NCBI GenBank assembly: GCA_049515135.1 | Contig: JBEKUJ010000017.1 | Coordinates: forward strand, 7,332 to 71,331 | DNA length: 64,000 nucleotides | DNA from: Spirochaetia bacterium | GTDB taxonomy: Bacteria; Spirochaetota; Spirochaetia; SZUA-6; Fen-1364 | Direction: 5' to 3' | Shown: in pieces, positions 1 to 64,000 of the stretch | Layout of the letters: the number at the start of each line of letters is the position of its first letter | Numbering within the stretch: the first letter of the stretch is position 1 | Program-made: the position numbers and the translations under genes | The notes under the pieces: generated by a model | Database searches by the model: none | Told to the model about the DNA's origin: nothing | What the model saw: only the letters and a program-made list of their open reading frames with translations

Positions 1-261
1 ATCCACGATCCAGACGTACGGATCGACTCCGGGCGCGTACCCCATCTCCTCTGACAGTATCCCGTGCCCGGGAAAGCGCTCGCGAATGATGCCCACAATG
101 CTCTCTTCGCACGTTCTGTCGAGGCGCAGCTTCAGATCGTGCGCCTCGGTTGCATCCACCTGCAGGGCCGACTTGAAGCTGGCGCTGATCAGCTCGCCGG
201 CAGTGGTGGCCGCATCGATGGCGGCGCTGCGAACGGGTGAGACCGTCGCTTCAGCGGCCAC
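1..261 (-). CDS. Inositol monophosphatase (IMPase/SuhB) family protein, N-terminal part; gene continues beyond window start
   Basis: Reverse-strand translation of 1-261 gives ...AAIDAATTAGELISASFKS..DLKLRLDRTCEESIVGIIRERFPGHGILSEEMGYAPGVDPYVWIVDP, which aligns with the SuhB N-terminus (NVDKAAE..IRKSYPQHTIITEESG..VWVIDPLDG). Putative GTG start at 261 overlaps the upstream acetyltransferase stop. Not in the ORF track because it is truncated. Confidence 0.5.
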   Translation of the reverse strand, partial: MAAEATVSPVRSAAIDAATTAGELISASFKSALQVDATEAHDLKLRLDRTCEESIVGIIRERFPGHGILSEEMGYAPGVDPYVWIVD

Positions 262-910
262 CGTACTTCTCCATGAATGCATCCACCGAGCACAGGTCCC
301 TCCAGCGCTCCTCCAGCTGGAGCCGGTCCCAGTTCCACCATTCGCTTCTCAGGATGCACGCGATGACATCCTCGGAAAACCGCTTCCTGACCGGCCGCGC
401 GGGCACGCCCACCACTACCTGATAGGGCTCCACGTCTTTGGTGACCACGGCGGCCGCGCCGATCACGGCCCCCGTGCCGATGCGCACCCCGGGGAGCACG
501 ACCGACGCGTGGCCGATCCACACGTCATGCCCGATCACGCAGGGGTGGGCGCGGCGCCAGTCGAAGAACTCCTGGTCGTCACAGGCGTCCAGCCCGAACT
601 GTCTCCTTCGATACGTCATGTGGTGCTGCGTTACCCGGTCCTGGGGATGATTTCCGGGATTGATGCGCACCCTGTTGGCGATGGAGCAGAATTTCCCGAT
701 CTCGGAATAGTAGATCGACACGTCGCCGTCGTCGTAGGAATAATCGCCGATGATCGATTCCACGATGCGGCTGCCGGGGCCGATCTCCGTCCATGAGCCG
801 ATCCTGCTCTTTTCGATGTGCGCTCCTTCATGGATGAAGGGAGCCTCGGATAGCCGCACCTCGGGGATGCCGCGGAGCGCCGGCGGGCGGATGTCGATCT
901 CATGAAGCAT
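251..910 (-). CDS. Hexapeptide-repeat (left-handed beta-helix) acetyltransferase, phn-operon associated type
   Basis: 219 aa with repeated [LIV]G.... hexapeptide pattern (VIGHDVWIGHASVVLPGVRIGTGAVIGAAAVV), similar to xenobiotic/Vat-type acetyltransferases. Sits immediately after phnM with an 11-nt overlap. Such transferases are a recurrent accessory gene of C-P lyase operons. Confidence 0.7.
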   Translation of the reverse strand: MLHEIDIRPPALRGIPEVRLSEAPFIHEGAHIEKSRIGSWTEIGPGSRIVESIIGDYSYDDGDVSIYYSEIGKFCSIANRVRINPGNHPQDRVTQHHMTYRRRQFGLDACDDQEFFDWRRAHPCVIGHDVWIGHASVVLPGVRIGTGAVIGAAAVVTKDVEPYQVVVGVPARPVRKRFSEDVIACILRSEWWNWDRLQLEERWRDLCSVDAFMEKYGGR

Positions 911-2123
911 GGGAGACCTCCCGGGCCCACAGGTCGCCCATGGCGCTCATTGCGCTGTCATGCATCTCGTAAACCCGGTGTCCTCCGATCCAGGCGCCCA
1001 CCACCGAGGGCATGTCCGAAGCGTCGCTGACCATGATCAGGTCGGCCCGCTTGCCGATCTCCAGGGAGCCCAGCTCCCCCTGTAGGCCGGCGGCTTTTGC
1101 CGGGTTTGCGCTGACCATTCGCACCGCCTCGGGCAGCTGCATGAGCCCTTCCCTGGCAAGACGGAACACCGCATGGAGGAGCGCAGGCGTGTAGTAATCC
1201 GAGCAGAGGATGTCGACGGTCTTTGCGCGGATGGCTTCCAGGGCGCTCAGGTTGTTGGTGGTGGATTTCCCGCGCAGGACGTTGGGGGCGCCCACGGCGA
1301 CGTGCATGCCTCTTTGAGAAGCTGCTCTGGCGGCTGCCATGTCCACCGGAAACTCGCTGATGGTGATTCCGAGCCCGTCCATGCGGGCGACCTTTTCCGG
1401 TGTGTCGTCGTCGTGGGACGCAATGGGCAGGCCCACTCCCCGGGCATGCGCCGCGAGCTTCTTCAAGACAACGCCCACCGTCGGGTTGCGGGCCCGCTCC
1501 TCCCGATTCCTCAGGAGCGCCTGGATCTCCCCGACGGGGGAGTTGTACTTCCGGACATAATAGTTCACCAGGTAGTCCGGGTTCCTGTACTGTCCCTGTC
1601 CGGGAGTGTGGTCCATGAATGACACGAGGTTCACGAGGCGCTCGTCGATCAGGCGGCGAAAAAGCTCATAGTGATGGAACTCCACCATCTCGTAGCGCGC
1701 GTGAATCAGATGCCTGATGACACCCGTGCGCCGAAGGGTGTTCAGCTCATGCACCGTGGGCTCCAGCAGATCCGGATGGAGAGTCCCTTCGCGGCCGTCC
1801 ATGAAGGAGAAGGAATGGAAGATCGTCGTGATGCCATGGCTGACGAGCTGGCTCTCCAGCGAATGGAGCGCAATAGCCAGCGGGAAGATGGCGTGCGGCC
1901 GCGGCTCGATCTCCTGCTCGATCCCATCGTTGTGCAGGTCCACGAAGCCCGGCATCAGAAGCCGGCCCTGGCCATCAACCACCGTCGCGCCCGCCGGGAC
2001 CGAGGCTCGCTCTCCGCTGGCAAGCAGGGAGAATATCCTGCCGTCCCTGACCGCAAGCGAGCCGCGTTCGATCACGGCATTCGGAGTGACAAGGCGCACG
2101 TTCGTGAAGACCGTGTCCGTCAT
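900..2123 (-). CDS. phnM: PhnM, amidohydrolase-family alpha-D-ribose 1-methylphosphonate 5-triphosphate diphosphatase
   Basis: 407 aa metal-dependent amidohydrolase fold (FVDLHND, IASHDDD motifs). Positioned after phnL with an ATGA overlap (ATG 2123 / TGA 2120). Confidence 0.85.
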   Translation of the reverse strand: MTDTVFTNVRLVTPNAVIERGSLAVRDGRIFSLLASGERASVPAGATVVDGQGRLLMPGFVDLHNDGIEQEIEPRPHAIFPLAIALHSLESQLVSHGITTIFHSFSFMDGREGTLHPDLLEPTVHELNTLRRTGVIRHLIHARYEMVEFHHYELFRRLIDERLVNLVSFMDHTPGQGQYRNPDYLVNYYVRKYNSPVGEIQALLRNREERARNPTVGVVLKKLAAHARGVGLPIASHDDDTPEKVARMDGLGITISEFPVDMAAARAASQRGMHVAVGAPNVLRGKSTTNNLSALEAIRAKTVDILCSDYYTPALLHAVFRLAREGLMQLPEAVRMVSANPAKAAGLQGELGSLEIGKRADLIMVSDASDMPSVVGAWIGGHRVYEMHDSAMSAMGDLWAREVSHAS

Positions 2124-2818
2124 GCGGCATCCCCTGCGTGCATGGGAGCCATTTCCAGGATCTGGTCGGACAGACTCCTGAGAAGGGCAATGTCATGGAA
2201 GATTCCGATCATCGCGGTCCCCTCCAGTTTCAGCTCCTGGATGAGGGAGACCGCCTCGCGCGCCGTTGCCGCGTCAAGGGACGCAGTGGGCTCGTCCAGC
2301 AGGAGGAGACGGGGCCGGGCAATGACCGCGTGGATGATGTTGATCCTCTGCTTCTCGCCCCCCGAGAACGTGGACGGGGACAGCTCCCAGAGCGAACGGG
2401 GAATTGCAAGCCGGCTCAGCAGATCACACGCCCGGGAAAGGCTTGCCTCCCGGGGGAAGCCGCGCGCGACCATGCTGTCCGCAATGGTGTCCAGCGCGGA
2501 CACCCGCGGAATCACGGGGAAGAACTGGGAGATGTACCCGATCTCGTGCCGGCGCAGCCGCAGGATGGCGTGCTCGTCCGCGGAAACAATGTCGCGGGTT
2601 TCGGCGGCAGCGTCCGTGTACCAGACCGATCCGGCCGAGGGAAGGTACGTCCGGTAGAGGCACTTCAGCAGGGAGGACTTGCCGGCGCCGCTGGGACCGC
2701 TGATGCCCAGAAACTCACCCTTCGAGAGGCTGAAGCTCACGTCCCGGAACGCATGGATCAGCGTGCCGTCCCGCACGTGCATCAGGAAAGTCTTGGAAAG
2801 CCCCTCGCATCGCATCAT
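2120..2818 (-). CDS. phnL: PhnL, C-P lyase system ABC-type ATPase-like subunit
   Basis: Walker A GPSGAGKSSLLK and Walker B LLLLDEPTASLD. Likely ATG start at 2818 (MMRCEGLSKTF), 27 nt after the phnK stop. The ORF-track N-terminal extension is judged non-coding. Confidence 0.8.
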   Translation of the reverse strand: MMRCEGLSKTFLMHVRDGTLIHAFRDVSFSLSKGEFLGISGPSGAGKSSLLKCLYRTYLPSAGSVWYTDAAAETRDIVSADEHAILRLRRHEIGYISQFFPVIPRVSALDTIADSMVARGFPREASLSRACDLLSRLAIPRSLWELSPSTFSGGEKQRINIIHAVIARPRLLLLDEPTASLDAATAREAVSLIQELKLEGTAMIGIFHDIALLRSLSDQILEMAPMHAGDAA

Positions 2819-2844
2819 GGTCGGCGTCTCACTTTCTTGCGCTC

Positions 2845-3681
2845 CTACAGCGCTGAATGCACGAGCAGCTGGGTATAGGCATGCTGCGGGTCCTCGAGGA
2901 TCTGGTCGGTAAGCCCCTGCTCCACCACGCACCCGTCTTTCATGACGAGCGTGCGGTCGGCAAGGAGCCGGATCACCCCCATGTCGTGGGAGACCACGAT
3001 CATGGAGATCCCCAGCTCGCGCTGCAGCTCGCGGATCAGGTCAAGCACGCGGGCCTGCACGCTTACGTCCAGGCCGGAGGTGACCTCGTCAAGGAGAACG
3101 AGGGGCGGATTGTTCGCCAGGGCTTTTGCAATCTGGATCCTCTGCTGCATCCCCCCGGAAAGAGACCGGGGGAAGCGATCGATGTAGGTCGCGGGAATTT
3201 CCGTCCTGGCAAGCAGTCCTGATGCCCGCTCCCGTATGCGGGCAAAATGGAAGACGTCTGCTTCCAACAGTTTCTCCGCGACGTTGGCGCCGCTTGTGAT
3301 GTCCATACGGAGCCCGTGCATCGGGTTCTGGTACACCATGCCCATCAACCGGCCGCGCAGCCTTCGCTTTTCGCTGCGGGGCAGCCCAAGAACGTTGTCC
3401 CCGCCGTTCTGGCCGTTGAAGGCGATCTCCCCATGGGTGGCGTCCAGGTCGAAATAGATACATTGAACAAGGGTGCTCTTGCCGGACCCGCTTTCACCGA
3501 CGACACCCAGTATCTCCCCTTCCTTGAGGTCGAATCGAATGCCTTCCATCGCGGCTATGGACCCGCACCTGGCGCAGATGTTCGTGGAATGCTCGGGGCC
3601 CGTGAGGTCGCGGCAGGAGCTGCATCCGGGGCCGTAGCGCTTTCCCAGGTCCTGCACGCGGAGGAGAACCTGGTCACCCAT
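2845..3681 (-). CDS. phnK: PhnK, C-P lyase system ABC-type ATPase-like subunit
   Basis: Walker A GESGSGKST, signature LSGGMQQRIQIAKAL, Walker B LVLLDEVTSGLD. Start ATG at 3681 (MGDQVLLRVQDLGKRYG) overlaps the phnJ stop (ATGGGTGA). The ORF-track extension upstream of 3681 is rejected. Confidence 0.85.
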   Translation of the reverse strand: MGDQVLLRVQDLGKRYGPGCSSCRDLTGPEHSTNICARCGSIAAMEGIRFDLKEGEILGVVGESGSGKSTLVQCIYFDLDATHGEIAFNGQNGGDNVLGLPRSEKRRLRGRLMGMVYQNPMHGLRMDITSGANVAEKLLEADVFHFARIRERASGLLARTEIPATYIDRFPRSLSGGMQQRIQIAKALANNPPLVLLDEVTSGLDVSVQARVLDLIRELQRELGISMIVVSHDMGVIRLLADRTLVMKDGCVVEQGLTDQILEDPQHAYTQLLVHSAL

Positions 3682-4570
3682 GGGCAAGCCTCCCCCGCCG
3701 GGGGATTGCCCCCTCGCGCACGAGGTCGCAGAACCCGGAATCGGAGCAGACGCGCGAGGCTTGACCCGTGGTTTCATCATAGATCTCGTCCAGAAAAGTG
3801 CCGCTGGACCCGCAGCGCGCGCAGCACATGCCGAAGAAGTTCTCCACGGTGAACGGCATGTCGTCGAACTCCAGCGGCTGCACGGATGTGTGGGGCGGCA
3901 CAGCATAGACCCGCTTCTCCCGCCCTGCTCCAAGGAGAGTCAGGTGCTCGGCGTCGTGAAGAAGGGGCAGGTCCCACCGGGGCAGGGGCGAAGGAGACAT
4001 GATGTAGCTGTCGTGGACCCGGCAGGGATAGCCGGAAGTCAGGGAGATGGACCCGTTCTGAACGACGTCCTCATAGAGGGACACCCACATGCGGGCGTAG
4101 TCCCCTTCGGAGTGCATCCGCCGGGTCTCGACCTCGCTGGGCTCCACCAGGCGGAGGGGCTCAGGGAGTGGGACCTGGAGCACGGCGATCTGGTCGGATC
4201 TGAGCGGCACCTCGGGGAGACGGTGCCGGGACTGCAGGAGTGTGGCCTCGCGGGAATCGAAGGTCGTGCGCACGCCGGTGGTTGCCACCAGGAGCTTGCG
4301 CAGGTTCACTGCATTCACGCTGCCGTCGCAGCCCTGGTCGATGATTTTCAGCACGTCCTTCGGGCCGATCAGGGACATGGTCACCTGGAGGCCCCCGGTT
4401 CCCCAGCCCCGTGCAATGGGAAGCTCCGGCGAGGCGAACGGCACCTGGTGGCCGGGCAGGGCCACTGCCTTCAGGAGCGCGCGCCGCACCTCCTTCTTCA
4501 CCCCTTCGTCAATGAAGGCGAAGTTGTAGCGAAAGCCCTTCCCCTGGGGCAGAAGCTCTTTCAGCGTCAC
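3674..4570 (-). CDS. phnJ: PhnJ, radical-SAM-type C-P lyase catalytic subunit
   Basis: 298 aa aligning along its full length with E. coli PhnJ (AVAIPGYQVPF, WGTGG, LFGAGREKRIYAVPP). Carries the C-terminal four-Cys cluster CCARCGSSGTF...RVCSDSGFC. GTG start at 4570 overlaps the phnI stop (GTGA). Confidence 0.9.
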   Translation of the reverse strand: MTLKELLPQGKGFRYNFAFIDEGVKKEVRRALLKAVALPGHQVPFASPELPIARGWGTGGLQVTMSLIGPKDVLKIIDQGCDGSVNAVNLRKLLVATTGVRTTFDSREATLLQSRHRLPEVPLRSDQIAVLQVPLPEPLRLVEPSEVETRRMHSEGDYARMWVSLYEDVVQNGSISLTSGYPCRVHDSYIMSPSPLPRWDLPLLHDAEHLTLLGAGREKRVYAVPPHTSVQPLEFDDMPFTVENFFGMCCARCGSSGTFLDEIYDETTGQASRVCSDSGFCDLVREGAIPRRGRLAHG

Positions 4571-5658
4571 TCTTCTGCGCCTCTTTGCGCACGCAGCCGG
4601 TCAAGGTCCGCCTGGAAGGTGACGTAATGGGGGAGCTTGAAGTGGGAGCAGAACCCCGAGGCCTCCACGCCGTCGGTGTGAAGGAGCACGAACTCCTGGT
4701 CCTCTGCGGGCGCGTGAGGGGTCGGCGACCTCATGGTGCGGTCCAGCACCCCGAGGGAGATGGCCTTCACCTCGTTGTGTCCGAAACACGAGCCGTACCC
4801 CAGCGTGAAAGTCGGCTTTTCCTCCCCCTCGGCGCGCTGGAACGATGCGACGATCTCCACCTCGGTCAGTGACACCGAGCCCAGCGTGACTGCTGCGCCT
4901 TTCCTCCATGGGTGAGGGATCTGCACGCTCACCCGGCCCACGCGCAGCTCCCCGACCGTGGGATGGATGCTGCCGTAACCGCGCATGCTGCTGTACGCCA
5001 GCGCCAGCACGCCGCCCGTTTCCGCCCGGGCCAGCATCTGCAGCCTGCCGCTGCGGTCCAGGGGGAAAGTGGCGGACTCCTGCGTGATGTCAGTGGGCTC
5101 GGCGGACGAGGCCGGCGGCACGGGGGGGACCAGCTTCTGGTCGCGAAGCATGTCCACCACTTTGCGGAAGTGCGCGGGCTTCAGGGGGTCCGCAGCGTTG
5201 TCGAGGCCAGCCTCGAACTCACGCACAGCTTCCTGCTGGACCTCCGCGGTCTCTTCCGCCAGAGAGAAATCCAGGATCCGCTGCTCGTAGTCGGATGTGG
5301 AGCCCAGGACTTGCCCCCCCGGGATCGTCTTGAACGCGCTGGAGATTCGCCGCAGGATCCTCATCTCCCCGTTGCGGACCGGAAGGCTGTCCACCAGGCG
5401 GCGCAGCGTGGACCGATACGCACGAAGAAGGAACGACGCCTCAATCGGATCGCCGGATGCCTGTTTGATTGCAAGGGCCGCATGAAACGGAGAGTACAGG
5501 CCCCCCTCGCTCATCACCCTGTCCACCAGCGGGCCCATCTGTTCCATGATCTGATTGACCGAAAGCGGCGCGCTCTGTCCCTGGAGTCTCCGATACCGGT
5601 TGAGCTTCTGGGAGTTTTCGATGGCGGTTATCCCGCCCTGGACTGCAACGTAGCCCAT
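4567..5658 (-). CDS. phnI: PhnI, ribose 1-methylphosphonate 5-triphosphate synthase subunit
   Basis: 363 aa with PhnI-like N-terminus MGYVAVQGGITAIENSQKL and conserved central region. Lies between phnH and phnJ with overlapping stop/start codons. Confidence 0.9.
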   Translation of the reverse strand: MGYVAVQGGITAIENSQKLNRYRRLQGQSAPLSVNQIMEQMGPLVDRVMSEGGLYSPFHAALAIKQASGDPIEASFLLRAYRSTLRRLVDSLPVRNGEMRILRRISSAFKTIPGGQVLGSTSDYEQRILDFSLAEETAEVQQEAVREFEAGLDNAADPLKPAHFRKVVDMLRDQKLVPPVPPASSAEPTDITQESATFPLDRSGRLQMLARAETGGVLALAYSSMRGYGSIHPTVGELRVGRVSVQIPHPWRKGAAVTLGSVSLTEVEIVASFQRAEGEEKPTFTLGYGSCFGHNEVKAISLGVLDRTMRSPTPHAPAEDQEFVLLHTDGVEASGFCSHFKLPHYVTFQADLDRLRAQRGAEE

Positions 5659-6269
5659 CAGGCGGGCTCCGCCGAGCTTGTGCGCGGAATGCCTGCGACT
5701 CTGCCGTCTTTGTCGACAAGGAGGAGGTCGATGCCCATGGGGTAGAACATGTTCGCCTTGGACCGCTCTTCGAGGTAGCGCGGGTCCAGACCGGTAACGG
5801 AAAGAATGGCCGCGTCCTTGACCCCGGGGCCGCTCAACCGAAGCGCGTACCCGGCCCGGCCCGGGTCCCCTTCCTCCGACAGCCGGCCCACGCAGAGCAG
5901 AGCGGTGGCGGAGAACTCTGGAAACTCCGGCGTCCCGCGGTTCAGGCGCGTGAAATCCGCATCGAACCTCTCTCCCTCAAAAAGCACGTAGTCGGCCACG
6001 TCGACGTGTCGGAAGGGAGTGGCTAGGTTCATCGACAGGTAGCTGACCCAGTCGGGCCTCAGGCCGGAGGAACCCACGGAAAAAGAAACTCGATGATCGC
6101 ACATTGTCTTGAGGATGGAGAGCGCGGGCGGGCAAAACCCTGCCGGCGCCGACTCATATGGCCGGAGCGGAAGGATCCTGATGGTCCCGGGCCTGCTCAA
6201 GGAATCAAGAAGAACGCGGAACGTGGCCTGGCTGTCGAACACTTCGTCGAAGGCAGTCTCCCGAACCAT
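5658..6269 (-). CDS. phnH: PhnH, C-P lyase complex subunit
   Basis: Start ATG at 6269 (MVRETAFDEVFDSQATFRVLLDSLSRPG), which matches the PhnH N-terminal consensus. About 204 aa. The upstream extension of the ORF-track ORF is rejected. Confidence 0.8.
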   Translation of the reverse strand: MVRETAFDEVFDSQATFRVLLDSLSRPGTIRILPLRPYESAPAGFCPPALSILKTMCDHRVSFSVGSSGLRPDWVSYLSMNLATPFRHVDVADYVLFEGERFDADFTRLNRGTPEFPEFSATALLCVGRLSEEGDPGRAGYALRLSGPGVKDAAILSVTGLDPRYLEERSKANMFYPMGIDLLLVDKDGRVAGIPRTSSAEPA

Positions 6270-6280
6270 CTTCGCGCCTC

Positions 6281-6718
6281 CTACCGCACTTCGAAGCTGA
6301 CACGGGTTGTGGCCGCAGCCCTGCTTTCCGCTTCCCATCGACTCCTGATCCGTCTTTCCTCGGCTTCCAGCAGCGGGGCGAGCTGCGCGGCCATGGCGTG
6401 CCCGCCGCCGATTACGGCATCCAGCAGGGCGCTGCACAGCGCCCGGTCTTCTCCCGAACCCAGGACGCAGCCGTACCCCGGCAGGCCGCCCACGTCCACT
6501 TCACATTCCGTAACGTACGCCTCTCCGAGCAGGAACTGGATGTTCTCCAGAGGGTCGACCTGCCTCACCATGACCATGCCCGGAGAGGGGGACTTCAGGA
6601 CTCTGACGGGTAGCCGGTTCACGATGACCTGGGCAATCTCACGCACCGCGTCAAGCTCACCCTCGGCGGCAATCTCTGAATGGTCCATCATGACGGGACG
6701 ATAAAACCAGAGTTGCAT
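6281..6718 (-). CDS. phnG: PhnG, C-P lyase complex subunit
   Basis: About 140 aa, alignable to E. coli PhnG (…RMGGTGERFFAGDATLTRAAV… vs …QVDPLENIQFLLGEAYVTECEV…). Real start may be the ATG at 6691 or 6688 (MMDHSE) rather than 6718. No clear RBS for any candidate. Confidence 0.7.
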   Translation of the reverse strand: MQLWFYRPVMMDHSEIAAEGELDAVREIAQVIVNRLPVRVLKSPSPGMVMVRQVDPLENIQFLLGEAYVTECEVDVGGLPGYGCVLGSGEDRALCSALLDAVIGGGHAMAAQLAPLLEAEERRIRSRWEAESRAAATTRVSFEVR

Positions 6719-6750
6719 TAGTTTTCGATTAGGGAGGTGTTAAAAATCTG

Positions 6751-7881
6751 TTATTTCCCGGCCAAAGTCCAGGACGTGCAGTCTTTCACCGCATCGACAA
6801 GGGATCTCATCGTCGCCGGGGTGACGTCTCCGATGGTCCCGATGCGGAATGTGCGTGCGAGCGAGACCTTGCCGGGATAGATGACAAAACCCCGTGACTT
6901 CAGCCCTGCATAGAATGCCGGAAACGAATACCCCGGATCTTCCGGCTCCAGGAGCGAGGTGATGATGGGAGACTGAAGGCTCTCATCGAGAAGGCTTTGA
7001 AACCCCAGCTGACTCATGCCCTGCACGAGCACGAAATGGTTCGCGCGATACCGGGCGTTTCGGGCCGCCACGCCGCCCTCGTTGTCCAGCTCAAGGAGCG
7101 CCTGGGCGAATGCCCTCACCACGTGAGTGGGAGAGGTGTACCTCCACTTGCCGTTCTCCTTCTCCATCGTGCGCCACTGATCGTACAGGTCCAGGGAGAG
7201 GGAACGCGCCCTGCCTTCGCACGCCTCGAGGGTCTTTCTGCGGGCAACGACGAAGCCGAACCCGGGCACACCCTGGATGCATTTGTTGGCGCTGCTTACC
7301 AGGAAATCCACTCCCAGCTCGCCGATGTCCATGGGAATGCCGCCGAAGCTGCTCATCGCATCGACAATGAAGCAGCGGCCGCTCTGGCGAACAATAGCCG
7401 CGATGTCGTCCAGGGGATTCAGGATGCCGGTGGTGGTCTCACAGTGCACCAGGGCGACATGGGTGATGGAGGGATCGGCGCTGAGCATTGTCCGCAGCTG
7501 TTCCGGGTCGGGCCACGCTGTTTCCACGCTCCGCGCCACCGTATGTGCAATCCGCAGCCTCTGGGCAATCTGCGCCATCCGCTCGCCGTAGGCGCCGTTG
7601 GCCAGTATCAGGACCTTTCCGTCGGCCGGCACCGCGGTGCCGAGCACAGCCTCGACGCAGAATGTGCCAGATCCCTGCATCAGCACGCCCGTGTAGCTCT
7701 CCGGGAAACCGACAGTGGCAATCTCCACAAGCCGGCGCCGAATGTCCTGCACGATCTCGTTGTATTCAGCGTCCCACGTGCACCAGTCACGCAGCATGAC
7801 CTCTTTGACCGTCGCGGTCGTGCTCAAAGGCCCGGGGGTGAGGAGCACATACGGGTTCCCGGGCAGCTCACGCGCGCTCAT
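6751..7881 (-). CDS. phnW: 2-aminoethylphosphonate:pyruvate aminotransferase (PhnW)
   Basis: 376 aa class-V aminotransferase with the PhnW-type N-terminus [32 protein letters not shown] and PLP-lysine region [15 protein letters not shown]. Overlaps the phnX stop by 14 nt. Confidence 0.85.
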
Positions 7882-8728
7882 GCGACTTCTCCCGGGCAGG
7901 CTGCTCGCCCTTGATGATGCGCTCCTCGATCCTGGCCAGGACCTCCCGGCAGCTTGCCACGCTTTCCGTCACGTAGTGGGCGCCCGTTGCGCGAAGGCGC
8001 TTCTCAGCCTCCTGGATGCGCGCGACGCGCTCCTCAGCGCTCAACTGCTCTGCGTCGGTCCTGGAAAGCCCGACCTCGTTGCCGGAGAGCGTGACGCCGA
8101 CCGTCCACATGCCGGCGTTGAGACCTTCCGCGACGTCCGCCTGCGTGTCACCGATCTTCACCATTCGTCGGGGAGGAAACACCTGGAGCTTGATCGCGTT
8201 GAGAAAGCACATCCACGGGTAGGGCCGGCCGGCGGTGACATCCGAAGGACAGACCACGGCATCCGCGGTGAATCCCTGCCGGGCGGCTTCCGCGGTGAGG
8301 ATGTCCATGAGGGGACGCAGGTACCCTGTTGTGGAGCCGATCTGGATGCCCCAGCAACGAAGCTCGTCAACCAGCTCTCTGGCTCCCGGAACCAGCTCCG
8401 AATGCCGCCGTACAGCCGCCATGAGGCGGGGCTCAAGCTCTTCGTACAGGGAGTCCACGTCCTGGGGCCCGGGATCAGCTCCGCAGGCATCCCTCCAGAG
8501 GCTGCTGATGCCGGGATCGGCCAGGAGACTGCGGATGTGCTCCCGCTTCTCCAGGCCCATGGGTCCGCGCGCCTGCGCGATCGTGAGCGGCACCCCTCGG
8601 CGTGCGAAGGTCTCCACAATCGAGACAGCTGGCGCGAAGCACCCGAAATCCACGACCGTGCCCGCCCAGTCGAAGATGACCGCCGATATTCCGCCATCGT
8701 CGTTACTGCCGCCGTTCTGTTTCCGCAT
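7868..8728 (-). CDS. phnX: Phosphonoacetaldehyde hydrolase (phosphonatase, PhnX), HAD superfamily
   Basis: HAD motif I in [14 protein letters not shown], matching PhnX (AVILDWAGTTVDFGSFAP). C-terminal [17 protein letters not shown] also matches. The ORF-track start at 8764 is TTG. The internal ATG at 8728 gives an N-terminus of E. coli-like length, but the start is uncertain. Confidence 0.8.
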
Positions 8729-8789
8729 AACCCGCAGAAAGCATTCCGACAGAGTGTTAGGCAACGGTGAAGCCAGCGTGAATTTTCTG

Positions 8790-10076
8790 TTAGCTTGCGC
8801 CGGTGAGGATGCCTTCCGCCGCGCGTATTCCGCTTGCCCAGGCCGCGGTGATCCCGCGGCTTGTGCCGGCGCCGTCTCCGATCATCCAGATGCCCGGACG
8901 GGCCTGGAAGCTTTCATCGATGAATCGAGGCCTGTTCCCGTACAGCTTGATCTCGGGATAGTACATGATGGTCGAGGGATGGAGCACGCCCGGGATGATC
9001 GTGTCCAGGAGCTTCATGGAGCGCCATATCGCGCGCAGGATCTTGGAAGGCATGGCAAGAGCAATGTCCCCCGGAGTGCAGGCGGAAAGAGTGGGGGCAA
9101 AATCGTACAGGTCCTCGTTGAAGCTCTCCGCCTTTGAGCGCTTGCCCAGCCGGAAGTCCCCTACGCGCTGCACCAGGGGCTGACCACCGCCCATGAGCAT
9201 GGCTTGGTGGCCCAGCATCTCCGCAAACTCCTGGCCGCTGGCCAGGGGCTCCGTGAAACGAACGGTCTTCAGGAGCGCAAAGTTAACAAGGCCCGTTGCC
9301 TCTCCGCGCTCCGAGAAGGCATGACCGTTCACGCTGAAATACGCGCGGCCGTCCGCGGTCTCATACTTTTCCTTGACCACGAACGCCCTGCCGCTGTTCG
9401 TGCAGAACGTGCGCACCTTCTGAGGAAAGTGGAACTTCGGATCGTAGTAGTCCTGGACAATCGGGTAGTTCTGCTCGCGCGCCTCCAGACGCAGTCCGAT
9501 ATCGACCACATTGTCGACGTACGGGACCTCCAGCCGGTCCATCAGCTTCTGCAGGAAGGAGAACCCCTTCCGGCCGGGCGCAACCACGAGACTTCCAAAG
9601 CCGATTTCGCGGCGGTCCGTGAGAAGCACGCGGTCCGCCGCTCGAACGTCGAGCGCGGTTTCCCCCAGGGAGAAGACCGCCCCTGCCCGCCCCAGCTGCT
9701 CCCTCATGCCGTGGGCAAGGGCAATCCCGCCGTCCGTGCCGAGATGGCTCTGGCGCACCTCCAGCAGCTCGACGCCCAGCTTCTGGGCCCTGTTCGCATA
9801 GATGCCGAGATTGCTCTTCGAGAGGATCCGGGGCTGGAGCCGGGCGGTGACCGAACCAAGGTAGCGCTCGGCGGCATGCCGGTCCCAGTATTCAAGGGGG
9901 AACCCGATGGGGAAAGTGAAGTTCATCTTGCAGTCGTTGCACATGCCGCCGGTGCTGAGGGAGGACTTGTCGATGAGCAGAACGGTCCCAGAGGGCCTTG
10001 CCTCCAGGAAGGAGAACGCGGCGCCGAGGCCTGCCGGCCCCGTTCCAATGATCACAAGGTCGAAGCGCTCTTTCAT
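8790..10076 (-). CDS. NAD(P)/FAD-dependent oxidoreductase (COG2509 / HI0933-like family)
   Basis: N-terminal dinucleotide fold DLVIIGTGPAGLGAAF and C-terminal GIWMIGDGAGTSRGITAAWASG. ATGA overlap with the upstream gene, and 25 nt before phnX. Confidence 0.65.
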   Translation of the reverse strand: MKERFDLVIIGTGPAGLGAAFSFLEARPSGTVLLIDKSSLSTGGMCNDCKMNFTFPIGFPLEYWDRHAAERYLGSVTARLQPRILSKSNLGIYANRAQKLGVELLEVRQSHLGTDGGIALAHGMREQLGRAGAVFSLGETALDVRAADRVLLTDRREIGFGSLVVAPGRKGFSFLQKLMDRLEVPYVDNVVDIGLRLEAREQNYPIVQDYYDPKFHFPQKVRTFCTNSGRAFVVKEKYETADGRAYFSVNGHAFSERGEATGLVNFALLKTVRFTEPLASGQEFAEMLGHQAMLMGGGQPLVQRVGDFRLGKRSKAESFNEDLYDFAPTLSACTPGDIALAMPSKILRAIWRSMKLLDTIIPGVLHPSTIMYYPEIKLYGNRPRFIDESFQARPGIWMIGDGAGTSRGITAAWASGIRAAEGILTGAS

Positions 10077-10945
10077 ACAGGGACCGCGAACCAGCTGTCC
10101 ATCGCGTCGATGAGAGCCGGGGTCGTGGGCAGGGCAAAGCGGGCGCCGTTGGCAGTCACCTCCACCGTGTTTCCCATGCGAGCGACCGATTGGATCCGGG
10201 CCCGGGCCATGAACAGGCTGTCCACGCCATACGAGAGCTCTGACTGCGGGGGATCACGCAGAGAGATAAGCTCGTAGGGAGTCACGATCATCATGTGGCA
10301 GCGCGCAATCTTTCCGTGCCGTCCGTAGGACTGGACAGAAAATCTAAAATCCCGCGGGGCCGACTCATCCAGAGTGGAATAGGGATAGTTGAGAAGAAAG
10401 TTCCATTTGAACGGAATTGTCGTCACCCTGGCTCGGCGGCAGGGAACCTCGAACCCGGGACCGGCAAGCGTCCTTCTCAAGCCTGCCAGGACCGGCTCCA
10501 GCACGCGCCGACAGATGGTGTTGTAACGGATGGTCAGGCGCTGGTCATGCGAAAGGAAACTGAGCCTCCCATAGAGAAGAATGTGCACGTCTTCGATTGC
10601 AGAGAGCTTGTCGAGAGCGATGCATACCTTCACGCCCGGCTGGGGCTTTTCCGCCCACAGACCGACTGCGATGTCTCCGACTGCCAGGACTTGCAGAGGG
10701 GTTATCACCCTGCGGTTCCCCCGGGCCGTGGCGCGCACGCACGAAGGAATGATCAGCGTATGCCCAAGTTCCTTCACGCCGCACGTGTCCTGAAGAGATT
10801 CAAAAGCGCCCGCCGGAAGGTCCCCGGGTTTCTTCGGAACAGACGGGTGACCGGCGTAGCGGTCGCGAAAATAGAATCCGCCGCCCAGCTCCGTATATGG
10901 CGCTTCCCAGGTTTCCGCCGGGTCCTGCGCCCACGTCATTTTCAT
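10073..10945 (-). CDS. Hypothetical protein (about 290 aa), unrecognised family, embedded in the phn operon
   Basis: Start ATG 10945 (MKMTWAQDP) forms an ATGA overlap with the gluconolactonase-like gene stop. Its own stop overlaps the FAD oxidoreductase start. No motif recognised. Confidence 0.45.
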   Translation of the reverse strand: MKMTWAQDPAETWEAPYTELGGGFYFRDRYAGHPSVPKKPGDLPAGAFESLQDTCGVKELGHTLIIPSCVRATARGNRRVITPLQVLAVGDIAVGLWAEKPQPGVKVCIALDKLSAIEDVHILLYGRLSFLSHDQRLTIRYNTICRRVLEPVLAGLRRTLAGPGFEVPCRRARVTTIPFKWNFLLNYPYSTLDESAPRDFRFSVQSYGRHGKIARCHMMIVTPYELISLRDPPQSELSYGVDSLFMARARIQSVARMGNTVEVTANGARFALPTTPALIDAMDSWFAVPV

Positions 10946-11856
10946 GGCTCCTGCGCGCCGCGCGCGTTCACGTACATGGCGTACAGCGACGAATGGCCGG
11001 CGATGAAGAGCCTGTTCCGCCGCGGTCCGCCGAACGTCAGGTTCGCCACGGTCTCTGGAACCAGGATCTTTCCGAGGAGATCTCCCTGTGACGAATAGCA
11101 CAGGACGCCGTCCGCGCAGCTTATCCAGGCATTCCCGCCGGTATCTGTTCGAAAGCCGTCCGGCACACCAGGGCTGATGTCCGCAAAGACTTCTCCCCCG
11201 GAAAGTCTGCCGTTGGACACCTGGAACCTGCGCACATGATGGGGACCGCCCTCCGTGTGAGTGGCGCCCGAGTCGGCGACATACAGCAGGCGTTGATCCG
11301 GCGAAAATGCCAGCCCATTTGGCTTGTCGAAATCGTCCGCTGCAATCGTCACGCTGCCTGTTGCAGGATCCGCACGGTAGACGTTGTTGCCGTCCTGTTC
11401 CGAGTCGGCCTTCCCTCCCTCATAGTCGGAAAGGATGCCGTACGGCGGATCGGTGAACCACACCGCGCCGTCCCGGGATACCACCACATCGTTGGGTGAG
11501 TTGAGCCGCCTGCCCTCGTAGCGGTCAGCGATTGTGGTGATGCTCCCGTCCAGCTCCGTGCGGGTCACGCTCCGGCTGCCATGCTCGCAGCTCACAAGCC
11601 GCCCTGTCGTGTCGCGTGTGTTTCCATTTGCAAAGCGCGAGGGGAAGCGGAACACCGTGACGGGCCCTCCGTCCACCCATCGGAGAATTCTGTCGTTCGG
11701 AATATCGCTGAACAACAGGTACTGGCCGTCAGCGAACCAGACCGGCCCTTCAGCCCAGAGGGCACCGGTGAACAGCCTTTCCATTCTTGCGTTCGGCAGG
11801 GTGAGGTCGCGAAAACGCCTGTCGTAGATTTCCCAGTCAACCATGTTTCCCCTCAT
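10942..11856 (-). CDS. SMP-30/gluconolactonase/LRE-family protein (lactonase-like beta-propeller)
   Basis: 304 aa; motifs EGPVWFADGQYLLFSDIPNDRILRW, NSPNDVVVSRDGAVWFTDPPYG, PNGLAFSPDQRLLYVADS. First gene of the long minus-strand operon. Confidence 0.75.
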   Translation of the reverse strand: MRGNMVDWEIYDRRFRDLTLPNARMERLFTGALWAEGPVWFADGQYLLFSDIPNDRILRWVDGGPVTVFRFPSRFANGNTRDTTGRLVSCEHGSRSVTRTELDGSITTIADRYEGRRLNSPNDVVVSRDGAVWFTDPPYGILSDYEGGKADSEQDGNNVYRADPATGSVTIAADDFDKPNGLAFSPDQRLLYVADSGATHTEGGPHHVRRFQVSNGRLSGGEVFADISPGVPDGFRTDTGGNAWISCADGVLCYSSQGDLLGKILVPETVANLTFGGPRRNRLFIAGHSSLYAMYVNARGAQEP

Positions 11857-11877
11857 GAAATCCGATACACCGCTTCT

Positions 11878-11906
11878 TTACAAGTGCGGAGCCCGGTGTG
11901 TAGAAT
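11878..11906 (+). promoter_or_regulatory. Putative sigma70-like promoter for the nitroreductase gene (TTACAA-17-TAGAAT); it would give a near-leaderless mRNA
   Basis: TTACAA at 11878-11883, 17-nt spacer, TAGAAT at 11901-11906. ATG at 11916, only 9 nt after the -10, with no SD. Lies in the 59-bp divergent intergenic region shared with the phn operon. Confidence 0.3.
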
Positions 11907-11915
11907 CGCCTCACC

Positions 11916-12497
11916 ATGGAAATGTCTGATCTCGTTTCGAAGTGCCGCAGCTACCGGAGGTTCGACGCCGGCTTTGCCGTGGATGCTGCAACGCTGAGGG
12001 ACCTTGTGTCCCTAGCCAGACGGGTGCCCTCGGCGGCCAATCGGCAGCCCCTGAAATACGTCCTGTCCTGCTCTCCGGAGATGAACCTGCGGATCTTCGA
12101 AACGCTTGCGTGGGCGGCCTATCTCAAGGACTGGCCGGGGCCGGGTCCCCGGGAGCGCCCGACCGCCTATATCGTGGTCCTCCAGGACACAGACATCTCT
12201 CCGTCTGCCGAAATCGATGTCGGCATTGCGGCGCAGACCATTCTCCTGGCCGCGACCGCCCGCGGGCTTGGAGGGTGCATGTTCGGGGCCATCAAGAGAT
12301 ACCAGCTGGCGGAAAGGCTCAGGCTTCCGCCGCATCTGTCAATCGCGCTGGTCATCGCCATAGGAAAGCCCGTGGAGAAGGTGGTCCTGGAGGACATGCC
12401 GGCCGGCGGCTCCATCAAATACTACCGCGACCCGGACGGCACGCATCACGTGCCCAAGCGCGCGGAAGAAGAGCTGATCCAGGCCGTCTACGATTGA
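11916..12497 (+). CDS. Nitroreductase-family protein
   Basis: 193 aa; nitroreductase fold motifs RRSYRRF, AANRQP, GLGGCMFGA. Confidence 0.7.
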   Translation: MEMSDLVSKCRSYRRFDAGFAVDAATLRDLVSLARRVPSAANRQPLKYVLSCSPEMNLRIFETLAWAAYLKDWPGPGPRERPTAYIVVLQDTDISPSAEIDVGIAAQTILLAATARGLGGCMFGAIKRYQLAERLRLPPHLSIALVIAIGKPVEKVVLEDMPAGGSIKYYRDPDGTHHVPKRAEEELIQAVYD

Positions 12498-12500
12498 CGC

Positions 12501-14213
12501 CTACTTTGTCGCCTGTTTCGGCTGGTCTTTGGATACCTGGATCTGGAAGAGCTTCTGCGTGCCGTCCTCCGCGGTCACAAAAAACCTTATGATGTCTTTC
12601 TGCCCGGGATCCACGTTCACCGGGACTGTGGCGCTCTGCGATCGTGGAGCGTCTCCCTGATCTGATGTGGATACTCGGGCAAACGGGCTTGCCGCGGCGG
12701 CAGTGAGCTGCACGCCGGTGGCATCAGCCGGGAGACGCAGCGAGTACGTATCCACCTTGACTGAGAAAGCCGGAGTCAGCACACCGGCGGAGGCAGTAAG
12801 GGACGCGAGGTCCGCCGTTCGGTCTGGCGCCGCCCTGTGCAGAAGCAAGGTATAGCGCAATGTCTCTCCGTTCTGCGCGGTGGTTATGATATTGAGGCCT
12901 TTCAGCTCCGGCTCCGGGAACTCTACCTGGACGCCTGTGGCATCCCCGGGATACACGCGGACGGAGGGCGGAGGAGAGGCATTGGGGCCCGCCGCCTGGG
13001 CGGTCTCCAGGCTGATGGCGGCGTTCTTGTCCTGCGGTATTGCGCGGACGGTCAAGCGGGTGAGGGAATACGGGACCTCCGCGGTGTAGGCAAGGGTGTC
13101 GGGTTTGAATGGCGGCGTCAGCGGGGCGTCCACGACCACGAGGTCGGAGAGCAGGTTGTCATTGTTCGCCTCCCGCCGGAGGATCTCCAGGTTGTATCGC
13201 TGCGTCGTGCCGTCCTGCGCAGTCACCGTCAGCACCAGGGGGAGCCTTCCCCCGGAGGGAAAGTCCACCCGCACATTGCCAGCGCTTGCACCCCGTGCAA
13301 GCGGAATGGGCCCTTTGGTTGAGTTGGGGGTTGTCATGGTGACGGAGGCATAGGGGCTCTGCGCCTGCGCGTTCAGCACCACCTCTTTCACCTCGAATGA
13401 CACCGAGGCGGAGTACGCGAACTTGGTGGGCGAAAAGGGCTGGGTGAACACCGCATCAGGTATATAGAGGACGCCCAGGAGCGCGTCGCGGTCCGGCGGG
13501 CTGCGTTTCACGACGAAAGTGTAGCGGGACCTGGTGGTCCCGTCCTCAGCCAGCACGGAGATGGGAAACGTGGTTTGCTGACCGGAAGAGAAATCGACAT
13601 CAGCAACAGCCAGGTGACCCGGGGTGGATGTGCCTCCGATTGTAATGCCCTGGGGGTTGGCGCTCTGCGCGAGGGCGGCCACGCTCAGGGTCTTGGTCTC
13701 GAACGGGACCTGAATGGTGTACTGGTCCACGATGGGGCTGAACGCAGGCTGGAGCACCGAGCGCGCCGGAAGGGTGACCTGCGCCAGGCGCGCGTTCGTG
13801 TCCGCTTCCCGCACCACCACCCGGTAGAGCCACGGCTCTTTCTCACCCGGGATCTCGATGGAGTAGAGAACAGGGGAAGTGAAGTCATTCGCCGTGATCC
13901 CGTTGGTCTGCACGACCCTCTGGTCCCCGTTCACCACGGCAATGACCGCATTCGTGTTGAGCTTCACGGAGGCTATGAGCTTTCTGATGTCGACCCCGTG
14001 AGGCACGACGACGATGATGAGCTCCGGCTCTCCCTGCGCTATGATCCGTCCTGCCGTATCCTTGGGAAGGCCAGGGTTCGCCGAGCCCATGAACGTCAAC
14101 GAATCAATGGGGCCTGTGCCGTGTCCAGTCACACCCATGGTAGCGCAGGCGCTCATGCCAAGGGCAAGGACCGCCACCATGACCGCGCAGAATGACGCAG
14201 CCCTCAACTTCAT
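12501..14213 (-). CDS. Secreted lipoprotein with tandem cadherin-like beta-sandwich repeats
   Basis: Signal peptide plus lipobox LALGMSAC. At least five repeats of the L(T/S)P.FSP....Y(T/S) pattern (LQPAFSPIVDQYT, FTQPFSPTKFAYS, LTPPFKPDTLAYT, LTPAFSVKVDTYS). Strong RBS AGGGGGAG upstream of ATG 14213. Confidence 0.65.
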   Translation of the reverse strand: MKLRAASFCAVMVAVLALGMSACATMGVTGHGTGPIDSLTFMGSANPGLPKDTAGRIIAQGEPELIIVVVPHGVDIRKLIASVKLNTNAVIAVVNGDQRVVQTNGITANDFTSPVLYSIEIPGEKEPWLYRVVVREADTNARLAQVTLPARSVLQPAFSPIVDQYTIQVPFETKTLSVAALAQSANPQGITIGGTSTPGHLAVADVDFSSGQQTTFPISVLAEDGTTRSRYTFVVKRSPPDRDALLGVLYIPDAVFTQPFSPTKFAYSASVSFEVKEVVLNAQAQSPYASVTMTTPNSTKGPIPLARGASAGNVRVDFPSGGRLPLVLTVTAQDGTTQRYNLEILRREANNDNLLSDLVVVDAPLTPPFKPDTLAYTAEVPYSLTRLTVRAIPQDKNAAISLETAQAAGPNASPPPSVRVYPGDATGVQVEFPEPELKGLNIITTAQNGETLRYTLLLHRAAPDRTADLASLTASAGVLTPAFSVKVDTYSLRLPADATGVQLTAAAASPFARVSTSDQGDAPRSQSATVPVNVDPGQKDIIRFFVTAEDGTQKLFQIQVSKDQPKQATK

Positions 14214-14287
14214 TTTTCTGGCTCCCCCTTTGGTTGGGGCCCATCATACCCCAAGCAGGACGGAAGCGCCAGACGCGTGAGACGCCG

Positions 14288-15544
14288 CTAAGCCCCCGCG
14301 CAGTGGTGCAGGCTCGGCGCGGCAAGGACGGGAACGCCGGCCGCAAGCAGCGTACGCGCGGTCCTCTGGACTGATTCGTGCTTGTCCAGGTAGTTCCTCT
14401 CCATGGCCGGCATGAGTCCCCTGGACTCCACGTCCGAGCGCGCCATGAAATAGTCCAGGATGTCGGAAGGGTGCTCCCTCGTCTGCTCGACGCTCGGCAC
14501 TCCTCCTTCGTGCTTCGCGGAGATGTTCCTCACTTTCTGCGCAATCTCCACCAGCTCCGGGAGCTTGTCGTAGGGCTGGCGGACAATGCTTTTCCAGGTC
14601 TCCGTGATGTGGTGCTCGAAACGGACCTTGTCCTCGAACCCCAGCGCGGCGCGGACGCGAGATGCCCTTTCGATTGTCCAGTTGTTCACGGAATTGGCCA
14701 GGTTGAATCCGATCAGGGACGTGCTGCCGTCCTCCCGCGCAAAGAGCTTTGCCGTGAGAAGAGTCCAGAGAATGTTGAACGGATTGTCGTTGCCCATGAA
14801 AACCGAGATCTTGAACTCCATGTCGATACCGAGCTTGTGGAGAAGATAGCCGACAAGAACCGTCCCGCCGTTGAGATTGAGGACCTGCTTGACTCCGTAG
14901 GCAGTGTAATAGTGGAGGTATTCCTCCAGCCAGCGGTACGGGTGGTCATTGGGCTGTCCGACGCCGCCGAAGTACCCGGTGATTGTGTCCGGGCCTCCCA
15001 GGTGAACGTTTGATCCGTCGGTTCCCCGTGTGTCCAGGGACTCCACCCAGGAGGAGCCGAGGATCTTCATGCCGGCCGCCACGGCGGGAAGGTCTCCATC
15101 CTCCTCCTGCTCTTTCATGGCCCGCACGCGAATAAAGCGGCTGGGCATCAGCTCCCCACGGGAGACCGCCTGCCTGGCCTGGGAAATGAGCCATGGGAAA
15201 TACTGCAGGGCGGAGATCTCCAGCGTCACCTGATAGGAGTCGTCCTTGAGCCGGGCCGGAGCGCCGGCTTCCCTGCGGAAATCTTCAATAGAAATGAATT
15301 TCCTGCCGTCCCTCTGCTCGATCAGCCATTCCAGGTCATCAGCGTAGCGGGGATTTCCCGCCCGAACCTTCTCCATCAGCTTCTCAAGCTTTCCGTTCTC
15401 CGCGGCTGCCGCATTGATTGCCCGCGGGCCTCCGTGCTTTTCAACGATCCTGACCAGATCCTCGATGACCGCGTTGTCGTCGCTCAGGAGGAACCTGTTG
15501 ATTGATTCAAGAGCCTTGCGGTCGATTTTCAGCAACTCTTTCAT
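14288..15544 (-). CDS. Hypothetical protein (about 418 aa), unrecognised family, co-transcribed with the panB-like gene
   Basis: Start ATG 15544 (MKELLKIDRKAL) overlaps the upstream stop by 11 nt. The ORF-track N-terminal 40 aa are rejected. No family recognised. Confidence 0.5.
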   Translation of the reverse strand: MKELLKIDRKALESINRFLLSDDNAVIEDLVRIVEKHGGPRAINAAAAENGKLEKLMEKVRAGNPRYADDLEWLIEQRDGRKFISIEDFRREAGAPARLKDDSYQVTLEISALQYFPWLISQARQAVSRGELMPSRFIRVRAMKEQEEDGDLPAVAAGMKILGSSWVESLDTRGTDGSNVHLGGPDTITGYFGGVGQPNDHPYRWLEEYLHYYTAYGVKQVLNLNGGTVLVGYLLHKLGIDMEFKISVFMGNDNPFNILWTLLTAKLFAREDGSTSLIGFNLANSVNNWTIERASRVRAALGFEDKVRFEHHITETWKSIVRQPYDKLPELVEIAQKVRNISAKHEGGVPSVEQTREHPSDILDYFMARSDVESRGLMPAMERNYLDKHESVQRTARTLLAAGVPVLAAPSLHHCAGA

Positions 15545-15551
15545 ACCCAGA

Positions 15552-16433
15552 TCACTTCCTCCTTTCCGAATACCTGCGAACCACGTCCTTGAACGCATCA
15601 AGCTCCTTCTCCAGCACGCCGTAGCCGTGCTCTGGACCGGGAAAGTTGCCCGAATGCACGTCACTGATGTAGCTGGTGAACGCCTCCGTGATGACCTGCG
15701 CCAGGTTGGCGTATTTCTTCACGAACTTGGGCGTGAAGGCATCAAAGTACCCCAGCATGTCGCCGTTGATGAGGAGCTGTCCATCCGTATGCTTCCCGGC
15801 GCCAATGCCGTACACGGGGATGTCCAGGAGCTCCGTGATGGCCTTGCCGAGCTCGGGAGGCACTGCCTCCAGGAGCAGGGCAAACGCCCCGGCGTCCTGG
15901 ATTGCCAGGGCATCCTGAATCAGCTCTTCCGCGCTGGCCGCCGTCCGCCCCTGCGCCTTGAAGCCTCCCAGCTGCCCGCTGCTCTGGGGGGTCAAGCCGA
16001 TATGCCCGATGACAAGGATCCCCGCATCGACGATTCCCCTGATCTTGTCGATGATCCGCCGTCCTCCCTCGAGCTTGATTGCGTCCATGCCGGCTTCCTT
16101 CAGGAAGCGACCCGCATTCACGATAGCGTCATAGGGGCTTGTCTGGTAGGACATGAAGGGCATGTCCCCCACGACGAACGTGCCCGGAGCGCCCCGGCGG
16201 ACGGCCTTGCAGTGGATGATGCATTCATCCATGGTCACCGGTATGGTGCCGTCATAGCCGTACACCACCATCCCCAGGGAGTCGCCCACGAGGATCATGT
16301 CGATCCCCGCAGTTTCAGCGAAATAGGCAATGGGGTAATCGTACGCCGTGACCCAGGTGAGCTTGACGCCGTCCTTCTTCATTTTCAGGAACTCGAATCG
16401 ACCCTTCTTGATCTTTTTCTCGGCTTTTTCCAT
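15552..16433 (-). CDS. panB: 3-methyl-2-oxobutanoate hydroxymethyltransferase (PanB family; PEP mutase/isocitrate lyase superfamily)
   Basis: Full-length similarity to E. coli PanB (VTAYDY, ILVGDSLGMVV.GYDGT.PVT.DE, GHIGLTPQS, IGAG...DGQ). ATG 16433 is preceded by GGGGGAGAG. Confidence 0.75.
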   Translation of the reverse strand: MEKAEKKIKKGRFEFLKMKKDGVKLTWVTAYDYPIAYFAETAGIDMILVGDSLGMVVYGYDGTIPVTMDECIIHCKAVRRGAPGTFVVGDMPFMSYQTSPYDAIVNAGRFLKEAGMDAIKLEGGRRIIDKIRGIVDAGILVIGHIGLTPQSSGQLGGFKAQGRTAASAEELIQDALAIQDAGAFALLLEAVPPELGKAITELLDIPVYGIGAGKHTDGQLLINGDMLGYFDAFTPKFVKKYANLAQVITEAFTSYISDVHSGNFPGPEHGYGVLEKELDAFKDVVRRYSERRK

Positions 16434-16460
16434 GTCTCTCCCCCTTGGCAGGCACGACAT

Positions 16461-16480
16461 CATTCCATATAATGGAATAG
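16461..16480. promoter_or_regulatory. Perfect inverted repeat ATTCCAT-ata-ATGGAAT containing TATAAT; candidate IclR operator overlapping a -10 element in the divergent intergenic region
   Basis: Seen directly at 16462-16478 between the divergent panB-like gene (start 16433) and the IclR regulator (start about 16567). Confidence 0.3.
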
Positions 16481-16566
16481 GATTTTTATTATTCGGATAC
16501 CGCCAGGATACCAGACCTTCCGGCGCCTGTCAAGGATCATGGAGCCCCGGAAAGAAAGGCAGTTGT

Positions 16567-17331
16567 GTGAGCACGGTGGACAAGGCCCTGAGGATCGTCG
16601 AGCTGCTGGAAAACACGGGTGAAATGGGCATCACGGCAATTGGAAAAAGCCTGCACCTGGCTCCCAGCACTGCTCACCGCCTTGTGGCATCGCTGGCCAA
16701 CCACGACTTCATAGCCCAGGACCCTGCAAGCAGAAAGTACCGGCTGGGCATGGGCGTCTTTCGGATCGGCAGCAGCGTGGCAGCCCGTTTCGGCGTTCGA
16801 AGCGCCGCCCTGCGCAACATGGAGATCCTGGCCGAGCGCAGCAGAGAGACAGTGAATCTGGGCGTCCTGGTTCGAAACGACCTGTTCTATGTTGAGAAGA
16901 TCCAGAACAATGATCCCGTCCGCGTCGACCTCCAGGTGGGTCACGCTGTTCCTCCGCACTGCACGGCAATGGGCAAGGCCATCCTTGCCTGGCTTCCGGC
17001 GGATGCGTTGGATATGCTCTTCCGCACCGCAAGCCTCGAGAAAAGGACCCCCCGTTCCATCGGAAATCGGGCGGCGCTGAAAAAGGAGCTGGCCGTCATC
17101 CGACGGCGCGGGTACTCTCTCGACGATTCGGAGCTGGTGGAAGGAATTTCCTGCATCGCCGCCCCGATACTTTCTTCCACGGGGGTCGCCCTTGCTGCAA
17201 TCAGCGTTGCCGGCCCGTCCAACCGGATGACGGCCGCGAGGATCAGAAAGCTCATCCCGCTGGTCACAACGGCGGCAGCAAACACCTCTTCCGAGATCAA
17301 GGACCTGGGCATGGCGTCCTTCAGGCCCTAA
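16567..17331 (+). CDS. IclR-family transcriptional regulator
   Basis: N-terminal wHTH (VDKALRIVELLENTGEMGITAIGKSLHLAPSTAHRLV) and C-terminal IclR effector domain. GTG start at 16567 with GAAAGG upstream. The ORF-track upstream extension is rejected. Confidence 0.75.
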   Translation: MSTVDKALRIVELLENTGEMGITAIGKSLHLAPSTAHRLVASLANHDFIAQDPASRKYRLGMGVFRIGSSVAARFGVRSAALRNMEILAERSRETVNLGVLVRNDLFYVEKIQNNDPVRVDLQVGHAVPPHCTAMGKAILAWLPADALDMLFRTASLEKRTPRSIGNRAALKKELAVIRRRGYSLDDSELVEGISCIAAPILSSTGVALAAISVAGPSNRMTAARIRKLIPLVTTAAANTSSEIKDLGMASFRP

Positions 17332-17499
17332 AGCCTCCTGGCGTGTCTCCAGACAAGGCGCCTGCCGTACACTGGAGTGAGCGCGCGTGTCGTCGCCAAG
17401 CTTCACGCGCAATCGGCGCACGCACATCTTGATTGTGGAAGCCTCAACGAACGTGACCCTCCAGACATTGCATGCCAGCATCTTCGGGGGAAGACTCCG

Positions 17500-17725
17500 G
17501 AGTCCTGCCAGAGAGACGGCATGTGGCTTCGTCGCAGCACGGCCCGGATGCGGGCCAGAAGCTCGGCGTGGGAGAATGGCTTTGCCCCTCGACGCTCACC
17601 ATGATCACCGGCACGTCGGACCGCGTCCTGATGTCCCTTGAGCACGTCGAGGCCGCTGGCGTCCGCAAGCACGAGGTCCAGGATCACAAGGTCAGGAAGC
17701 TCGGTCTGGATGAGTTGCAAGCCGT
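17500..17725 (-). pseudogene. Degraded OmpR-type response-regulator receiver-domain remnant (frameshifted and truncated)
   Basis: One frame reads LQLIQTELPDLVILDLVLADASGLDVLKG ... GAKPFSHAELLARIRAVLRRS. An overlapping second frame reads IRTRSDVPVIMVSVEGQ. These are consecutive receiver-domain segments that need two frameshifts and an internal deletion to join. There is no intact N-terminus or winged-helix domain. Confidence 0.35.
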
Positions 17726-17842
17726 GCCCCCCTTCGGCGTGGAATGGATGGTGCACTCCGGCCACCGGATGGCGATGCACAGCTTCCGCGGAGCCCTTGC
17801 CAAATATGCCGTTCGTGGCAGTATCGAAGGATGCAAAGGAAC

Positions 17843-19042
17843 ATGCTCGGAGCATACGGGCCATGGATGGCGGCCCGCGTGGGAGAAGGGCCCGGTCGGC
17901 TTTCGTTCCGAAACCCTCTGTGGGCCGATGTCGATGAATGGAAAAAGACAGCACGGGAGACCCTGACAGGGCTTCTGTGCGGCCCGGGAGAGATGCGTCC
18001 TGAAGATGTCCGGGTGCACCGACGCTCCACCTCGGAGGAGCTGGAAATCGAGGAGCTCTCCTGGCAGCTTGCCTGCGGGCCACGGACGCAGGCCTACCTT
18101 CTGAAGCCAGCAGGGTCGAGGAAAAGACTCCCCGGGATCCTGGCGCTGCACGATCATGGCGGCAACAAGCACTTCGGGAAGCGCAAGATCGCCCGCGTTG
18201 GTCCTGTTGTCCACCCTCTGATCAAGACGCATCAGGATTGCTACTACGGCGGGGTGGGCTGGGCGAACGAGATGGCGCGCAGAGGGTTTGCAGTGCTCGT
18301 GCACGACGTGTTCCCGTTCGAGAGCAGGAGAGTTCTTGCGTCGGACCTGCCCGGCCACGTGGTCAGGCGCCTGATGAGCGCTCCGGATGAGGTCCGCGAG
18401 GTGACGCCGCAGGATCTTGCTGAAGACGTGCCTGCGACGCAGATCGACGTGCCCGACAGCGAACCGGAGGAGAAGGTGGCCGCGTATAACGCCTTCGCCG
18501 GGCAGCACGAGGGGGTCATTGCCAAGTCTCTGTTCTGCGCAGGGCTCACCTGGCCCGGCCTCACCCTTGCCGAGGACAGGGCGGCCCTGGAGTATCTCGC
18601 CCAGCGGCCGGACGTGGACCCGGAAAGGCTGGGCTGCGGTGGTTTGTCCGGGGGAGGGCTTCGAACCGTCTTCCTTGCCGGCCTCGACCCCCGCATCCGC
18701 GTGGCAGTGTGCGCCGGATTCATGAGCACCTGGCGGGACTTCCTGCTCAATACGAGCTACACCCATACGTGGATGATGTACGTTCCCGGGCTGCCGGCTC
18801 TTCTGGACTTCCCCGAGGTCCTTGCCGTGAGGGTCCCGCTGCCCACCCTCGTTCTGTCGACAACAGAAGACCCCCTTTTCACGTCGGGAGAGGTCAGGCG
18901 CGCTGGGCAGATCCTGGAGGAAATCTTCCGCAAGGCAGGAGCATCCGAGGGACTGTCCATCAGCATCCACGCCGGCGCGCACAAGTTCGACCTGCCAATG
19001 CAGGCAGAGGCTTTCCAGTGGGTGGAGAGATGGCTCACGTAG
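17843..19042 (+). CDS. Alpha/beta hydrolase (acetyl-esterase/dienelactone-hydrolase-like)
   Basis: ILALHDHGGNKHF (oxyanion region), nucleophile elbow GCGGLSGGG, C-terminal His region. Start ambiguous (ATG at 17831, 17843 or 17867). 17843 has AAGGA 4 nt upstream. Confidence 0.6.
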   Translation: MLGAYGPWMAARVGEGPGRLSFRNPLWADVDEWKKTARETLTGLLCGPGEMRPEDVRVHRRSTSEELEIEELSWQLACGPRTQAYLLKPAGSRKRLPGILALHDHGGNKHFGKRKIARVGPVVHPLIKTHQDCYYGGVGWANEMARRGFAVLVHDVFPFESRRVLASDLPGHVVRRLMSAPDEVREVTPQDLAEDVPATQIDVPDSEPEEKVAAYNAFAGQHEGVIAKSLFCAGLTWPGLTLAEDRAALEYLAQRPDVDPERLGCGGLSGGGLRTVFLAGLDPRIRVAVCAGFMSTWRDFLLNTSYTHTWMMYVPGLPALLDFPEVLAVRVPLPTLVLSTTEDPLFTSGEVRRAGQILEEIFRKAGASEGLSISIHAGAHKFDLPMQAEAFQWVERWLT

Positions 19043-19080
19043 CCTTTCGTGGCTGGGGGCCGCGCCTTCCGCACATCCAT

Positions 19081-19098
19081 CCCACGCTACCGCGTGGG
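19081..19098. terminator. Short GC hairpin (CCCACGC-tacc-GCGTGGG) between convergent genes; weak terminator candidate with no U-tract
   Basis: Perfect 7-bp stem seen in the 84-nt gap between the hydrolase stop (19042) and the methyltransferase stop (19127). Confidence 0.2.
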
Positions 19099-19126
19099 AG
19101 GCTCGGCGCGGCTCCGCCATCCCTGG

Positions 19127-19687
19127 CTAGGGGCTGGCGCGATACAGATCCATGTGAGCCATTGCGATTCTTTCGATGGATGAAAGGCCGGCCGATTCCG
19201 CCAGCTCCAGGACACGCTGGGGAGCAAGTCGATGAGCCAGCGGCGGCCCTTTCTCCTCCTCCCGGTAGGGCCATTCCAGAATGACGATTCTCTTGCGCGC
19301 CACGCGCCGGGCCTCCTGAAGTGCCCGGACCGGATCATCCGTCTCGTGCAGGACGTGTCCCAGGAAGACGAGGTCGAAGGAGCGATCTTCGAACGGTAGG
19401 CTTTCCGCAACTGCCACCTGAAACGGGACCTGGGGAGCAAAGCGCCGCGCCACGGCAAGGAGATCGGGGTTCGGATCAATTCCGGTCACGCGAAGGGATT
19501 CCTGCGCAAAGACCTCTGCAAAGACCCCGGTCCCCGTGCCGACGTCCAGGACGCTGGAAAGCCGCAGGCCGTCCCTGCTGAGCCGAACGACAGTTGCGGT
19601 CTCCAGGAGCGCCAGCCGTTCAGGGGCGCGAAGGCGCTCGGCCCCTCCATGGAAACGGCGCTCGTGAGAACCGTGCTCGTTTTTCAC
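19127..19687 (-). CDS. Class I SAM-dependent methyltransferase
   Basis: Motif I VLDVGTGTGVFAE, then FDLVFLGHVLHE. The ORF-track start at 19771 is TTG and would overlap the divergent DUF1893 gene. GTG at 19687 (GAGAGG upstream) is preferred. Confidence 0.6.
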   Translation of the reverse strand: MKNEHGSHERRFHGGAERLRAPERLALLETATVVRLSRDGLRLSSVLDVGTGTGVFAEVFAQESLRVTGIDPNPDLLAVARRFAPQVPFQVAVAESLPFEDRSFDLVFLGHVLHETDDPVRALQEARRVARKRIVILEWPYREEEKGPPLAHRLAPQRVLELAESAGLSSIERIAMAHMDLYRASP

Positions 19688-19740
19688 CCGGTGCCTCTCA
19701 TGGTTACACAAAGGCGAATATATCGTATAAAAGGGGCGCA

Positions 19741-20142
19741 ATGGCTTCGAATACGACACTCGAGTTTTCAATAGATGGGCAGCTAGTCTTTTCCAGCTCG
19801 GGAAAGTGGCTCCACCCCCTCTTCGAGCTGGAGGAGTTCCTGAAGGCGCGCGCGGGAGTGGACCCGGCCAGGGCGCATGTCCGAGACAAGATCATCGGGC
19901 GCGGCTCCGCCTTCCTCATCGTCAGAATGGGAATCTGCAAGGTTCATGCAGGAGTTCTCAGCAGGCTGGGAAAGGACGTGCTGGACCGGGCGGGGGCCGC
20001 CTGCACTTGGGACCAGCTTGTCGACACTATCCAGTGCCGCACTGAGGGGCTTCTTCGCGACACAACAGATCCCCAGGAGGCATACCGCGTGCTGGCGGAC
20101 CTTGCCGGCGCGGGTTCTCCTCTAAAGAGGCAGAGCCTGTAG
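19741..20142 (+). CDS. DUF1893-like (TM1506-type) small protein
   Basis: ATG 19741 (MASNTTLEFSIDGQLVFSSSGKWLHPLFELEEFL...IIGRGSAFLIV). Recognition is from memory of the DUF1893 pattern. The preceding AT-rich stretch (tatatcgtataaaa) is promoter-like. Confidence 0.45.
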   Translation: MASNTTLEFSIDGQLVFSSSGKWLHPLFELEEFLKARAGVDPARAHVRDKIIGRGSAFLIVRMGICKVHAGVLSRLGKDVLDRAGAACTWDQLVDTIQCRTEGLLRDTTDPQEAYRVLADLAGAGSPLKRQSL

Positions 20143-20150
20143 CCTCCCCT

Positions 20151-20585
20151 TCAGCGCTGCCGGGAGCTCCCGGCTTTTGAGGACGCGGGGCGCGGGCGGC
20201 CGGCTTTGGCGGGAGCTGACGGAGCAGCTGCGCGCGGCCTGGCCAGGGCTGTGGGATGGCGCGGCTGATAGAGTCCAAGCTCACCGCCTCCCGGCAGCGC
20301 AATGGCGCAGACCCTGCCCCAGCTCTCTTCGCTCACGGCCCGGGAGAACTTCACACCCTTCGCTCGGAGCTCCCCGATCGTTTTCTCGATGTCCTGGCAC
20401 ATCAGGTAGAGATCCAGCCGTGGTGCGCCGTCTGTGGGATGAACTGCTATTTCAGCAGGCGGAAGTGCAAAGATCGTCCATCCGCCGCCGGCGTCAACCT
20501 TGTTGGTGTCCAGGATTTTTTCCAAGAGCTCCCGTGCCTCGGCCGGCGCCCGGGAAAACACGATGGAATGTGCGCCGAAGATCAT
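20151..20585 (-). CDS. VOC (glyoxalase/bleomycin-resistance-like) family protein with low-complexity C-terminal tail
   Basis: About 110-aa VOC-like core (GGWTIFALPPAEIAVHP...GGGELGLYQP), then an Ala/Pro/Arg-rich tail. Confidence 0.5.
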   Translation of the reverse strand: MIFGAHSIVFSRAPAEARELLEKILDTNKVDAGGGWTIFALPPAEIAVHPTDGAPRLDLYLMCQDIEKTIGELRAKGVKFSRAVSEESWGRVCAIALPGGGELGLYQPRHPTALARPRAAAPSAPAKAGRPRPASSKAGSSRQR

Positions 20586-20634
20586 GGATGCGCCTCCTCA
20601 CATGTAAGAATACCACTTCGTGAACTGAAAACTT

Positions 20635-21882
20635 CTACTGTCCCGCAGCAAACAGTATCCGGGAGAGTTTTGCAACCGTGAAATGATTGCGCAGGTAGTG
20701 GGCACTCTGGAAGGCCTGGTCGCGATCAGAGTCGGAGAGCCCCAGCTCCTGCGTGCTGGCAGGCCCCCCTGTCTGATGGATGAGCCGGCCAATCTCCTCA
20801 GGACCGGGCACCATTCCAGCTATCTCCTGGATTTCGGTCCAGGAATCCAGGGTCTTCTGCTTCAATTGCTCCCACGCTTCGCTGCTCATCCCGATGAATC
20901 GCGTCTGCGTTTCGGCCACATCGTCCGCCGCCTGCCCGTACGCCGCCCTGATGCGCTGCAGCTCCTCCTCCCGGGAAGGCTGCGGGGATCTCTGGAGCAG
21001 CTCGGCCGCTTTGCTGCGGGTAAGTTGCCTGATGGCGGCATAGAGCTCCGCCGCAAGCATGGTTGCCACCCCCACCTTGGCCCCATGCAGGATTGCCGGC
21101 CTTCCCTCCCTGAGGAGCTTCATCTCCCAGAAGTGCGAGTAATGGTGCTCGGCCCCGGATGCAGGCAGGGAGCTTCCGAAATCCAGCATGCAGAACCCCG
21201 ATTCCAGCAAAGCCTCGAAGAGACGGCGGACTCCCTGCTTTGTGGCCGCTGCTATTTCCGCGGCCGCCTCCTGGCAGGTCTGCGCCGCGCTGAGACACCG
21301 GTCGGCAACTTCCTGGTCGAAGCGGAAGCCCCAGAGCAAAGAGCCCAGCCTCCAGTCCGCCACGGAGGTATGCTTGCCCATCATGTCGCCGAAACCAGCC
21401 GCAATCATGCTCCGGGGCGCTGAGCATAGCACTGCCAGGTCTGCGAAAATGGCCAGCGGCGGATGCGCCAGGGCAGTTGTCTTGATTCCGCGAACGACGA
21501 GGGGCGAGCCGAGGGAGGTGAACCCGTCCACGGAAGGGGCCGTGGGCATGACAATGAAAGGGACGCCGACCCTGTGGCTGACGAACCTTGTGATGTCGGT
21601 AATAGTTCCTGAGCCGACGGCCACAAGGCACTGGTCCCGCCTGTCGAAGAACAGCAGGCACTGCAGAATGGAATGCGCATCAGCCACGACCTCGGGGCCG
21701 GCAAGGATCACCGACCGGACCTCACGGCCGCTTCGCCGAAGGGATTCTTCCACAGTCCGGCCCAGGACCCCGTGGGTGGTCTGGTCCGCGATGACGAGCA
21801 GCCGTTTGAATCCGGCCTGCCCGCAGAACGAGACCAGGTCCGAGACGGCCCCCGCGCCAATGGCGACGCGCGGCCTGGTCAT
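20635..21882 (-). CDS. Iron-containing alcohol-dehydrogenase superfamily enzyme, sn-glycerol-1-phosphate dehydrogenase (G1PDH/AraM)-like
   Basis: Start ATG 21882 (MTRPRVAIGAGAV) overlaps the upstream Zn-ADH stop (ATGA). Motifs GSGTITDITRFVS and PFIVMPTAPSVDGFTS resemble the G1PDH/glycerol-DH nucleotide and metal site. The ORF-track N-terminal 46 aa are rejected. Confidence 0.6.
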   Translation of the reverse strand: MTRPRVAIGAGAVSDLVSFCGQAGFKRLLVIADQTTHGVLGRTVEESLRRSGREVRSVILAGPEVVADAHSILQCLLFFDRRDQCLVAVGSGTITDITRFVSHRVGVPFIVMPTAPSVDGFTSLGSPLVVRGIKTTALAHPPLAIFADLAVLCSAPRSMIAAGFGDMMGKHTSVADWRLGSLLWGFRFDQEVADRCLSAAQTCQEAAAEIAAATKQGVRRLFEALLESGFCMLDFGSSLPASGAEHHYSHFWEMKLLREGRPAILHGAKVGVATMLAAELYAAIRQLTRSKAAELLQRSPQPSREEELQRIRAAYGQAADDVAETQTRFIGMSSEAWEQLKQKTLDSWTEIQEIAGMVPGPEEIGRLIHQTGGPASTQELGLSDSDRDQAFQSAHYLRNHFTVAKLSRILFAAGQ

Positions 21883-22910
21883 GGCTCCAGGATGACCTTC
21901 ATGAGATCGGGCTCCTGGCGGTAGAGCCTGTCGAACCATGCAGCCCCCTCCGACAGCGGCGCACGGGCGCTGATGAACGAATCCACGTTCACCCGTTTGC
22001 GCGCAATCAGGTCCAGGCATTCCGGGTATTCCCCCTGTGACGCGCAGGACCCCAGAAGGGTGACCTGGCGCGTGACCACTGACTGGAGCGCAAGCTCGAT
22101 CTTCGGCGAGAGGTTGCCCACCAGGACCACCCTCCCGCCCATGCGGACCGCTTCCACGGCCCTGCCAACCGCAGCAGTGATCCCCACTGCCTCGAAGGCC
22201 ATGTCGGCGCCGCGGCCTTGCGTCAGGTCCAGGACCTGCTTGATCGAGTCAGGCGATTTAGAATCCAGTCCGACGTCCGCGCCGAGCTCGCGCGCGCGGC
22301 GCAGCTTGCCTTCATCGACGTCGAGGGCAATGATGGTGGAGCAACCGGAGGCTCGGAGGACCTGGACCAGGAGGAGCCCGATCATGCCGGTCCCCACCAC
22401 GACCGCGGATTCACCCACCTCGGGCCGGGCAAGCCGAACGGCGTGGAAGGCCACCGACAGAGGCTCCGTCATTGCCGCCTGGTGGAATGCGACCTCGGGC
22501 GGGATGCGATACAGGATGTGCTGCGGAACCGCAACCAGCTGGGCAAAAGCCCCGTTGCGCCGGTAGTCGGCGCAGGAGACGCCAAGGACGCGGCGGCGCT
22601 CGCAGAGGTTGATTTCCCCCCGGCGGCAGCGCCAGCACTCGCCGCAGGAGATGGTTGAGTCGAACGTGACCCTGTCCCCGACGCGCCACCCCTGCACCCG
22701 GGCGCCGATCTGCGTGATCACCCCGGCAGCCTCATGGCCCATGATGACCGGGGGCAGCCGCCTGCCGGTGGAGCCGTCCATGCCGTGCACATCGCTCCCG
22801 CAGATGCCGCATGCCTTGACCTGCACCATGACCTCATTGTCTTCGGTCTGCGGGTCCGGTGAATCTCCGTAGACAAGCTTGCCGTATTCCTTGAGCGTCA
22901 GCGCCTTCAT
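21879..22910 (-). CDS. Zn-dependent medium-chain alcohol/polyol dehydrogenase (sorbitol/threonine-DH-like)
   Basis: GHEAAGVI, structural-zinc CGECWRCRRGEINLC, and Rossmann VVVGTGMIGLL. ATG 22910 or 22913 with GGGGAGG upstream. Confidence 0.75.
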   Translation of the reverse strand: MKALTLKEYGKLVYGDSPDPQTEDNEVMVQVKACGICGSDVHGMDGSTGRRLPPVIMGHEAAGVITQIGARVQGWRVGDRVTFDSTISCGECWRCRRGEINLCERRRVLGVSCADYRRNGAFAQLVAVPQHILYRIPPEVAFHQAAMTEPLSVAFHAVRLARPEVGESAVVVGTGMIGLLLVQVLRASGCSTIIALDVDEGKLRRARELGADVGLDSKSPDSIKQVLDLTQGRGADMAFEAVGITAAVGRAVEAVRMGGRVVLVGNLSPKIELALQSVVTRQVTLLGSCASQGEYPECLDLIARKRVNVDSFISARAPLSEGAAWFDRLYRQEPDLMKVILEP

Positions 22911-22965
22911 CATGGCCTCCCCTGACAATAGTACACTATAATGCGGCGGAGGAAATCGAGAGGCA

Positions 22966-24075
22966 ATGGACTCAGTCGACGTGCTCGTCATCGGCGCAGG
23001 AGTGATAGGGCTTGCCATCGCCGAGCGCCTGGTCGGCCCGAAGCGGGAGCTGGTGGTATGCGAACGCCATGACGGGTTCGGGAGGGAAACCTCTTCCCGA
23101 AACAGCGAAGTGATCCATTGCGGCATGTATTACGCGGAGGACCTCCTGAAAACAACTCTCTGCGTCCGCGGCAATCCGCTTCTCTATGAGCTGTGCGCCC
23201 GCGCCGGGATCCCGCACCGCAAGACAGGGAAGATCGTCGTTGCAACGGATGAATCGGAGTCGGAGAAGCTCCACCGGATCCTGGATCAGGGAAGGAGAAA
23301 CGGCGTCACCGGCCTCAGGCTGCTCTTGGCCGGGGAAATCCGCGACATGGAGCCGGACGTGAGCGGTTGTCTGGGACTGCACAGCCCGGAAAGCGGGATC
23401 GTTGACAGCCATCGACTGATGGAGCACCTGGAGCGCTCGGCCCGCTCCCGGGGAGCCATCATGGCGTACGGCTGCGAGGTGACGGGCATTCACAAGGAGC
23501 GGTCCGGGTATCGAGTGGAGATCACGCAGGGAGGCGGGGAGACCGTTGTGATTGCCGCCGGGTGCGTGGTCAACTCTGCGGGCCTCGGGGCGGACGGGAT
23601 TGCCGCAATGGCGGGAATCGACATCGATGAATCGGGCTACCGCATCCATCCGTGCAAGGGCGAATACTTCCGGATAGCCAGCAGACACCGGGGCAGGATC
23701 CGCCGGCTTGTGTACCCCACGCCGTCTCCTGTCCACCTGGGCGCGCACGTGGTCCTGGGACTCGATGACGGCCTGAAGATCGGTCCTGATTCCAGCTACG
23801 TGGACCGGATCGACTATGCCGTCGATGCCGGCCACCAGCGCGAGTTCTTCGAAAAAGCAGTCCGCTTCCTGCCCTTCCTTTCCTATGACGACCTTTCACC
23901 GGACATGTCGGGAATTCGGCCCAAGCTGTACCGGCGGGGCGAGCCTTTTCGGGACTTCGTGATCCGCGAAGAGGGTGATCGGGGACTTGCGGGCCTGGTC
24001 AACCTCATCGGCATGGAGTCCCCTGGGCTGACGTCGTGTCTCACCATCGCAGAAAAGGTGGAAAGCCTTCTCTAG
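22966..24075 (+). CDS. FAD-dependent oxidoreductase, L-2-hydroxyglutarate oxidase (LhgO/YgaF)-like
   Basis: VDVLVIGAGVIGLAIA and overall LhgO-like architecture. Divergent from the Zn-ADH gene with a 52-bp spacer that contains TATAAT. Confidence 0.7.
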   Translation: MDSVDVLVIGAGVIGLAIAERLVGPKRELVVCERHDGFGRETSSRNSEVIHCGMYYAEDLLKTTLCVRGNPLLYELCARAGIPHRKTGKIVVATDESESEKLHRILDQGRRNGVTGLRLLLAGEIRDMEPDVSGCLGLHSPESGIVDSHRLMEHLERSARSRGAIMAYGCEVTGIHKERSGYRVEITQGGGETVVIAAGCVVNSAGLGADGIAAMAGIDIDESGYRIHPCKGEYFRIASRHRGRIRRLVYPTPSPVHLGAHVVLGLDDGLKIGPDSSYVDRIDYAVDAGHQREFFEKAVRFLPFLSYDDLSPDMSGIRPKLYRRGEPFRDFVIREEGDRGLAGLVNLIGMESPGLTSCLTIAEKVESLL

Positions 24076-24077
24076 GG

Positions 24078-24533
24078 TTATTTCTTCAGGAATCTCTTCT
24101 CGTACTCGGAGATGCGCTCAACTTTTGCCGTCGAGCCTCCACCCTGGAACTCTGACTCGAGCCAGGCGTCGACCACCGTCTTCGCCAGCTCAGGGCCAAT
24201 GACCCGGGCCCCCATGGTGAGGACCTGGGCGTTGTTGCTCTTGCGGGCGCGCTCCGCCGAATAGGTGTCGTGGCAGGTTGCGGCCCTGATGCCGGGGACC
24301 TTGTTGGCCGTGATGGCCATCCCCAGGCCCGTCCCGCACATGAGGATCCCGCGTTCGTGCTTCCCCTCCGCAATGGCAACCGCCACTGCAAACGCGATGT
24401 CCGGGTACAGGGAAGGGCGTGTGTCGAACACGCCGTAGTCCGTCACCTCGATATGCTTTTCCTCGACGAGGTGCTTCTTGATGATTTCCTTCAGCTCGTA
24501 GGCGGCGTCGTCGGCGCCCAGGGCAATGGTCAT
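24078..24533 (-). CDS. rpiB: Ribose-5-phosphate isomerase B / sugar-phosphate isomerase (RpiB/LacA/LacB family)
   Basis: MTIALGADDAAYELK, GILMCGTGLGMAITANK, NNAQVLTMGARVIG. ATGA overlap with the upstream reductase stop. Confidence 0.8.
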   Translation of the reverse strand: MTIALGADDAAYELKEIIKKHLVEEKHIEVTDYGVFDTRPSLYPDIAFAVAVAIAEGKHERGILMCGTGLGMAITANKVPGIRAATCHDTYSAERARKSNNAQVLTMGARVIGPELAKTVVDAWLESEFQGGGSTAKVERISEYEKRFLKK

Positions 24534-25402
24534 GCGCGTCCTCCTGGCTCTCTCCACAGCTCGATGATTGCGGGCTGGGAGTACGGTCCCTTCCCTGCCG
24601 CCTGGCCTGCCACGAAGATCTCATGCGCCGCGGCGGTCATGGGGATGGGGACATGGCTCTCCGCCGCAAGGGACCTGGCGTAGCTGAGGTCCTTCTCCAT
24701 CATGTTGATGGTCCCCCCGGGAGTGTAGTCCCGGGCCATCATTGCGGATGCGCTGACGTCCAGCACCTTGGAGCCGGCCCATCCCTCGCGGATGGCGTTG
24801 TACAGGGACCCGGTATCAACGCCGTTTTTTCCCGCCAGGGCGAATCCCTCTGCAATCACGGCAAAGGCCGAAGCGACGATCATATTGTTGACCAGCTTTG
24901 CGACGTTGCCTGCGCCCGCATCGCCCACCCTGACCACGGTCTTCCCCATCGCCGAGAGGAGCGGCAGGCACCTTTCAAAGGCGGCTGTGCTGGCGCCTAC
25001 CATGATGGCAAGCGTGGCCGCCAGCGCGCCCCCTTCCCCTCCGCTGACCGGCGCATCGGCAAACTCGATGCCCGACCGGGCAAACCTGGCTGCGATGCGG
25101 CGCGACACAGCGGGAAGGCTTGTGCTGAGGTCTATCACGAGAGACCCCGGCCGGAGCTCATTGACAAGCCCCGTGCCCCCAATGGCCACCTCTTCCACCG
25201 TCTTCGCGTCCGGCAGGGACAGGCATACCACTGTGCAGCGCCTGGCAAGCTCGGAGAGCGTGCCGGCGCGTGTCACCCCCGCCAGCCCCTGGAACCTTGC
25301 CTCGTTCACGTCATAGCCGGTGACGGGGTATTTCTTCACCAGGTTCCCCGCCATGGCGCGGCCCATGACCCCAAGCCCGACGAAACCAGCTTCTTCTGTC
25401 AT
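24530..25402 (-). CDS. NAD-binding 3-hydroxyisobutyrate-dehydrogenase family reductase (tartronate-semialdehyde / 2-hydroxy-3-oxopropionate reductase-like)
   Basis: GFVGLGVMGRAMAGNL, DAPVSGG, AKLVNNMI. Confidence 0.8.
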   Translation of the reverse strand: MTEEAGFVGLGVMGRAMAGNLVKKYPVTGYDVNEARFQGLAGVTRAGTLSELARRCTVVCLSLPDAKTVEEVAIGGTGLVNELRPGSLVIDLSTSLPAVSRRIAARFARSGIEFADAPVSGGEGGALAATLAIMVGASTAAFERCLPLLSAMGKTVVRVGDAGAGNVAKLVNNMIVASAFAVIAEGFALAGKNGVDTGSLYNAIREGWAGSKVLDVSASAMMARDYTPGGTINMMEKDLSYARSLAAESHVPIPMTAAAHEIFVAGQAAGKGPYSQPAIIELWREPGGRA

Positions 25403-25489
25403 GTCCCTTCAATCATACTCACGGAAGCGCCGCCGCGCCACCCGGGCGGCCACTTGCCGGGCGGCGTCCGTTCCGTGCACCATTCCCGC

Positions 25490-26533
25490 ATGCAGCTCAC
25501 GAAGCGCGTCCTTGCCCGGCTGAAATCTCCCTATCCCCTCGGCCTTCTCGCGCTGGACGGCAAGCAGTGCGTGGTCGGGTCCACGGAGGATCACGGTCCG
25601 GTAGTGATGGCGGCCCCGCCTTACGATGAGGCCATTGAGATTGTCCCAGGGCCCGGCGGCTGTATGGCCCTGGTCCCGGATGCGGAGCGGCCCGGCGAGC
25701 TGTATGCCATCATGGGGTGCTTCCCCGGGTACAAATTCCAGACCGGCGCCATCTACCGGATCGGTCGGGAAGCGGGCCAATGGACCCGCACAAAGCTTGC
25801 GGACCTGCCTTTTGCGCACAGGATCGACTTCGTCACCCGCGGCGGTAACCGCTACCTGATGGCGGCGACCCTGGCGGCCGACAAGAGCGACCCCTCGGAC
25901 TGGTCCAGGCCGGGGACCCTCTATGCGTGCCGGGTCCCGCGCCAACCCGAGGAGCAATGGTCGCTTGTCCCGGTTCTGGAGAACATCCACCGCAACCACG
26001 GGCTCCTTGTCCAGCGCTTCGAAGGACGGAGGTCGATCCTTGTTTCCGGGACCGAGGGGCTGTTTGCCTCAAATCTTGAACAGCCCGGCGGCAGCTGGGC
26101 TTTCAAAACGGTCCTCAGGGATGAAGTCAGCGAGGTTGTGGTCCTGGATGTCGACGGTGACGGAGAGGACGAGCTCATCACCATCGAACCGTTCCATGGA
26201 AACTTTCTCCGGGTCTACAAGCGGTTTCCAGGCCGGTATGAGAAGGCATGGGAGGGCGAAATTGCCTTCGGTCACGGCCTGCTGGCGGGAAGGTTGGGCG
26301 GCGCGCCGAGCATCCTTGTCAGCAACAGGGCTGAATCGCGCGACCTGCTCCTGTTCCAGTTCCCTCAGGGGACCCGGCCGTCCGGTCGCGGTCTGTCGGA
26401 GCCGACTCGGACAGTGGTTGACCCGGGGGCAGGCGCGGCGAACATGCTGATCCTGAGCCATAACGGCGAAGACCGGATATTCTCTACGAACCAGTCCGCG
26501 GGCGAGATTGCTGTGTACTCGGCAGCGCCTTGA
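25490..26533 (+). CDS. Hypothetical protein (347 aa), possibly beta-propeller (VVLDVDGDGEDELITIEPFHG)
   Basis: The coherent protein-like sequence begins at ATG 25490 (MQLTKRVLARLKSPYPLGLLALDG). The 290-aa upstream part of the ORF-track ORF is antisense to the reductase gene and is rejected. Convergent 50-nt overlap with the SDR gene end. Confidence 0.45.
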   Translation: MQLTKRVLARLKSPYPLGLLALDGKQCVVGSTEDHGPVVMAAPPYDEAIEIVPGPGGCMALVPDAERPGELYAIMGCFPGYKFQTGAIYRIGREAGQWTRTKLADLPFAHRIDFVTRGGNRYLMAATLAADKSDPSDWSRPGTLYACRVPRQPEEQWSLVPVLENIHRNHGLLVQRFEGRRSILVSGTEGLFASNLEQPGGSWAFKTVLRDEVSEVVVLDVDGDGEDELITIEPFHGNFLRVYKRFPGRYEKAWEGEIAFGHGLLAGRLGGAPSILVSNRAESRDLLLFQFPQGTRPSGRGLSEPTRTVVDPGAGAANMLILSHNGEDRIFSTNQSAGEIAVYSAAP

Positions 26534-27299
26534 GCGCCCCGACGGAAATGCCGCCGTCCACCAGGAGGATCTGCCCTGTCACGTAGCGGCTCTCTTCCGA
26601 GGCAAGGAAGACAACGGCCCCGTCCAGGTCATTCGGCGCGCCGGGACGTCCCAGGGGGATCCGCTCGGACAGGTACTCCACCCAGCCCGCGTCCTGGTAC
26701 ATCACTGCGTTCTGGGCCGTCTTGAACCAGCCCGGCGCCAGGCAGTTCACCGTTATTCCGTACTCCCCCCAGTCATGGGCAAGGCTCATGGTCAGCTGCT
26801 TGATCCCCCCGCGGCTTGCGCCGTACGGAGCCAGGCCGGAATAGCCCGCAACGGAGGTCTCTGAGCCGATATTGATGATGCGGCCGTAGCGCGCTTCGAT
26901 CATGGGCCGTGCGATGGCCTGGGCCACGAAGAACGATCCGCGCAGGTTCGTGTCCAGAATGAGGTTCCAGTCATCCCATGTCACCTCGAGCGCCCGCTTT
27001 CGCACGTTGCACCCGGCGTTGTTGACCAGGATGTCGATCCGGCCGAACGCCTTCTTGGCCCGCTCCGCCACGCGCTGGATGCTGTTGTAGTCCCGCACGT
27101 CGAGCTCGAGCGGGACTGCCGTGCGGCCAAGCTCTTCGACTTCTTTCCGAAAAGCCTCCAGCGCCTCGGCATGCCTGCTTGTGATGATCAGGTCCGCCCC
27201 GGCGCGCGCCAGCGCCCGGCCGAAGTACTGGCCAAGGCCCCTGCTTGCCCCCGTGACCAGCGCGACTCTTCCCGAAAGGTCGAACTGTGTGGCTTTCAT
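26484..27299 (-). CDS. SDR-family oxidoreductase (gluconate-5-dehydrogenase-like)
   Basis: Start ATG 27299 (MKATQFDLSGRVALVTGASRGLG). NNAG and catalytic YGASRGGIK present. C-terminal about 17-aa tail. Confidence 0.8.
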   Translation of the reverse strand: MKATQFDLSGRVALVTGASRGLGQYFGRALARAGADLIITSRHAEALEAFRKEVEELGRTAVPLELDVRDYNSIQRVAERAKKAFGRIDILVNNAGCNVRKRALEVTWDDWNLILDTNLRGSFFVAQAIARPMIEARYGRIINIGSETSVAGYSGLAPYGASRGGIKQLTMSLAHDWGEYGITVNCLAPGWFKTAQNAVMYQDAGWVEYLSERIPLGRPGAPNDLDGAVVFLASEESRYVTGQILLVDGGISVGALKALPSTQQSRPRTGS

Positions 27300-27353
27300 G
27301 GGGTTTGAGTATGCTCGTTTGCGGAAACAAATCAACAGAGACGCGCGCCCGGA

Positions 27354-28277
27354 TCAGATCGCCACGGCCAGCCCGAGCGATGCGAACACGGCAAGGGGAT
27401 AGAAGCAGGCCTTGTTGAAAAAGGCCAGGGCCGACCTCCTGCTCAACTCCCGCTGCCACGCAAGGGATGGAAAGACCAGGAGATATGCGGCCGCGGCCAG
27501 CGAGCCCAGCTCATACAGGGGCCAATGGGCAAGGGGCGACGCAAGGGGGAAGAGGGCAGCGCAGAGCACAACCATCATCATGGCGACAAAAGAGATCCTG
27601 GCCGCGCGCGGAAGCCCGAAACGGATGGCAATGGTCTTGATTCCAAGGGCGGCGTCTTCGTCGAAATCTGTCCAGTCGTTGGCTATGTTTCGGCAGCCCG
27701 TCTCCCACGCCAGGGACCACATGAAGTACAGAGACACCAGGCCGGCCGACGGGAAGCGCGTCACAGCGTAGAGCCCGGCAAGACCCCCGACTGCGACATT
27801 GCAGCCGGAGAGAACGGTCTTCCACGGTGTCACCCGCAGCAGGCTGCAGTAGGCTGCCTCCAGACCCGCCGCAGCCAGGAGAAGCCACGCGCAGGCAGGC
27901 CTGACGAGCCAGGCCGTGGCAAAGGACAGAACGCCCCAGAAAAGCACCCACGCCAGCCCTGTCTTGAAAGAAAGCTTGCCCTGCGCAACGGGGTGGCGAA
28001 GCCCGAGGGAATCAAGGTCGAACGGAGCAGGCCTGCCCGCGACGGCCTTCATTTTCTCCGCGTCCACGCGGTGGTCCATCATGTCGTTGAGCCCGAATAT
28101 CGCGGTGAGCCCGGCGAATGCCGACACGAGCCCCAGGACTACCGTGCGAACGGGTGGCATCCCCCCACGGGCCAGGATGGCTCCTACTGCGAGGTAGGGC
28201 ACGTCGAGAATCGAGTGGCTCATCCGCGAGAGGCCATAAAACCGCCCTACCAGGCTCCGAAGTGCGGGCTGCCGCAT
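27354..28277 (-). CDS. UbiA-family integral-membrane prenyltransferase
   Basis: Asp-rich motif LNDMMDHRVD followed by RHPVAQGKLS (the RP.P.G-like second site). Multiple hydrophobic helices. 307 aa. Confidence 0.7.
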   Translation of the reverse strand: MRQPALRSLVGRFYGLSRMSHSILDVPYLAVGAILARGGMPPVRTVVLGLVSAFAGLTAIFGLNDMMDHRVDAEKMKAVAGRPAPFDLDSLGLRHPVAQGKLSFKTGLAWVLFWGVLSFATAWLVRPACAWLLLAAAGLEAAYCSLLRVTPWKTVLSGCNVAVGGLAGLYAVTRFPSAGLVSLYFMWSLAWETGCRNIANDWTDFDEDAALGIKTIAIRFGLPRAARISFVAMMMVVLCAALFPLASPLAHWPLYELGSLAAAAYLLVFPSLAWQRELSRRSALAFFNKACFYPLAVFASLGLAVAI

Positions 28278-28328
28278 TGAAAATACCTACGCGAAAATCC
28301 GCCCCATGGATGGCTACCCGCGAGGGGC

Positions 28329-28359
28329 TTGACGGACCAATTTTATTTAGATAATCTAA
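28329..28359 (+). promoter_or_regulatory. marR promoter (TTGACG -35) with perfect palindrome TTAGAT-a-ATCTAA overlapping the -10; candidate autoregulatory MarR operator
   Basis: TTGACG 28329-28334; palindrome 28347-28359; -10 candidates TAATCT/GATAAT inside the palindrome; RBS aaaggtga before ATG 28380. Confidence 0.35.
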
Positions 28360-28379
28360 TAGTTAGAAAGGTGAATAAA

Positions 28380-28835
28380 ATGGCACGTGAAGAAGAAGAA
28401 TGCGCCCGGCAGCTGCTGGAGGTCGTTCCTTCCGTGGCCCGGTTCATCCGTACGCAGATGCGCAGCCATCGCGCGATGGGCTTGAGCGTTCCGCAGTTTC
28501 GCACCCTCGCGTTCATCGAGCGCGTCGGCGGCGCCTCCCTTGGCAGTGTGGCGGAGCACCTGGGGCTGACGCCTCCTTCGGCATGCAAGATTGTCGACGG
28601 GCTGGAAGCGCGGGAGCTGATCAGCCGCGCGCAGTCCTCTGACGACCGGCGCAAGGTGAGCCTCGGGATCACCCAGGGAGGGAAGAGCGCCCTTTCCGAT
28701 GCACGCAGGGAGACGCTGAAGAGCCTGGCTGACGTCCTTTCGGCAATCGACCGGGATGATCTGGCAAGAGTCATTCAATCCATGGAAGCCCTCAGGGGCG
28801 CGTTTGCAGGGGAGACCGTCCATGCCCATGCTTGA
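28380..28835 (+). CDS. MarR-family transcriptional regulator
   Basis: wHTH region LSVPQFRTLAFIERVGGASLGSVAEHLGLTPPSACKIVDGLEARELISR. Start ATG 28380. Confidence 0.8.
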   Translation: MAREEEECARQLLEVVPSVARFIRTQMRSHRAMGLSVPQFRTLAFIERVGGASLGSVAEHLGLTPPSACKIVDGLEARELISRAQSSDDRRKVSLGITQGGKSALSDARRETLKSLADVLSAIDRDDLARVIQSMEALRGAFAGETVHAHA

Positions 28836-29619
28836 GCTGCAAGGCCTCACGCGGCGCTTCGGCCCGCTGATTGCCGTCAATGACCTTCATCTTTCCATCG
28901 ACAAGGCGGAGATGTTCGCCCTTCTGGGTCCCAATGGAGCGGGCAAGAGCACAACCATCAAGATGCTCACCACGCTGCTCGCCCCCAGCGCGGGGACGGC
29001 TATTGTGGACGGCCTCGACATAGTCCGCCAGCCGGGAGCAGTGCGGCGGATCATCGGCTACGTGCCCCAGATGCTTTCGGCGGACGGAACGCTGACCGGC
29101 ATGGAGAACCTTCTGGTGTTCGCGAAGCTCTACGACCTGCCGCGCAGGGAGCGGCGGGAACGGGTTTGGGCAGCCCTTGATTTCATGGGGCTCTCCGATG
29201 CGTCGGACAGGCCGGTGCGCCAGTATTCCGGCGGCATGATCAGGCGCCTGGAAATCGCGCAGTCCATGCTGCACAACCCGCGCGTCCTGTTCATGGACGA
29301 GCCGACGGTGGGGCTGGACCCTGCTGCGCGGCGCGCGGTCTGGGACCACATCGAAGAGCTCAGAAGGCGCACAGGCGCCACTATCGTCCTTACGACGCAC
29401 CAGATGGAGGAGGCGGATTCACTGTGCGACAGGATCGCGATCATGCACAGGGGGGTCCGTGTGGCCCAGGGGACCCCGGCAGAGCTGAAGTCTTCAATCG
29501 GGGGGAACGGGACCACCCTTGACGATGTTTTCATCCACTACACGGGCAGCAATCTGGATTCAGGAGGTACATACCGTGAAACCAGGCGGACACGCAGGCG
29601 GGTTCGCCGTCTCGGCTGA
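28822..29619 (+). CDS. ABC transporter ATP-binding protein (ABC-2/DrrA-like)
   Basis: Walker A GPNGAGKSTT, signature YSGGMIRRLEIA, Walker B LFMDEPTVGLD. Start overlaps the marR end. Confidence 0.8.
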   Translation: MPMLELQGLTRRFGPLIAVNDLHLSIDKAEMFALLGPNGAGKSTTIKMLTTLLAPSAGTAIVDGLDIVRQPGAVRRIIGYVPQMLSADGTLTGMENLLVFAKLYDLPRRERRERVWAALDFMGLSDASDRPVRQYSGGMIRRLEIAQSMLHNPRVLFMDEPTVGLDPAARRAVWDHIEELRRRTGATIVLTTHQMEEADSLCDRIAIMHRGVRVAQGTPAELKSSIGGNGTTLDDVFIHYTGSNLDSGGTYRETRRTRRRVRRLG

Positions 29620-30424
29620 GCTCGACCTTGGCAGGACGGACCTTTTTTTCTGGCTCGCCCGCTACATCGGGAGGACGCTCACCATTGCGGGGATGGAGGC
29701 GCGCAAGCTCCTCCATGACCCGACCGAGCTTCTCACCCGCGCAGTTCAGCCTGCTCTGTGGCTCCTGGTCTTCGGCCAGGTCTTCACGCGCATTCGCGCC
29801 ATCCCGACGGGAAACATGCGCTACATCGACTTCATGGCGCCCGGGATACTTTCGCAGAGCGTGCTGTTCATAGCGATTTTCTACGGCATCTCCGTTATCT
29901 GGGAGCGGGACCTCGGGATCCTCCACAAGTTCCTCGTGAGCCCAACCCCAAGGTCCGCCCTCGTGCTGGGCAAGGCCATTTCCGCGGGGCTGCGCGGCCT
30001 TGCGCAGGCCCTCATCGTCTATCTCCTTGCAGTGCTCCTGGGCGTCGGGATGGATTGGAACCCTCTTTCCCTCCTGGGCGTGCTGCTGGTGGTCATGCTG
30101 GGCGCAGCCTTTTTCTCGACATTTTCGCTTATCATTGCCTGCCTGGTGAAAACCCGGGAACGCTTCATGGGGATCGGACAGATCCTCACGATGCCGCTGT
30201 TCTTTGCCAGCAACGCAATCTACCCGATATCGATCATGCCGCGATGGCTGCAGATCATCTCCCACGCGAACCCGCTCACCTACCAGGTCGATGCGCTGCG
30301 CTTCCTCATGCTGTCGAGCGGCAGCAGCTTGAACGGGCTGGGAATGGATTTCGGGGTGCTGGCGGCGGCCACGGTGCTCGTCGTGGCTGTCGGATCCCGC
30401 CTGTACCCGACACTCGCGACATGA
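29576..30424 (+). CDS. ABC-2-type transporter permease
   Basis: Six hydrophobic segments. GTG 29576 preceded by CAGGAGG; overlaps the ATPase gene end. Confidence 0.65.
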   Translation: MKPGGHAGGFAVSAELDLGRTDLFFWLARYIGRTLTIAGMEARKLLHDPTELLTRAVQPALWLLVFGQVFTRIRAIPTGNMRYIDFMAPGILSQSVLFIAIFYGISVIWERDLGILHKFLVSPTPRSALVLGKAISAGLRGLAQALIVYLLAVLLGVGMDWNPLSLLGVLLVVMLGAAFFSTFSLIIACLVKTRERFMGIGQILTMPLFFASNAIYPISIMPRWLQIISHANPLTYQVDALRFLMLSSGSSLNGLGMDFGVLAAATVLVVAVGSRLYPTLAT

Positions 30425-30439
30425 GCGGAAGCGGCAGAG

Positions 30440-31864
30440 CTACCTGATGGGAATCTCAAGGTAGCCGGTTTTGCCTGTCACCCCGTCGCGAAGGAGGACA
30501 ACGACGCTACCCGTCTGGATGGCGTCGCCGGCATGCTGGCGGAACTGGTCCTGGTCGTTGACGTCCTCACCGTCCACCTGGAAAATGATGTCCCCCTTGT
30601 CGATCCCCGCGCTGTCGGCCGGGCTGCCAGTCACGACCTCCCTGACAACGACACCGGCGGTCTCGGTCAGACCGATGCTTTGAGCAAGGGAGGAGGAGAC
30701 AGATTCCACGCGCAGACCCAGGAGCGCGTAGCCGGGACGGGCGGCCTGCTTTTCCGCCAGAACCAGCTGGTCCGCCACCGTGAGCTTCAACCGGAGAGCC
30801 GTTCCGTTCCTGAGGAGCCCGATGGTAAGGATCGACCCGGGCGTTGATGCCGCAATCAGCCTGTTGAGCTGGGCGGCTGAGGCGACGGGCGTCTCCTGCA
30901 GGGAAGTGACGAGGTCCCCCGCTGCCACGGCCGATGCGGCGCCCGGGCCAAGGGGAAGGGCTTCAGTCACCACGACGCCGCGTGTGCCGGGCGGCAGCTT
31001 CAGGACCCGGCGGATGGATTCGGTCAGGTCCTGCACGGCGATTCCCAGGTCGCCCCGGGTCACTTTTCCCTCCCTGATGAGGGTCCCGGCAACGGCCTTC
31101 AGGAGGTTGGAAGGGATGGCGAACCCCAACCCCTCCGAGCCCTGGGTCGCAGACAGAATCAGAGCGTTCATCCCGACAACCTCGCCCCTGAGATTGAGGA
31201 GCGGGCCGCCGCTGTTGCCTGGATTTATGGCGGTGTCGGTCTGGATGAAATCCTCCAGCCCCGCGGGGGCCCGGGCGCCCACCCCCAGCCTGTGGGTGGC
31301 GCTCACAATGCCGGCCGTCACGGTCCAGTCGAGGCCTCGGGGAGAGCCGATTGCAACAACCCAGTCTCCCACCCGAAGAGTATCCGAGTCACCCAGTCTG
31401 GCCACGCGGGCCTGACCAGTCCCTTCGACCTTGAGGACTGCCACGTCGGTGAAGCGGTCGGAGCCGACCAGCCTGGCGGGACTCTCCGTGCCGTCATAGA
31501 AATGGACCGTGATGGAATCAGCATTCTCCACCACGTGGTTGTTCGTGACGATGAGCCCCTCGGGGTCGATGAGGATTCCGCTGCCCAACGCGCGCATGGG
31601 CACCTTGGAAATCCCCAGGGGAGCATCCGAGAACAGGCCCAAAGGACCCAGGCGGGGGATCTGACGAAGCGTTGTGCCGGACACGTCGATGTGAACGACG
31701 CTGGGAAGCGCAGAATCCGAAACCGCGGCGATGGCGTCCTGGAACCCCCAGACATCATGGACAACCACTCGATCCGCCGGCTGCGCCCCGCCGGACTGGC
31801 CGCTGGATGCGCACCCGTAGAGAGCCCACGCGCAGGCGGCAACAAGGATCCACCTGACTTTCAT
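30440..31864 (-). CDS. HtrA/DegP-family serine protease lipoprotein with two PDZ domains
   Basis: Lipobox in MKVRWILVAACAWALYGCASS. Trypsin-like catalytic triad regions TNNHVV, DVAVLKV, GNSGGPL; two PDZ-like segments. Confidence 0.8.
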   Translation of the reverse strand: MKVRWILVAACAWALYGCASSGQSGGAQPADRVVVHDVWGFQDAIAAVSDSALPSVVHIDVSGTTLRQIPRLGPLGLFSDAPLGISKVPMRALGSGILIDPEGLIVTNNHVVENADSITVHFYDGTESPARLVGSDRFTDVAVLKVEGTGQARVARLGDSDTLRVGDWVVAIGSPRGLDWTVTAGIVSATHRLGVGARAPAGLEDFIQTDTAINPGNSGGPLLNLRGEVVGMNALILSATQGSEGLGFAIPSNLLKAVAGTLIREGKVTRGDLGIAVQDLTESIRRVLKLPPGTRGVVVTEALPLGPGAASAVAAGDLVTSLQETPVASAAQLNRLIAASTPGSILTIGLLRNGTALRLKLTVADQLVLAEKQAARPGYALLGLRVESVSSSLAQSIGLTETAGVVVREVVTGSPADSAGIDKGDIIFQVDGEDVNDQDQFRQHAGDAIQTGSVVVLLRDGVTGKTGYLEIPIR

Positions 31865-32019
31865 TCTCACCTTCTCTGGCCTATAAGATAACGCTGTCGG
31901 CCGCGGGCGGGAAATGCGCACCGTCCGGCAGGCTGCCGGCACGGAAACCGGCGCCGGGGATAGCTTTGCTCCGGGGAACGGCCTATACTGCCGGGAGAAA
32001 CCGCGGAAAGGAGGCCGGC

Positions 32020-33234
32020 GTGGCCAGGCGCAGAGACGATCCTTCTCTGTTGAACATGATCCTGGAAAAACAGGAGAAACTCCATCACATCCGGGATCTG
32101 AACACGCTGCTGGACAATCTGCTGTATGAGACCCGCGCGCTGACCGCAGCGGATGCCGGGTCGATTTTCCTGGTAGAAGGGAAAAAGCTTCAGTTCAGCT
32201 ACGTGCAGAACGATTCGCTGTTCAAGAGCGATTTCCTTTCCAACAAATACATCTATACGAACAATGAGATCGATATCGACGAGCGGTCCATCGCCGGCTA
32301 TGTGGCGTTCACCGGCGAGTCTCTCCTGATCGACGATGCGTACGCCATCGATTCCTCCTTCCCGTTCTCCTTCAACCCCTACTTCGACCAGATTTCGTCC
32401 TACCGCACCGTCAGCATGCTCATCGTTCCCATCCGGACCAGCAAGAACGCAATGGTGGGGGTGCTGGAGCTGATCAACCGCCTCGACGTGGCCGGGACTC
32501 CCGTCCCCTTCACGGAGGATCAACGGTTCTACATCACGCAGTTCGCCTTCTATGCGGGGATCGCGATTGAGCGCGCGCGACTGCTGCGGGACGTGGTGTT
32601 CAAGATGGTGCGCACCACGGAGCTGCGCGATCCTGAGGAGACGCAGCCCCACGTCAGCCGCGTGGGCTCCTACGCGGTGGAGCTGTATCAGAAATGGGCG
32701 GAGAGGCACGCGGTAGCCCGGGATGAGGTGAATGATTTCAAGGATATCCTGAAGATCTCCTCGATGCTCCATGACATCGGCAAGGTGGGCGTATCGGATG
32801 CCATCCTGAAAAAGCGGCAGGACCTGACCCGTGAGGAGTTCGATGCCATCAAGTACCACACCGTGTACGGCGCTCAGTTCTTCGAGAACCCCACCTCTGA
32901 GTGGGACACCCTTGCCTATGAAGTGGCACTGAACCACCACGAGCGTTGGGACGGGACAGGGTACCCCGGTGTCGTGAAGGACATCCATGAGAAGATTCTG
33001 AAGTTCGGTCCGGGGAAGAAAGGCAGCAGCATCCCCCTGTCTGCACGGATCGTCACGCTTGCGGACGTCTACGACGCTCTGATCTGCAAACGGGTCTACA
33101 AGGATGCCTGGGAGGAGGACAGGGTCCTCTTCTATATCAAGGAGCAGGCGGGCAGGCAGTTCGACCCGGAGCTGGTTTCCCTTTTCTTCGAGATCTACGA
33201 CATCATACGAGCGATCAGGGAAAAGTGGGCGTAA
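32020..33234 (+). CDS. GAF domain / HD-GYP domain c-di-GMP phosphodiesterase
   Basis: HD motif HDIGKVGV and HHERWDGTGYP (HD-GYP signature). N-terminal GAF-like region. GTG 32020 preceded by GGAAAGGAGG. Confidence 0.8.
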   Translation: MARRRDDPSLLNMILEKQEKLHHIRDLNTLLDNLLYETRALTAADAGSIFLVEGKKLQFSYVQNDSLFKSDFLSNKYIYTNNEIDIDERSIAGYVAFTGESLLIDDAYAIDSSFPFSFNPYFDQISSYRTVSMLIVPIRTSKNAMVGVLELINRLDVAGTPVPFTEDQRFYITQFAFYAGIAIERARLLRDVVFKMVRTTELRDPEETQPHVSRVGSYAVELYQKWAERHAVARDEVNDFKDILKISSMLHDIGKVGVSDAILKKRQDLTREEFDAIKYHTVYGAQFFENPTSEWDTLAYEVALNHHERWDGTGYPGVVKDIHEKILKFGPGKKGSSIPLSARIVTLADVYDALICKRVYKDAWEEDRVLFYIKEQAGRQFDPELVSLFFEIYDIIRAIREKWA

Positions 33235-33251
33235 CACGGCCGAAGGCCGTG

Positions 33252-34502
33252 CTAGAATTGCTCCACGAGGTTTTGTTTCGCCGTTGCCTTGTCCAGATAG
33301 TCCGCGGCCTGTTCGTAGCTGACGTCGATCGATACGATGGTCCGGAGAAGGTCGATTGCGCCTTTGAAGTCCTCGTTCCTGTAATCGTTGACCGCTGCGG
33401 CATACATCTGAGGCAGGTATGAGCGCACCTTCTGCCTGCGGGTGTCCAGCTGATCAAGACCGGCCTGGTCCACCGTTCTCTTAGCAAGGGCCTCGATCCT
33501 GGTGCTTGCCGCAGCCAGATCCCCCCCGTCGATCAGGCTGTCGATCTGCTGGATGGACGCATCGAAGGAAGTCTGCTGCTCCTCCTGGGCGGCGAGGTCC
33601 GCGATCTTCTTTTTCAGCGCCAGGGCCTCGTCCGTCTCCGAGAGCCTGAGAGCCTCGTCGACCTTGTCCTCCGCCAGTACATACGCCTTGTGCGAGTACA
33701 GGCTGCGAGCCCACCGGTAGTCAAGGGAATAGCGTGCCGCGGCCACCCGGGCATCCAAGATCCCTCCCACCTTCCTGCTTGCCGCAGCGATCTGCGCAAT
33801 CTGGTCACGCGCGTTTTCGAACTGGCCGGCGACAACGAGCTTGTTGACGCCGGCAAGCTGCGAGGCGGCAATCTGGTCCAGCGCAGTCTTCAGGGATTTC
33901 GTCTGGCCGGTGGCGGTCGAGTTCTGCGGATCCAGCAGGATGACCTTGCCGAAGCTCTGATAGGCGTCGATGTCCGCGTTTTCCCTGTCCGTGATCTGGG
34001 CCGCCTGGGCGGCCTTTGCAAGGGACGTCCAGGCCTTTGACAGATACTGCGCAATGAGCGTCTGGCGCGTGGTCTCCGTGTCCCGGGCCAGCCGCGCAGC
34101 GGAGGCATTCGAGGGGTCAAGGCGGCTGGCAGTCTGGACGGCCGCGCACATGGCGTAGTTTTCCTCCTCGCTCCTTCTCTGGCGCGCGAAGTAGGATTGG
34201 GCTTCTTTCAGGGCCTGGGACACCTGGGCTGACCGGAAATTATCCACGAGATCGCGATACCGGGCGGCAAGGAGGTTCTGCGGGTCGTAGCGAAGCGCCA
34301 TGGTGAAATACTCCCGCACCGAGGCCACCTTGCTCAGGTCTCCCTTCCTGATCAGCTGAGACTGGTACTGGATCACCCCCTGGTCCACGAGGGCCCTGGC
34401 CTTTGCCTGGGCGTCGAGATTCGAGAGCAAGAAACTGTCCTGGGCTGATGCGCAGCCGAAGACAGCCAGCGCGGCGAGGGCGGCGATGCATTTGAACCGC
34501 AT
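33252..34502 (-). CDS. Alpha-helical lipoprotein (coiled-coil/TPR-like), hypothetical
   Basis: Start ATG 34502 (MRFKCIAALAALAVFGCASAQD, lipobox). The ORF-track N-terminal 155 aa (Arg/Pro-rich) are rejected. Confidence 0.5.
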   Translation of the reverse strand: MRFKCIAALAALAVFGCASAQDSFLLSNLDAQAKARALVDQGVIQYQSQLIRKGDLSKVASVREYFTMALRYDPQNLLAARYRDLVDNFRSAQVSQALKEAQSYFARQRRSEEENYAMCAAVQTASRLDPSNASAARLARDTETTRQTLIAQYLSKAWTSLAKAAQAAQITDRENADIDAYQSFGKVILLDPQNSTATGQTKSLKTALDQIAASQLAGVNKLVVAGQFENARDQIAQIAAASRKVGGILDARVAAARYSLDYRWARSLYSHKAYVLAEDKVDEALRLSETDEALALKKKIADLAAQEEQQTSFDASIQQIDSLIDGGDLAAASTRIEALAKRTVDQAGLDQLDTRRQKVRSYLPQMYAAAVNDYRNEDFKGAIDLLRTIVSIDVSYEQAADYLDKATAKQNLVEQF

Positions 34503-34510
34503 GTCTTTCT

Positions 34511-34849
34511 CTACGACCTTTTTCTCTTGCCCCGGCTGATTTTCCCTGCAGGGGATTGCCGAGTTCCAATCCGGGCCCCGGGGATCACCCCGGCAGCCAT
34601 GTCGCGCGGCGGGAACGGCAGGGGGCCGGCAGCGCGGGCATCCGCAATGAAAGCCGCGTTGCAGATCCTGCCGACGCGGTCCACCACTTCTCGAACGATC
34701 AGGAGCTCGACGAAGTTGCGATCCACTCCCTGCTTCAGGGTTTCGGCGTCCAGCTTTCTTGCAATGCTCCCCGCGGCGTCGAGCTGTTGGAAGGCGCGGC
34801 CAAGCGCTCCTTCCGCTCGTCTCATCAGTTGTTCGATGCGTTTTGTCAT
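34511..34849 (-). CDS. Small hypothetical protein (about 112 aa), helical
   Basis: ATG 34849 (MTKRIEQLMRRAEGALGRAFQQLD...). Its stop lies 9 nt before the lipoprotein start. Low confidence. Confidence 0.3.
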   Translation of the reverse strand: MTKRIEQLMRRAEGALGRAFQQLDAAGSIARKLDAETLKQGVDRNFVELLIVREVVDRVGRICNAAFIADARAAGPLPFPPRDMAAGVIPGARIGTRQSPAGKISRGKRKRS

Positions 34850-35089
34850 TTGCCGCCCAGGCTCTTTCCTGCACAGCATACCTCTTTTTGAGAGACCACA
34901 GCAAGTCTGCGCGGGCAGGCTTCGCGGAATATTTTTGCCTTGCCGCCGTTGTCTGCATATCTTTCACGTGTCAGATACGTGCACGGCACGGCACGTGCCT
35001 GTGCTGCAGGTGAGAATAGTTGCAAGGGCGTCGGGAAAGGGCTTTTCAACCGACTGTTGATGGGCTGCTCAGCGCGATGGAGAAAGGAG

Positions 35090-35257
35090 TTCCTTGGGCA
35101 CGCATTCGAGGGCGTTGACCGAAATGGACGTGCAGCCCGGGTCTGCCTCTCCGCGGACGCACGCGGCTCCGAGATCGTCTCCGCCATCATCGCCATGAGC
35201 CGCAGCCTGAATCTCGACGTGAGACCCCCAATGAGGCGGAGGTCGAGGGGAGTATGA
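35090..35257 (+). pseudogene. EAL-domain (c-di-GMP phosphodiesterase) C-terminal remnant
   Basis: Translation ...VDRNGRAARVCLSADARGSEIVSAIIAMSRSLNLDV matches the conserved EAL segment (..IDRSFV...D..AIVRAIIAMAHSLGLKV), then stops after 10 more residues. The upstream region is too short for a full EAL domain. Its TGA overlaps the kinase ATG (ATGA). Confidence 0.35.
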
Positions 35258-35742
35258 GTCCGGAGCTCGAGCTTCGCGTGGCGTCTGATTGGAACGAGGT
35301 CGGCAGAGTCAATCAGGCGGTGAGCGAGTTCCTGAGCGGCTGCGGGCTGCCGGCCGAGGGCGTCGACAAATACACCATGGTCGCCTGCGAGCTCGTGGAG
35401 AACGGGATCAAGTACGGGCATTTCAGCGGGGAAAAGGACGTCGTCAACGTGCGGGTGTGGATCGCCGGCGGCACGATCTCTGTCCTGGTCTCGAACCCGA
35501 TCGGCAATTACTCCCGGACGTACCTGAGCGAGCTCGACCGCACAATCCAGTGGGTTCGCGGGTTCCAGGCCCCGTTCGAGGCGTACATTGCGAGGATGAA
35601 GGCGATCTCCCGCGAGCCCCTTGAAACCGACAAGAGCGGCCTCGGCCTCGTTCGGATAACGTACGAGGGCCGGGCGATGCTCGATTTCTACCTGGACGAA
35701 AACGACACGCTCAGCGTCTCAGCGGTCTCGACGCTGGAGTAA
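35254..35742 (+). CDS. GHKL-type anti-sigma-factor-like Ser/Thr kinase (RsbW/SiaB-like)
   Basis: N-box-like ACELVENGIKYGH and G2-like GLGLVRI in a single small HATPase_c domain of 162 aa. RBS GAGGGGAG. Confidence 0.7.
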   Translation: MSPELELRVASDWNEVGRVNQAVSEFLSGCGLPAEGVDKYTMVACELVENGIKYGHFSGEKDVVNVRVWIAGGTISVLVSNPIGNYSRTYLSELDRTIQWVRGFQAPFEAYIARMKAISREPLETDKSGLGLVRITYEGRAMLDFYLDENDTLSVSAVSTLE

Positions 35743-35758
35743 ACTCCGGAGGAGCACA

Positions 35759-36133
35759 ATGGCGAAAGCACAGACGTTCACGAACAATCAGCTGACCATC
35801 GACGTGGCGGACGAAGAGCGCACAATCACGGTCCACTTCCTCGGCAAGAGCATCCTGCGGGACCCCAATGATTTCGTCATGCCCATTCTCCTGCGGACCC
35901 TTGGGGAAGCCATACCGGCCAGGAAGCGGATCGTGATGAACTTCCGTGACCTCTCCTATATGAACTCCTCGACGCTGACGCCGGTGATCAAGATCCTGGA
36001 AAGAGCGCGGGTGGGCGAAGGCCAGATCACCGTGGAGTACCGCAAGTCCCTGAAATGGCAGGATATTTCCTTCTCCGCGCTGGTCATTTTCCAGACCCCC
36101 GATGGCAGGATCGTCATCGAAGGCACGGATTGA
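35759..36133 (+). CDS. DUF1987 (SiaC-like) partner-switch phosphoprotein
   Basis: 124 aa. Motifs ITVHFLGKSILRDPNDFVMPIL and LSYMNSSTL match the SiaC/DUF1987 pattern (F.G.S.PE..F..P; L.YFNSSS) as recalled from memory. Lies between a GHKL kinase and a PP2C phosphatase. Confidence 0.55.
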   Translation: MAKAQTFTNNQLTIDVADEERTITVHFLGKSILRDPNDFVMPILLRTLGEAIPARKRIVMNFRDLSYMNSSTLTPVIKILERARVGEGQITVEYRKSLKWQDISFSALVIFQTPDGRIVIEGTD

Positions 36134-36139
36134 ACTGTC

Positions 36140-37534
36140 ATGACGCCGCAACCCCCCGTCCTTCAAGGCTGGCTCACAGCGGGAAGAATGAGGATCACGG
36201 TGCAGGCAGCCTACGCTTCACGCTACTCCGTCTGGGTGGAAGGCAATGGTGAGCAGCTCGGCCCTGAGATAGAGAACCTCGAAATCTCCCTCAACGACAA
36301 GCTCATCCAGATCGGGGCCTGCCGCGTGCTCCCGGGGAAGAACGGGGAGCACGCACGGCGGCTTGTCGCCGTGGGAAAGACCCATGATTTCGAGAAGCTT
36401 TTCTTCCATTCAAAAGTGGAAACCCTGGAATCTGCCGGGGTCAACCTGGCGCTCATCTTCGGCTACAAGAACAGCATCGATCCTGCCTTCCGCAACTTCG
36501 TCTCAGACCTGACCTACGACCTGAACGTCTATCTCAACGTCCTGGACCAGATGGACGCAGACTGCGCGAACGAGCCTCCCGATGTGCGGGAGGTCATCCA
36601 GCAGAGCATCATCAGCAGCGTGGGAAGGGAACTGCGAGACTACATGGAGAAGCAGAACGCGCAGCTGGACCGCGTGGTCAGCGGCTTCAGCGAGAAAGAG
36701 CATGAGCATCACGGGTTCTATTTCCGGCGGCAGCTCTGGAATATCCTGCTTCGCGCCCCCATCATGGCGCGCACCAACCTCAAGCCGCGGGGATACAACG
36801 GGGACTCGGAGATGATGCGCATGATCTACCTGGACACCTACCAGGGAGACTCGACGTTCGGGAAGGTCATGCACAAGTTTTCGGTGGACCAGCAGGCCGC
36901 GCAGGCCGTGCGAAACAGGCGGCATGAAGTGGCCGGGATGCTCCACCGCTTCATTGAAAAGTCCCCCCTGCCCGAGTCGCAGAAGCTGCGGGTCCTCTCC
37001 GTGGCGTGCGGGCCGGCCTTCGAGGTGAGGGACATCCTGCGGACCCCGCAGGACTGCGCGCGGATGCACTTCTCCCTCTTCGACCAGGACCAGCAGGCCC
37101 TGCTGGAGGCGGCGGGGCTTGTGAGCGACATTGAGAGCGCCCTGCACACGGAGATTTCAGCGGATTTCATCCGTGAGTCGGTGCGGACAATGCTTGTCAC
37201 CCGGGCTCTCCAGGAGAGATGGGGGCAATTCCATTTCATCTATTCAATGGGGCTGTTCGACTACCTCACTGCCCCGGTTGCAACGGCCGTCCTCAGGAAG
37301 CTCTACCAGCTTCTGACCCCGGGCGGGGAGATGGCAATCGGCAACTTCTACGTCGTGAACCCCAGTCGTTTCTACATGGAGTACTGGCACGACTGGAAGA
37401 TCATATACCGCACGGAGGACGACTTCACCCGGCTGGTGGACAACCTGCCGGGCGCCGAGGTCTCCGTGGAATACGACGCGACACGGATCCAGATGATGCT
37501 TCACGTCAGGAAGGCGAGCAATGCCGAAGGCTGA
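36140..37534 (+). CDS. Two-domain protein: N-terminal about 280-aa domain of unknown function fused to a C-terminal class I SAM-dependent methyltransferase
   Basis: C-terminal motif I LRVLSVACGPAFE, post-I acidic region, and IYSMGLFDYL...LTPGGEMAIGNF. The N-terminal part (RMRITVQAAYASRYSVWVEG..EISLNDKLIQIG) is unassigned and possibly PilZ-like. Confidence 0.6.
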   Translation: MTPQPPVLQGWLTAGRMRITVQAAYASRYSVWVEGNGEQLGPEIENLEISLNDKLIQIGACRVLPGKNGEHARRLVAVGKTHDFEKLFFHSKVETLESAGVNLALIFGYKNSIDPAFRNFVSDLTYDLNVYLNVLDQMDADCANEPPDVREVIQQSIISSVGRELRDYMEKQNAQLDRVVSGFSEKEHEHHGFYFRRQLWNILLRAPIMARTNLKPRGYNGDSEMMRMIYLDTYQGDSTFGKVMHKFSVDQQAAQAVRNRRHEVAGMLHRFIEKSPLPESQKLRVLSVACGPAFEVRDILRTPQDCARMHFSLFDQDQQALLEAAGLVSDIESALHTEISADFIRESVRTMLVTRALQERWGQFHFIYSMGLFDYLTAPVATAVLRKLYQLLTPGGEMAIGNFYVVNPSRFYMEYWHDWKIIYRTEDDFTRLVDNLPGAEVSVEYDATRIQMMLHVRKASNAEG

Positions 37535-38960
37535 GCGCACAGGCCCGTCCACCTCCTCGGGACGCAGACGGGACCAGATGGACGCATGGACCTCCCGGGC
37601 CATTGATGCGAACGACTTCGCCGAATATCGCAACGGGATCATGCACGACTGGCTGCGCACGCTCACGCCCCTGGCGGTGGTCCTGGTTCCCATTTTCTTC
37701 ATCCTCGATTACTTCATGATGCCCTCCGGCCTGCTCCCCCGCTTCGCCGTCTACAGGCTCATCTCCACCGCGCTGGCCCTGGCGCAGTTCCTGATTGTGC
37801 GAAACACGCCGCCCAGCCGATGGTCCTACCTGCATGGCTATTTCATTTCCCTGCAGGTCGGTGGGATCATCGCCCTCATGACGGTGGACCTCGGAGGGTT
37901 CAACTCCACCTATTACGCGGGGCTGATCCTGGTGATCATCGGCGTCAATCTCCTGATGCCCTGGCGCGCAACGCACACTGCCGTCAACGCCATCGCCATC
38001 ATGGCCGCGTACATAGCCTTCAACATGATCGCCGGCAAGCCCTTCGACCAGGCAAAGCTGACGAACAACCTCTTCTTCCTGGCATCCACTGCGGTCCTGG
38101 CCGTGAGCATCAACCACGTCCGCTACAACCTGATCGAGAAGGAGTTCTCCCTCCTTGTGAAGCTGAAAAAGGCCCGTGACGCGCTCTGGGGGGAGATGGA
38201 GCTTGCCAAGAGGATCCAGACCGCACTCCTCCCGCAAAGGAAAGGCGGCATTCGGGGCTTCGAGAGCGCCGTCACCTTGCTGCCGGCAAAGGAAGTGGGA
38301 GGAGACTACTACGACATCATAGAGACGGATTCCGGGGACAGGTGGGTGGCAATCGGGGATGTGGCCGGCCATGGCGTGGATTCCGGCCTGATCATGATGA
38401 TGGCGCAGGCAAGCGTCATGACTGTCATCAAGGGCAACCCGGCCGCCAAGCCACTCGACGTGCTGTCCACCACCAACAGCGTCATCAAGGAGGATATCGG
38501 CCGGCTGGGCTCCAACCACTACATGACCATGATGGTGGTCAAGCTGGAAGACAGCTGCATGATGGTTGCAGGTCACCATCAGGACGTGCTGGTGTACAGA
38601 TCTTCCCTGGGCTCGGTGACGGCCATTCCCACGAAGGGGACCTGGCTTGGCATCACGGACCAGATCGAGTCATTCATGGAAGTCAAGACCATCGATATCG
38701 ATGACAATGACGTTGCGCTCTTTTTCACGGACGGAGTCACCGAAGGCACCAACAGCTCCGGGGAGATGTACGGCCAGGAGCGCCTGCAGCGGGTGTTCGC
38801 GCAAAGCGCCGACCTTCCGGTGGAAAAGACGCTGGAGCGGATCCTCGATGACGTGCGGGCCTTCCAGGCCGACCAGGAGGACGACATGACCCTGATCCTG
38901 CTGAAAAAGATACCGCAGGAGACCGGCAAGAAGACGGCGCATGAGGGAGGCGGCGCATGA
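37521..38960 (+). CDS. Membrane-anchored (multi-TM) PP2C/SpoIIE-type Ser/Thr phosphatase (SiaA/RsbU-like)
   Basis: At least six hydrophobic helices, then SpoIIE/PP2C motifs (LPAKEVGGDYYDI, AIGDVAGHGVDSGLIM, FFTDGVTE). RBS AGGAAGG before ATG 37521. Overlaps the previous gene by 14 nt. Confidence 0.75.
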   Translation: MPKAERTGPSTSSGRRRDQMDAWTSRAIDANDFAEYRNGIMHDWLRTLTPLAVVLVPIFFILDYFMMPSGLLPRFAVYRLISTALALAQFLIVRNTPPSRWSYLHGYFISLQVGGIIALMTVDLGGFNSTYYAGLILVIIGVNLLMPWRATHTAVNAIAIMAAYIAFNMIAGKPFDQAKLTNNLFFLASTAVLAVSINHVRYNLIEKEFSLLVKLKKARDALWGEMELAKRIQTALLPQRKGGIRGFESAVTLLPAKEVGGDYYDIIETDSGDRWVAIGDVAGHGVDSGLIMMMAQASVMTVIKGNPAAKPLDVLSTTNSVIKEDIGRLGSNHYMTMMVVKLEDSCMMVAGHHQDVLVYRSSLGSVTAIPTKGTWLGITDQIESFMEVKTIDIDDNDVALFFTDGVTEGTNSSGEMYGQERLQRVFAQSADLPVEKTLERILDDVRAFQADQEDDMTLILLKKIPQETGKKTAHEGGGA

Positions 38961-39337
38961 GACCCATGAGGGAGGAACGCACGCATCTCATCTATCGGCT
39001 GCGCGTGTTCGACGCGAAGAGCGGCAAGCTGCTGGGGCACATGACGGACATTACTCCAGAAGGCATGATGCTCATCGGTGAAAAGGCCGTGAAGCCGAAG
39101 AAGGAGTTCTCCCTCCGCATGGACCTCCCCCGCAACGTTATGGAGGACAGACACCTGACCTTCGCTGCCGTGAGCAAGTGGTGCCGCAAGGACGCAAGCG
39201 GAGACTACTACAGCATGGGCTTCCAGATTCAGTCCATAAGCCCTGAGGGCCTGGCCGTGGTCCGCACTCTCATCCGCGACTTCTTCCGGGAGGAGCTGGA
39301 GGGAGACTCCGTCACTGACCTGAACCCGGTGCTGTGA
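38957..39337 (+). CDS. PilZ-domain protein (putative c-di-GMP receptor)
   Basis: 126 aa. N-terminal R-rich REERTHLIYRLRV and D.(S/T)..G element DITPEGMML. ATGA overlap with the phosphatase stop. Confidence 0.5.
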   Translation: MRPMREERTHLIYRLRVFDAKSGKLLGHMTDITPEGMMLIGEKAVKPKKEFSLRMDLPRNVMEDRHLTFAAVSKWCRKDASGDYYSMGFQIQSISPEGLAVVRTLIRDFFREELEGDSVTDLNPVL

Positions 39338-39380
39338 GATCGCGGTCCGATCTGCCGGCCCGCTTCCGCTCTACGCCTGC

Positions 39381-40334
39381 TCACTCCCTGGGATAGCGGT
39401 ACTCGTTCCCGTCCGGGCCGAGCAGGACATACGCGTCCTGTTCAGTGCGCACAAGGGACGACTCCACCGGGGCTTTTCCGCCTCCCCCGGGAAGATCGAC
39501 AGCATACGTGGGGATGGCGATGCCCGAAAGTCGGGACCGGAGCTCTTTCATCAGTGCGATGCCTTTCTCCAGGGGAACTCGAAAATGCGCCGTGCCTGAG
39601 GCAAGGTCGCCCTGAAAAAGGTAGTACGGCTTGACTCCCGCCCTCACCAGACCGCGAAAGAGCGCCTCCAGGGTGACAGCGTCGTCATTGACGCTGCGCA
39701 GGAGCACGGCCTGGTTCAACACCGGCACCCCCGCCGTGATGAGCCTGCGAACGGCCTGACGGAACTCATCCGTGAGCTCCCGCGGATGGTTGGCATGGAT
39801 CACGGCCCACACGACGCCCGGTTTTCCCAGCATGCCGGCAAGGTCAGCGGTGATTCGCGCAGGATGGACCACGGGGATCCGCGTGCACACGCGGAGAATG
39901 TACGAGGGATCGACCTGCAGGAGGCGGTGGATGATGCGCTCCAGGTCCTGGTCTGACAGCATCAGCGGGTCCCCGCCCGAAAGCAGGACCTCGTGCACCG
40001 ATGGATTGCGAGCCAGGTAGCCGCAGGCAGCTTCGAGCTGCTCAGGGGTGATCTGGCCGCCGCCGTGGCCCGTGAAGTGCCTGCGGAAGCAGTGCCGGCA
40101 GTACGTAGCGCACCGGTCGCTCACCAGGAGCAGGGCCCGGTCCGCGTAATGATGGATGAGCCTGTCGGTGACCAGATAGCGGGAATCTCCGATGGGATCC
40201 GGGGACTCATAAGGGAGGGTTGTCTGCTCCGCGTCGCGGGGAACGTACTGGGCGGCAATGGGGTCCTTGTCGGGATCCTTCGAACGGGCAAGTCCTGCAT
40301 AGTAGCGGCTGACGCCGAAGGGAAGGCGGGTCAC
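39381..40334 (-). CDS. KamA-family radical SAM protein (lysine 2,3-aminomutase / EpmB-like)
   Basis: CATYCRHCFRRHF (C...C..C) and KamA-family flanking motifs. 317 aa, i.e. the short EpmB-like length. Confidence 0.75.
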   Translation of the reverse strand: MTRLPFGVSRYYAGLARSKDPDKDPIAAQYVPRDAEQTTLPYESPDPIGDSRYLVTDRLIHHYADRALLLVSDRCATYCRHCFRRHFTGHGGGQITPEQLEAACGYLARNPSVHEVLLSGGDPLMLSDQDLERIIHRLLQVDPSYILRVCTRIPVVHPARITADLAGMLGKPGVVWAVIHANHPRELTDEFRQAVRRLITAGVPVLNQAVLLRSVNDDAVTLEALFRGLVRAGVKPYYLFQGDLASGTAHFRVPLEKGIALMKELRSRLSGIAIPTYAVDLPGGGGKAPVESSLVRTEQDAYVLLGPDGNEYRYPRE

Positions 40335-40358
40335 GGGCTCAGGATAGGAAATATCGAC

Positions 40359-40832
40359 CTACAGTTCAATCTTCCTGGTCAGGTATTCCGTGTAATCCCG
40401 TCTGATGGGCTCATACGGCGCTTCCATGAGCTGGGACGAGATGAGGAAGTCCGCGGTGGAGCGGTTGCAGGCGGCCGGAATGTTGTACAGCACCGAAATG
40501 CGAAGCAGCGCCTTCACATCGACGTCATGGGGCTGCGGCTCCATGGGGTCCCAGAAAAAGATCAGCACATCGATCTTTCCGTCCACGATCATTGCGCCCA
40601 GCTGCTGGTCCCCCCCGAACGGCCCGGACTTCAGCTTGATAATGGTGGGCCCCTGCTCCGAGGTGCCGCGCGTGCGGCTGGAGAGCGTTTCCTCCACCAG
40701 CCTCCCGGTGGTCCCCGTGCAGATCAGCTGGTGGCCGAGGAGCAGCTTCCAGTTCCAGTTCACCCATTCGACGAGGTCTTTCTTGCAGTTGTCGTGCGCG
40801 ACAAGCGCAATGTTTTTGCTTGTCTCCATCAC
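40359..40832 (-). CDS. mgsA: Methylglyoxal synthase
   Basis: IALVAHDNCKKDL, ICTGTTG, GPFGGDQQLGAMI, LIFFWDPMEPQPHDVDVKALLR are classic MgsA motifs. Confidence 0.85.
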   Translation of the reverse strand: MMETSKNIALVAHDNCKKDLVEWVNWNWKLLLGHQLICTGTTGRLVEETLSSRTRGTSEQGPTIIKLKSGPFGGDQQLGAMIVDGKIDVLIFFWDPMEPQPHDVDVKALLRISVLYNIPAACNRSTADFLISSQLMEAPYEPIRRDYTEYLTRKIEL

Positions 40833-41236
40833 CGCAGCCCATGCTCATTGAAGCATGCCTGGTAGCGCTTGTCGGTCCCCATGATGTGGTTCTGCAGCCA
40901 CCCCCTGAGGAAGTTCAGGATCTCAATGGTGAGAATGAAGCTGGCCCGGTCCGCTCTTGCCTGCAGCTCGAGGGCCTTTGCGGTGAACTTCTGGTGCTCC
41001 AGCCTGTGGGCCTCGTAGCCCTTGTAGCTGAATGCCTGCATGTAGCGCTCGTCTGTGGCAAAGTGGGTCGCCGCGTAGCCCACCATTGCGTCTATCGTTG
41101 CCTTCTGCGCCTCCCTCCCCTTGCGCGCAAGCATGGCTTCGTTCAGGGAGTTGATCATTTCAATGAGCTTGCGATGCTCGTCATCGATTTTACGCACGTT
41201 CACGCTCAGCTCTGTGGACCATTCGAAATATGCCAT
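40829..41236 (-). CDS. Hemerythrin-like metal-binding (bacteriohemerythrin) protein
   Basis: 135 aa. N-terminal FEWSTELSVNVRKIDDEHRKLIEMIN and His/Glu ligand pattern (HF..DE, H..EH, H). Confidence 0.75.
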   Translation of the reverse strand: MAYFEWSTELSVNVRKIDDEHRKLIEMINSLNEAMLARKGREAQKATIDAMVGYAATHFATDERYMQAFSYKGYEAHRLEHQKFTAKALELQARADRASFILTIEILNFLRGWLQNHIMGTDKRYQACFNEHGLR

Positions 41237-41263
41237 GGACTGTTTCCCTCCGCCCCTGGTATA

Positions 41264-44251
41264 TCACGCGGTCCGATTTAGCGCGAGGCTCCACGCGGTA
41301 AATTTCCTATTGAGATTTTTCAAGGTCAGCCCTGTCGTGTCCTCAAGGAGCCAGTGAGCGTCTTGAAGGCCGGCGCCGATCCCCACGGCGAACATGCGCG
41401 CATCGATGATCGCCTGAATCCCTGCCTGGGAGTCCTCGATGCCCGAGCAGTTTTCGAAAGGCACACCCAGACTCTCCGCGGCTCGGAAGAAGATCTCTGG
41501 ATCGGGCTTTCCCTTGACCACGGCCGCAGGGTCCACGACGTGGTCCACCACTCCTTCGATGCCCAGCCGGCGCACCACCTCCCACACGTTGTGGCTGACC
41601 GATGCGACGGCCATCTTGATGCCTGCTTCCTTGAGACGGGCAAAAAGGTCCCCCATCCCCGGCAGCAGGTCTCCCGGCGTGACCCCGCCGATGAGCTCCC
41701 GGTAATATCCGTTTTTTCTTTCGGCAAGCCTCAGCTTCTCCGCGGGCGGGAAGCTGGCCCCCGACTCTGTCAGGATGATCTCCAGGCTCTCGTTCCTGCT
41801 CACGCCCTTCAGCCGCTCGTTGACCTTCCTGTCGAAGCTGATCCCCAGCTCGTTGCAGAGGCGCTTCCAGGCGCGGAAGTGCAGCTCTGCCGTGGAAGCG
41901 AGGACCCCGTCCAGGTCGAAGATGACGCATTCGAGGGCGGGAGCAAGGGTGCATGAGACCGCGGACCCCCGCGACACCACGATCTCCCTGCCTCGATGGA
42001 CAACCGCCAGCGGATCGCCATCCAGCACGTCGTAGGCCGCTTTCTCATGAGTGATGGTTATCGCAAGGGACCTCCCTTTGTACTGGAGCCTGAAAGCAAG
42101 GCTTTTCCAGCGCGAAGGGAGCCGCGGGGAGAAGGAGAGCGCGCCAACCCTGTCGCGCATGCCTGCAAAGCCATAGAGGAGCGATATCCAGGTCCCCGCC
42201 ATGGCCGCCATGTGCACGCCGTCTGCGACGTTTCCGTTCACGTCGTCCAGGTCCATGCGCGCCGTGCGCGAGAAATATCGGTATGCCTCTTCGGTATAGC
42301 CCAGCTCCGCCGCGGCCACACTCTGGATGCACGGGGACAGCGACGAGTCCCCCGTTGTCAGCCTGTTGTAGTAGTCGAAGTTGCGCTTCTTGTCCGCGGC
42401 GGAAAACTTCTCACCCAACAGGACCTGTGCCAGGACGACATCGGGCTGCTTCAGGACCTGGAAGCGGTAGATGACCAGCGGATGATAATGGAGCAGAAGG
42501 GGGTAGTTTTCCCGGGGAGTATTCTGCAAATCCCAGCGCGCGCGGGTGAGGAAAAGGTCGTCCTGCGCATGGATGCCTTTGTCGCGATTGTAGGGGATGC
42601 GCATCCGCCGCGCGGCTTCCTTCCAGCCCTGCACTTCCTCGGGAAGCAGGGAAAGGGTGGAAGCGATCCGGCGGTACTGTTCGGGTGAGCGTGCGGCCAG
42701 CTCGTCGGAGAGGTCTGCAGCGAACAGGAGGTGCTCCTGCGCCATGAGGTTCGTGTAGAGGTTGTTGTTCACAAGGGCGCTGTACTCGTCGGGGCCCGTC
42801 ACCTCGTTGATGCAGAAATCTCCGTTCATCTCCGGGATGAAATCCCCCAGGTCCGCCCACAGACGGGCGGTCTCGAAAACCATCTCGGCTCCCCCTTCCA
42901 GGAGGATGGCGCGATCACCCGTGGCGTCCACGTATTTCTTCAGGGCGTACACGATGTCGGCATTGATGTGGTACTGAGCGGTGCCGGCGGGATAATAGGG
43001 TGATGTCTCCTCGCCTCCTATGGTCCGCCACGGGTAGAGCGCGCCCCTCTGGCTCATCTCGGCGGCGCGGGTCCTTGCCTTGTCCAGGAGCCGTATCCTG
43101 TACTGCGCCAGTGAGCGGGCAATGTCAGGAGAGGTGTAGACAAAGAAGGGGAGCACGTAGATCTCGGTGTCCCAGAAGTAGTGCCCTTCGTAGCCCTCGC
43201 CGCTCAACCCCTTTGCCGCAACGCTTGTGCGGCCGTCCCGTCCGGCTGACTGGAGGAGGCTCCATATATTGAAGCGCAGCCCCTGCTGCAGGCTGTCGTC
43301 TCCTTCGATTCGCACGTCAGCCCGCTCCCAGAACGACTTGAGGTAGCCTGCCTGCTCCGCGCAGAGCGTCTCGAATCCGGCCCGCATGGCTTTGTCCACC
43401 GCGTCAGCCGCCCGGCCCTGAGCCTCGGAAGCAGGGCATTCCAGCGATGTGCAGTACCCGATGTACTTGACGAGGCGGACGGACTGTCCGCCGCGCCGCG
43501 CGGCATCGACGCGCAGGGTGGCGCTCTCGGCACCCATGTCCATACGCTCTTTGCCGCCCCCCGAAGCCAGGTCGTGATCGACTACGCAGGCAAGGGTGAG
43601 CTTCGTATTCCTGGTCTGCTGGACCAGCGCGGCGCGTCGCCCCGTGCCCTCCACGTGGATGGTCTGGAGCGGCCTCTCGTGAAAGTGAGCCCCCACCCGC
43701 GGGTCTGCGCCAGCCGCCTGGTTGGAAACGCCTCCGTCGACAGCCGACTCCAGCCGAGCGGCGCCCTCGAAACTGGCAATGACGTACTCGATTGCCGCGA
43801 CATGCCGGCGGGTGAGGGAGACGAGCCTGCGGACAGTGAGATCGATTCGGCGCCCTGCCGGGGATCTCCAGCTGAGGGTCCGAACCAGGACGCCCTCCCT
43901 CAGGTCCAGGCGGCGTTCATAGGACAGCAGCCAACCCGAGGAGAGATCCAGCGGCTCGTCGTCCACGAAGAGGCGGATGACCTTTGCGTCCGCAACGTTC
44001 AGCATGACCTGCCGGTTCCTGGCATACCCGTAGGCTGTCTCGCCGTACACGATGGGGGTCTCTTCGAAAAAACCGTTGATGTACGTTCCCGTGACCCCGA
44101 CGCACCGGCCCTCCTCCAGGTTCCCGCGCATGCCGAGATGGCCGTTGCCCAGCGCGAAGATCGTCTCATTGCGCGCCGCCAGGGAAGGATCGAATGAGGT
44201 CTCCCGTATCTTCCATGCGTCTGACGGATAAATCTCCTTCCGGACCGCCAT
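41264..44251 (-). CDS. Glycoside hydrolase family 65 disaccharide phosphorylase fused to a C-terminal beta-phosphoglucomutase (HAD) domain
   Basis: 995 aa. GH65 N-terminus (ETSFDPSLAARNETIFALGNGHLGMRGNLEEG). C-terminal beta-PGM (CVIFDLDGVLASTAELHFRAWKRL...LKGVSRNESL... VGIG). Confidence 0.8.
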   Translation of the reverse strand: MAVRKEIYPSDAWKIRETSFDPSLAARNETIFALGNGHLGMRGNLEEGRCVGVTGTYINGFFEETPIVYGETAYGYARNRQVMLNVADAKVIRLFVDDEPLDLSSGWLLSYERRLDLREGVLVRTLSWRSPAGRRIDLTVRRLVSLTRRHVAAIEYVIASFEGAARLESAVDGGVSNQAAGADPRVGAHFHERPLQTIHVEGTGRRAALVQQTRNTKLTLACVVDHDLASGGGKERMDMGAESATLRVDAARRGGQSVRLVKYIGYCTSLECPASEAQGRAADAVDKAMRAGFETLCAEQAGYLKSFWERADVRIEGDDSLQQGLRFNIWSLLQSAGRDGRTSVAAKGLSGEGYEGHYFWDTEIYVLPFFVYTSPDIARSLAQYRIRLLDKARTRAAEMSQRGALYPWRTIGGEETSPYYPAGTAQYHINADIVYALKKYVDATGDRAILLEGGAEMVFETARLWADLGDFIPEMNGDFCINEVTGPDEYSALVNNNLYTNLMAQEHLLFAADLSDELAARSPEQYRRIASTLSLLPEEVQGWKEAARRMRIPYNRDKGIHAQDDLFLTRARWDLQNTPRENYPLLLHYHPLVIYRFQVLKQPDVVLAQVLLGEKFSAADKKRNFDYYNRLTTGDSSLSPCIQSVAAAELGYTEEAYRYFSRTARMDLDDVNGNVADGVHMAAMAGTWISLLYGFAGMRDRVGALSFSPRLPSRWKSLAFRLQYKGRSLAITITHEKAAYDVLDGDPLAVVHRGREIVVSRGSAVSCTLAPALECVIFDLDGVLASTAELHFRAWKRLCNELGISFDRKVNERLKGVSRNESLEIILTESGASFPPAEKLRLAERKNGYYRELIGGVTPGDLLPGMGDLFARLKEAGIKMAVASVSHNVWEVVRRLGIEGVVDHVVDPAAVVKGKPDPEIFFRAAESLGVPFENCSGIEDSQAGIQAIIDARMFAVGIGAGLQDAHWLLEDTTGLTLKNLNRKFTAWSLALNRTA

Positions 44252-44263
44252 GAGCTTCTCCGT

Positions 44264-45283
44264 CTACAGGGGCCTGCAGCTGTCTCGCACCGCAAGCAGC
44301 ATGGGCAGCGGGGGGGCTGGCTCGAGGGCCGCATGGCCTCGAAGAACGCCGATGAGCAGCCGCGCCGCCTCTGCGCCCAGGCTCGGCGCGGGGTTCGTGA
44401 CGGTGGTGAGGGGAGGATTGACATACCGGGAGGGAAGGTCGTCATCGAAACCGACAATGGAGATGTCGGCCGGTATTCCAAGCCCTGCGTCCTTGATGGC
44501 CTGCATGGCCCCATAGGCAACGACGTCGTTGCCCGCGAACACCGCGGTGGGCCGTTTTTCCTCCGTGAGGATTTCCACCATGGCTTTGTACCCGCTCTCC
44601 TCAGTCAGATCTGCGCTGCGCACCCACCCTTTTCGCACGACGCATCCGGCGCTTTCCAGCGCGGCCCGGTAGCCTTCGAATCGGTCCCGCGCCGCATAGT
44701 ACGAGCTGGGAGCGTGAAGGATCATCGCGACGTCTCGATGGCCGAGGGACACCAGGTACTCCACCGCGCTACGCGCCGCTGACCGGTTGTCGATGTCGAT
44801 CTGCAGCACGTCGGGGTGGGAAATGGTGCCGATCACGACAAGAGGAAAGCGGGCCGTTATCAGCTCGGCAAGTCCCTTGTCGTCGTCATGCGTGTTCATG
44901 AGGATGATGCCGTCCACGCTGTCCTGCCGCGCGCGCGACATGTAGTCCTTCTCCTGGAGCTTCAAGGGCTGCAGGACGAGCTGGAACCGGTTCTTGTTCA
45001 GCACCGGAGTCATCCCTTCGATCACGCGTATGATATAGGCATCGGAGGAGATGTATCCCGCGTGAGGGATGAAAAAGCCGATGGAGTGATGCTTGATCAT
45101 GGCCACGTCACGGGCTTTTTCATTGGGAACAAAGCCCAGCTCTCGTGCCGCCTCCAGCACCTTCCGCCGGGTCCCGTCAGGGATGTTCTTCCCTGGAGTA
45201 TTGTTCAGCACGAATGAGACCGTTGTGCGTGATACGCCGGCCCTGTTTGCAACGTCTGCGGATGTCGCTTTTCGTTCCGCCAT
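44264..45283 (-). CDS. LacI-family transcriptional regulator
   Basis: ATG 45283 preceded by GGAGTGAGG. HTH TSADVANRAGVSRTTVSFVLNN. Periplasmic-binding-fold C-terminus. Confidence 0.8.
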   Translation of the reverse strand: MAERKATSADVANRAGVSRTTVSFVLNNTPGKNIPDGTRRKVLEAARELGFVPNEKARDVAMIKHHSIGFFIPHAGYISSDAYIIRVIEGMTPVLNKNRFQLVLQPLKLQEKDYMSRARQDSVDGIILMNTHDDDKGLAELITARFPLVVIGTISHPDVLQIDIDNRSAARSAVEYLVSLGHRDVAMILHAPSSYYAARDRFEGYRAALESAGCVVRKGWVRSADLTEESGYKAMVEILTEEKRPTAVFAGNDVVAYGAMQAIKDAGLGIPADISIVGFDDDLPSRYVNPPLTTVTNPAPSLGAEAARLLIGVLRGHAALEPAPPLPMLLAVRDSCRPL

Positions 45284-45378
45284 CGCTTTGACCTCACTCC
45301 TGCCGGGGGCCACGTATTTTCGGCGAGTTACTAACACAGAATAGCATGAGTCCGCGCAAGGTTCAAGGGCGTTTTCAC

Positions 45379-45392
45379 GTTGCTGATGCAAC
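45379..45392. promoter_or_regulatory. Inverted repeat GTTGC-tgat-GCAAC in the LacI/GH38 divergent region; candidate LacI-family operator
   Basis: Seen at 45379-45392, about 75 nt upstream of the GH38 start. Confidence 0.2.
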
Positions 45393-45467
45393 TACTCCAT
45401 GTTAAGATCGAAGCGGACCCATTTCGAGCAGGTTGATGCCCACACATCCGGGAGGGTCACTCTTTCC

Positions 45468-48317
45468 ATGAGCCTTTCTTACTGGTTTATTCCTCACACC
45501 CACTGGGACAGAGAATGGTACCTTTCCTTCCAGGACTTCCGGTTCAAGCTCGTGGCCAGCATCGATGCAATCATCGACACCCTCCAACGGCAACCGGACT
45601 TCAAGCATTTCATGCTCGACGGTCAGACAATCGTCCTGGAGGACTACCTCGAGCTGCGGCCCGAGCGCCGTCAGGAGCTGGAGGACCTGATCCAGGCAGG
45701 AAGAATCGCCGTGGGCCCCTGGTATGTGCAGCCCGACGATCTGCTCGTCACCGGCGAAGCCCTGGTCCGTAACCTTGAGCGGGGACTGCGGACGGCCCGT
45801 GCGTCCGGTGGGGTCATGTCAGTGGGATACCTTCCTGACAGCTTCGGTCATTGTTCGGGGCTGCCGTCCATCCTTCAGGGCTTCGGCATCGAGTCCGCCT
45901 CCCTCATGCGCGGGGCCGGCCCGGAGCTCGACAAGACGTTCTTCGGCTGGAGCGCCCGCAGCGGATCCCGTGTGCTTGTCGCCTACCTCATCGACAGCTA
46001 TGGCAACGGCGCCGACCTCGTGATGGAGCCGGAAGCGCTGCGGGAGGGACTTGCGGCGCTGTTGGAGCGTCAGCAGGGTGCGCTGCTCCCCGAAGTGCCG
46101 CTCCTTGTCATGAACGGCATGGACCACCGGTCCATAGCAGCGGACCTTCCGCGGACGCTCAAGGAATCCGGCCTCGGGGACCGTGCCCGCATCGGCCCCC
46201 TGGACCGCTACATCGAAGCCGGCAAGGGCATCTCCGGCATTCCGGAATGGAAAGGAGAGCTGCGGTCGTGCTGGAGGTTTCCCATCATAGTCGGCTGCAC
46301 ATCGTCGCGCCGGTGGATCAAGAAGGAAGACCAGGCGATCTCTTCCCTTCTGGAGCGGGAGGCAGAGCCTCTGTCCGCCCTGGCCTCGTGGCTCGGGGCG
46401 CAGTATCAGAGAGTAGCCATCGACCTGGCGTGGAAGCATCTCCTCCAGAACCAGCCCCACGATTCGATCTGCGGGTGCTCCATCGATGAAGTTCACGAGG
46501 ACATGAGATTCCGTTACGCGCAGGCCCGAGGCTTGGGGGAGAATGTTGCGGCTCAGGCAGCCGCTGCAATCGCAGCACAGGTCGATTCTTCCTTCGCCGG
46601 CAGCGGAGAAACAGTTGCCGTGGCGGTGAACCCCGGACCTTCCCGAAGCGCCGCCCTCCTGTCCTTCCCGGCGGAAAACCTGCCTGTCGACCCCGTCCTG
46701 GTTGACGCCGAAGGCCGGCGCCACCCCGTGCAACTCCTCTCTGAAGAGGGGGGAAGCGCCGTATTCTTCGACGAGCATTTCACCACCAGGCAGCTGAAGT
46801 TCGTCATGGGCATGGTCAAGGAAGGGAAGCTGCTGGAGTTCAGCGTTACGGACGCAAGAGCATCCTGGGAAAGTCAGTCCGTGCTCCGCATTGACCTGCA
46901 GCTGGTGGAGCGCGGCTATTCCCGGTTCGACTGGAATGCCTGGGTGCGCGAAACTTTGCCTCTCCTGGAAACACGCGGCCTCACCCACGTGCATGCCGTG
47001 GGCCTGCGCTCGGGAAGAAAGACGGCCCTCTTTGCCGCCGATCTCCCCTCCTTCGGCGCAAAGGCATTCGCCCTCGCGGGCGGCGGTGCCGCCGGGGGTC
47101 CGGCACTTCATGCAGGCCGACGTATCCTGGAGAATCAACGCTACCGGATCCGCCTTCTCAGGGACGGAAGCCTCGAAGTCCTGGACAGGAAGCTCGGTCT
47201 GCGCTTGAGCGGCGTCAACAGGATAGTGGACGACGGCGACCGTGGGGACGAGTACAACTACGACGCCATCCCCGGGGATCGGGCCATCAACGCGCCGTAC
47301 CTTCGTTTCCCCGCGATGCGCAGGATCCGCGCGGATGTCGTGGAATCAGGGCCGGTTCGGGCAACCCTTCGCATCCGGGCAGGGTATCGGCTCCCGGCAT
47401 CGATCGGAGGAGACCGCGCCTTACGGGCGCGCCCGAAAGTGAACGTCGAGGTGGTCCGCTTCGTGAGCCTCACCCAGTCGGGAGACCGGATCGAGTTCCG
47501 CACTGAAATAGAGAACCAGGCCCGGGACCACCGCATGCGCGTGCATTTCCCGTTTCCCGAGGAATCGAAAGAGAGCCTTGCGGGCGGAACGTTCGAAGCA
47601 GTCACACGGCCTGCGCGTCCGGTCCCGTTGCCGCATGGCTTGCAGAGGCCCATCTCCCCCGAGCTGGGCGAGGAGCAGCCCGCCTCAACGCATCCCTTCA
47701 CCGGTTTTGTCGCCTGCGCCGCGGGAGCTTTCACGGTGGGCTTGCTGGCGCGCGGCATCCGCGAATACGAAGTTCTCCCGGGGGGGCGCTGGATTGCGCT
47801 CACCCTGTTCCGCTCTGTCGGCTGGCTTTCGCGGGCCGACCTTGCGTCCCGCAAGGCCAACGCCGGCCCCGACATCCCGACCCCGAACGCCCAGGAGATC
47901 GGCAGGCAGGTGTTCGAGTACTCCCTGCTCCCGTCCGGCGGCGCTCCTGATGAGACGCTCCTGAGCCGGGAATGGGAGGACTACCGAGTGACTCCCCAGG
48001 TCCTGCTGCGCTTTGCCGGGCCGGGGCGCCTCCGAAACGGCGCAAGTCTCCTTGAGATTTCCGACCGGACGCTGATCTTCAGCTCCCTCAGGCGCACGCC
48101 AGGAGGGGCCTTTTCGGTCCGGCTCTTCGATACCGGAGGAACAGAGCGCACCGCCTCCATCAGGTTCGGCCTGCCGGTCACCTGGGCAAGGAAAACGAGG
48201 ATCGACGGGACGTCTATCCGTGAGCTTTCCGTCCAGAGTGAGGACACAGGCGCGGTGGCCGAGGTTCCTGTCGATCCATGGGAGATCATCACAGTGGAGT
48301 TCGGAGGAAACACATGA
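45468..48317 (+). CDS. Glycoside hydrolase family 38 alpha-mannosidase (MngB/mannosylglycerate-hydrolase-like)
   Basis: N-terminal YWFIPHTHWDREW (GH38 H.H.D..W signature), about 950 aa. ATG 45468 with GGGAGGG upstream. Confidence 0.8.
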   Translation: MSLSYWFIPHTHWDREWYLSFQDFRFKLVASIDAIIDTLQRQPDFKHFMLDGQTIVLEDYLELRPERRQELEDLIQAGRIAVGPWYVQPDDLLVTGEALVRNLERGLRTARASGGVMSVGYLPDSFGHCSGLPSILQGFGIESASLMRGAGPELDKTFFGWSARSGSRVLVAYLIDSYGNGADLVMEPEALREGLAALLERQQGALLPEVPLLVMNGMDHRSIAADLPRTLKESGLGDRARIGPLDRYIEAGKGISGIPEWKGELRSCWRFPIIVGCTSSRRWIKKEDQAISSLLEREAEPLSALASWLGAQYQRVAIDLAWKHLLQNQPHDSICGCSIDEVHEDMRFRYAQARGLGENVAAQAAAAIAAQVDSSFAGSGETVAVAVNPGPSRSAALLSFPAENLPVDPVLVDAEGRRHPVQLLSEEGGSAVFFDEHFTTRQLKFVMGMVKEGKLLEFSVTDARASWESQSVLRIDLQLVERGYSRFDWNAWVRETLPLLETRGLTHVHAVGLRSGRKTALFAADLPSFGAKAFALAGGGAAGGPALHAGRRILENQRYRIRLLRDGSLEVLDRKLGLRLSGVNRIVDDGDRGDEYNYDAIPGDRAINAPYLRFPAMRRIRADVVESGPVRATLRIRAGYRLPASIGGDRALRARPKVNVEVVRFVSLTQSGDRIEFRTEIENQARDHRMRVHFPFPEESKESLAGGTFEAVTRPARPVPLPHGLQRPISPELGEEQPASTHPFTGFVACAAGAFTVGLLARGIREYEVLPGGRWIALTLFRSVGWLSRADLASRKANAGPDIPTPNAQEIGRQVFEYSLLPSGGAPDETLLSREWEDYRVTPQVLLRFAGPGRLRNGASLLEISDRTLIFSSLRRTPGGAFSVRLFDTGGTERTASIRFGLPVTWARKTRIDGTSIRELSVQSEDTGAVAEVPVDPWEIITVEFGGNT

Positions 48318-49747
48318 GCGGAACACCGGAGAAACTGCCCACCTGGAAGCTCGGCATCTTCGCCCTTGGCCAGCTGGGATGGTCTCTTGCCTCCTACGGA
48401 GTGAGCAACCTTGTCATGTATTTCTACATGCCGCCGGAGACGGCCGCCGCCCAGCGGATTTTCCCCCCGTTCATCTTCGAGGGAGTTTTGATCGGAATAT
48501 TCACCATCATAGGGATCATCAACTTCGGCGCGCGGTTTTTCGACGCGGTGAGCAACCCGCTCCTTGCGTCGTGGTCCGACAGGTCCCGCGCAAAGATAGG
48601 GCGGCGCAGGTTTTTCCTTGCAGTAAGCTTCGCTCCTTTCGCTTTGTTTTCCGTTCTGGTGTTCCTCCCGCTCAGGCATTTCACGTCCAACCCCAGCCCG
48701 CACGCCAGCTTGTTGAACACTGCATGGCTTGCGGTGACGATCCTCCTTTTCTACTTCTTCTATGTGATGTACACGGCGCCCTACAACGCCCTGATCAGCG
48801 AGCTGGGCCACAATCCCAAGGAGCGCCTTTTCATCAGCACCGCCATCGGGATCACGTGGTCCCTCGGATTCGCGGTGGGGAATTTCGTCTACGACTTCCA
48901 GACAATGTTCGAGCACACGGGGATGAGCTCCACCAGGGCCTTCCAGACAGTGGAGGCGATTTTCGGCGTCCTTTCCCTCATCCTCATGGCGTTGCCGGTA
49001 ATCATCATCGATGAGAAGCGCTACGCGGCGTATTCGGTCTCCGACGAAGGCACTTTCCAGGCTCTTGGCTCCTCACTTCGCAACAAGAACTTCGCCCGGT
49101 TCCTGGTCTCGGAGCTCCTGTACAACATCTGCCAGACAGTCATCCAGATGGGGATCGTGTATTACGTGGTCACCCTCCTGCGCCTGGACAAGGAGATCAC
49201 TTCATTTCTCATGATGGTGATGTTCATCCTCTCGTTCATCTTCTACCCCGTGATCACAGCGTCTGCCGTGCGCTGGGAAAAGAAGAGGGTGATTCTGATC
49301 GGCTTCGGGCTTCTTGCCTTTCTCTTTGTGCTGTTCTCCTTCATGGGCGTTCTCCCCGTGTCCGGCCTGGTGTACGCCTATATCACGGTGGTCTTTGCCG
49401 CGCTGCCCATCGCCATCTTCACCATCGTTCCCAACGCCGTAGTGGCCGACATAGCCGAGGCTGACGGGATAGAGACGGGGAACTTCAAGGCAGGGATGTT
49501 CTTCGGCGTGCGCTCATTCGAAACGAACCTGGGGATCTCGATTGCGAATATCCTCTTCCCGTGGATGCTCACCCTGGGGATGTCCGTCGAACATCCCTTC
49601 GGCATCCGCATGAGCGCGGTCGTGTCGGTGGCGGTGTGCGTTGCCGGATTGCTCGTCTTCCTTCTCTACGATGAGAAAGCGGTGCTTCGCAGCCTGGCCA
49701 AGAAGGAGAAGCTTTCCGCGCGTGAGACGGAGGGGCTCAAAGCGTGA
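48314..49747 (+). CDS. Glycoside-pentoside-hexuronide (GPH)/MFS-type sugar:cation symporter
   Basis: 12 predicted TM helices. ATG 48314 overlaps the GH38 stop (ATGA). Confidence 0.75.
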   Translation: MSGTPEKLPTWKLGIFALGQLGWSLASYGVSNLVMYFYMPPETAAAQRIFPPFIFEGVLIGIFTIIGIINFGARFFDAVSNPLLASWSDRSRAKIGRRRFFLAVSFAPFALFSVLVFLPLRHFTSNPSPHASLLNTAWLAVTILLFYFFYVMYTAPYNALISELGHNPKERLFISTAIGITWSLGFAVGNFVYDFQTMFEHTGMSSTRAFQTVEAIFGVLSLILMALPVIIIDEKRYAAYSVSDEGTFQALGSSLRNKNFARFLVSELLYNICQTVIQMGIVYYVVTLLRLDKEITSFLMMVMFILSFIFYPVITASAVRWEKKRVILIGFGLLAFLFVLFSFMGVLPVSGLVYAYITVVFAALPIAIFTIVPNAVVADIAEADGIETGNFKAGMFFGVRSFETNLGISIANILFPWMLTLGMSVEHPFGIRMSAVVSVAVCVAGLLVFLLYDEKAVLRSLAKKEKLSARETEGLKA

Positions 49748-49754
49748 AGGAAAA

Positions 49755-49778
49755 GCCTCCGCCCGGGCGGGCGGAGGC
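49755..49778 (-). terminator. GC-rich hairpin (GCCTCCGCCCG..CGGGCGGAGGC) followed on the minus strand by TTTTCC; likely terminator of the minus-strand ABC transporter operon, possibly bidirectional
   Basis: 11-bp perfect arms at 49755-49778, in the gap between the convergent MFS stop (49747) and the solute-binding-protein stop (49797). Confidence 0.4.
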
Positions 49779-49796
49779 GTGATGAAGCACTTGGAC

Positions 49797-50795
49797 CTAG
49801 CGGATGCCTTTCTCGATGAGAGGCTTGATCTCGGCGATGTTCTGCGGAGTCACGGTTCCTACGCCCGTGTTCACGTGCAGGCCGGGGATCTTGTAGAGCT
49901 TCGTCCAAATAATATGCATGACGGGCACGTACCCCTGCAGATACAGGACCTGGTCAAAGCTCGCGCTCATCCAGCCCTGCTCGATGCCGGCAATGGTGGC
50001 GGGAGAGAGGTCGATGCCGCCGCAGATCACGTCACCGGGCTTCTTGCCCGAGGCCTGGAGCACCTTGGGAAGGTTGGCGGTGATGTTGCCGTGTTGTGTG
50101 CCAATGGCCTTCAAGTCAGGATGGCGCTGGATGTAGGCGGTCAGGATGGGGATTGCAAGGGAGGTGTCGCTGTCCACTTCGGTGGAGACGTCGAGCTTGT
50201 CCACCTTCAGCCCCGCCTTGACCAGGGCGTCATACACGCCCTGCGAGCTGCGGCTGCGTCCCTCCTGGTGCCAGATGTCATACACGAGTGCCTTGTCTCC
50301 AGCCTTCAAACCGGCCTTCACCATGGTCGTGCCCGTGAGGTAGCCGCCTTGGTAGAGATCCGCGCCTGCATAGCCGAAGCCCTTGTCCTGGTACTTGGCC
50401 TCGATGTTGGGGAGCGGGTTGTTGCCGCTGGTCACGATGATCCCCTGCGCCTCCGCCTGGTCGACCAGCGCTGCAAACGCCGCCTCGCCGGGGTGGCCCA
50501 TGATGGCGATGCCGTCGGGCTTCGCCGCCATTGCCTGCTTGAACTGGTCGATCATGGTCTGCGGATCCCACTTGGAGTACTGCTCGATCAGCTTCACGCC
50601 GTTGGCTGCAGCAGCCGCCCGCGCGCCGTTGGTGCGAGCCAGCGTCGACGCGTCACCCGCTGTTCCGCCCATCTGCATGTAGACGACAATCTGCTTGCCG
50701 CCGGTTTCCTTTGTTCCGCCTGTACAGGCTGCGAAAGTCAGAACTAAGCCCAGGACGACCAGAATGGTCAACGTCCTTCGTACTGAAATACTCAT
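49797..50795 (-). CDS. Sugar ABC transporter substrate-binding lipoprotein (periplasmic binding protein type I)
   Basis: Lipobox LTFAAC; type-I PBP fold. Confidence 0.75.
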   Translation of the reverse strand: MSISVRRTLTILVVLGLVLTFAACTGGTKETGGKQIVVYMQMGGTAGDASTLARTNGARAAAAANGVKLIEQYSKWDPQTMIDQFKQAMAAKPDGIAIMGHPGEAAFAALVDQAEAQGIIVTSGNNPLPNIEAKYQDKGFGYAGADLYQGGYLTGTTMVKAGLKAGDKALVYDIWHQEGRSRSSQGVYDALVKAGLKVDKLDVSTEVDSDTSLAIPILTAYIQRHPDLKAIGTQHGNITANLPKVLQASGKKPGDVICGGIDLSPATIAGIEQGWMSASFDQVLYLQGYVPVMHIIWTKLYKIPGLHVNTGVGTVTPQNIAEIKPLIEKGIR

Positions 50796-50851
50796 CGCAG
50801 ACTTCCTCCTGTTCTACACAGAAACTTTTTCCGCGCCGACGGCGCGGTTTA

Positions 50852-51880
50852 TCAACTTGTTCCTGGACGGTCGGGGACCGCCCACTTGCGCACGGCGCGC
50901 GAAAGCACCGAAACCCCTCCTTCACTGATGACGATGTTGAGGATGACGGATGCGGCCATGACGAGCCCTTCAACCAGCTGCACCCAGTATCCTCCCACCC
51001 CCGTGGCCACTACCCCGGCTTCCAGCGAGCCGATGATATAGGCGCCGAAGACGGTGCCGACAACCACCCCGTTGCCGCCCGCAATGGAGGTTCCGCCGAT
51101 GAACACGGCGGCCATGACGGGAAGCAGGAAACCCCCGCCTTGCGTGGGGTAGAAGACGTTTATCTCGGAGGTGAGAATGAGCCCCGCGAAGCCGGCAATG
51201 AGGCCCATCAATGTGAAGAGCGCCACCCGGGTGGACTCCACGTTGATCCCCATGACCCGTGCCACCTCGGCATTGTCGCCGATGAACATGATGGCTTCCC
51301 CGAATTTGTGCCGGTTGAGAATGAACCACATCACAACGGCAAGCCCGACTGCCCAGAGGGCCTGCGTGGGCATCACCCCGAAAAGCCGGCCGGTGAAGAT
51401 GGTATGCGCGAGGCTAGGAATCACTGCGGCAATATCGAGCTGCAAGCCACCGGCCAGCAGGATGGTGACGCCATACCAGAAGAACTGCGTGGCAAGGGTG
51501 GCCATAATAGAAGGGACCCGCACGCGCGCCACCAGCAATCCGTTGATGTAGCCCACCAGCCCGCCACCAGCCAACCCGGCCAGGAACCCGAACCAGGGCG
51601 GCAGGCCATGCTTGAACGACCACGCGAAAAGAAAGCCTGACAGCGCCACGATGGCCGGAAAGCTCAGGTCTATCTCCCCCGCCGTGATCACCAGAGTGAG
51701 ACCGAGGGCCAGGACGAGCTGGGGCGGCACTGTCTGGAAGAAAGACATGTAGATGCGGTACCCAAGGAAGACCTGGGGGGTGAGAATAATGAACACCAGG
51801 TAGAGTACGGCGAGGACCATAGCGATGGGCAGCCCTTCGATCTTTGCTACACCTGAGAAAAACGAGCTCCCCTTCTTCAT
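50852..51880 (-). CDS. Sugar ABC transporter permease (BPD_transp_2, RbsC-like)
   Basis: About 10 TM helices; RbsC/XylH-like conserved loop region. Confidence 0.8.
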   Translation of the reverse strand: MKKGSSFFSGVAKIEGLPIAMVLAVLYLVFIILTPQVFLGYRIYMSFFQTVPPQLVLALGLTLVITAGEIDLSFPAIVALSGFLFAWSFKHGLPPWFGFLAGLAGGGLVGYINGLLVARVRVPSIMATLATQFFWYGVTILLAGGLQLDIAAVIPSLAHTIFTGRLFGVMPTQALWAVGLAVVMWFILNRHKFGEAIMFIGDNAEVARVMGINVESTRVALFTLMGLIAGFAGLILTSEINVFYPTQGGGFLLPVMAAVFIGGTSIAGGNGVVVGTVFGAYIIGSLEAGVVATGVGGYWVQLVEGLVMAASVILNIVISEGGVSVLSRAVRKWAVPDRPGTS

Positions 51881-52680
51881 GACTTTTCCTTGTCCTTCAA
51901 TCCATGAGCGTACTCGAGGAGGAACTCGTCCAGCGCCTTCAGCGAAATATCCTTCTTGGCAATGCTGGCTACAACTTCCCCCCTGTCCATGATGATGAAC
52001 CGGTCGGAGATCTCGTACACGTCCTGGATGTCGTGGGAAATGTAGACGCTGGCCTTGCCAGCCTCCTTGATCTTGTGGACGAAGTTGAGGACTTTTCGTA
52101 CTTCCTTCAGGGAAAGTGCGACAGTGGGCTCGTCAAGGATGATGAGATCAGCCTCGAAATGCATTGCCCGGCCAATGGCCACCCCCTGCCTCTCCCCGCC
52201 GGAGAGCTTGCTTGCCCGGGAGTCCACCGTGATCCCCTTTCCTCGGAACCCGATGGTGGTCAGCATGATCTCCTGTGCAATCTCTTTCTCCCGCTTCACG
52301 TTGATGAACCCGAACGGGAGGGTGATTTCTCTTCCAATGAAGAAGTTGCGCCACAAGGCCTGTTTTTCGCCCAGTGACTTGTCCTGGTAGACAGTTTCGA
52401 TGCCGTGGGCGTGGGCGCTGAGGACCGAGTAGGCCCTCCAGTCGACCTTTCGGCCTGCAATGGAAAGCTCACCGCGGGTGGGGGGGAAGACGCCAGTGAG
52501 GATCTTTACAAGGGTAGATTTGCCTGCCCCGTTGTCGCCGATGAGCCCCACGATTTCGTTTTTTCCGACCTCGAGGTTGACGTTCTTTAAAGCACAGACG
52601 AGCCCGAAATACTTCTCAACTCCGACCATACTGAGAGCCAGGGGTTCTCCGGCACTTCCATGGGACGTTGAGGCGGCCAT
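51877..52680 (-). CDS. ABC transporter ATP-binding protein, single nucleotide-binding domain
   Basis: Walker A GDNGAGKST, signature LSGGERQGVAI, Walker B LIILDEPTVALS. Start ATG 52680 or 52629. The 270-aa N-terminal extension in the ORF track is rejected as non-ATPase-like. Confidence 0.7.
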   Translation of the reverse strand: MAASTSHGSAGEPLALSMVGVEKYFGLVCALKNVNLEVGKNEIVGLIGDNGAGKSTLVKILTGVFPPTRGELSIAGRKVDWRAYSVLSAHAHGIETVYQDKSLGEKQALWRNFFIGREITLPFGFINVKREKEIAQEIMLTTIGFRGKGITVDSRASKLSGGERQGVAIGRAMHFEADLIILDEPTVALSLKEVRKVLNFVHKIKEAGKASVYISHDIQDVYEISDRFIIMDRGEVVASIAKKDISLKALDEFLLEYAHGLKDKEKS

Positions 52681-52738
52681 CAAGGGGGCGCCAGTATCGC
52701 CGAAAACATCGGGCACGACAGAACCTCCTCTGGATGAT

Positions 52739-52883
52739 GGTACAGCTTGTACCTTTTTTGCTGTAGCCGCAGAGTAGCATGGTTCTGGACCGAAATCAAC
52801 AAAAAAATCGGCTGAAATTGGTACTATTTTATTGCATAACACTGGGAGAACAGATAAAATACAACTTGTACCAACAGGTAAAC
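52739..52883. promoter_or_regulatory. Divergent control region with GTAC-core inverted repeats (GGTACA-gct-TGTACC at 52739-52753; TTGTACC-aaca-GGTAAAC at 52866-52883); candidate AraR/GntR-type operators
   Basis: Repeats seen directly. They resemble the B. subtilis AraR box core (TTGTAC/GTACAA), from established knowledge. Lies between the ABC ATPase start and the GntR-PBP regulator start (52891). Confidence 0.3.
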
Positions 52884-52890
52884 AATATTC

Positions 52891-53994
52891 ATGAAGAAGC
52901 ACGAGCTGGTTGGGTCGTGGATCCGAAAGAACATCATTGAAAACAAGTTCGCTCCCGGAGAAAAGCTTCCTTCGGAAAGCGAGCTCTGCGCCCAGTTCGG
53001 CGTTTCGCGAAACGCGGTGCGCCAGGCGATCCGGGACCTCGCCCAGGAAGGGTGGGTGCAGACCGCTCGGGGGGTCGGGACTTTCTGCCGCTCCCGCGTT
53101 CCAGCAACCCAGCTGACCACGAACATCGCTTTCGTTGCCTTTTTTGCAAGCTCGTACATTTTTCCGGAAATCATCCGCGGATGCGACCATGTCCTGTATT
53201 CCCGGGGCTTCAACCTCATCCTCAACCAATCCGAGTACGACCTTGACAAAGAGAGAAGCATCCTCCTCTCCCTGAGAAAGAAGCGCGTGGACGGGATCAT
53301 CATAGCCCCGGTGTATGACGGGAAGGACCGCTCGAACGCTGGCCTGCTGGAAGAGATGCAGGCGGAGGGCACAGCCATCGTGTTGTGCGACAGTACGTTC
53401 CTGGACAGGAGGTTCAGCTTCGTAGCCCTGGATGACCTTGCAGGCGGCGCCGCTGCCGCGTCGCACCTCTGGGACCGCGGCCATCGGAAGATCGGAGTTT
53501 TCTTCCAGGACGACTACATGGTCAAGATCAGAAGGATGGAAGGCGTGTACGGCTTTCTTGAGCGGAAAACTTCATCCGTGCGCAATGACTGGATCGTCAG
53601 GTTCAGGGGCCAGGGGCCCGCAAGCGAGGCGCCTGCAGCGGCGGAGCGTTTCTTCCGCGCCGCCTCCGACCTTCCCACTGCTTTTGTCTGCTCCAGTGAC
53701 GAGGATGCGCTGCATCTCATCCAGGCAGCGGAAAAGTACAACGTGCGCGTTCCGCGGGACCTGTCGGTCGTCGGGTTCGACAATTCCAGCGTTGCCCAGC
53801 TGGAGCGCGTCTCCCTCTCCTCGGTGGATCATCCAGGGTTCTCCATGGGTGAGATCATGACCAACATCCTGCTGGAGAAGATATTTCACCCCGAGATACG
53901 ACTGGTCACGCGTACCCTCATCTCCCCGTCCATCATAGAGCGGTCTTCCGTGCGGAGTCTTGTGGACGGGACTGACCAGGCCATCAGCCCTTGA
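52891..53994 (+). CDS. GntR-family regulator with C-terminal periplasmic-binding-protein sugar-sensor domain (AraR-like architecture)
   Basis: N-terminal GntR wHTH (SESELCAQFGVSRNAVRQAIRDLAQEGWV) plus C-terminal LacI/GalR-type ligand domain (GIIIAPV...VVGFDNS). Confidence 0.8.
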   Translation: MKKHELVGSWIRKNIIENKFAPGEKLPSESELCAQFGVSRNAVRQAIRDLAQEGWVQTARGVGTFCRSRVPATQLTTNIAFVAFFASSYIFPEIIRGCDHVLYSRGFNLILNQSEYDLDKERSILLSLRKKRVDGIIIAPVYDGKDRSNAGLLEEMQAEGTAIVLCDSTFLDRRFSFVALDDLAGGAAAASHLWDRGHRKIGVFFQDDYMVKIRRMEGVYGFLERKTSSVRNDWIVRFRGQGPASEAPAAAERFFRAASDLPTAFVCSSDEDALHLIQAAEKYNVRVPRDLSVVGFDNSSVAQLERVSLSSVDHPGFSMGEIMTNILLEKIFHPEIRLVTRTLISPSIIERSSVRSLVDGTDQAISP

Positions 53995-54826
53995 CCGCGC
54001 CCGCGGTCAGCCCTTCCACAAGGCGCGTCTGGACAAATGAGAAAAGGATGATGGTCGGGACGATCGTGAGCACCGTTGCCGCCGCCACCTGTCCCCACCG
54101 CAGGATGAGAGCGCTCCCCAGTCTCTGGAGGGCAAGGGTGACGGTTGCGGTGGTCTGGCTCTGCGAAATGACGGACACCACAAGGTAGTCTCCCCAGGAC
54201 ACCACGAAGGCGTAGAAGGCGGCCACCGAGACACCAGGCGCCGCCATGGGCAGGACCACTCTGGCAAGCGTCTGCCACAGGTTGCACCCGTCGATACGGG
54301 CCGAGTCCTCGATGTCCTTCGGGAGGTTGTCGAAATAGCCCTTCAGCATCCAGGCGGCGAAAGGCAGCACCAGCATGAGCTGACCAAGGACAACGCCGGC
54401 GATGGTATTGAAGAGCCTCAAGGCAAAGAGGACTGTGTAGATCGGAATGAGAAGGAGCACAACGGGGAACATCTGGGTGGAGAAAACGCCCATGATGTAG
54501 GCGTTGCGGCCGCGAATGGGATATCGGCTTAAGCCGTAGGCGCCGAGGATGGACAGGGCCATGGACAGGACCGTCACGAACAGCGCAATGCGCAGCGAGT
54601 TCCAGAAGTACTTGGGGAAATCAGTGACGGAGAGCACCGTTGCATAGTTGGATAGAGTGAACTGCCCAGCCGGAGTCCCCACCTTGCCGCTGAAGATGGC
54701 GTCCGTGGACCGAAAGGAGCTGTAGGTCACCCAGAGCATGGGAGAGATGAAGAAGAACAGCGCCAGGAGGCAGATGAGATACGTCAGGATGATGCGTACG
54801 ATCCGTCTTTGCCGCTTTGTGGCCAT
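53984..54826 (-). CDS. Carbohydrate ABC transporter permease (CUT1, MalG-like)
   Basis: EAA-loop region DSARIDGCNLWQTLARVVLPMAAPG. Confidence 0.8.
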   Translation of the reverse strand: MATKRQRRIVRIILTYLICLLALFFFISPMLWVTYSSFRSTDAIFSGKVGTPAGQFTLSNYATVLSVTDFPKYFWNSLRIALFVTVLSMALSILGAYGLSRYPIRGRNAYIMGVFSTQMFPVVLLLIPIYTVLFALRLFNTIAGVVLGQLMLVLPFAAWMLKGYFDNLPKDIEDSARIDGCNLWQTLARVVLPMAAPGVSVAAFYAFVVSWGDYLVVSVISQSQTTATVTLALQRLGSALILRWGQVAAATVLTIVPTIILFSFVQTRLVEGLTAGAVKG

Positions 54827-54829
54827 GCG

Positions 54830-55705
54830 TTACCCCTGCTGTCTCTGATAGATGCGGATGTAGACCATGAAGTAGATCATGAGGAGCACGAACATCACCG
54901 TGCCGATGCTGGAAGCGTATCCGATGGTGTAGCTGATCCACGACTGCTGGTAGAGATACACGGGAAGCACCTCCGTGGCGTACACCGGGCCGCCGCCGGT
55001 GGTCAGGTACACCATGTCGAAGTTGTTGAAGGTCCACAGGACGTGGATGGTCACCATCACGATGATCATGTTGCGGCAGCCGGGAACGGTGATTCTGAAG
55101 AAGCTGTCCACGGGCCCCGCCCCGTCTATCTCCGCGGCTTCGTACAGGCTGTGAGGGATTGCCTGCATGGCCGCGAGGAAAGCGATCCCATAGAACGGCA
55201 CGTTGCGCCAGAGGTGGAGGAGGACCATGGCGGGAAGAGCGGCATGAAGGTCGCCGAACCAGAAAGAATTGGCCTTGATCCCCAGGAGCCGCAGCACGAT
55301 GTTCACGTACCCGTACCCGGGCTCCACCATGAAGGTGAACATGACCGCGGTTGCAGCCACGGGGATGACCCAGCTGGCCATGATGACGCTCCGAAACAAG
55401 CGTATGCCCGGCAGCTCCTGCTTGAGCGCAAGTGCCAGGATCATGCCCAGGACCAGCTGCAGGAAAACGGCGGCGGCCGTCAGAACAAGTGAGTGCCACA
55501 GAGACGACCAGAACACAGGGTCCGCGAACAGCTTTGTGAAGTTTGCCAGTCCAACGCCCCGCAGCCCTTTGTTGAGGAGGTTTGCATCCGTGAAGGACAA
55601 GCGGATCCCCTCGATCAAGGGGAAGATCGAGAAAAGCGCCATGATGAGAAGGGTCGGCAGGAGGAGAGCCAGGCCGCTGTTCTCCTGGATGATCCGTGGT
55701 CTCAC
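54830..55705 (-). CDS. Carbohydrate ABC transporter permease (CUT1, MalF/UgpA-like)
   Basis: EAA-loop EAAEIDGAGPVDSFFRITVP. Start uncertain. The ORF-track start is TTG. GTG at about 55705 gives a typical N-terminus. Confidence 0.7.
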   Translation of the reverse strand: MRPRIIQENSGLALLLPTLLIMALFSIFPLIEGIRLSFTDANLLNKGLRGVGLANFTKLFADPVFWSSLWHSLVLTAAAVFLQLVLGMILALALKQELPGIRLFRSVIMASWVIPVAATAVMFTFMVEPGYGYVNIVLRLLGIKANSFWFGDLHAALPAMVLLHLWRNVPFYGIAFLAAMQAIPHSLYEAAEIDGAGPVDSFFRITVPGCRNMIIVMVTIHVLWTFNNFDMVYLTTGGGPVYATEVLPVYLYQQSWISYTIGYASSIGTVMFVLLMIYFMVYIRIYQRQQG

Positions 55706-55863
55706 ATCGGGCTCCTGTCTGTCAATCTTCTGCGGAACAAAAAAAGGCCGCGGGAACGGCGGTGAACCCCGCGCCCGCGTGCCGGATTGAGCCAAGAAAC
55801 GGCGCGATCGACGATTGTCACCCGACCGCGCCGGAAAAGCAACCCCTCGAAGGGTATGCCCTG

Positions 55864-57195
55864 TTAGATCTGTCCGCCCGTCACGAGCGCCTGCACGGTG
55901 TCATGCAGCCACTGCGCCGCGTCATGCGGCGACTTCTGAGCATAGACGACGAAGTTGACTGCCCGCATGTTGGCATCGCTGACAGGGCCCCAGTTGACGG
56001 GCTCCTGCGCGTGGGCCTGCGGAAGCAGGGCGGCAAACATCTTGATCCAGTTGCCCAGCGGACCCTGGAAGGCCGGCAGATCGAGGGAGTCCGTCCGGGC
56101 CGGAATTCCACCCGAGCTCGCCATCCAGTTGCCCATATTCTCCTTGGAGGTGACAAACTGAATCAGCTTCCACGCGCCTGCCTTGTCCTTGGAATAGTGG
56201 TTCATCATGATGGGCTTCACTTCGAGATACGTGCCAGCAACGCCGCCGTCGGGAACGGGGAGGGCGGTGACGATGGAAGTGTCCAGTATCTTCTGAGCCG
56301 TGGGGTCATTGTTGCGCCTGCCCCAGAGCCACGGTCCTTCGGGTGCCATGGCCCACTTGCCGGAGGCATAGCCGGGGTCTTCGCTTGGCCAGCCGTTCCC
56401 GCGCTCTTCAGGGTTGGCCGCGGGGTTGTCGCCAGTGTATGCCTGCCCGTAAAGGGTCAGGATCTTCTCCAGCTGGTCAACAGTGGGATTGTAGGTCTTC
56501 TGGCTTCCCGACACGGTGAACATCGGTTTGCCCTCTCCCACCTGGAACCACCAGGAAATGAACTCCTGCGGAGCGCGCGGATCGCCGACTTTGGTGCAGA
56601 GGAACAGGCCCCACATCTGCTTGTTCGAGGCCTTGGTGATTGCCTGGGCGGTGCTGATCAGCTCAGACCACGTCTTGGGAACCGACAGGTTATACTGATC
56701 AAGAACATCCTTGCGATAGATCAACCCTCTGGCGTTCGTGTTGTACGGGATTCCGTACAGCTTGCCGCCGATTGTCAAAGGGGCAAGCGTTGCAGGAACG
56801 AACTGGCTCTTTTCAGCCCAGCCGTTGAAATACGAATCCAGGGGCTCGATATCGCCTTTCTGGACATACACGGCCGTGTCCTCGAGTAGTCCCTCAATAA
56901 CGTCAGGCGAACCGCTCTGGGCCTGCACGAGGTACTTTTCTCTCTGGGGTCCATAGTCGCCCGGCCCGAAGAAGTTGTCGACGTTGTAGTCCGGCAGGAC
57001 GGTCTTTACGTTTGCAACCCATTGCTTCACGTAGTCGGGTGAAACCTCCTGGGTCACGAAAGGCATGGCCCAGAACGAGAGTGTTCCCTTGGCGCCTCCG
57101 CCGCCTTCCGCCTTTCCGCCGGCAAATGCCGCCGCAGCGCTGCTCAGGAGCAGGGCCGCAACGAGAATGCAGACAATACTTTGAATTCGTCTCAT
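55864..57195 (-). CDS. ABC transporter extracellular solute-binding protein (family 1)
   Basis: Signal peptide MRRIQSIVCILVAALLLSSAAAAFAGG. SBP_bac_1-like. RBS GAAGGAG before ATG 57195. Confidence 0.8.
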   Translation of the reverse strand: MRRIQSIVCILVAALLLSSAAAAFAGGKAEGGGGAKGTLSFWAMPFVTQEVSPDYVKQWVANVKTVLPDYNVDNFFGPGDYGPQREKYLVQAQSGSPDVIEGLLEDTAVYVQKGDIEPLDSYFNGWAEKSQFVPATLAPLTIGGKLYGIPYNTNARGLIYRKDVLDQYNLSVPKTWSELISTAQAITKASNKQMWGLFLCTKVGDPRAPQEFISWWFQVGEGKPMFTVSGSQKTYNPTVDQLEKILTLYGQAYTGDNPAANPEERGNGWPSEDPGYASGKWAMAPEGPWLWGRRNNDPTAQKILDTSIVTALPVPDGGVAGTYLEVKPIMMNHYSKDKAGAWKLIQFVTSKENMGNWMASSGGIPARTDSLDLPAFQGPLGNWIKMFAALLPQAHAQEPVNWGPVSDANMRAVNFVVYAQKSPHDAAQWLHDTVQALVTGGQI

Positions 57196-57499
57196 ACGTG
57201 TAACTCCTTCTCTGGAGAGTTTAGCATTCCTGGCATGACGCCATCCCTGAAGCCGTCCGTCGGCATGTTCCCTGATGCCTGGAGACTTTTTTCAGCATCA
57301 CCTCCTTCCAACTGGTTGTCCGGGAAATACGACGAGGGACGGTCTGCTGGGCTGCGTCCGCCGGGTGAGGAATGAATGTGTGACGTGAAAATTACATGAG
57401 AGAAGCAGGCATGAGATGACTGACTGAAGACCGCATCACCCCACACGGATCCCAGGTTAATGAAAACCCGAAAACCATGTCAAGGGCTTATGGTACATA

Positions 57500-59206
57500 T
57501 CAGGTTTCTGGATTCGATTCTCCCTGCTGAAGTGACTTTCGGACCCTGGAAAGCAGGCCCACCTCGTCGAATGGCTTTTCTAGAAGGTCGGCGTCAGGCT
57601 CCAGCATCCCGTGACGAGAAACAAGGTCCTCGGAATAGCCTGACATATAGAGGATTCTCACTCCGGGCTGCAGCGCGCGAAGTCTGAGCGCCAGTTCGGG
57701 GCCGCTCATGCGCGGCATGACCACATCAGTCAGCAGGAGGTGCACCTCACGATGCGTCGAGCTGACGATCTGCAGGGCTGCGTCGCCGCTGTCTGCCTCC
57801 AGCACACGATAGCCGTTCCTCTCCAGGAGTGCGCGACAGTAATTCCGCAGGGCTTCCTCATCCTCCACCAGGAGTATCGTGCCGCCGCCCCGGTCCGATG
57901 AACCCGGCACGGGCCGGCCCGGGTCCGCGGACCGCGGCTCGAAGGCCCTCGGGAGGGAGATCTGGAAGGTGGTCCCTTCTCCTACCGCGCTGGTGCAGTA
58001 GATGTAGCCCCCGCTCTGCTTGATGATCCCGTACACGGTTGCAAGTCCGAGGCCGGTGCCCTTGCCCATCTCCTTGGTCGTGAAGAAGGGCTCGAAGATC
58101 CGGGTGAGAGTCTGGTCGTCCATTCCCATGCCGGTGTCCGCGACGGTGAGCATCACGTATTCACCGGGCGGCATTTCCGGATGGGCCGCCTGCGCGGCGG
58201 CAAGCTTGAGGTTGGAGGTCCGAAAGGAAAGGATGCCTCCCCGCGGCATCGCATCACGGGCATTGGCGGCCAGATTCATGATCACCTGCTCGAGCTGCCC
58301 CTGGTCCGCCCTGACGTTTCCCGCGTCCGGTTGAAGGTGGATCTTCAGCTCGATGTCCTCACCGATCATGCGCGGAAGGATCTTCTCCATGCGCCGCACG
58401 ATCTCGCCGAGGCTGAGGATACGCGGCTGGAGGATCTGTTTGCGGCTGAAGGCCAGGAGCTGGGCAGTGAGATCAGCCGCCCTGTCCACGGCCCTCCTGA
58501 CCTCACGCATGTCGGCCCGCAGGGAGCCCGTTTCCGGCAGTCCCTCCTCCACCAGCTCCGTGTAGCCCCGTATCACCGTGATAAGGTTGTTGAAATCGTG
58601 AGCAATTCCGCCAGCAAGCCTTCCCACCGCCTCCATCTTGCGCGCCTGCGAGAGCTGCTCTTCGCTTCGGCGAAGCGCCGTCTCTGCCTGGACCCGCGCG
58701 GAGATGTCCAGAACGCTGACCAGCATGTAGGGGTAGGGATCGTCTTCCGGCGGGATGTACATCCGGATCGCGATGTCGATCCTCTTGCCGGTGGTCGTCA
58801 CCGCGTTGGACTCCGCGGCGCAGTACCTCCTGCCCTCCCACACTGCAAGGATGTTGTCCCGCATACTGGCGCGAGCCGCAGGGTCCCGCAGATCGAGCCG
58901 TGAGTCCAGCGGTCCGCGCAGAGATTGGGCCCTGGCCACTTCGTAGAGGGCCAGGGTGGCCTCGTTCACATCGACCACCCGGATCAAGCGGGCGGCCTCA
59001 CCCAGGAAATCCGGGTTGGAATCCAGCCAGGCTCCCAGGTCATCCACGCCTTGGGCCCGCAGCTCCTTGAGCGCGGCCCGAAGCCCGGCTATGTCCTCTT
59101 CCCAGAGGGAGACCGCAGAATGCTGGAAGATACTCCTGTAGCGCGATTCCCCATGAGACAGAACAGGCCTGCCCCTTGCGGCCCCCTTTCGCGGGCGTGC
59201 GTGCAC
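57500..59206 (-). CDS. Hybrid sensor histidine kinase/response regulator (PAS - HisKA - HATPase - REC)
   Basis: H-box [13 protein letters not shown] boxes ([24 protein letters not shown]), C-terminal receiver [11 protein letters not shown]...LLLTDVVMP...KPF. GTG start 59206, 7 nt after the upstream stop. Confidence 0.85.
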
Positions 59207-59212
59207 AACGGT

Positions 59213-61150
59213 CTAGTTGCCGCCCGGTCCGCCCTGCGGCCTTTGCCCACCCTGCGGCCCCGGTTCACCCTGCGGCCCCGGTTCACCCTGCGGCCCCTGC
59301 CCGCCCTGCGGCCCCTGCCCGCCCTGCGGCCCCTGCCCGCCCTGCGGCCCCTGCTCGCCTCCCTGCTCAGGCCTCTTCTTCTTCAGAATATCGTCGTTCG
59401 ACGGCCCGGGCTGGCCCCCTGGCCCACCCGGCTGTACCCGCGGTCCTTGCCCTTGCGGCCCCCGTGGTCCTTGCGGTCCCGGCGGCGTCCCTGCCTGCGA
59501 CCCACGCGATCCTTGCGGCCCCGGCTGCACTCTGGGCCCGGGCTGACCGGCTCCTGATCCCGGGGAGACCACTCGCGGTCCCTGAGGATTTCCTGGCTGC
59601 GGGCCCTGCCCTCCCTGGATCCGCTGAGGCCCGCCTTGAGACCGAGCGGCCGGGTTCACGACCACCGGCGGACTCTGCCCCGGCGAAGTCCTCCGCAAGC
59701 CCTGGAGCGTAGTCTGGTCTACAGGTCTTCCAGGATGAGCCTGCATGGCTTGCTGCCGGGCGGCAAAAGGCACCGGAGCCGGGGGCGGAGCCACCCGGGC
59801 CACGACCGGCCGCGACATGATCATGGCCGGCGGCTGCGCCGCGGGGCCCATCACCGGCCGGCCGTAAACGCTCTCCCTCACGGGCGCCACGGGGGCATAT
59901 GTGCCCCGAACCGGAGCCCGCATGATTTCTGCATTCGACACGGCAAACGCCGAGCTGTTCACAGGTTGTGCGCCCACAAACGCCCGGTTCGGCACGGCCA
60001 CCACCGCGCCCGGCACGGAACGGTTCACCCATCGGTAGGTTGTTACGTTGATGGTCTGCGCGTTCATGACTGTCACGTGACTGATGTTGATGTTCCGTAC
60101 GTAGACATTGCTCACTGCATAGGGAGGAACGTACGGCTCACGCGGGCCGAGGGGGAACCACGCCACGCCTCCGGCGGATCCCATGGAGGAGCCCCAGCCG
60201 TTCCCGCCGACAAAGACCACAAGAGCGGGGGCGTAGATGGGACGGACGACAATCCTCCCGGGAACCCATACCCAAGCCCCGCCGAAAAACGTCCAGCGTC
60301 CATAGTGGAAAGGCGCAAAGCCCCAGGGCGCATCGTCGATCCATGTCCAGCCCCAGGGATCCACCCAGGCCCAGTGCCCGTAGCGGTAGGGCGCCCAACC
60401 CACCTCAACCGTGGGCTGCCACACCGCACCATACCCCGGCATGACCCGCCACACGCCATTGGCGTCCAGGTCCTCGACCCCGATCATCTCCCGGGGCACG
60501 TACTGCGTCGACGCCATCCGATCTTCCCCGCGGTCCCGGTCCTGGCACCACTGGTCCCACTCGTCGGGCTCGCCGGCCATGCTCGCTTCATAGCTTGGGG
60601 AATCGAGGCCGGATATGTCGGCGGCCTGGTCCGGGTAGACGGAGAAGGAGGAGTCCCCGGCCATGACCTCGGCTTCGCCGGACCGCACCGTGAGGCTCGA
60701 GTCCCCTGTTTCCTGTACGTCCACTCGGTAGCTGCCGGGCTGCGTCAGCGTAATGCTGGAGTTGGGGGTGTCCACCTCCACGACCTCGTTCGGGTCCAGG
60801 CGGCGCAGCCTGATGTTCAGCGATCCGGTGGAAAGCCGGATCTGCATTGTCTGGTCATCCAGGTTCAGCAAGGAGAACTCCGTGTTCGATGCCAGGCGGA
60901 TGGCAGTGGAGCCGACATGTATCTCCGCCTGTCCGTCCTGGTCCGCCCAGAGATGGTCGCCTGCGGTGAGCGGATAGTTCAGAGTGGCAGGAACCCAGTC
61001 CTCCATGCTGCCCGGGCGGAAAGAGACCGTCCCCGTAAGGAGGTTTATGCGGCCCACCCGGTCGGGCGGATCAGCCCACAGAAGGCCGCCGCACCCGAGC
61101 ACAATGAGCATGCCCACGAATGCCAGGACCAGTTTTTTGTTTGTTTTCAT
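59213..61150 (-). CDS. Secreted protein: FecR-like beta-sandwich N-domain, Trp-rich central segment, C-terminal collagen-like G-P-Q repeats
   Basis: Signal peptide [26 protein letters not shown]. Trp-rich segment [31 protein letters not shown]-terminal ([12 protein letters not shown])n Gly-X-Y tract. ATG 61150 with GGAGAC RBS. Confidence 0.6.
59226..59360. repeat. Tandem 18-bp and 21-bp direct repeats encoding collagen-like GPQGxQ units
   Basis: ccctgcggcccctgcccg repeated about four times (59286-59358) and ccctgcggccccggttcac repeated twice (59250-59291), seen directly. Confidence 0.7.
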
Positions 61151-61344
61151 GTTCGTCTCCGGAAGCCCTTGAGAGGCTTGTATCCTCATAAAATGGTATC
61201 TCCCTGCTGGCTGACTGTCAATTCAAGTCAGGCCCTCCGAGGGCCACGCCAGGTGCGCGTGAAAGAAAATTAACACATTGATAACACCGCCCGAGCCGGA
61301 TTGGTATACTTTCCTTGGAGAGGTTTTTTATGGAGGTTTCTTTC

Positions 61345-62760
61345 ATGACCAAGCGACGCGCGGCGAGTATCGGGTTGATCCTTCTTCTGGCTTTCCCAGG
61401 GCTTGTTTCCGCCCAGGCCCCCAATGCCCTTCAGTCCATGCAGGCTGCCTTCCGGCAGGTGGCGCAGAAGGTGCTTCCCGTCATTGTGGAAATCGACGTC
61501 ACCGAAGTCATCAAGCAGAGACAGCCTCAGCTGGACCTTCCGTTCGACTGGTTCTTCGGCCAGCCCCAGCCCAATGGCGGAGAGCGGTCATTTCGACAAT
61601 CCGGCCTGGGATCCGGCATCATAGTGCGCAAGGCCGGAAACACGGTTTACGTCTTGACCAACAACCACGTGGTCAAGGACGCCACCGACATCAGCGTAAG
61701 AATGAACGACGGCCGCATTTCCAAGGCAAAGGTGGTGGGCGCGGACCCGCGGAAGGACATGGCGCTGGTGTCATTCGAGACGCAAGACCAGGTGAGCCTG
61801 GCCGAGCTGGGAGATTCCAACTCGCTGGAGGTGGGGGACATTGTTTTTGCCGTGGGCAATCCCCTGGGCTTTACCTCCTCGGTGACGATGGGAATCGTGA
61901 GCGCTCTTGGCCGTCGGGCGCCCAGCGGCGATGTTGCCACGTACACGGACTATGTCCAGACCGACGCTCCGATCAACCAGGGCAACTCGGGCGGCGCGCT
62001 GGTGAACATCCGGGGTCAGGTCATCGGGATGAATACATGGATCGCCGCCCCCAGCGGCGGGAACGTCGGGCTCGGGTTTGCAATCCCCATCAACAACGCG
62101 CGGCAGGCCATTGACGACTTCATCGCCAAGGGACGGGTGGAGTACGGCTGGCTTGGGGTGCAGATCGGAGACATCCAAAGCGATGGACCGTCCCTTGCCA
62201 TTGCCCGGGACCTCAAGGTGGAAGGCACGAAAGGCGCCTTCATCTGGAACCTCTACCGGGGCTCCCCGGCGGACAAGGCCGGGCTTCTTCCCGGCGATTT
62301 CGTGACCAGGGTGGAAGGCAAGAGCATCACCGACAGCAGCGAGCTCACCCAGATCATCGGCTCGCTCCCTGCCGGTGAATCGCGGGAGTTCACCGTGGTC
62401 CGCTACGGGAAACCCCTCACGCTGCGCGTCACCATTGGCCGGCGGGACGACCAGGACCGCGTGGCGCAGTCGAAAAACCTGTGGCCTGGGCTGTCAGCCG
62501 TTCCCCTCACCGACGAGGTGCGCCAGGACCAGAACATTCCCCGGGGAGTCCGCGGGGTCATCGTGGGTGACATCACGGATCAGAACACGCCGGCAGCCGT
62601 CGCGGGGATCCAGGCAGGGGACATCATCAAGACCGTCAGCGGGAAAAACGTGAACAGCATGATGGACTACTACCGGACGCTGAACGAAGCCTCCGGGCGG
62701 ATGGTAAGCTTCGGGATACTGCGCGACGGGAATGACATCACCATCGGGCTCACCCGGTGA
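61345..62760 (+). CDS. DegP/DegQ/HtrA-family periplasmic serine protease with two PDZ domains
   Basis: Signal peptide MTKRRAASIGLILLLAFPGLVSAQA. TNNHVV, DMALV, GNSGGAL catalytic motifs. Alternative ATG at 61330. Confidence 0.85.
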   Translation: MTKRRAASIGLILLLAFPGLVSAQAPNALQSMQAAFRQVAQKVLPVIVEIDVTEVIKQRQPQLDLPFDWFFGQPQPNGGERSFRQSGLGSGIIVRKAGNTVYVLTNNHVVKDATDISVRMNDGRISKAKVVGADPRKDMALVSFETQDQVSLAELGDSNSLEVGDIVFAVGNPLGFTSSVTMGIVSALGRRAPSGDVATYTDYVQTDAPINQGNSGGALVNIRGQVIGMNTWIAAPSGGNVGLGFAIPINNARQAIDDFIAKGRVEYGWLGVQIGDIQSDGPSLAIARDLKVEGTKGAFIWNLYRGSPADKAGLLPGDFVTRVEGKSITDSSELTQIIGSLPAGESREFTVVRYGKPLTLRVTIGRRDDQDRVAQSKNLWPGLSAVPLTDEVRQDQNIPRGVRGVIVGDITDQNTPAAVAGIQAGDIIKTVSGKNVNSMMDYYRTLNEASGRMVSFGILRDGNDITIGLTR

Positions 62761-63749
62761 GCTCAGAGCCTGGCGGCCCGGCGGCCAACCCTCCTCCTTC
62801 GCTGCTCACCGTAACGCCTGCTCATCGCGGCCTCCGGGCGGACGCCTTCCTGGCGATTGCGCTCCCGTTTCTCTCACGCACCAGAGTTCGCCAGAAGATC
62901 CAGACCGGTGAGTCCCTCCTCAACGGGCGGCGCTATGCCACGTCGGCCCGCCTTGCGGCCGGAGACGTCCTCACTGTCTCCTGGAGAAGCGCCCCTCCGT
63001 CGAGGTCTACCCGGCAGTTCCACGTTCTTTTTCAGGATGAGCACATCATTGCCGTGGACAAGCCAGCCGGCGCTGCTTCCCATCCTGCCGGGAGGTTTCA
63101 ATCCGACACCGTCATTCAGTTCGTTCGGGAGCTCCTGGCCGCCGAAACCCGGGCAAGCTTGAGTCAGGACGGGGATTTCTTCCCGAGGCTGGTCAACAGG
63201 CTCGACGTATTCACAAGTGGCGTGATCCTGGCTGCCACGACAGGCCTTGCCTTGCGGGAAATGCAGAGCCTCGCTGCCTGCGGAAAGATCAACAAGCGCT
63301 ATGTCGCCCTGGTGGAGGGTGTCGTAGCCGGGGAGCACGGCATGATCGATCTGCCCCTCGGGCCTGATTCCAAAAGCTCCACCAACCTTCGCATGGCTCC
63401 GCGGGAGGACGGCCTTGCATCCGTCACTGACTTCGTTGTGCTCCGCCGTCTTCCCGCGCACACGCTCCTGGCGGTCTTTCCCCGAACAGGCCGGCAGCAC
63501 CAGATCCGGGCTCACCTGGCCGCCGCGGGGCATCCGGTGTGTGGTGATCTCCTGTACAAGGATGAATCCCTGTTTCTCAGATACCAGCGCGCCGGCGGGG
63601 TGCCCGACCCGTCACTCCCTCTCCGACACTGCCTGCACGCGGAAGAGGTCGAGTTTCTCCAGCCGTTCACAGGCCGGCGCATCCTCATCCGCTCGGCTCT
63701 GCCATCCGATTTCCTGGACATCCTCCACGACGTTAAAAGCCCGGCGTGA
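62757..63749 (+). CDS. RluA-family 23S rRNA pseudouridine synthase (RluD-like)
   Basis: HIIAVDKPAG and catalytic-Asp region RLVNRLDVFTSGVILAA. GTG 62757 overlaps the protease stop (GTGA). Confidence 0.8.
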   Translation: MSSEPGGPAANPPPSLLTVTPAHRGLRADAFLAIALPFLSRTRVRQKIQTGESLLNGRRYATSARLAAGDVLTVSWRSAPPSRSTRQFHVLFQDEHIIAVDKPAGAASHPAGRFQSDTVIQFVRELLAAETRASLSQDGDFFPRLVNRLDVFTSGVILAATTGLALREMQSLAACGKINKRYVALVEGVVAGEHGMIDLPLGPDSKSSTNLRMAPREDGLASVTDFVVLRRLPAHTLLAVFPRTGRQHQIRAHLAAAGHPVCGDLLYKDESLFLRYQRAGGVPDPSLPLRHCLHAEEVEFLQPFTGRRILIRSALPSDFLDILHDVKSPA

Positions 63750-63772
63750 CAACCGAGGGGACGGGCCTGCCC

Positions 63773-64000
63773 TCACCCCTCCCACCGCTCGTGACGGAGT
63801 ATGCTGTCCAGCGCAAGCCGCTTCTTGGCAGCCGCTCGCGGGTCCAGCGGGTATCCAAGAGGCATGAGTTGGACCACGCGCACATCCTTTGGGATACCGA
63901 GCGCACTTTTCACCTCCTCCTCATCAAAGGAGCCGACCCAGCAGGTCCCCAGGCCTTCAGCGGCCGCGGCCAGGGAGATATGGTCCATCGCAATGGCCAC
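63773..64000 (-). CDS. Nitroreductase-family protein, C-terminal part (gene continues beyond window end)
   Basis: ISLAAAAEGLGTCWVGSFDEEEVKSALGIPKDVRVVQLMPLGYP matches the nitroreductase C-terminal region. Confidence 0.55.
   Translation of the reverse strand: MAIAMDHISLAAAAEGLGTCWVGSFDEEEVKSALGIPKDVRVVQLMPLGYPLDPRAAAKKRLALDSILRHERWEG

Follow-up and report, generated by a model that had tools for sequence, protein, structure and literature searches.

Three questions are raised by a 64,000-nucleotide stretch of a Spirochaetia bacterium genome (the window), in which a GH65 phosphorylase and a β-phosphoglucomutase share one 995 amino acid polypeptide beside genes for a LacI-family repressor, a GH38 enzyme and a GPH symporter: is the fusion genuine, what is its substrate, and do these genes act together? 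A first-pass annotation had read them as a single functional locus. Pfam and NCBIfam searches confirmed that all four genes are present with the domains it described, with LacI and GH38 starting later than their longest open reading frames. We consider it likely that the locus encodes a trehalose phosphorylase-mutase fusion under LacI control, with the GH38-GPH pair as an independent neighbour (Table 1).

Table 1 Coordinates of the fusion operon, its divergent neighbours and flanking features in the window.
Feature	Position	Strand	Basis
KamA-family radical SAM gene, downstream of fusion	39381-40334	-	NCBIfam
Methylglyoxal synthase gene, downstream of fusion	40359-40832	-	NCBIfam
Bacteriohemerythrin gene, downstream of fusion	40829-41236	-	NCBIfam
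Fusion gene, 995 aa: GH65 inverting α-glucoside (predicted trehalose-type) phosphorylase + β-phosphoglucomutase	41264-44251	-	Pfam, NCBIfam and PDB matches
β-Phosphoglucomutase domain, aa 774-987	41291-41932	-	TIGR01990, PDB β-PGM matches, translation
Inter-domain linker, aa 763-773, in frame	41933-41965	-	Alignment A1, translation
GH65 part, aa 1-762	41966-44251	-	Residues from phmmer alignment to CsKP 3WIQ
LacI-family repressor gene, 339 aa, first of operon	44264-45283	-	Pfam LacI and Peripla_BP_3; start by conservation
Proposed operator, perfect palindrome GTTACTAAC; extended form GAGTTACTAACAC at 45325-45337	45327-45335	.	Cross-locus conservation
Putative lacI-fusion promoter: -35 TTGAAC (45366-45361), 16-nt spacer, extended -10 TGcTATTCT (45347-45339)	45339-45366	-	Sequence reading and three-way conservation
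First-pass candidate operator GTTGCtgatGCAAC	45379-45392	.	Judged a chance palindrome
Putative GH38-GPH promoter: TTGCTG, 17 nt, TGtTAAGAT	45380-45408	+	Conservation
Cytoplasmic GH38 α-mannosidase gene, 949 aa, N-terminal PHTHWDREWY metal motif	45468-48317	+	Pfam, PDB, P0140
GPH/MFS_2 cation symporter gene, 477 aa	48314-49747	+	Pfam MFS_2, 122.6 bits
GC-rich hairpin between convergent GPH and ABC substrate-binding-protein genes, T-tail on minus strand	49755-49778	.	

The fusion is a single unbroken frame. Pfam Glyco_hydro_65N, 65m and 65C cover residues 16-759 and HAD/HAD_2 residues 774-955, and the mutase domain scored 230.5 bits against the NCBIfam β-phosphoglucomutase model TIGR01990, above its equivalog cutoff of 189.4 bits. 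PDB matches were 3WIQ (8e-111) and 1H54 (1e-106) on the GH65 side, with β-PGM structures from 3e-55 (3NAS) to 5e-43 on the mutase side. The linker of ~11-14 residues keeps L769, P771 and L773, nearly invariant columns of alignment A1, directly ahead of the FDLDG motif. GH65 active-site positions, as named in PMC11442529, were transferred by phmmer alignment to CsKP 3WIQ, placing the catalytic acid at E489, the phosphate site at K347, S636, S637 and H680, the -1 subsite at W360, D361, K601 and Q602, and the +1 subsite at W408, R409 and A422 plus the loop S417-P418-Y419; these residues are conserved family-wide. The agreement of E489, K347, S636-S637 and H680 with the phosphate site of CsKP (PMC11442529) marks the enzyme as a phosphorylase and not a hydrolase. 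Translation of the mutase domain gives the nucleophile motif D779-x-D781-G, followed by K815-G-V-S-R819, S884, K915 and E939-D940; D779, D781, G816, R819, S884, K915, E939 and D940 are invariant in A1, while K815 is not among the invariant columns. Both catalytic residue sets are intact in the fusion.

The view of the first-pass annotation that the fusion is natural was borne out. The protein cluster of representative P0001, itself 99% identical to the fusion, holds six members of 995 amino acids at ≥90% identity, and its members come from NCBI, JGI, ENA and four Logan assemblies; because proteins of equal length recur in independent assemblies, the fusion is not an artefact. Every relative at 67-85% identity is fused as well. 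Unfused treP-pgmB pairs lie 9-50 bp apart in other genera, where a one-base error could imitate a fusion, but an assembly or frameshift error joining two adjacent genes is barely conceivable here, given that the 995-residue length occurs in at least six assemblies at ≥90% identity, that every lineage relative is fused with a conserved linker, and that the architecture recurs in dozens of 50%-identity clusters.

Such fusions had also been called uncommon, a description that the survey contradicts. Both GH65 and HAD Pfam domains were found in 120 of the best 120 protein clusters (90% identity). Among 80 GTDB species-representative loci, 39 are fused, spanning Spirochaetota, Chloroflexota, Paenibacillaceae, Xanthomonadales and Trueperaceae; 22 have separate GH65 and mutase genes on the same strand, and a further two have an interrupted GH65 frame. 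At 50% identity, 47 of the best 150 representatives align through the mutase domain and ~17 more have the reverse order, with the HAD domain N-terminal. On a neighbour-joining tree, the architecture must have switched between fused and unfused at least five times. Within this GH65 clade, fusion is the commonest state, and the gene is of an ordinary type that is already annotated automatically. In two-gene treP-pgmB (or malP-pgmB) operons, for example those of Oxalobacteraceae (loci L013, L034 and L041), an orthologous GH65 of ~50% identity with the same trehalose phosphorylase (TP) motif has the mutase gene immediately downstream and often a LacI gene nearby; there a stop codon and a spacer of 9-50 bp separate what is here one frame. 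The fusion probably goes back to an ancient and widespread merger of two genes still found side by side, unfused, in other members of the clade. The mutase domain resembles PgmB (Lactococcus lactis, PDB 1LVH and others) in HAD fold, DxDG nucleophile/acid motif, cap residues and predicted role, the conversion of β-glucose-1-phosphate from a GH65 phosphorylase, but PgmB is a free enzyme of ~220 amino acids.

The +1 residues W408-R409-A422 give the motif WRA. Published motifs at this subsite are WRA for TP, WET for kojibiose phosphorylase, MVI for maltose and WEF for nigerose. Among these four specificities, the GH65 signatures (WRA; S-x-Y; xRIxPP) are those of the inverting TP set and not of the kojibiose, maltose or nigerose sets. 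The loop reads SPY in the fusion and SAY in Thermoanaerobacter brockii TP. At the six correlated positions the fusion has VRIPPP and the Thermobispora bispora TP, whose activity is established biochemically, has TRIGPP; the reading at position 585 hinges on gap placement in the alignment. In a comparison of 85 family members, WRA|SAY|TRIAPP is the exact reading of the largest fused group, and JGI names one member of the P0001 cluster an α,α-trehalose phosphorylase. With inverting TPs (GH65, EC 2.4.1.64; T. brockii TreP, Caldanaerobacter subterraneus TP and T. bispora TbGP) the fusion shares the three-domain architecture, the catalytic Glu, the Lys/Ser-Ser/His phosphate site, +1 W-R-A, loop S-x-Y, R392, I394 and P416. 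It differs in its C-terminal β-PGM domain, TbGP, the one characterised TP whose length was compared, being unfused at ~820 amino acids. Trehalose, one of several substrates proposed earlier, is thus the predicted one, on signature positions and not on direct alignment to a TP sequence; the PDB holds no TP structure.

Two of the six specificity-correlated positions deviate in the window lineage from the canonical TP motif, which has T at 64 and A/G at 402 where this lineage has V and P; P is also the kojibiose phosphorylase residue at 402. The variant is confined to this lineage and Chloroflexota (eight VRIPPP and one TRIPPP), and De Beul et al. report clades whose motifs give no clean prediction of specificity. 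V82/P418 might on these grounds mark a shift, within the TP-like clade, to another natural substrate such as a trehalose analogue or other α-glucoside. We regard this as unlikely: the correlation network centres on position 392, where Arg is unique to TP among characterised specificities, W/R/A, I394 and P416 all agree with TP, and position 402 is already A, G, S or P in the same clade, including otherwise canonical members.

The LacI gene is the conserved partner of the fusion. Its longest ORF spans 44264-45391 with the HTH starting at residue 46, and the conserved start is the ATG at 45283, with the ribosome binding site (RBS) GGAGTGAGG, giving 339 amino acids as in relatives L001 and L085. 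It ends 12 bp upstream of the fusion, which has its own RBS. The repressor is assigned to the fusion because it shares 56% full-length identity with the LacI found immediately ahead of the fusion in Gracilinema, against 28% with a GH38-linked LacI, and because homologues (40-59% identity) precede the fusion in L004-L006, L011, L012 and L017. Downstream of the fusion, three genes follow at small gaps, the hemerythrin gene with an RBS; this synteny recurs in L001, L084, L085, L087 and L002.

Of the divergent genes, GH38 has its longest ORF at 45399-48317, and its conserved start is preceded by GGGAGG; P0140, of 949 amino acids, is 100% identical. The protein matches GH38N (98.5 bits), Alpha-mann_mid (57.5 bits) and, at ~1e-78, PDB entries 3LVT and 2WYH. 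Within its ORF (48278-49747), the likely GPH start overlaps the GH38 stop as ATGA, consistent with translational coupling. The pair is found in none of the 80 other fusion loci, and a GH38-MFS_2 pair occurs in L088, L089 and L090 with no GH65; as a module of its own, the pair is accompanied by a ROK kinase, a SIS protein or a separate LacI. At 67-69% identity, relatives carry the fusion but none of LacI, GH38 and GPH. The GH38-GPH pair is a module independent of the fusion, its neighbour only in this spirochaete lineage, and the single functional locus proposed at first is not upheld.

On a one-locus reading, GPH would import α-glucosyl or α-mannosyl compatible solutes (glucosylglycerate, mannosylglycerate, glucosylglycerol or mannosylglucosylglycerate), with GH38 and GH65 acting under LacI on the same compound or on successive products. 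The genes do adjoin and share a 184-bp divergent control region, an arrangement that the relatives of 85% and 75% identity retain; the best NCBIfam match of GH38 is the mannosylglycerate hydrolase (MngB equivalog) model, and some homologues carry that label at JGI. Against this, GH38 reaches 419 bits where the equivalog cutoff is 1138, a wide shortfall, and an MngA-type PTS is absent. The E. coli enzyme MngB, a 2-O-(6-phospho-α-mannosyl)-D-glycerate hydrolase, shares the GH38 family, cytoplasmic location and N-terminal metal-binding motif, but its partner is the MngA PTS, whereas a GPH symporter would deliver unphosphorylated substrate; in the PDB, GH38 is closer to Enterococcus and Streptococcus α-mannosidases (3LVT, 2WYH) than to MngB. 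The GH65 +1 subsite has TP residues in the comparison with the kojibiose, maltose and nigerose sets; for glucosylglycerol phosphorylase, PMC11442529 describes an aromatic set that recognises glycerol. Taken with the distribution of the two modules, the TP residues and the GH38 score make joint action on one compatible solute very unlikely, and glucosylglycerate, mannosylglycerate and glucosylglycerol are not supported as substrates.

A 9-bp palindrome of the type GTTA(G/C)TAAC follows immediately on the -10 box in the putative lacI-fusion promoter region, the position it takes in such operons in Spirochaetota and Chloroflexota. It sits in an unbroken run of 25 columns invariant between the window, L001 and L085, with diverging flanks, and the same 9-mer recurs right behind the -10 box in L004, L006, L011, L012 (two copies) and L017, ahead of their orthologous LacI or ABC operons. 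Its single occurrence in the window is, taken alone, at chance level; its weight as an operator candidate comes from conserved position across loci, not from frequency. The window site retains the core of the consensus GCGTTAsTAACGC but not its GC flanks. LacI/GalR-family sugar repressors share with this one an HTH and periplasmic-binding-protein fold and a palindrome that overlaps the beginning of their own operon, but their usual site is even with a central CG, whereas this core is odd-centred; no described regulon was matched to it. The palindrome stands where it would control the lacI-fusion promoter and precedes the GH38 -35 box by ~45 bp, a further point against the one-locus reading.

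The first-pass operator, by comparison, is indeed at its given position, but 1.6-2.4 perfect palindromes with 5-bp arms and 0-8 nt spacers are expected per 184-bp stretch of the same composition, and one was observed, in line with chance. Conservation fails even in the relative at 75% identity, and the site overlaps the apparent GH38 -35 box; it is not supported as an operator, and the conserved 9-mer is the stronger candidate. The GH38 promoter has counterparts in L001 (TTGCAG...TAAGAT) and L085 (TTGCGC...TAATAT). A consensus promoter scan found no site, the lacI-fusion promoter lying under its threshold and the GH38-GPH promoter likewise not being picked up. lacI and GH38 share this intergenic region, and co-regulation of the two units is possible.

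Both enzymatic reactions are reversible and GH65 phosphorylases have been put to synthetic use (PMC11442529), so the fusion might chiefly make trehalose as a stress protectant, from glucose and glucose-6-phosphate via β-glucose-1-phosphate. No recognisable trehalose transporter adjoins the operon here, where Gracilinema and Treponema have ABC genes, and the fusion of Paenibacillus xerothermodurans has only housekeeping neighbours. A synthetic role is nonetheless highly improbable: the fusion has a LacI-type sugar repressor as its partner, and other lineages pair it with ABC importers, or a TonB-dependent receptor and an MFS transporter, as in typical catabolic loci. By established biochemistry, cellular phosphate and the drain of glucose-6-phosphate into glycolysis would favour breakdown.

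We therefore favour a catabolic trehalose phosphorylase-mutase as the second gene of an operon headed by its LacI-family repressor, which most likely binds GTTACTAAC and would hold down transcription of that operon in the absence of a sugar inducer. The divergent GH38-GPH pair would serve the uptake and hydrolysis of α-mannosides. The GH65 part is predicted to act as an inverting α,α-trehalose phosphorylase (EC 2.4.1.64 type), converting trehalose and phosphate to glucose and β-glucose-1-phosphate, which the tethered β-phosphoglucomutase (EC 5.4.2.6) would turn into glucose-6-phosphate, possibly with channelling of the intermediate. The mutase step would draw the near-equilibrium phosphorolysis toward breakdown, so that the organism may obtain glucose and glucose-6-phosphate from trehalose and phosphate with no use of ATP.

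All four genes named in the first-pass annotation are present in the window, as judged by a six-frame ORF list and by Pfam and NCBIfam scans, although lacI and GH38 each take a corrected start (Table). The 995 aa fusion of a GH65 phosphorylase and a C-terminal β-phosphoglucomutase (β-PGM) matches each of the three GH65 Pfam families, for the N-terminal, catalytic (α/α)6 and C-terminal domains, above its cutoff (PF03636, 209 bits; PF03632, 376.8 bits; PF03633, 70.1 bits). PDB matches to the first 760 residues are kojibiose phosphorylase (3WIQ, 8e-111) and maltose phosphorylase (1H54, 1e-106); those to the last 220 residues are β-phosphoglucomutases (3e-55 to 5e-43). HAD motifs I–IV are all found in the mutase half (D779-L-D781-G with the nucleophile and general acid, the Ser/Thr motif S884, the Lys motif K915 and the acidic motif E939-D940). 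In a protein alignment of fusion relatives (A1), the D779-x-D781-G pair, cap residues G816 and R819, S884, K915 and E939-D940 are invariant, and the inter-domain linker and the FDLDG motif after it are conserved.

The fusion is real. Six 995 aa proteins with at least 90% identity fall in one cluster, whose representative is 99% identical to the fusion and whose sources are an NCBI MAG (MGA2615098.1, Spirochaetia bacterium), JGI, ENA and four Logan assemblies. Every lineage relative (85, 79, 78, 75, 69 and 67% identity) has a single fused frame. The recurrence of the same length in several assemblies and the fused state of all lineage relatives bear out the first-pass reading of a natural fusion; the domains are not separate in close relatives, all those at 67–85% identity having one frame. 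The lacI stop codon and the fusion ATG are 12 bp apart, with GGAGAAG between them. Modelling of the fusion by AlphaFold2 (pLDDT 80, pTM 0.82) leaves the inter-domain geometry unsettled, and speaks neither for nor against channelling. In the monomer model, pLDDT falls below 50 at aa 64–81, 346–359, 406–424, 485–489, 582–601 and 633–635, every one of these segments being a GH65 active-site loop, with the catalytic acid and phosphate-binding serines included. Such loops would fit an active site that needs dimerisation or a bound ligand to be complete; alternatively, the low pLDDT could stem from the shallow alignment of 24 sequences.

Features of the fusion locus, its neighbours and operator-like sites in related loci (L numbers, fetched loci)
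Feature	Position	Strand	Detail
Glyco_hydro_65N, 65m, 65C	aa 16–759 of fusion (ORF 41264–44251)	-	Pfam
HAD domain	aa 774–955 of fusion	-	TIGR01990 (β-PGM), 230.5 bits vs equivalog cutoff 189.4
LacI	start ATG 45283, 339 aa	-	HTH position, GGAGTGAGG ribosome-binding site, 339 aa orthologues
GH38	start 45468, 949 aa	+	P0140 (public protein, 100% identity) has same length; ATGAGCCTTTC start with GGGAGG site kept in two relatives
GPH/MFS_2 transporter	start most likely 48314, overlapping GH38 stop codon	+	
Candidate operator, perfect palindrome GTTACTAAC	45327–45335		within 25-column invariant run
Extended −10 box TGcTATTCT	immediately upstream of GTTACTAAC	-	within 25-column invariant run
Putative GH38 promoter	TTGC = left arm of GTTGCtgatGCAAC		TTGCTG, 17 nt, TGtTAAGAT; TTGCAG...TAAGAT in L001, TTGCGC...TAATAT in L085
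L012 site	ahead of ABC–LacI–fusion operon		TTGCAT-17-TATAGT, then GTTACTAAC and GTTAGTAAC
L017 site			TATAAT, then GTTACTAAa and GTTAGTAAC
L011 site			9-mer after −10 box
L004 site	ahead of LacI		9-mer
L006 site	5073, region after LacI		9-mer, most likely upstream of next operon
SpoIIE/PilZ block	37521–39337	+	
Bacteriohemerythrin, methylglyoxal synthase, radical SAM genes	39381–41236	-	
CUT2 ABC ATPase ORF	51877–53484, 535 aa	-	
GntR-type regulator	52891–53994	+	
CUT1 ABC genes	53984–57195		

In GH65 enzymes, W343, D344, K596 and Q597 of the −1 subsite are conserved (numbering of kojibiose phosphorylase 3WIQ, CsKP), and in the phosphorylases a phosphate site of K330, S631, S632 and H675 replaces the hydrolase base (PMC11442529, a 2024 GH65 review). 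The +1 triplet at 391/392/417 differs with specificity (WET, kojibiose; MVI, maltose; WRA, trehalose; WEF, nigerose), as does the loop-3 triplet (HNE, maltose; TPK, kojibiose; SAY, trehalose, from the T. brockii trehalose phosphorylase, TP) (PMC11442529). Read off a phmmer alignment to 3WIQ, the fusion has W360, D361, K601 and Q602 in the −1 subsite, E489 as catalytic acid and K347, S636, S637 and H680 as phosphate site; a MAFFT alignment gives KESSH in most family members and KESTH in 9 of 85. The +1 subsite, W408-R409-A422, is WRA, and loop 3 is S417-P418-Y419, compared with SAY in T. brockii TP.

De Beul et al. (PMC8537180) reported six correlated positions (64, 392, 394, 402, 416 and 585), which read TRIGPP in the biochemically verified TP of T. 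bispora. The window sequence reads VRIPPP, identical at four of the six, with position 585 hinging on gap placement. The correlation network centres on Arg392, which among characterised specificities is unique to TP (PMC8537180, PMC11442529). Across the 85 family members aligned with MAFFT, WRA, SAY and TRIAPP are the exact motifs of the largest fused group, and the SPY/VRIPPP variant is common to the window lineage and Chloroflexota. There is no TP structure in the PDB. The T. bispora TP DNA, taken from the print of the PMC8537180 supplement with its OCR indels, gave only tblastn fragments of ~29% identity, and only short motif stretches were readable, by eye. We consider the GH65 half to be probably, rather than certainly, of the trehalose phosphorylase type (EC 2.4.1.64) on the strength of these signature residues; trehalose was among the substrates first put forward, and WRA at 391/392/417 favours it. 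P. riograndensis PrGP (unknown specificity, subgroup 9) was considered as a characterised member of the fused clade and rejected: it is ~780 aa long, unfused, and has W-E at 391/392.

The fusion had been described as belonging to an uncommon kind, which the databases contradict. All 120 of the best 90%-identity clusters comprise proteins of ~1000 aa with both domain sets. A GTDB scan with one genome per species yielded more than 597 relatives, the best 80 of which were inspected frame by frame. The C-terminal fusion occurs in 39 of these 80 loci, including ones from Sphaerochaeta, Treponema, Gracilinema, Sediminispirochaeta, Paenibacillus, Cohnella, Saccharibacillus, Pseudoxanthomonas, Rhodanobacter and Rudaea as well as Chloroflexota and Trueperaceae. 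GH65 and mutase genes are separate, on the same strand, in 22 of the 80: the mutase gene is directly downstream in 15 (e.g. Janthinobacterium, Massilia, Duganella), typically across a gap of 9–50 bp, and a distant HAD gene lies upstream of GH65 in seven. In two more (L024 and L033) the GH65 frame is broken and the mutase lies downstream of it, and a mutase is absent from the locus in 17 of the 80.

An exhaustive search covered 1.84 billion 50%-identity representatives. Among the best 150, 47 align through the mutase domain and ~17 more have the reverse order, with HAD N-terminal to GH65. With reverse-order proteins alongside C-terminal fusions, GH65 and HAD are thus joined in both orientations. 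The reverse-order single proteins include P0294, P0296, P0303 and P0313. A sister clade, with Desulfuromonas, Syntrophobacterales and Thermoleophilia among its members, has a HAD gene upstream of the GH65 gene, ~30% identical to the window mutase domain (L044, L048, L060, L061, L062, L067 and L083). A quick NJ tree requires five or more switches between the fused and the unfused state and places the window lineage beside fused Chloroflexota genes. The joining of GH65 and mutase is a classic, recurrent Rosetta-stone fusion. Automatic annotation names the fusion ‘beta-phosphoglucomutase’ at NCBI and ‘alpha,alpha-trehalose phosphorylase’ at JGI; genes of this kind are plentiful and already auto-annotated, and the window gene adds one more to them. 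No description of a natural GH65–β-PGM fusion was found in the literature searched, GH65 and trehalose reviews included; the ‘fusion’ matches were to engineered CBM fusions.

The LacI protein comprises an HTH domain (PF00356, 52.3 bits) and a type-I periplasmic-binding-protein fold (PF13377, 126.1 bits). Its full-length identity to a LacI of Gracilinema caldarium, which has an identical recognition helix (VSRTTVSF), is 56%, against only 28% for a GH38-linked LacI. The Gracilinema operon consists of a substrate-binding protein, two permeases, LacI and the fusion, with LacI directly upstream of the fusion; in Treponema, another spirochaete and three Chloroflexota, too, the fusion has a LacI homologue (40–59% identity) upstream. 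The CUT1 ABC genes of the window were considered as orthologues of the ABC genes preceding LacI–fusion in Gracilinema and rejected, the permeases being only 26% identical. The ABC importer of sister spirochaetes is missing at the window fusion locus.

Divergent from the lacI–fusion operon is the GH38–GPH pair. The GH38 protein matches the N-terminal catalytic and middle domains (PF01074, 98.5 bits; PF09261, 57.5 bits), with its C-terminal domain just below the Pfam cutoff of 25 at 23.3 bits, and matches 3LVT and 2WYH in the PDB (~1e-78). The transporter scores 122.6 bits against Pfam MFS_2 (cutoff 27) and 93.6 bits against TIGR00792 (cutoff 231). The label MngB-like, initially given to the GH38, is not sustained: NF007331 scores 419 bits against an equivalog cutoff of 1138, mainly over aa 30–398, and whereas MngB has a PTS partner, MngA, delivering phosphorylated substrate, the window GH38 adjoins an MFS_2 transporter. 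When window proteins were compared by tblastn with all 87 fetched loci, GH38 and GPH homologues were found only in the 85% and 75% relatives (L001 and L085), and in none of the 80 species-representative loci. Three other contigs encode GH38 homologues (65, 54 and 49% identity) adjoining an MFS_2 transporter; all three lack GH65. A ROK kinase and a SIS protein are also encoded on two of them, one of which has a LacI of its own. The single unified locus of the first-pass annotation therefore gives way to two parts, the pair being absent from 80 of 80 species-representative loci and occurring elsewhere without GH65. From sequence comparison, GH38–GPH is a separate module, predicted to serve α-mannosides; LacI and the fusion form a conserved unit, since this LacI is closer to fusion-linked LacIs and GH38–GPH is found separately. 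The L001 GH38 is called as two ORFs (7406–8767 and 5890–7401; 453 and 503 aa), through a frameshift, a pseudogene or a long-read assembly error; the split suggests that GH38 beside the fusion is not under strong constraint.

The palindrome GTTGCtgatGCAAC (45379–45392), originally proposed as the operator, is at chance level, one palindrome of its class being observed and 1.6–2.4 expected per 184 bp. In the three-way alignment of the window, L001 and L085, only its left-arm TTGC is conserved. The same three sequences share 25 uninterrupted invariant columns (CGGCGAGTTACTAACACAGAATA and two flanking bases), outside which they diverge. Across loci, the 9-mer GTTA(G/C)TAAC within this run has the consensus GCGTTAsTAACGC, and in several other loci it directly follows a −10 box. 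It occurs 11 times in 1.59 Mb of fetched DNA, nine times at the promoters listed; the single window copy is not significant alone, and the argument lies in a position kept across two phyla. The site before LacI itself in L006 is of the TAACGCGAGTTA form. As the Chloroflexota operator form, TAACnCGnGTTA, is only half present in the window, the shared 9 bp core was taken as the candidate site. GTTA(G/C)TAAC is thus a candidate LacI operator, positioned to repress the lacI–fusion promoter. Repressor control of GH38–GPH is not indicated, since ~45 bp separate GTTACTAAC from the GH38 −35 box downstream of it. Two more copies of GTTACTAACGC in L050 (Cohnella kolymensis; 21266 and 22641), 8–10 kb from the fusion gene, may belong to further genes of this regulon or be due to chance. 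The promoters are proposed from three-way conservation only: a consensus promoter scan of 38.9–50 kb returned none at its stringency, and terminator-like sites there are as numerous as expected from shuffling. Neither Rfam nor tRNA scanning gave a match anywhere in the window.

In the 67–69% relatives (L002 and L087), genes for DUF6600 and a hybrid histidine kinase precede the fusion, and there is no LacI, GH38 or GPH at the fusion locus. The window has DUF6600 and the kinase at 57500–61189, so a sugar-utilisation block of ~13 kb (44.26–57.5 kb) parts them from the fusion. The block, containing a CUT1 ABC system, a GntR-type regulator, a CUT2 ABC system, GPH–GH38 and LacI, is either a carbohydrate island inserted in the window or a deletion in the relatives. 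The CUT2 ATPase ORF has one ABC domain (aa 284–522, against model positions 2–233 of ~500); the 283 aa N-terminal to this domain match no Pfam family and overlap the opposite-strand gene for the GntR-HTH and sugar-binding-domain regulator. In L001 this ATPase is in two fragments of ~140 aa, and the CUT2 transporter may be decaying in the lineage.

After the fusion, on the same strand and with small gaps, lie genes for bacteriohemerythrin, methylglyoxal synthase (NF003559, 208 bits) and a KamA-family radical SAM protein (TIGR00238, 263 bits). In every 67–85% relative examined, the fusion is followed by the radical SAM gene, whereas hemerythrin and mgsA are each present in some only. Methylglyoxal synthase beside a Pi-consuming sugar phosphorylase could reflect a link to sugar-phosphate or Pi stress, or the adjacency may be synteny only. 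Beside the operon is a block conserved across the lineage, encoding a PP2C phosphatase of the SpoIIE type that carries a MASE8 sensor, a PilZ-domain protein and small, anti-sigma-like proteins (HATPase_c_2); a PAS-GGDEF-EAL gene lies farther along in L001 and L085 only.

Most likely, the LacI repressor would occupy GTTACTAAC and block its own operon of lacI, the fusion and, judging by the close spacing, probably the bacteriohemerythrin, methylglyoxal synthase and radical SAM genes, until a sugar ligand relieves repression. Phosphorolysis of trehalose would then fall to the GH65 domain, and conversion of β-glucose 1-phosphate (β-G1P) to glucose 6-phosphate (G6P) to the tethered mutase. From this arrangement we infer a fixed 1:1 stoichiometry, proximity effects and an equilibrium pulled toward breakdown. 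As a tentative and rather speculative generalisation, natural GH65 TP–β-PGM fusions might constitute a widespread, biochemically undescribed bifunctional class, occurring in both orders after several gains or splits, in which the tethered mutase captures β-G1P by proximity channelling in the GH65 dimer and control lies with a new LacI subgroup that recognises GTTA(G/C)TAAC.

The gene is one of very many alike and leaves the current understanding of GH65 and trehalose metabolism unchanged. The NCBI name ‘beta-phosphoglucomutase’ for these 1000 aa proteins conceals their phosphorylase half. As a single polypeptide that would take trehalose and phosphate to glucose and G6P, the fusion could prove convenient in biocatalysis, and it is a clean natural test case for whether phosphorylase–mutase tethering gives kinetic channelling. 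The conserved LacI partner and its putative GTTA(G/C)TAAC site together provide a testable regulon motif in Spirochaetota and Chloroflexota.

Follow-up and report, generated by a model that had tools for sequence, protein, structure and literature searches.

In Burkholderia and Pseudomonas, a LysM-FecR protein is encoded in one operon with a CHASE2 histidine kinase ('BiofilmReg', COG4254; PMC5192318). The FecR protein of this operon carries a signal peptide, and its gene lies just upstream of the histidine kinase gene, with a gap of about 10 bp (PMC5192318). In FecR/PupR-type sigma regulators, a cytoplasmic anti-sigma domain at the N-terminus leads into a single-pass transmembrane helix (PMC7186176), and genes for a cognate ECF sigma factor and a TonB-dependent transducer lie close by. 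Collagen-like proteins of the Scl1/Scl2 type (PF01391) display a G-X-Y periodicity that is encoded by variable-number tandem DNA repeats.

The window (the whole 64-kb stretch of Spirochaetia DNA analysed here) contains a gene pair resembling that of the LysM-FecR/CHASE2 operon, with a FecR-like protein bearing a signal peptide encoded just upstream of a histidine kinase. Unlike its counterpart, the exported protein of the window has no LysM domain, and the kinase lacks CHASE2, any other periplasmic domain and a membrane segment. No DNA-binding response regulator is adjacent here, and the DUF6600 domain found in the window protein is absent from that operon. The best overall explanation, which we favour with some reserve, is a typical exported family member with a recently expanded tail, linked to the kinase by co-expression or regulation. 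The features of the locus, in window positions, are as follows.

61193..61221, minus strand: promoter-like site TTGACA-17-TACCAT, 5' of the DUF6600 gene (10/12 matches in a consensus scan; a consensus match only)
59213..61150, minus strand: coding sequence of the exported FecR-like/DUF6600 protein, 645 aa plus stop (from the ORF, GGAG and homologues)
61073..61150, minus strand: predicted signal peptide, aa 1-26, the sole hydrophobic segment, with probable cleavage after LWA, ahead of a conserved DPP
60566..61063, minus strand: FecR-like beta-sandwich domain, aa ~30-195 (Pfam FecR match at 60671-60949)
60140..60475, minus strand: DUF6600 domain, with three tandem 26-residue Trp-rich beta-hairpin repeats at aa 232-309, including [27 protein letters not shown]
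59681..60139, minus strand: conserved C-terminal part of the core, aa 338-490, outside Pfam coverage, kept in all full-length relatives (pLDDT 70-92)
59216..59680, minus strand: predicted disordered Gly/Pro/Gln-rich tail, aa 491-645 (pLDDT about 40), bearing the clade-conserved patch NDDILKKK
59229..59359, minus strand: in-frame tandem array, 18 bp x 7.3, encoding (E/G)(Q/P)GPQG units (TRF score 178)
59207..59212, minus strand: spacer ACCGTT, 6 nt, between the TAG (59213-59215) and the kinase GTG (59206)
57500..59206, minus strand: soluble hybrid histidine kinase, 568 aa (PAS about 58703-59149, HisKA 58436-58624, HATPase_c 57947-58306, REC 57542-57877)

The exported protein and its family

The minus-strand open reading frame spans 59213..61189, with a probable start at the ATG at 61150 (MKTNKK...). 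A GGAG lies six nt 5' of this ATG, and the corresponding Met is the start in nine of ten aligned relatives; P0002 is called with a 14-aa N-terminal extension. The start at 61150 is also favoured because the promoter-like site would put the transcription start 3' of the ATG at 61189. The 645-aa protein with FecR-like, Trp-rich and Gly/Pro/Gln modules that the first-pass annotation described is real, and its coordinates needed only small corrections. HtrA, an RluD-like protein, the hybrid kinase and a sugar ABC transporter are encoded around it across 54-64 kb, and clade relatives have the same neighbours. The 64-kb window holds no paralogue of the DUF6600 gene, and an Rfam scan of it gave no matches.

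The N-terminus carries a hydrophobic segment at aa 5-28 (Kyte-Doolittle 2.44 in the 19-residue window at aa 7-25), preceded by only about 4-6 residues (MKTNKK), which are the entire cytoplasmic part of the protein. A conserved W-A/S-DPP follows, in which D27, P28 and P29 show little or no variation among relatives. As had been proposed earlier, the protein looks secreted, and the gene product would be a Sec-exported, soluble envelope protein, probably cleaved ahead of the DPP. A lipoprotein reading of 'VLGC'/'LGC' is unlikely; the Cys is not conserved in the close relatives P0002 and P0013.

In the core of about 490 residues, the signal peptide is followed by the FecR-like beta-sandwich, a helical linker, the three Trp-rich hairpins of 26 residues and a further conserved region. 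The AF2 model reaches pLDDT >90 over aa 30-260. The N-terminal domain matches Pfam FecR (PF04773) with E 1.4e-5 and 25.8 bits, above the cut-off of 24, and adopts a FecR-like beta-sandwich fold, which bears out its earlier assignment. The Trp-rich segment falls within a match to Pfam DUF6600 (PF20245; E 1.8e-25, 89.4 bits against a cut-off of 27, profile positions 2-101 of 102). Its 26-residue repeats keep the register G.W...G.VW.P....GWAPY, with beta-hairpins in the predicted structure, and the Trp, Gly and Pro positions are invariant among 76 sequences. A PDB sequence search with the family profile returned only spurious low-complexity matches (E>0.2). The Leptospira adhesin Lsa19, the sole NCBIfam match, scores below threshold (17.9 against 250 bits), a likeness owed to the FecR domain that both possess and no sign of membership.

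The window protein is an ordinary member of the FecR-like/DUF6600 family. The family has more than 8000 homologues at 90% clustering and 3,623 clusters at 50% identity (E<=1e-30), whose best representatives align over aa 1-490. It shares the architecture of aa 1-490 with the window protein, which is 45-80% identical to thousands of its members; across 76 sequences (alignments A1-A3) there are 73 invariant columns and full-length collinearity with the family. Members are annotated as 'DUF6600 domain-containing protein' or 'FecR domain-containing protein', and their tails are of low complexity and prone to repeats, as here. They occur in at least 591 species of Spirochaetota, Acidobacteriota, Gemmatimonadota and Proteobacteria. 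The combination of three modules had been called unusual, but about 3,600 clusters at 50% identity share it as their canonical architecture; it is already catalogued, and finding it alone matters little. Full-text literature searches for DUF6600 and PF20245 retrieved no papers. Most carriers are soil and peat MAGs. A cultured carrier is Undibacterium arcticum KCTC 42986 (L058), in which the gene has no adjacent kinase.

The C-terminal tail and its tandem array

The tail consists of 28-36% Gly, 18-24% Pro and 17-21% Gln. Near its end, TRF detects an array with a period of 18 bp, 7.3 copies and 90% matches, the only array with a score >=60 in the 64-kb window. The array sits after the conserved Lys-rich patch, and its units read [12 protein letters not shown] x3, EPGPQG x2 and GQRPQG. 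Tandem repeats of 18 and 21 bp had been reported for this region; the 18-bp array stands, whereas TRF found no 21-bp period. All 89 family tails read are of low complexity and variable. A tandem repeat (TRF score >=50) is present in 63 of 85 family tails, and in 62 of the 63 its period is divisible by 3. The (E/G)(Q/P)GPQG array of 18 bp itself differs from the family at large and is found only in the lineage of the window strain.

Judging from these sequence comparisons, the array is a recent, lineage-specific expansion, of a kind typical for fast-evolving tails, in a tail common to all inspected members, since it is absent in relatives at 64-78% identity, contains runs of identical units (three and two), and numbers 4 units in a near-identical contig (L001, 99.6-99.7% identical DNA) against 7 in the window, a single comparison that may reflect assembly collapse. 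No further repeat alleles emerged when JGI metagenome contigs were scanned twice for exact patterns, once with the flank and once with two repeat units; the protein collection searched does not contain the window protein.

The repeat number could instead be stable in nature, the tail being a fixed low-complexity segment and the difference between 7 and 4 units a product of assembly collapse. We regard this as possible, though rather unlikely. L001 is a short-read k141 contig in which every distinct unit type is present exactly once, as expected of de Bruijn-graph collapse, and no other near-identical contigs were found for comparison. However, the array of 131 bp is shorter than k=141, so single k-mers should span it. 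The tract is absent in the next relatives and has thus expanded recently in any case, and the differing in-frame repeats of family tails indicate that turnover is common.

With recent expansion as the preferred reading, replication slippage would lengthen or shorten the tail in steps of 6 residues. The array lies within the last 48 codons, and gain or loss of a unit (18 bp, 6 codons) keeps the frame. In phase-variable (contingency) genes, on/off switching arises when a change in repeat number throws the gene out of frame or alters promoter spacing. Here, an in-frame period at the extreme 3' end makes a change of length possible and on/off switching impossible. Slippage had been expected to give phase or length variation: the tract does change length in evolution, as its absence in the relatives at 64-78% identity and, if real, the count in L001 indicate, but its in-frame period makes phase variation impossible. 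Changes in array length would also leave the start codon of the downstream kinase intact.

The downstream kinase and its link to the exported protein

Pfam recognizes HisKA, HATPase_c and Response_reg (REC) in the kinase. The H-box His (H203 in AHDFNN), the N, G1 and G2 ATP-binding boxes (NLAANA at 311, DTGMGM at 357, GTGLGL at 383) and the receiver Asp (D494) are all present. Pfam finds no PAS domain in the N-terminus, but the AF2 model of aa 1-185 (pLDDT 84.9) matches LOV/PAS structures in Foldseek (E 5e-7, target TM 0.7-0.78). This PAS domain is single and divergent, with a helical insertion and only 7 detectable relatives. With Kyte-Doolittle values over 19 residues peaking at 0.91, the kinase has no membrane segment; its description as a cytoplasmic PAS-HK-REC hybrid kinase is upheld. 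CckA is the best match in both NCBIfam and the PDB, with all matches below family cut-offs (419 against 1000 bits for the CckA equivalog). CckA-like kinases share with it a HisKA domain with the AHDFNN H-box, HATPase_c and a C-terminal receiver, but the window kinase differs from them in having no membrane anchor and a single divergent PAS domain.

The GTG start of the kinase and its adjacency to the upstream stop are as first described, with a spacer of 6 nt and not 7. The intervening sequence carries neither a promoter-like nor a terminator-like site. A junction of 7-13 nt recurs in the clade relatives L002-L004, and the pair is kept in L002-L005 even where genes further downstream differ. 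From this arrangement, the DUF6600 gene and the kinase gene are probably co-transcribed in this Spirochaetia clade and perhaps translationally coupled.

Across the family, the pairing is rare. A kinase lies directly downstream in 5 of the 67 family loci with enough downstream sequence, in two unrelated lineages: this Spirochaetia clade and one betaproteobacterial clade. The other 62 testable loci, including other Spirochaetia (L006-L009), have none. In the betaproteobacteria L041 and L068, the DUF6600 gene is followed by a similar soluble PAS-HisKA-HATPase-REC kinase. About 1 Mb of family flanks contains 7 kinase-like ORFs, and 6 of these abut the DUF6600 gene. All-versus-all clustering of flank ORFs from 83 loci gave no conserved neighbour, with no gene family in more than 7 loci, and Pfam on 19 sampled neighbours likewise returned a heterogeneous set.

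The first-pass annotation saw in the pair an extracytoplasmic sensor or adhesin relaying to the PAS hybrid kinase, a two-gene module in which the repeats give phase or length variation. In its favour are the operon of a secreted LysM-FecR protein with a histidine kinase in Burkholderia (PMC5192318), the conservation of the pair in the clade with its short junction, the independent origin of a DUF6600-kinase pair in the betaproteobacteria, and the tendency of kinase-like flank ORFs to adjoin the DUF6600 gene. The topology stands against it: neither a membrane nor a periplasmic segment is present in the kinase, nor a cytoplasmic domain in the exported protein, which leaves no path for direct contact, and the periplasmic CHASE2 domain of the Burkholderia kinase is missing here. 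Most loci have neither the downstream kinase nor any conserved neighbour, and the in-frame repeat does not allow on/off switching. This reading is improbable. The kinase would instead sense a cytoplasmic cue through its PAS domain, so the link between the genes is most likely one of co-expression or regulation and not of contact between exported sensor and kinase. Even so, the pattern of kinase adjacency hints at a real functional tie that mere co-expression may understate.

Remaining alternatives and implications

A true bacterial collagen-like domain, with the tract forming a trimeric triple-helical stalk of a surface fibre or adhesin, is very improbable. Residues 598-636 can be read as 13 uninterrupted G-X-Y triplets in which X and Y are often Pro or Gln. 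Thirteen triplets are few, however; four of them (GGQ) have Gly at X, and the run is broken by RPQ. The 20-triplet Pfam Collagen model does not match the tail even at E<=10, and no trimerisation module is evident. The tract is missing in the relatives at 64-78% identity and has only 7 triplets in L001. The AF2 monomer model is disordered, which weighs little against a multimeric helix and is compatible with a trimer. Compared with the Scl1/Scl2 type, the tract shares the periodicity and its encoding by tandem DNA repeats, but it is short, Gly-rich at X and without a trimerisation domain, and it lies at the very C-terminal end of a predicted disordered tail. It does not qualify as a collagen domain.

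A role as a FecR/PupR-type sigma regulator, an anti-sigma factor in cell-surface signalling, is hardly credible for this protein. In its favour are the Pfam FecR domain and a strong structural match, at about 14-17% identity, to PupR (periplasmic C-terminal cell-surface signalling domain, 6ovm/6ovk) and to the periplasmic domain of BDI_1681 (4m0h). The reading is already contradicted by domain content, with no anti-sigma domain in the 4-6 residues ahead of the hydrophobic segment, no transmembrane helix joined to a cytoplasmic part and no STN match, while 54-64 kb hold no ECF sigma factor or TonB-dependent transducer and an ECF-sigma-like flank ORF occurs in only 6 of 83 family loci.

The window protein is thus best viewed as a typical exported DUF6600 protein. 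Its core of about 490 residues may serve to bind or scaffold a ligand or partner in the envelope, which is a conjecture. The exported, functionally uncharacterised DUF6600/FecR-like family is very large and keeps an almost invariant Trp-rich core, a conservation that suggests a precise function beyond the present account. A speculative and quite improbable extension is that these proteins act in the envelope and are functionally tied to soluble PAS hybrid kinases in a recurrent two-gene module, with the tail tuning reach across the envelope. In such a module, the kinase pathway could control production of the exported protein or respond indirectly to its export or turnover. If true, a two-gene module that recurs independently in Spirochaetia and Betaproteobacteria would be new, and it would be the first functional handle on a family of >3,600 clusters with a near-invariant 3 x 26-residue Trp-rich repeat. 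The few lineages with a DUF6600-kinase operon could offer an experimental entry point.

Gene start and domain architecture of the putative exported protein

The DUF6600 gene and the kinase gene both lie on the minus strand. The following features bear on the start and extent of the former:

59213..61189 (-): open reading frame of the DUF6600 gene, as called
61221-61193 (-): promoter-like site TTGACA-17-TACCAT; transcription from it would begin downstream of the ATG at 61189
59636-61273 (+) and 59176-59712 (+): antisense ORFs of 545 aa and 178 aa overlapping the DUF6600 gene

The likely start is the ATG at 61150, where a GGAG at a spacing of 6 nt, the starts of relatives and the promoter-like site agree. 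The same MK(T/A)N... start occurs in 9 of 10 aligned relatives, with the relative P0002 called with a 14-aa extension. The product then has the 645 aa stated in the first-pass annotation. The antisense ORFs are shadow ORFs, not independent genes, since DNA of 62-75% GC typically contains such frames and other loci also show them opposite the gene.

The protein contains a single hydrophobic segment, aa 5-28 (Kyte-Doolittle 2.44, 19-residue window), followed in the relatives' alignments by a near-invariant W-A/S-DPP-x-RVGR. We infer a cleaved Sec signal peptide; a lipobox reading of 'VLGC' was rejected because the Cys is not kept in the relatives P0002 and P0013. Pfam FecR (PF04773) matches with an E of 1.4e-5 and a score of 25.8 bits (cut-off 24). 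In the AlphaFold2 model, built from a 76-sequence alignment, pLDDT is above 90 over aa ~30-260, acceptable up to aa ~450 and about 40 over aa 490-645. The agreement of this model with Foldseek (E 7e-7 to 7e-6) confirms the FecR-like beta-sandwich proposed earlier. The Trp-rich segment quoted in that proposal is exactly spanned by Pfam DUF6600 (PF20245, E 1.8e-25). Read directly from the sequence, it consists of three tandem 26-residue repeats (aa 232-309) in the register G-x-W-x6-G-x-x-W-x-P...(G/W)(W/F)AP(Y/F)xY, the Trp, Gly and Pro positions being near-invariant across four phyla. Among solved structures, Foldseek gave no significant match to this part, only a weak resemblance to the single-layer beta-sheet proteins MORN, CPAP G-box and OspA. 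Each repeat is predicted as a beta-hairpin (60214-60457, aa 232-312). A further conserved part of the family core, aa 338-490, is covered by no Pfam model.

The three-module design, previously described as unusual, is canonical for DUF6600 proteins, a very large family: searching the 50%-identity representatives exhaustively gave 3,623 clusters at E<=1e-30. The top representative matches, 383-1128 aa long, align across the entire 1-490 core. A word-indexed search returned at least 8000 homologous proteins, the best 120 of which carry PF20245, mostly along with PF04773. At least 591 loci occur among species-representative genomes, and family loci are found in Spirochaetota, Acidobacteriota, Gemmatimonadota and Beta- and Gammaproteobacteria, including the cultured Undibacterium arcticum KCTC 42986. 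A full-text literature search found no paper mentioning DUF6600 or PF20245. The window protein is a further member of an already known, uncharacterised family.

Two paralogues stand in tandem, at about 3200-5700 and 5800-8500, in loci of Acidoferrales and other Acidobacteriota (L034, L042, L044, L055, L060, L064, L081). In the upstream copy, which shares ~40-43% identity with the window protein, the tail is rich in Gly, Ser and His (GGGGGSHGGGG...), whereas that of the downstream copy is rich in Pro and Gln. In the Spirochaetia MAG SPRUCE 568, a second paralogue (L009) carries a 304-aa tail with a 78-bp x 3.9 repeat.

The repeat-encoded tail

59229-59359: tandem array (TRF: period 18, 7.3 copies, score 178); no other array in the 64-kb window reaches a score of 60

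Of the tandem 18/21-bp units described earlier, TRF recovers the 18-bp period and no 21-bp period. The units include EPGPQG twice and GQRPQG, with a further unit present three times. The array encodes 13 uninterrupted G-X-Y triplets (aa 598-636), but the Pfam Collagen model does not match the tail even at E<=10, Gly occupies the X position in four triplets (GGQ), and disorder is predicted for the tract; it is therefore 'collagen-like' in form only. The period equals six codons and the array sits in the last 48 codons, so that gain or loss of units alters tail length only; it cannot switch the gene on or off and leaves the downstream start codon untouched. This rules out the phase variation suggested previously as possible.

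The accompanying suggestion of length variation holds in part. Contig L001 (ENA ERZ27250166) carries the gene for P0001, the closest relative; the DNA of L001 is 99.6-99.7% identical to the window over 4.3 kb, and its array, through a clean 54-bp deletion, has 4 units against 7. L001 is a k141 short-read assembly and retains each distinct unit exactly once, which fits a pre-expansion allele and an assembly collapse alike. Independently of L001, relatives at 64-78% identity have no array, their sequence ending in ...DQGGQGQPGGPGGN, so that the expansion is recent and lineage-specific. No additional repeat alleles turned up in two scans of JGI metagenome contigs.

A low-complexity tail is present in all 89 family tails read. 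Apart from a few truncated where the contig stops, the tails span ~100-380 residues. Abundant residues are Pro, Gln, Arg, Glu and Lys in some and Gly and Ser in others, and a Lys/Glu-rich patch often forms the end. Tail-coding tandem repeats of their own (TRF score >=50) occur in 63 of 85 genes, with a period that is a multiple of 3 in 62 of these, making the window array one case of a family-wide habit.

The hybrid kinase and its linkage to DUF6600 genes

58652-59206 (-): PAS region, kinase aa 1-185, with a helical insertion at aa ~40-74 and an invariant 13-residue motif
57455-57490 (-): promoter-like TTGACA...TTAACC just past the kinase stop, seen by eye and not reported by the scan
61315-63749 (+): divergent HtrA/DegP-like protease (Trypsin_2 and two PDZ) and RluD-like pseudouridine synthase

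The 568-aa kinase carries HisKA, HATPase_c and REC (Pfam), with all catalytic motifs present (H203, N/G1/G2 boxes, D494) and no membrane segment. Its best matches are CckA-like, far below equivalog cut-offs. Pfam detects no PAS domain; the model of aa 1-185 (pLDDT 84.9) shows a PAS fold with a helical insertion, resembling LOV/PAS structures (Foldseek E 5e-7). These features bear out the cytoplasmic PAS-HK-REC assignment. A search of 5.8 billion sequences yielded only 7 relatives of the N-terminal PAS. The orthologue from a 64%-identity relative (L004:9002-11089, 695 aa) has an extra canonical PAS (PAS_4/PAS_9, aa 185-299) that separates the divergent N-terminal PAS from HisKA.

The two genes adjoin as described before, but the junction, TAG-ACCGTT-GTG, leaves 6 nt rather than 7, and a scan found no promoter-like or terminator-like site between them. 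The promoter-like site beyond the kinase lies ~270 bp upstream of a sugar ABC-transporter binding-protein gene (55864-57195), and the ABC operon may thus have its own promoter. In the clade loci L002-L005 the pair is kept and has the divergent HtrA and RluD genes next to it upstream, even where the genes farther downstream differ (ABC transporter in some, MFS transporter in others). L003 and L004 have a second HtrA paralogue farther upstream.

Seven kinase-like ORFs flanking the DUF6600 gene in 83 family loci (HMM of kinase core)
L002, L003, L004 (window's clade): directly downstream, same strand; soluble hybrid kinase
L041, L068 (Betaproteobacteria): directly downstream, same strand; soluble PAS-HisKA-HATPase-REC, 24-27% identity, then REC-PAS regulator
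L006: divergent neighbour; membrane dCache-HAMP kinase
L018: distant

Beyond the window's clade the linkage is absent save for a few of the 83 loci. A kinase lies directly downstream in 5 of the 67 loci having >=2 kb of downstream sequence, and these five go back to two independent origins. Otherwise, no family of neighbouring genes is common to more than 7 of the 83 loci; the sampled neighbours are mixed in kind, several being regulators. In the Betaproteobacteria MAGs (L041:5974-12007, L068:5947-11120), the kinase follows the DUF6600 gene by 75-259 bp and precedes the REC-PAS response regulator, with a Crp-like regulator next in L041; this order arose independently of the window's clade. In SPRUCE 568, the dCache-HAMP-His_kinase (L006:3861-5729, -) is divergent, 191 bp from another DUF6600 gene.

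Interpretation of the gene pair

In the best-supported reading, the conserved core of this exported DUF6600-family protein would be a binding or scaffold module for some ligand, the disordered tail would drift in length through in-frame slippage, and in the window's clade the protein would be co-expressed with a cytoplasmic PAS hybrid kinase. A functional tie between the two is kept alive by one observation, the repeated, position-specific adjacency of soluble PAS hybrid kinases in two distant lineages. Direct contact of an exported sensor with the kinase is topologically implausible, as hardly any of the exported protein lies in the cytoplasm and no part of the kinase lies outside it; this topology and the presence of a downstream kinase in only 5 of 67 loci oppose the coupling proposed in the first-pass annotation. 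The published precedent differs on just this point: the partner of the LysM-FecR protein is a kinase carrying a periplasmic CHASE2 domain (PMC5192318), whereas the window kinase has no extracytoplasmic part. FecR/PupR regulators are defined by an anti-sigma domain and by sigma-factor and transducer partners (PMC7186176), all of which the window protein lacks. In conclusion, the original observation is confirmed and its interpretation partly supported, and the protein and its repeat are of modest importance.
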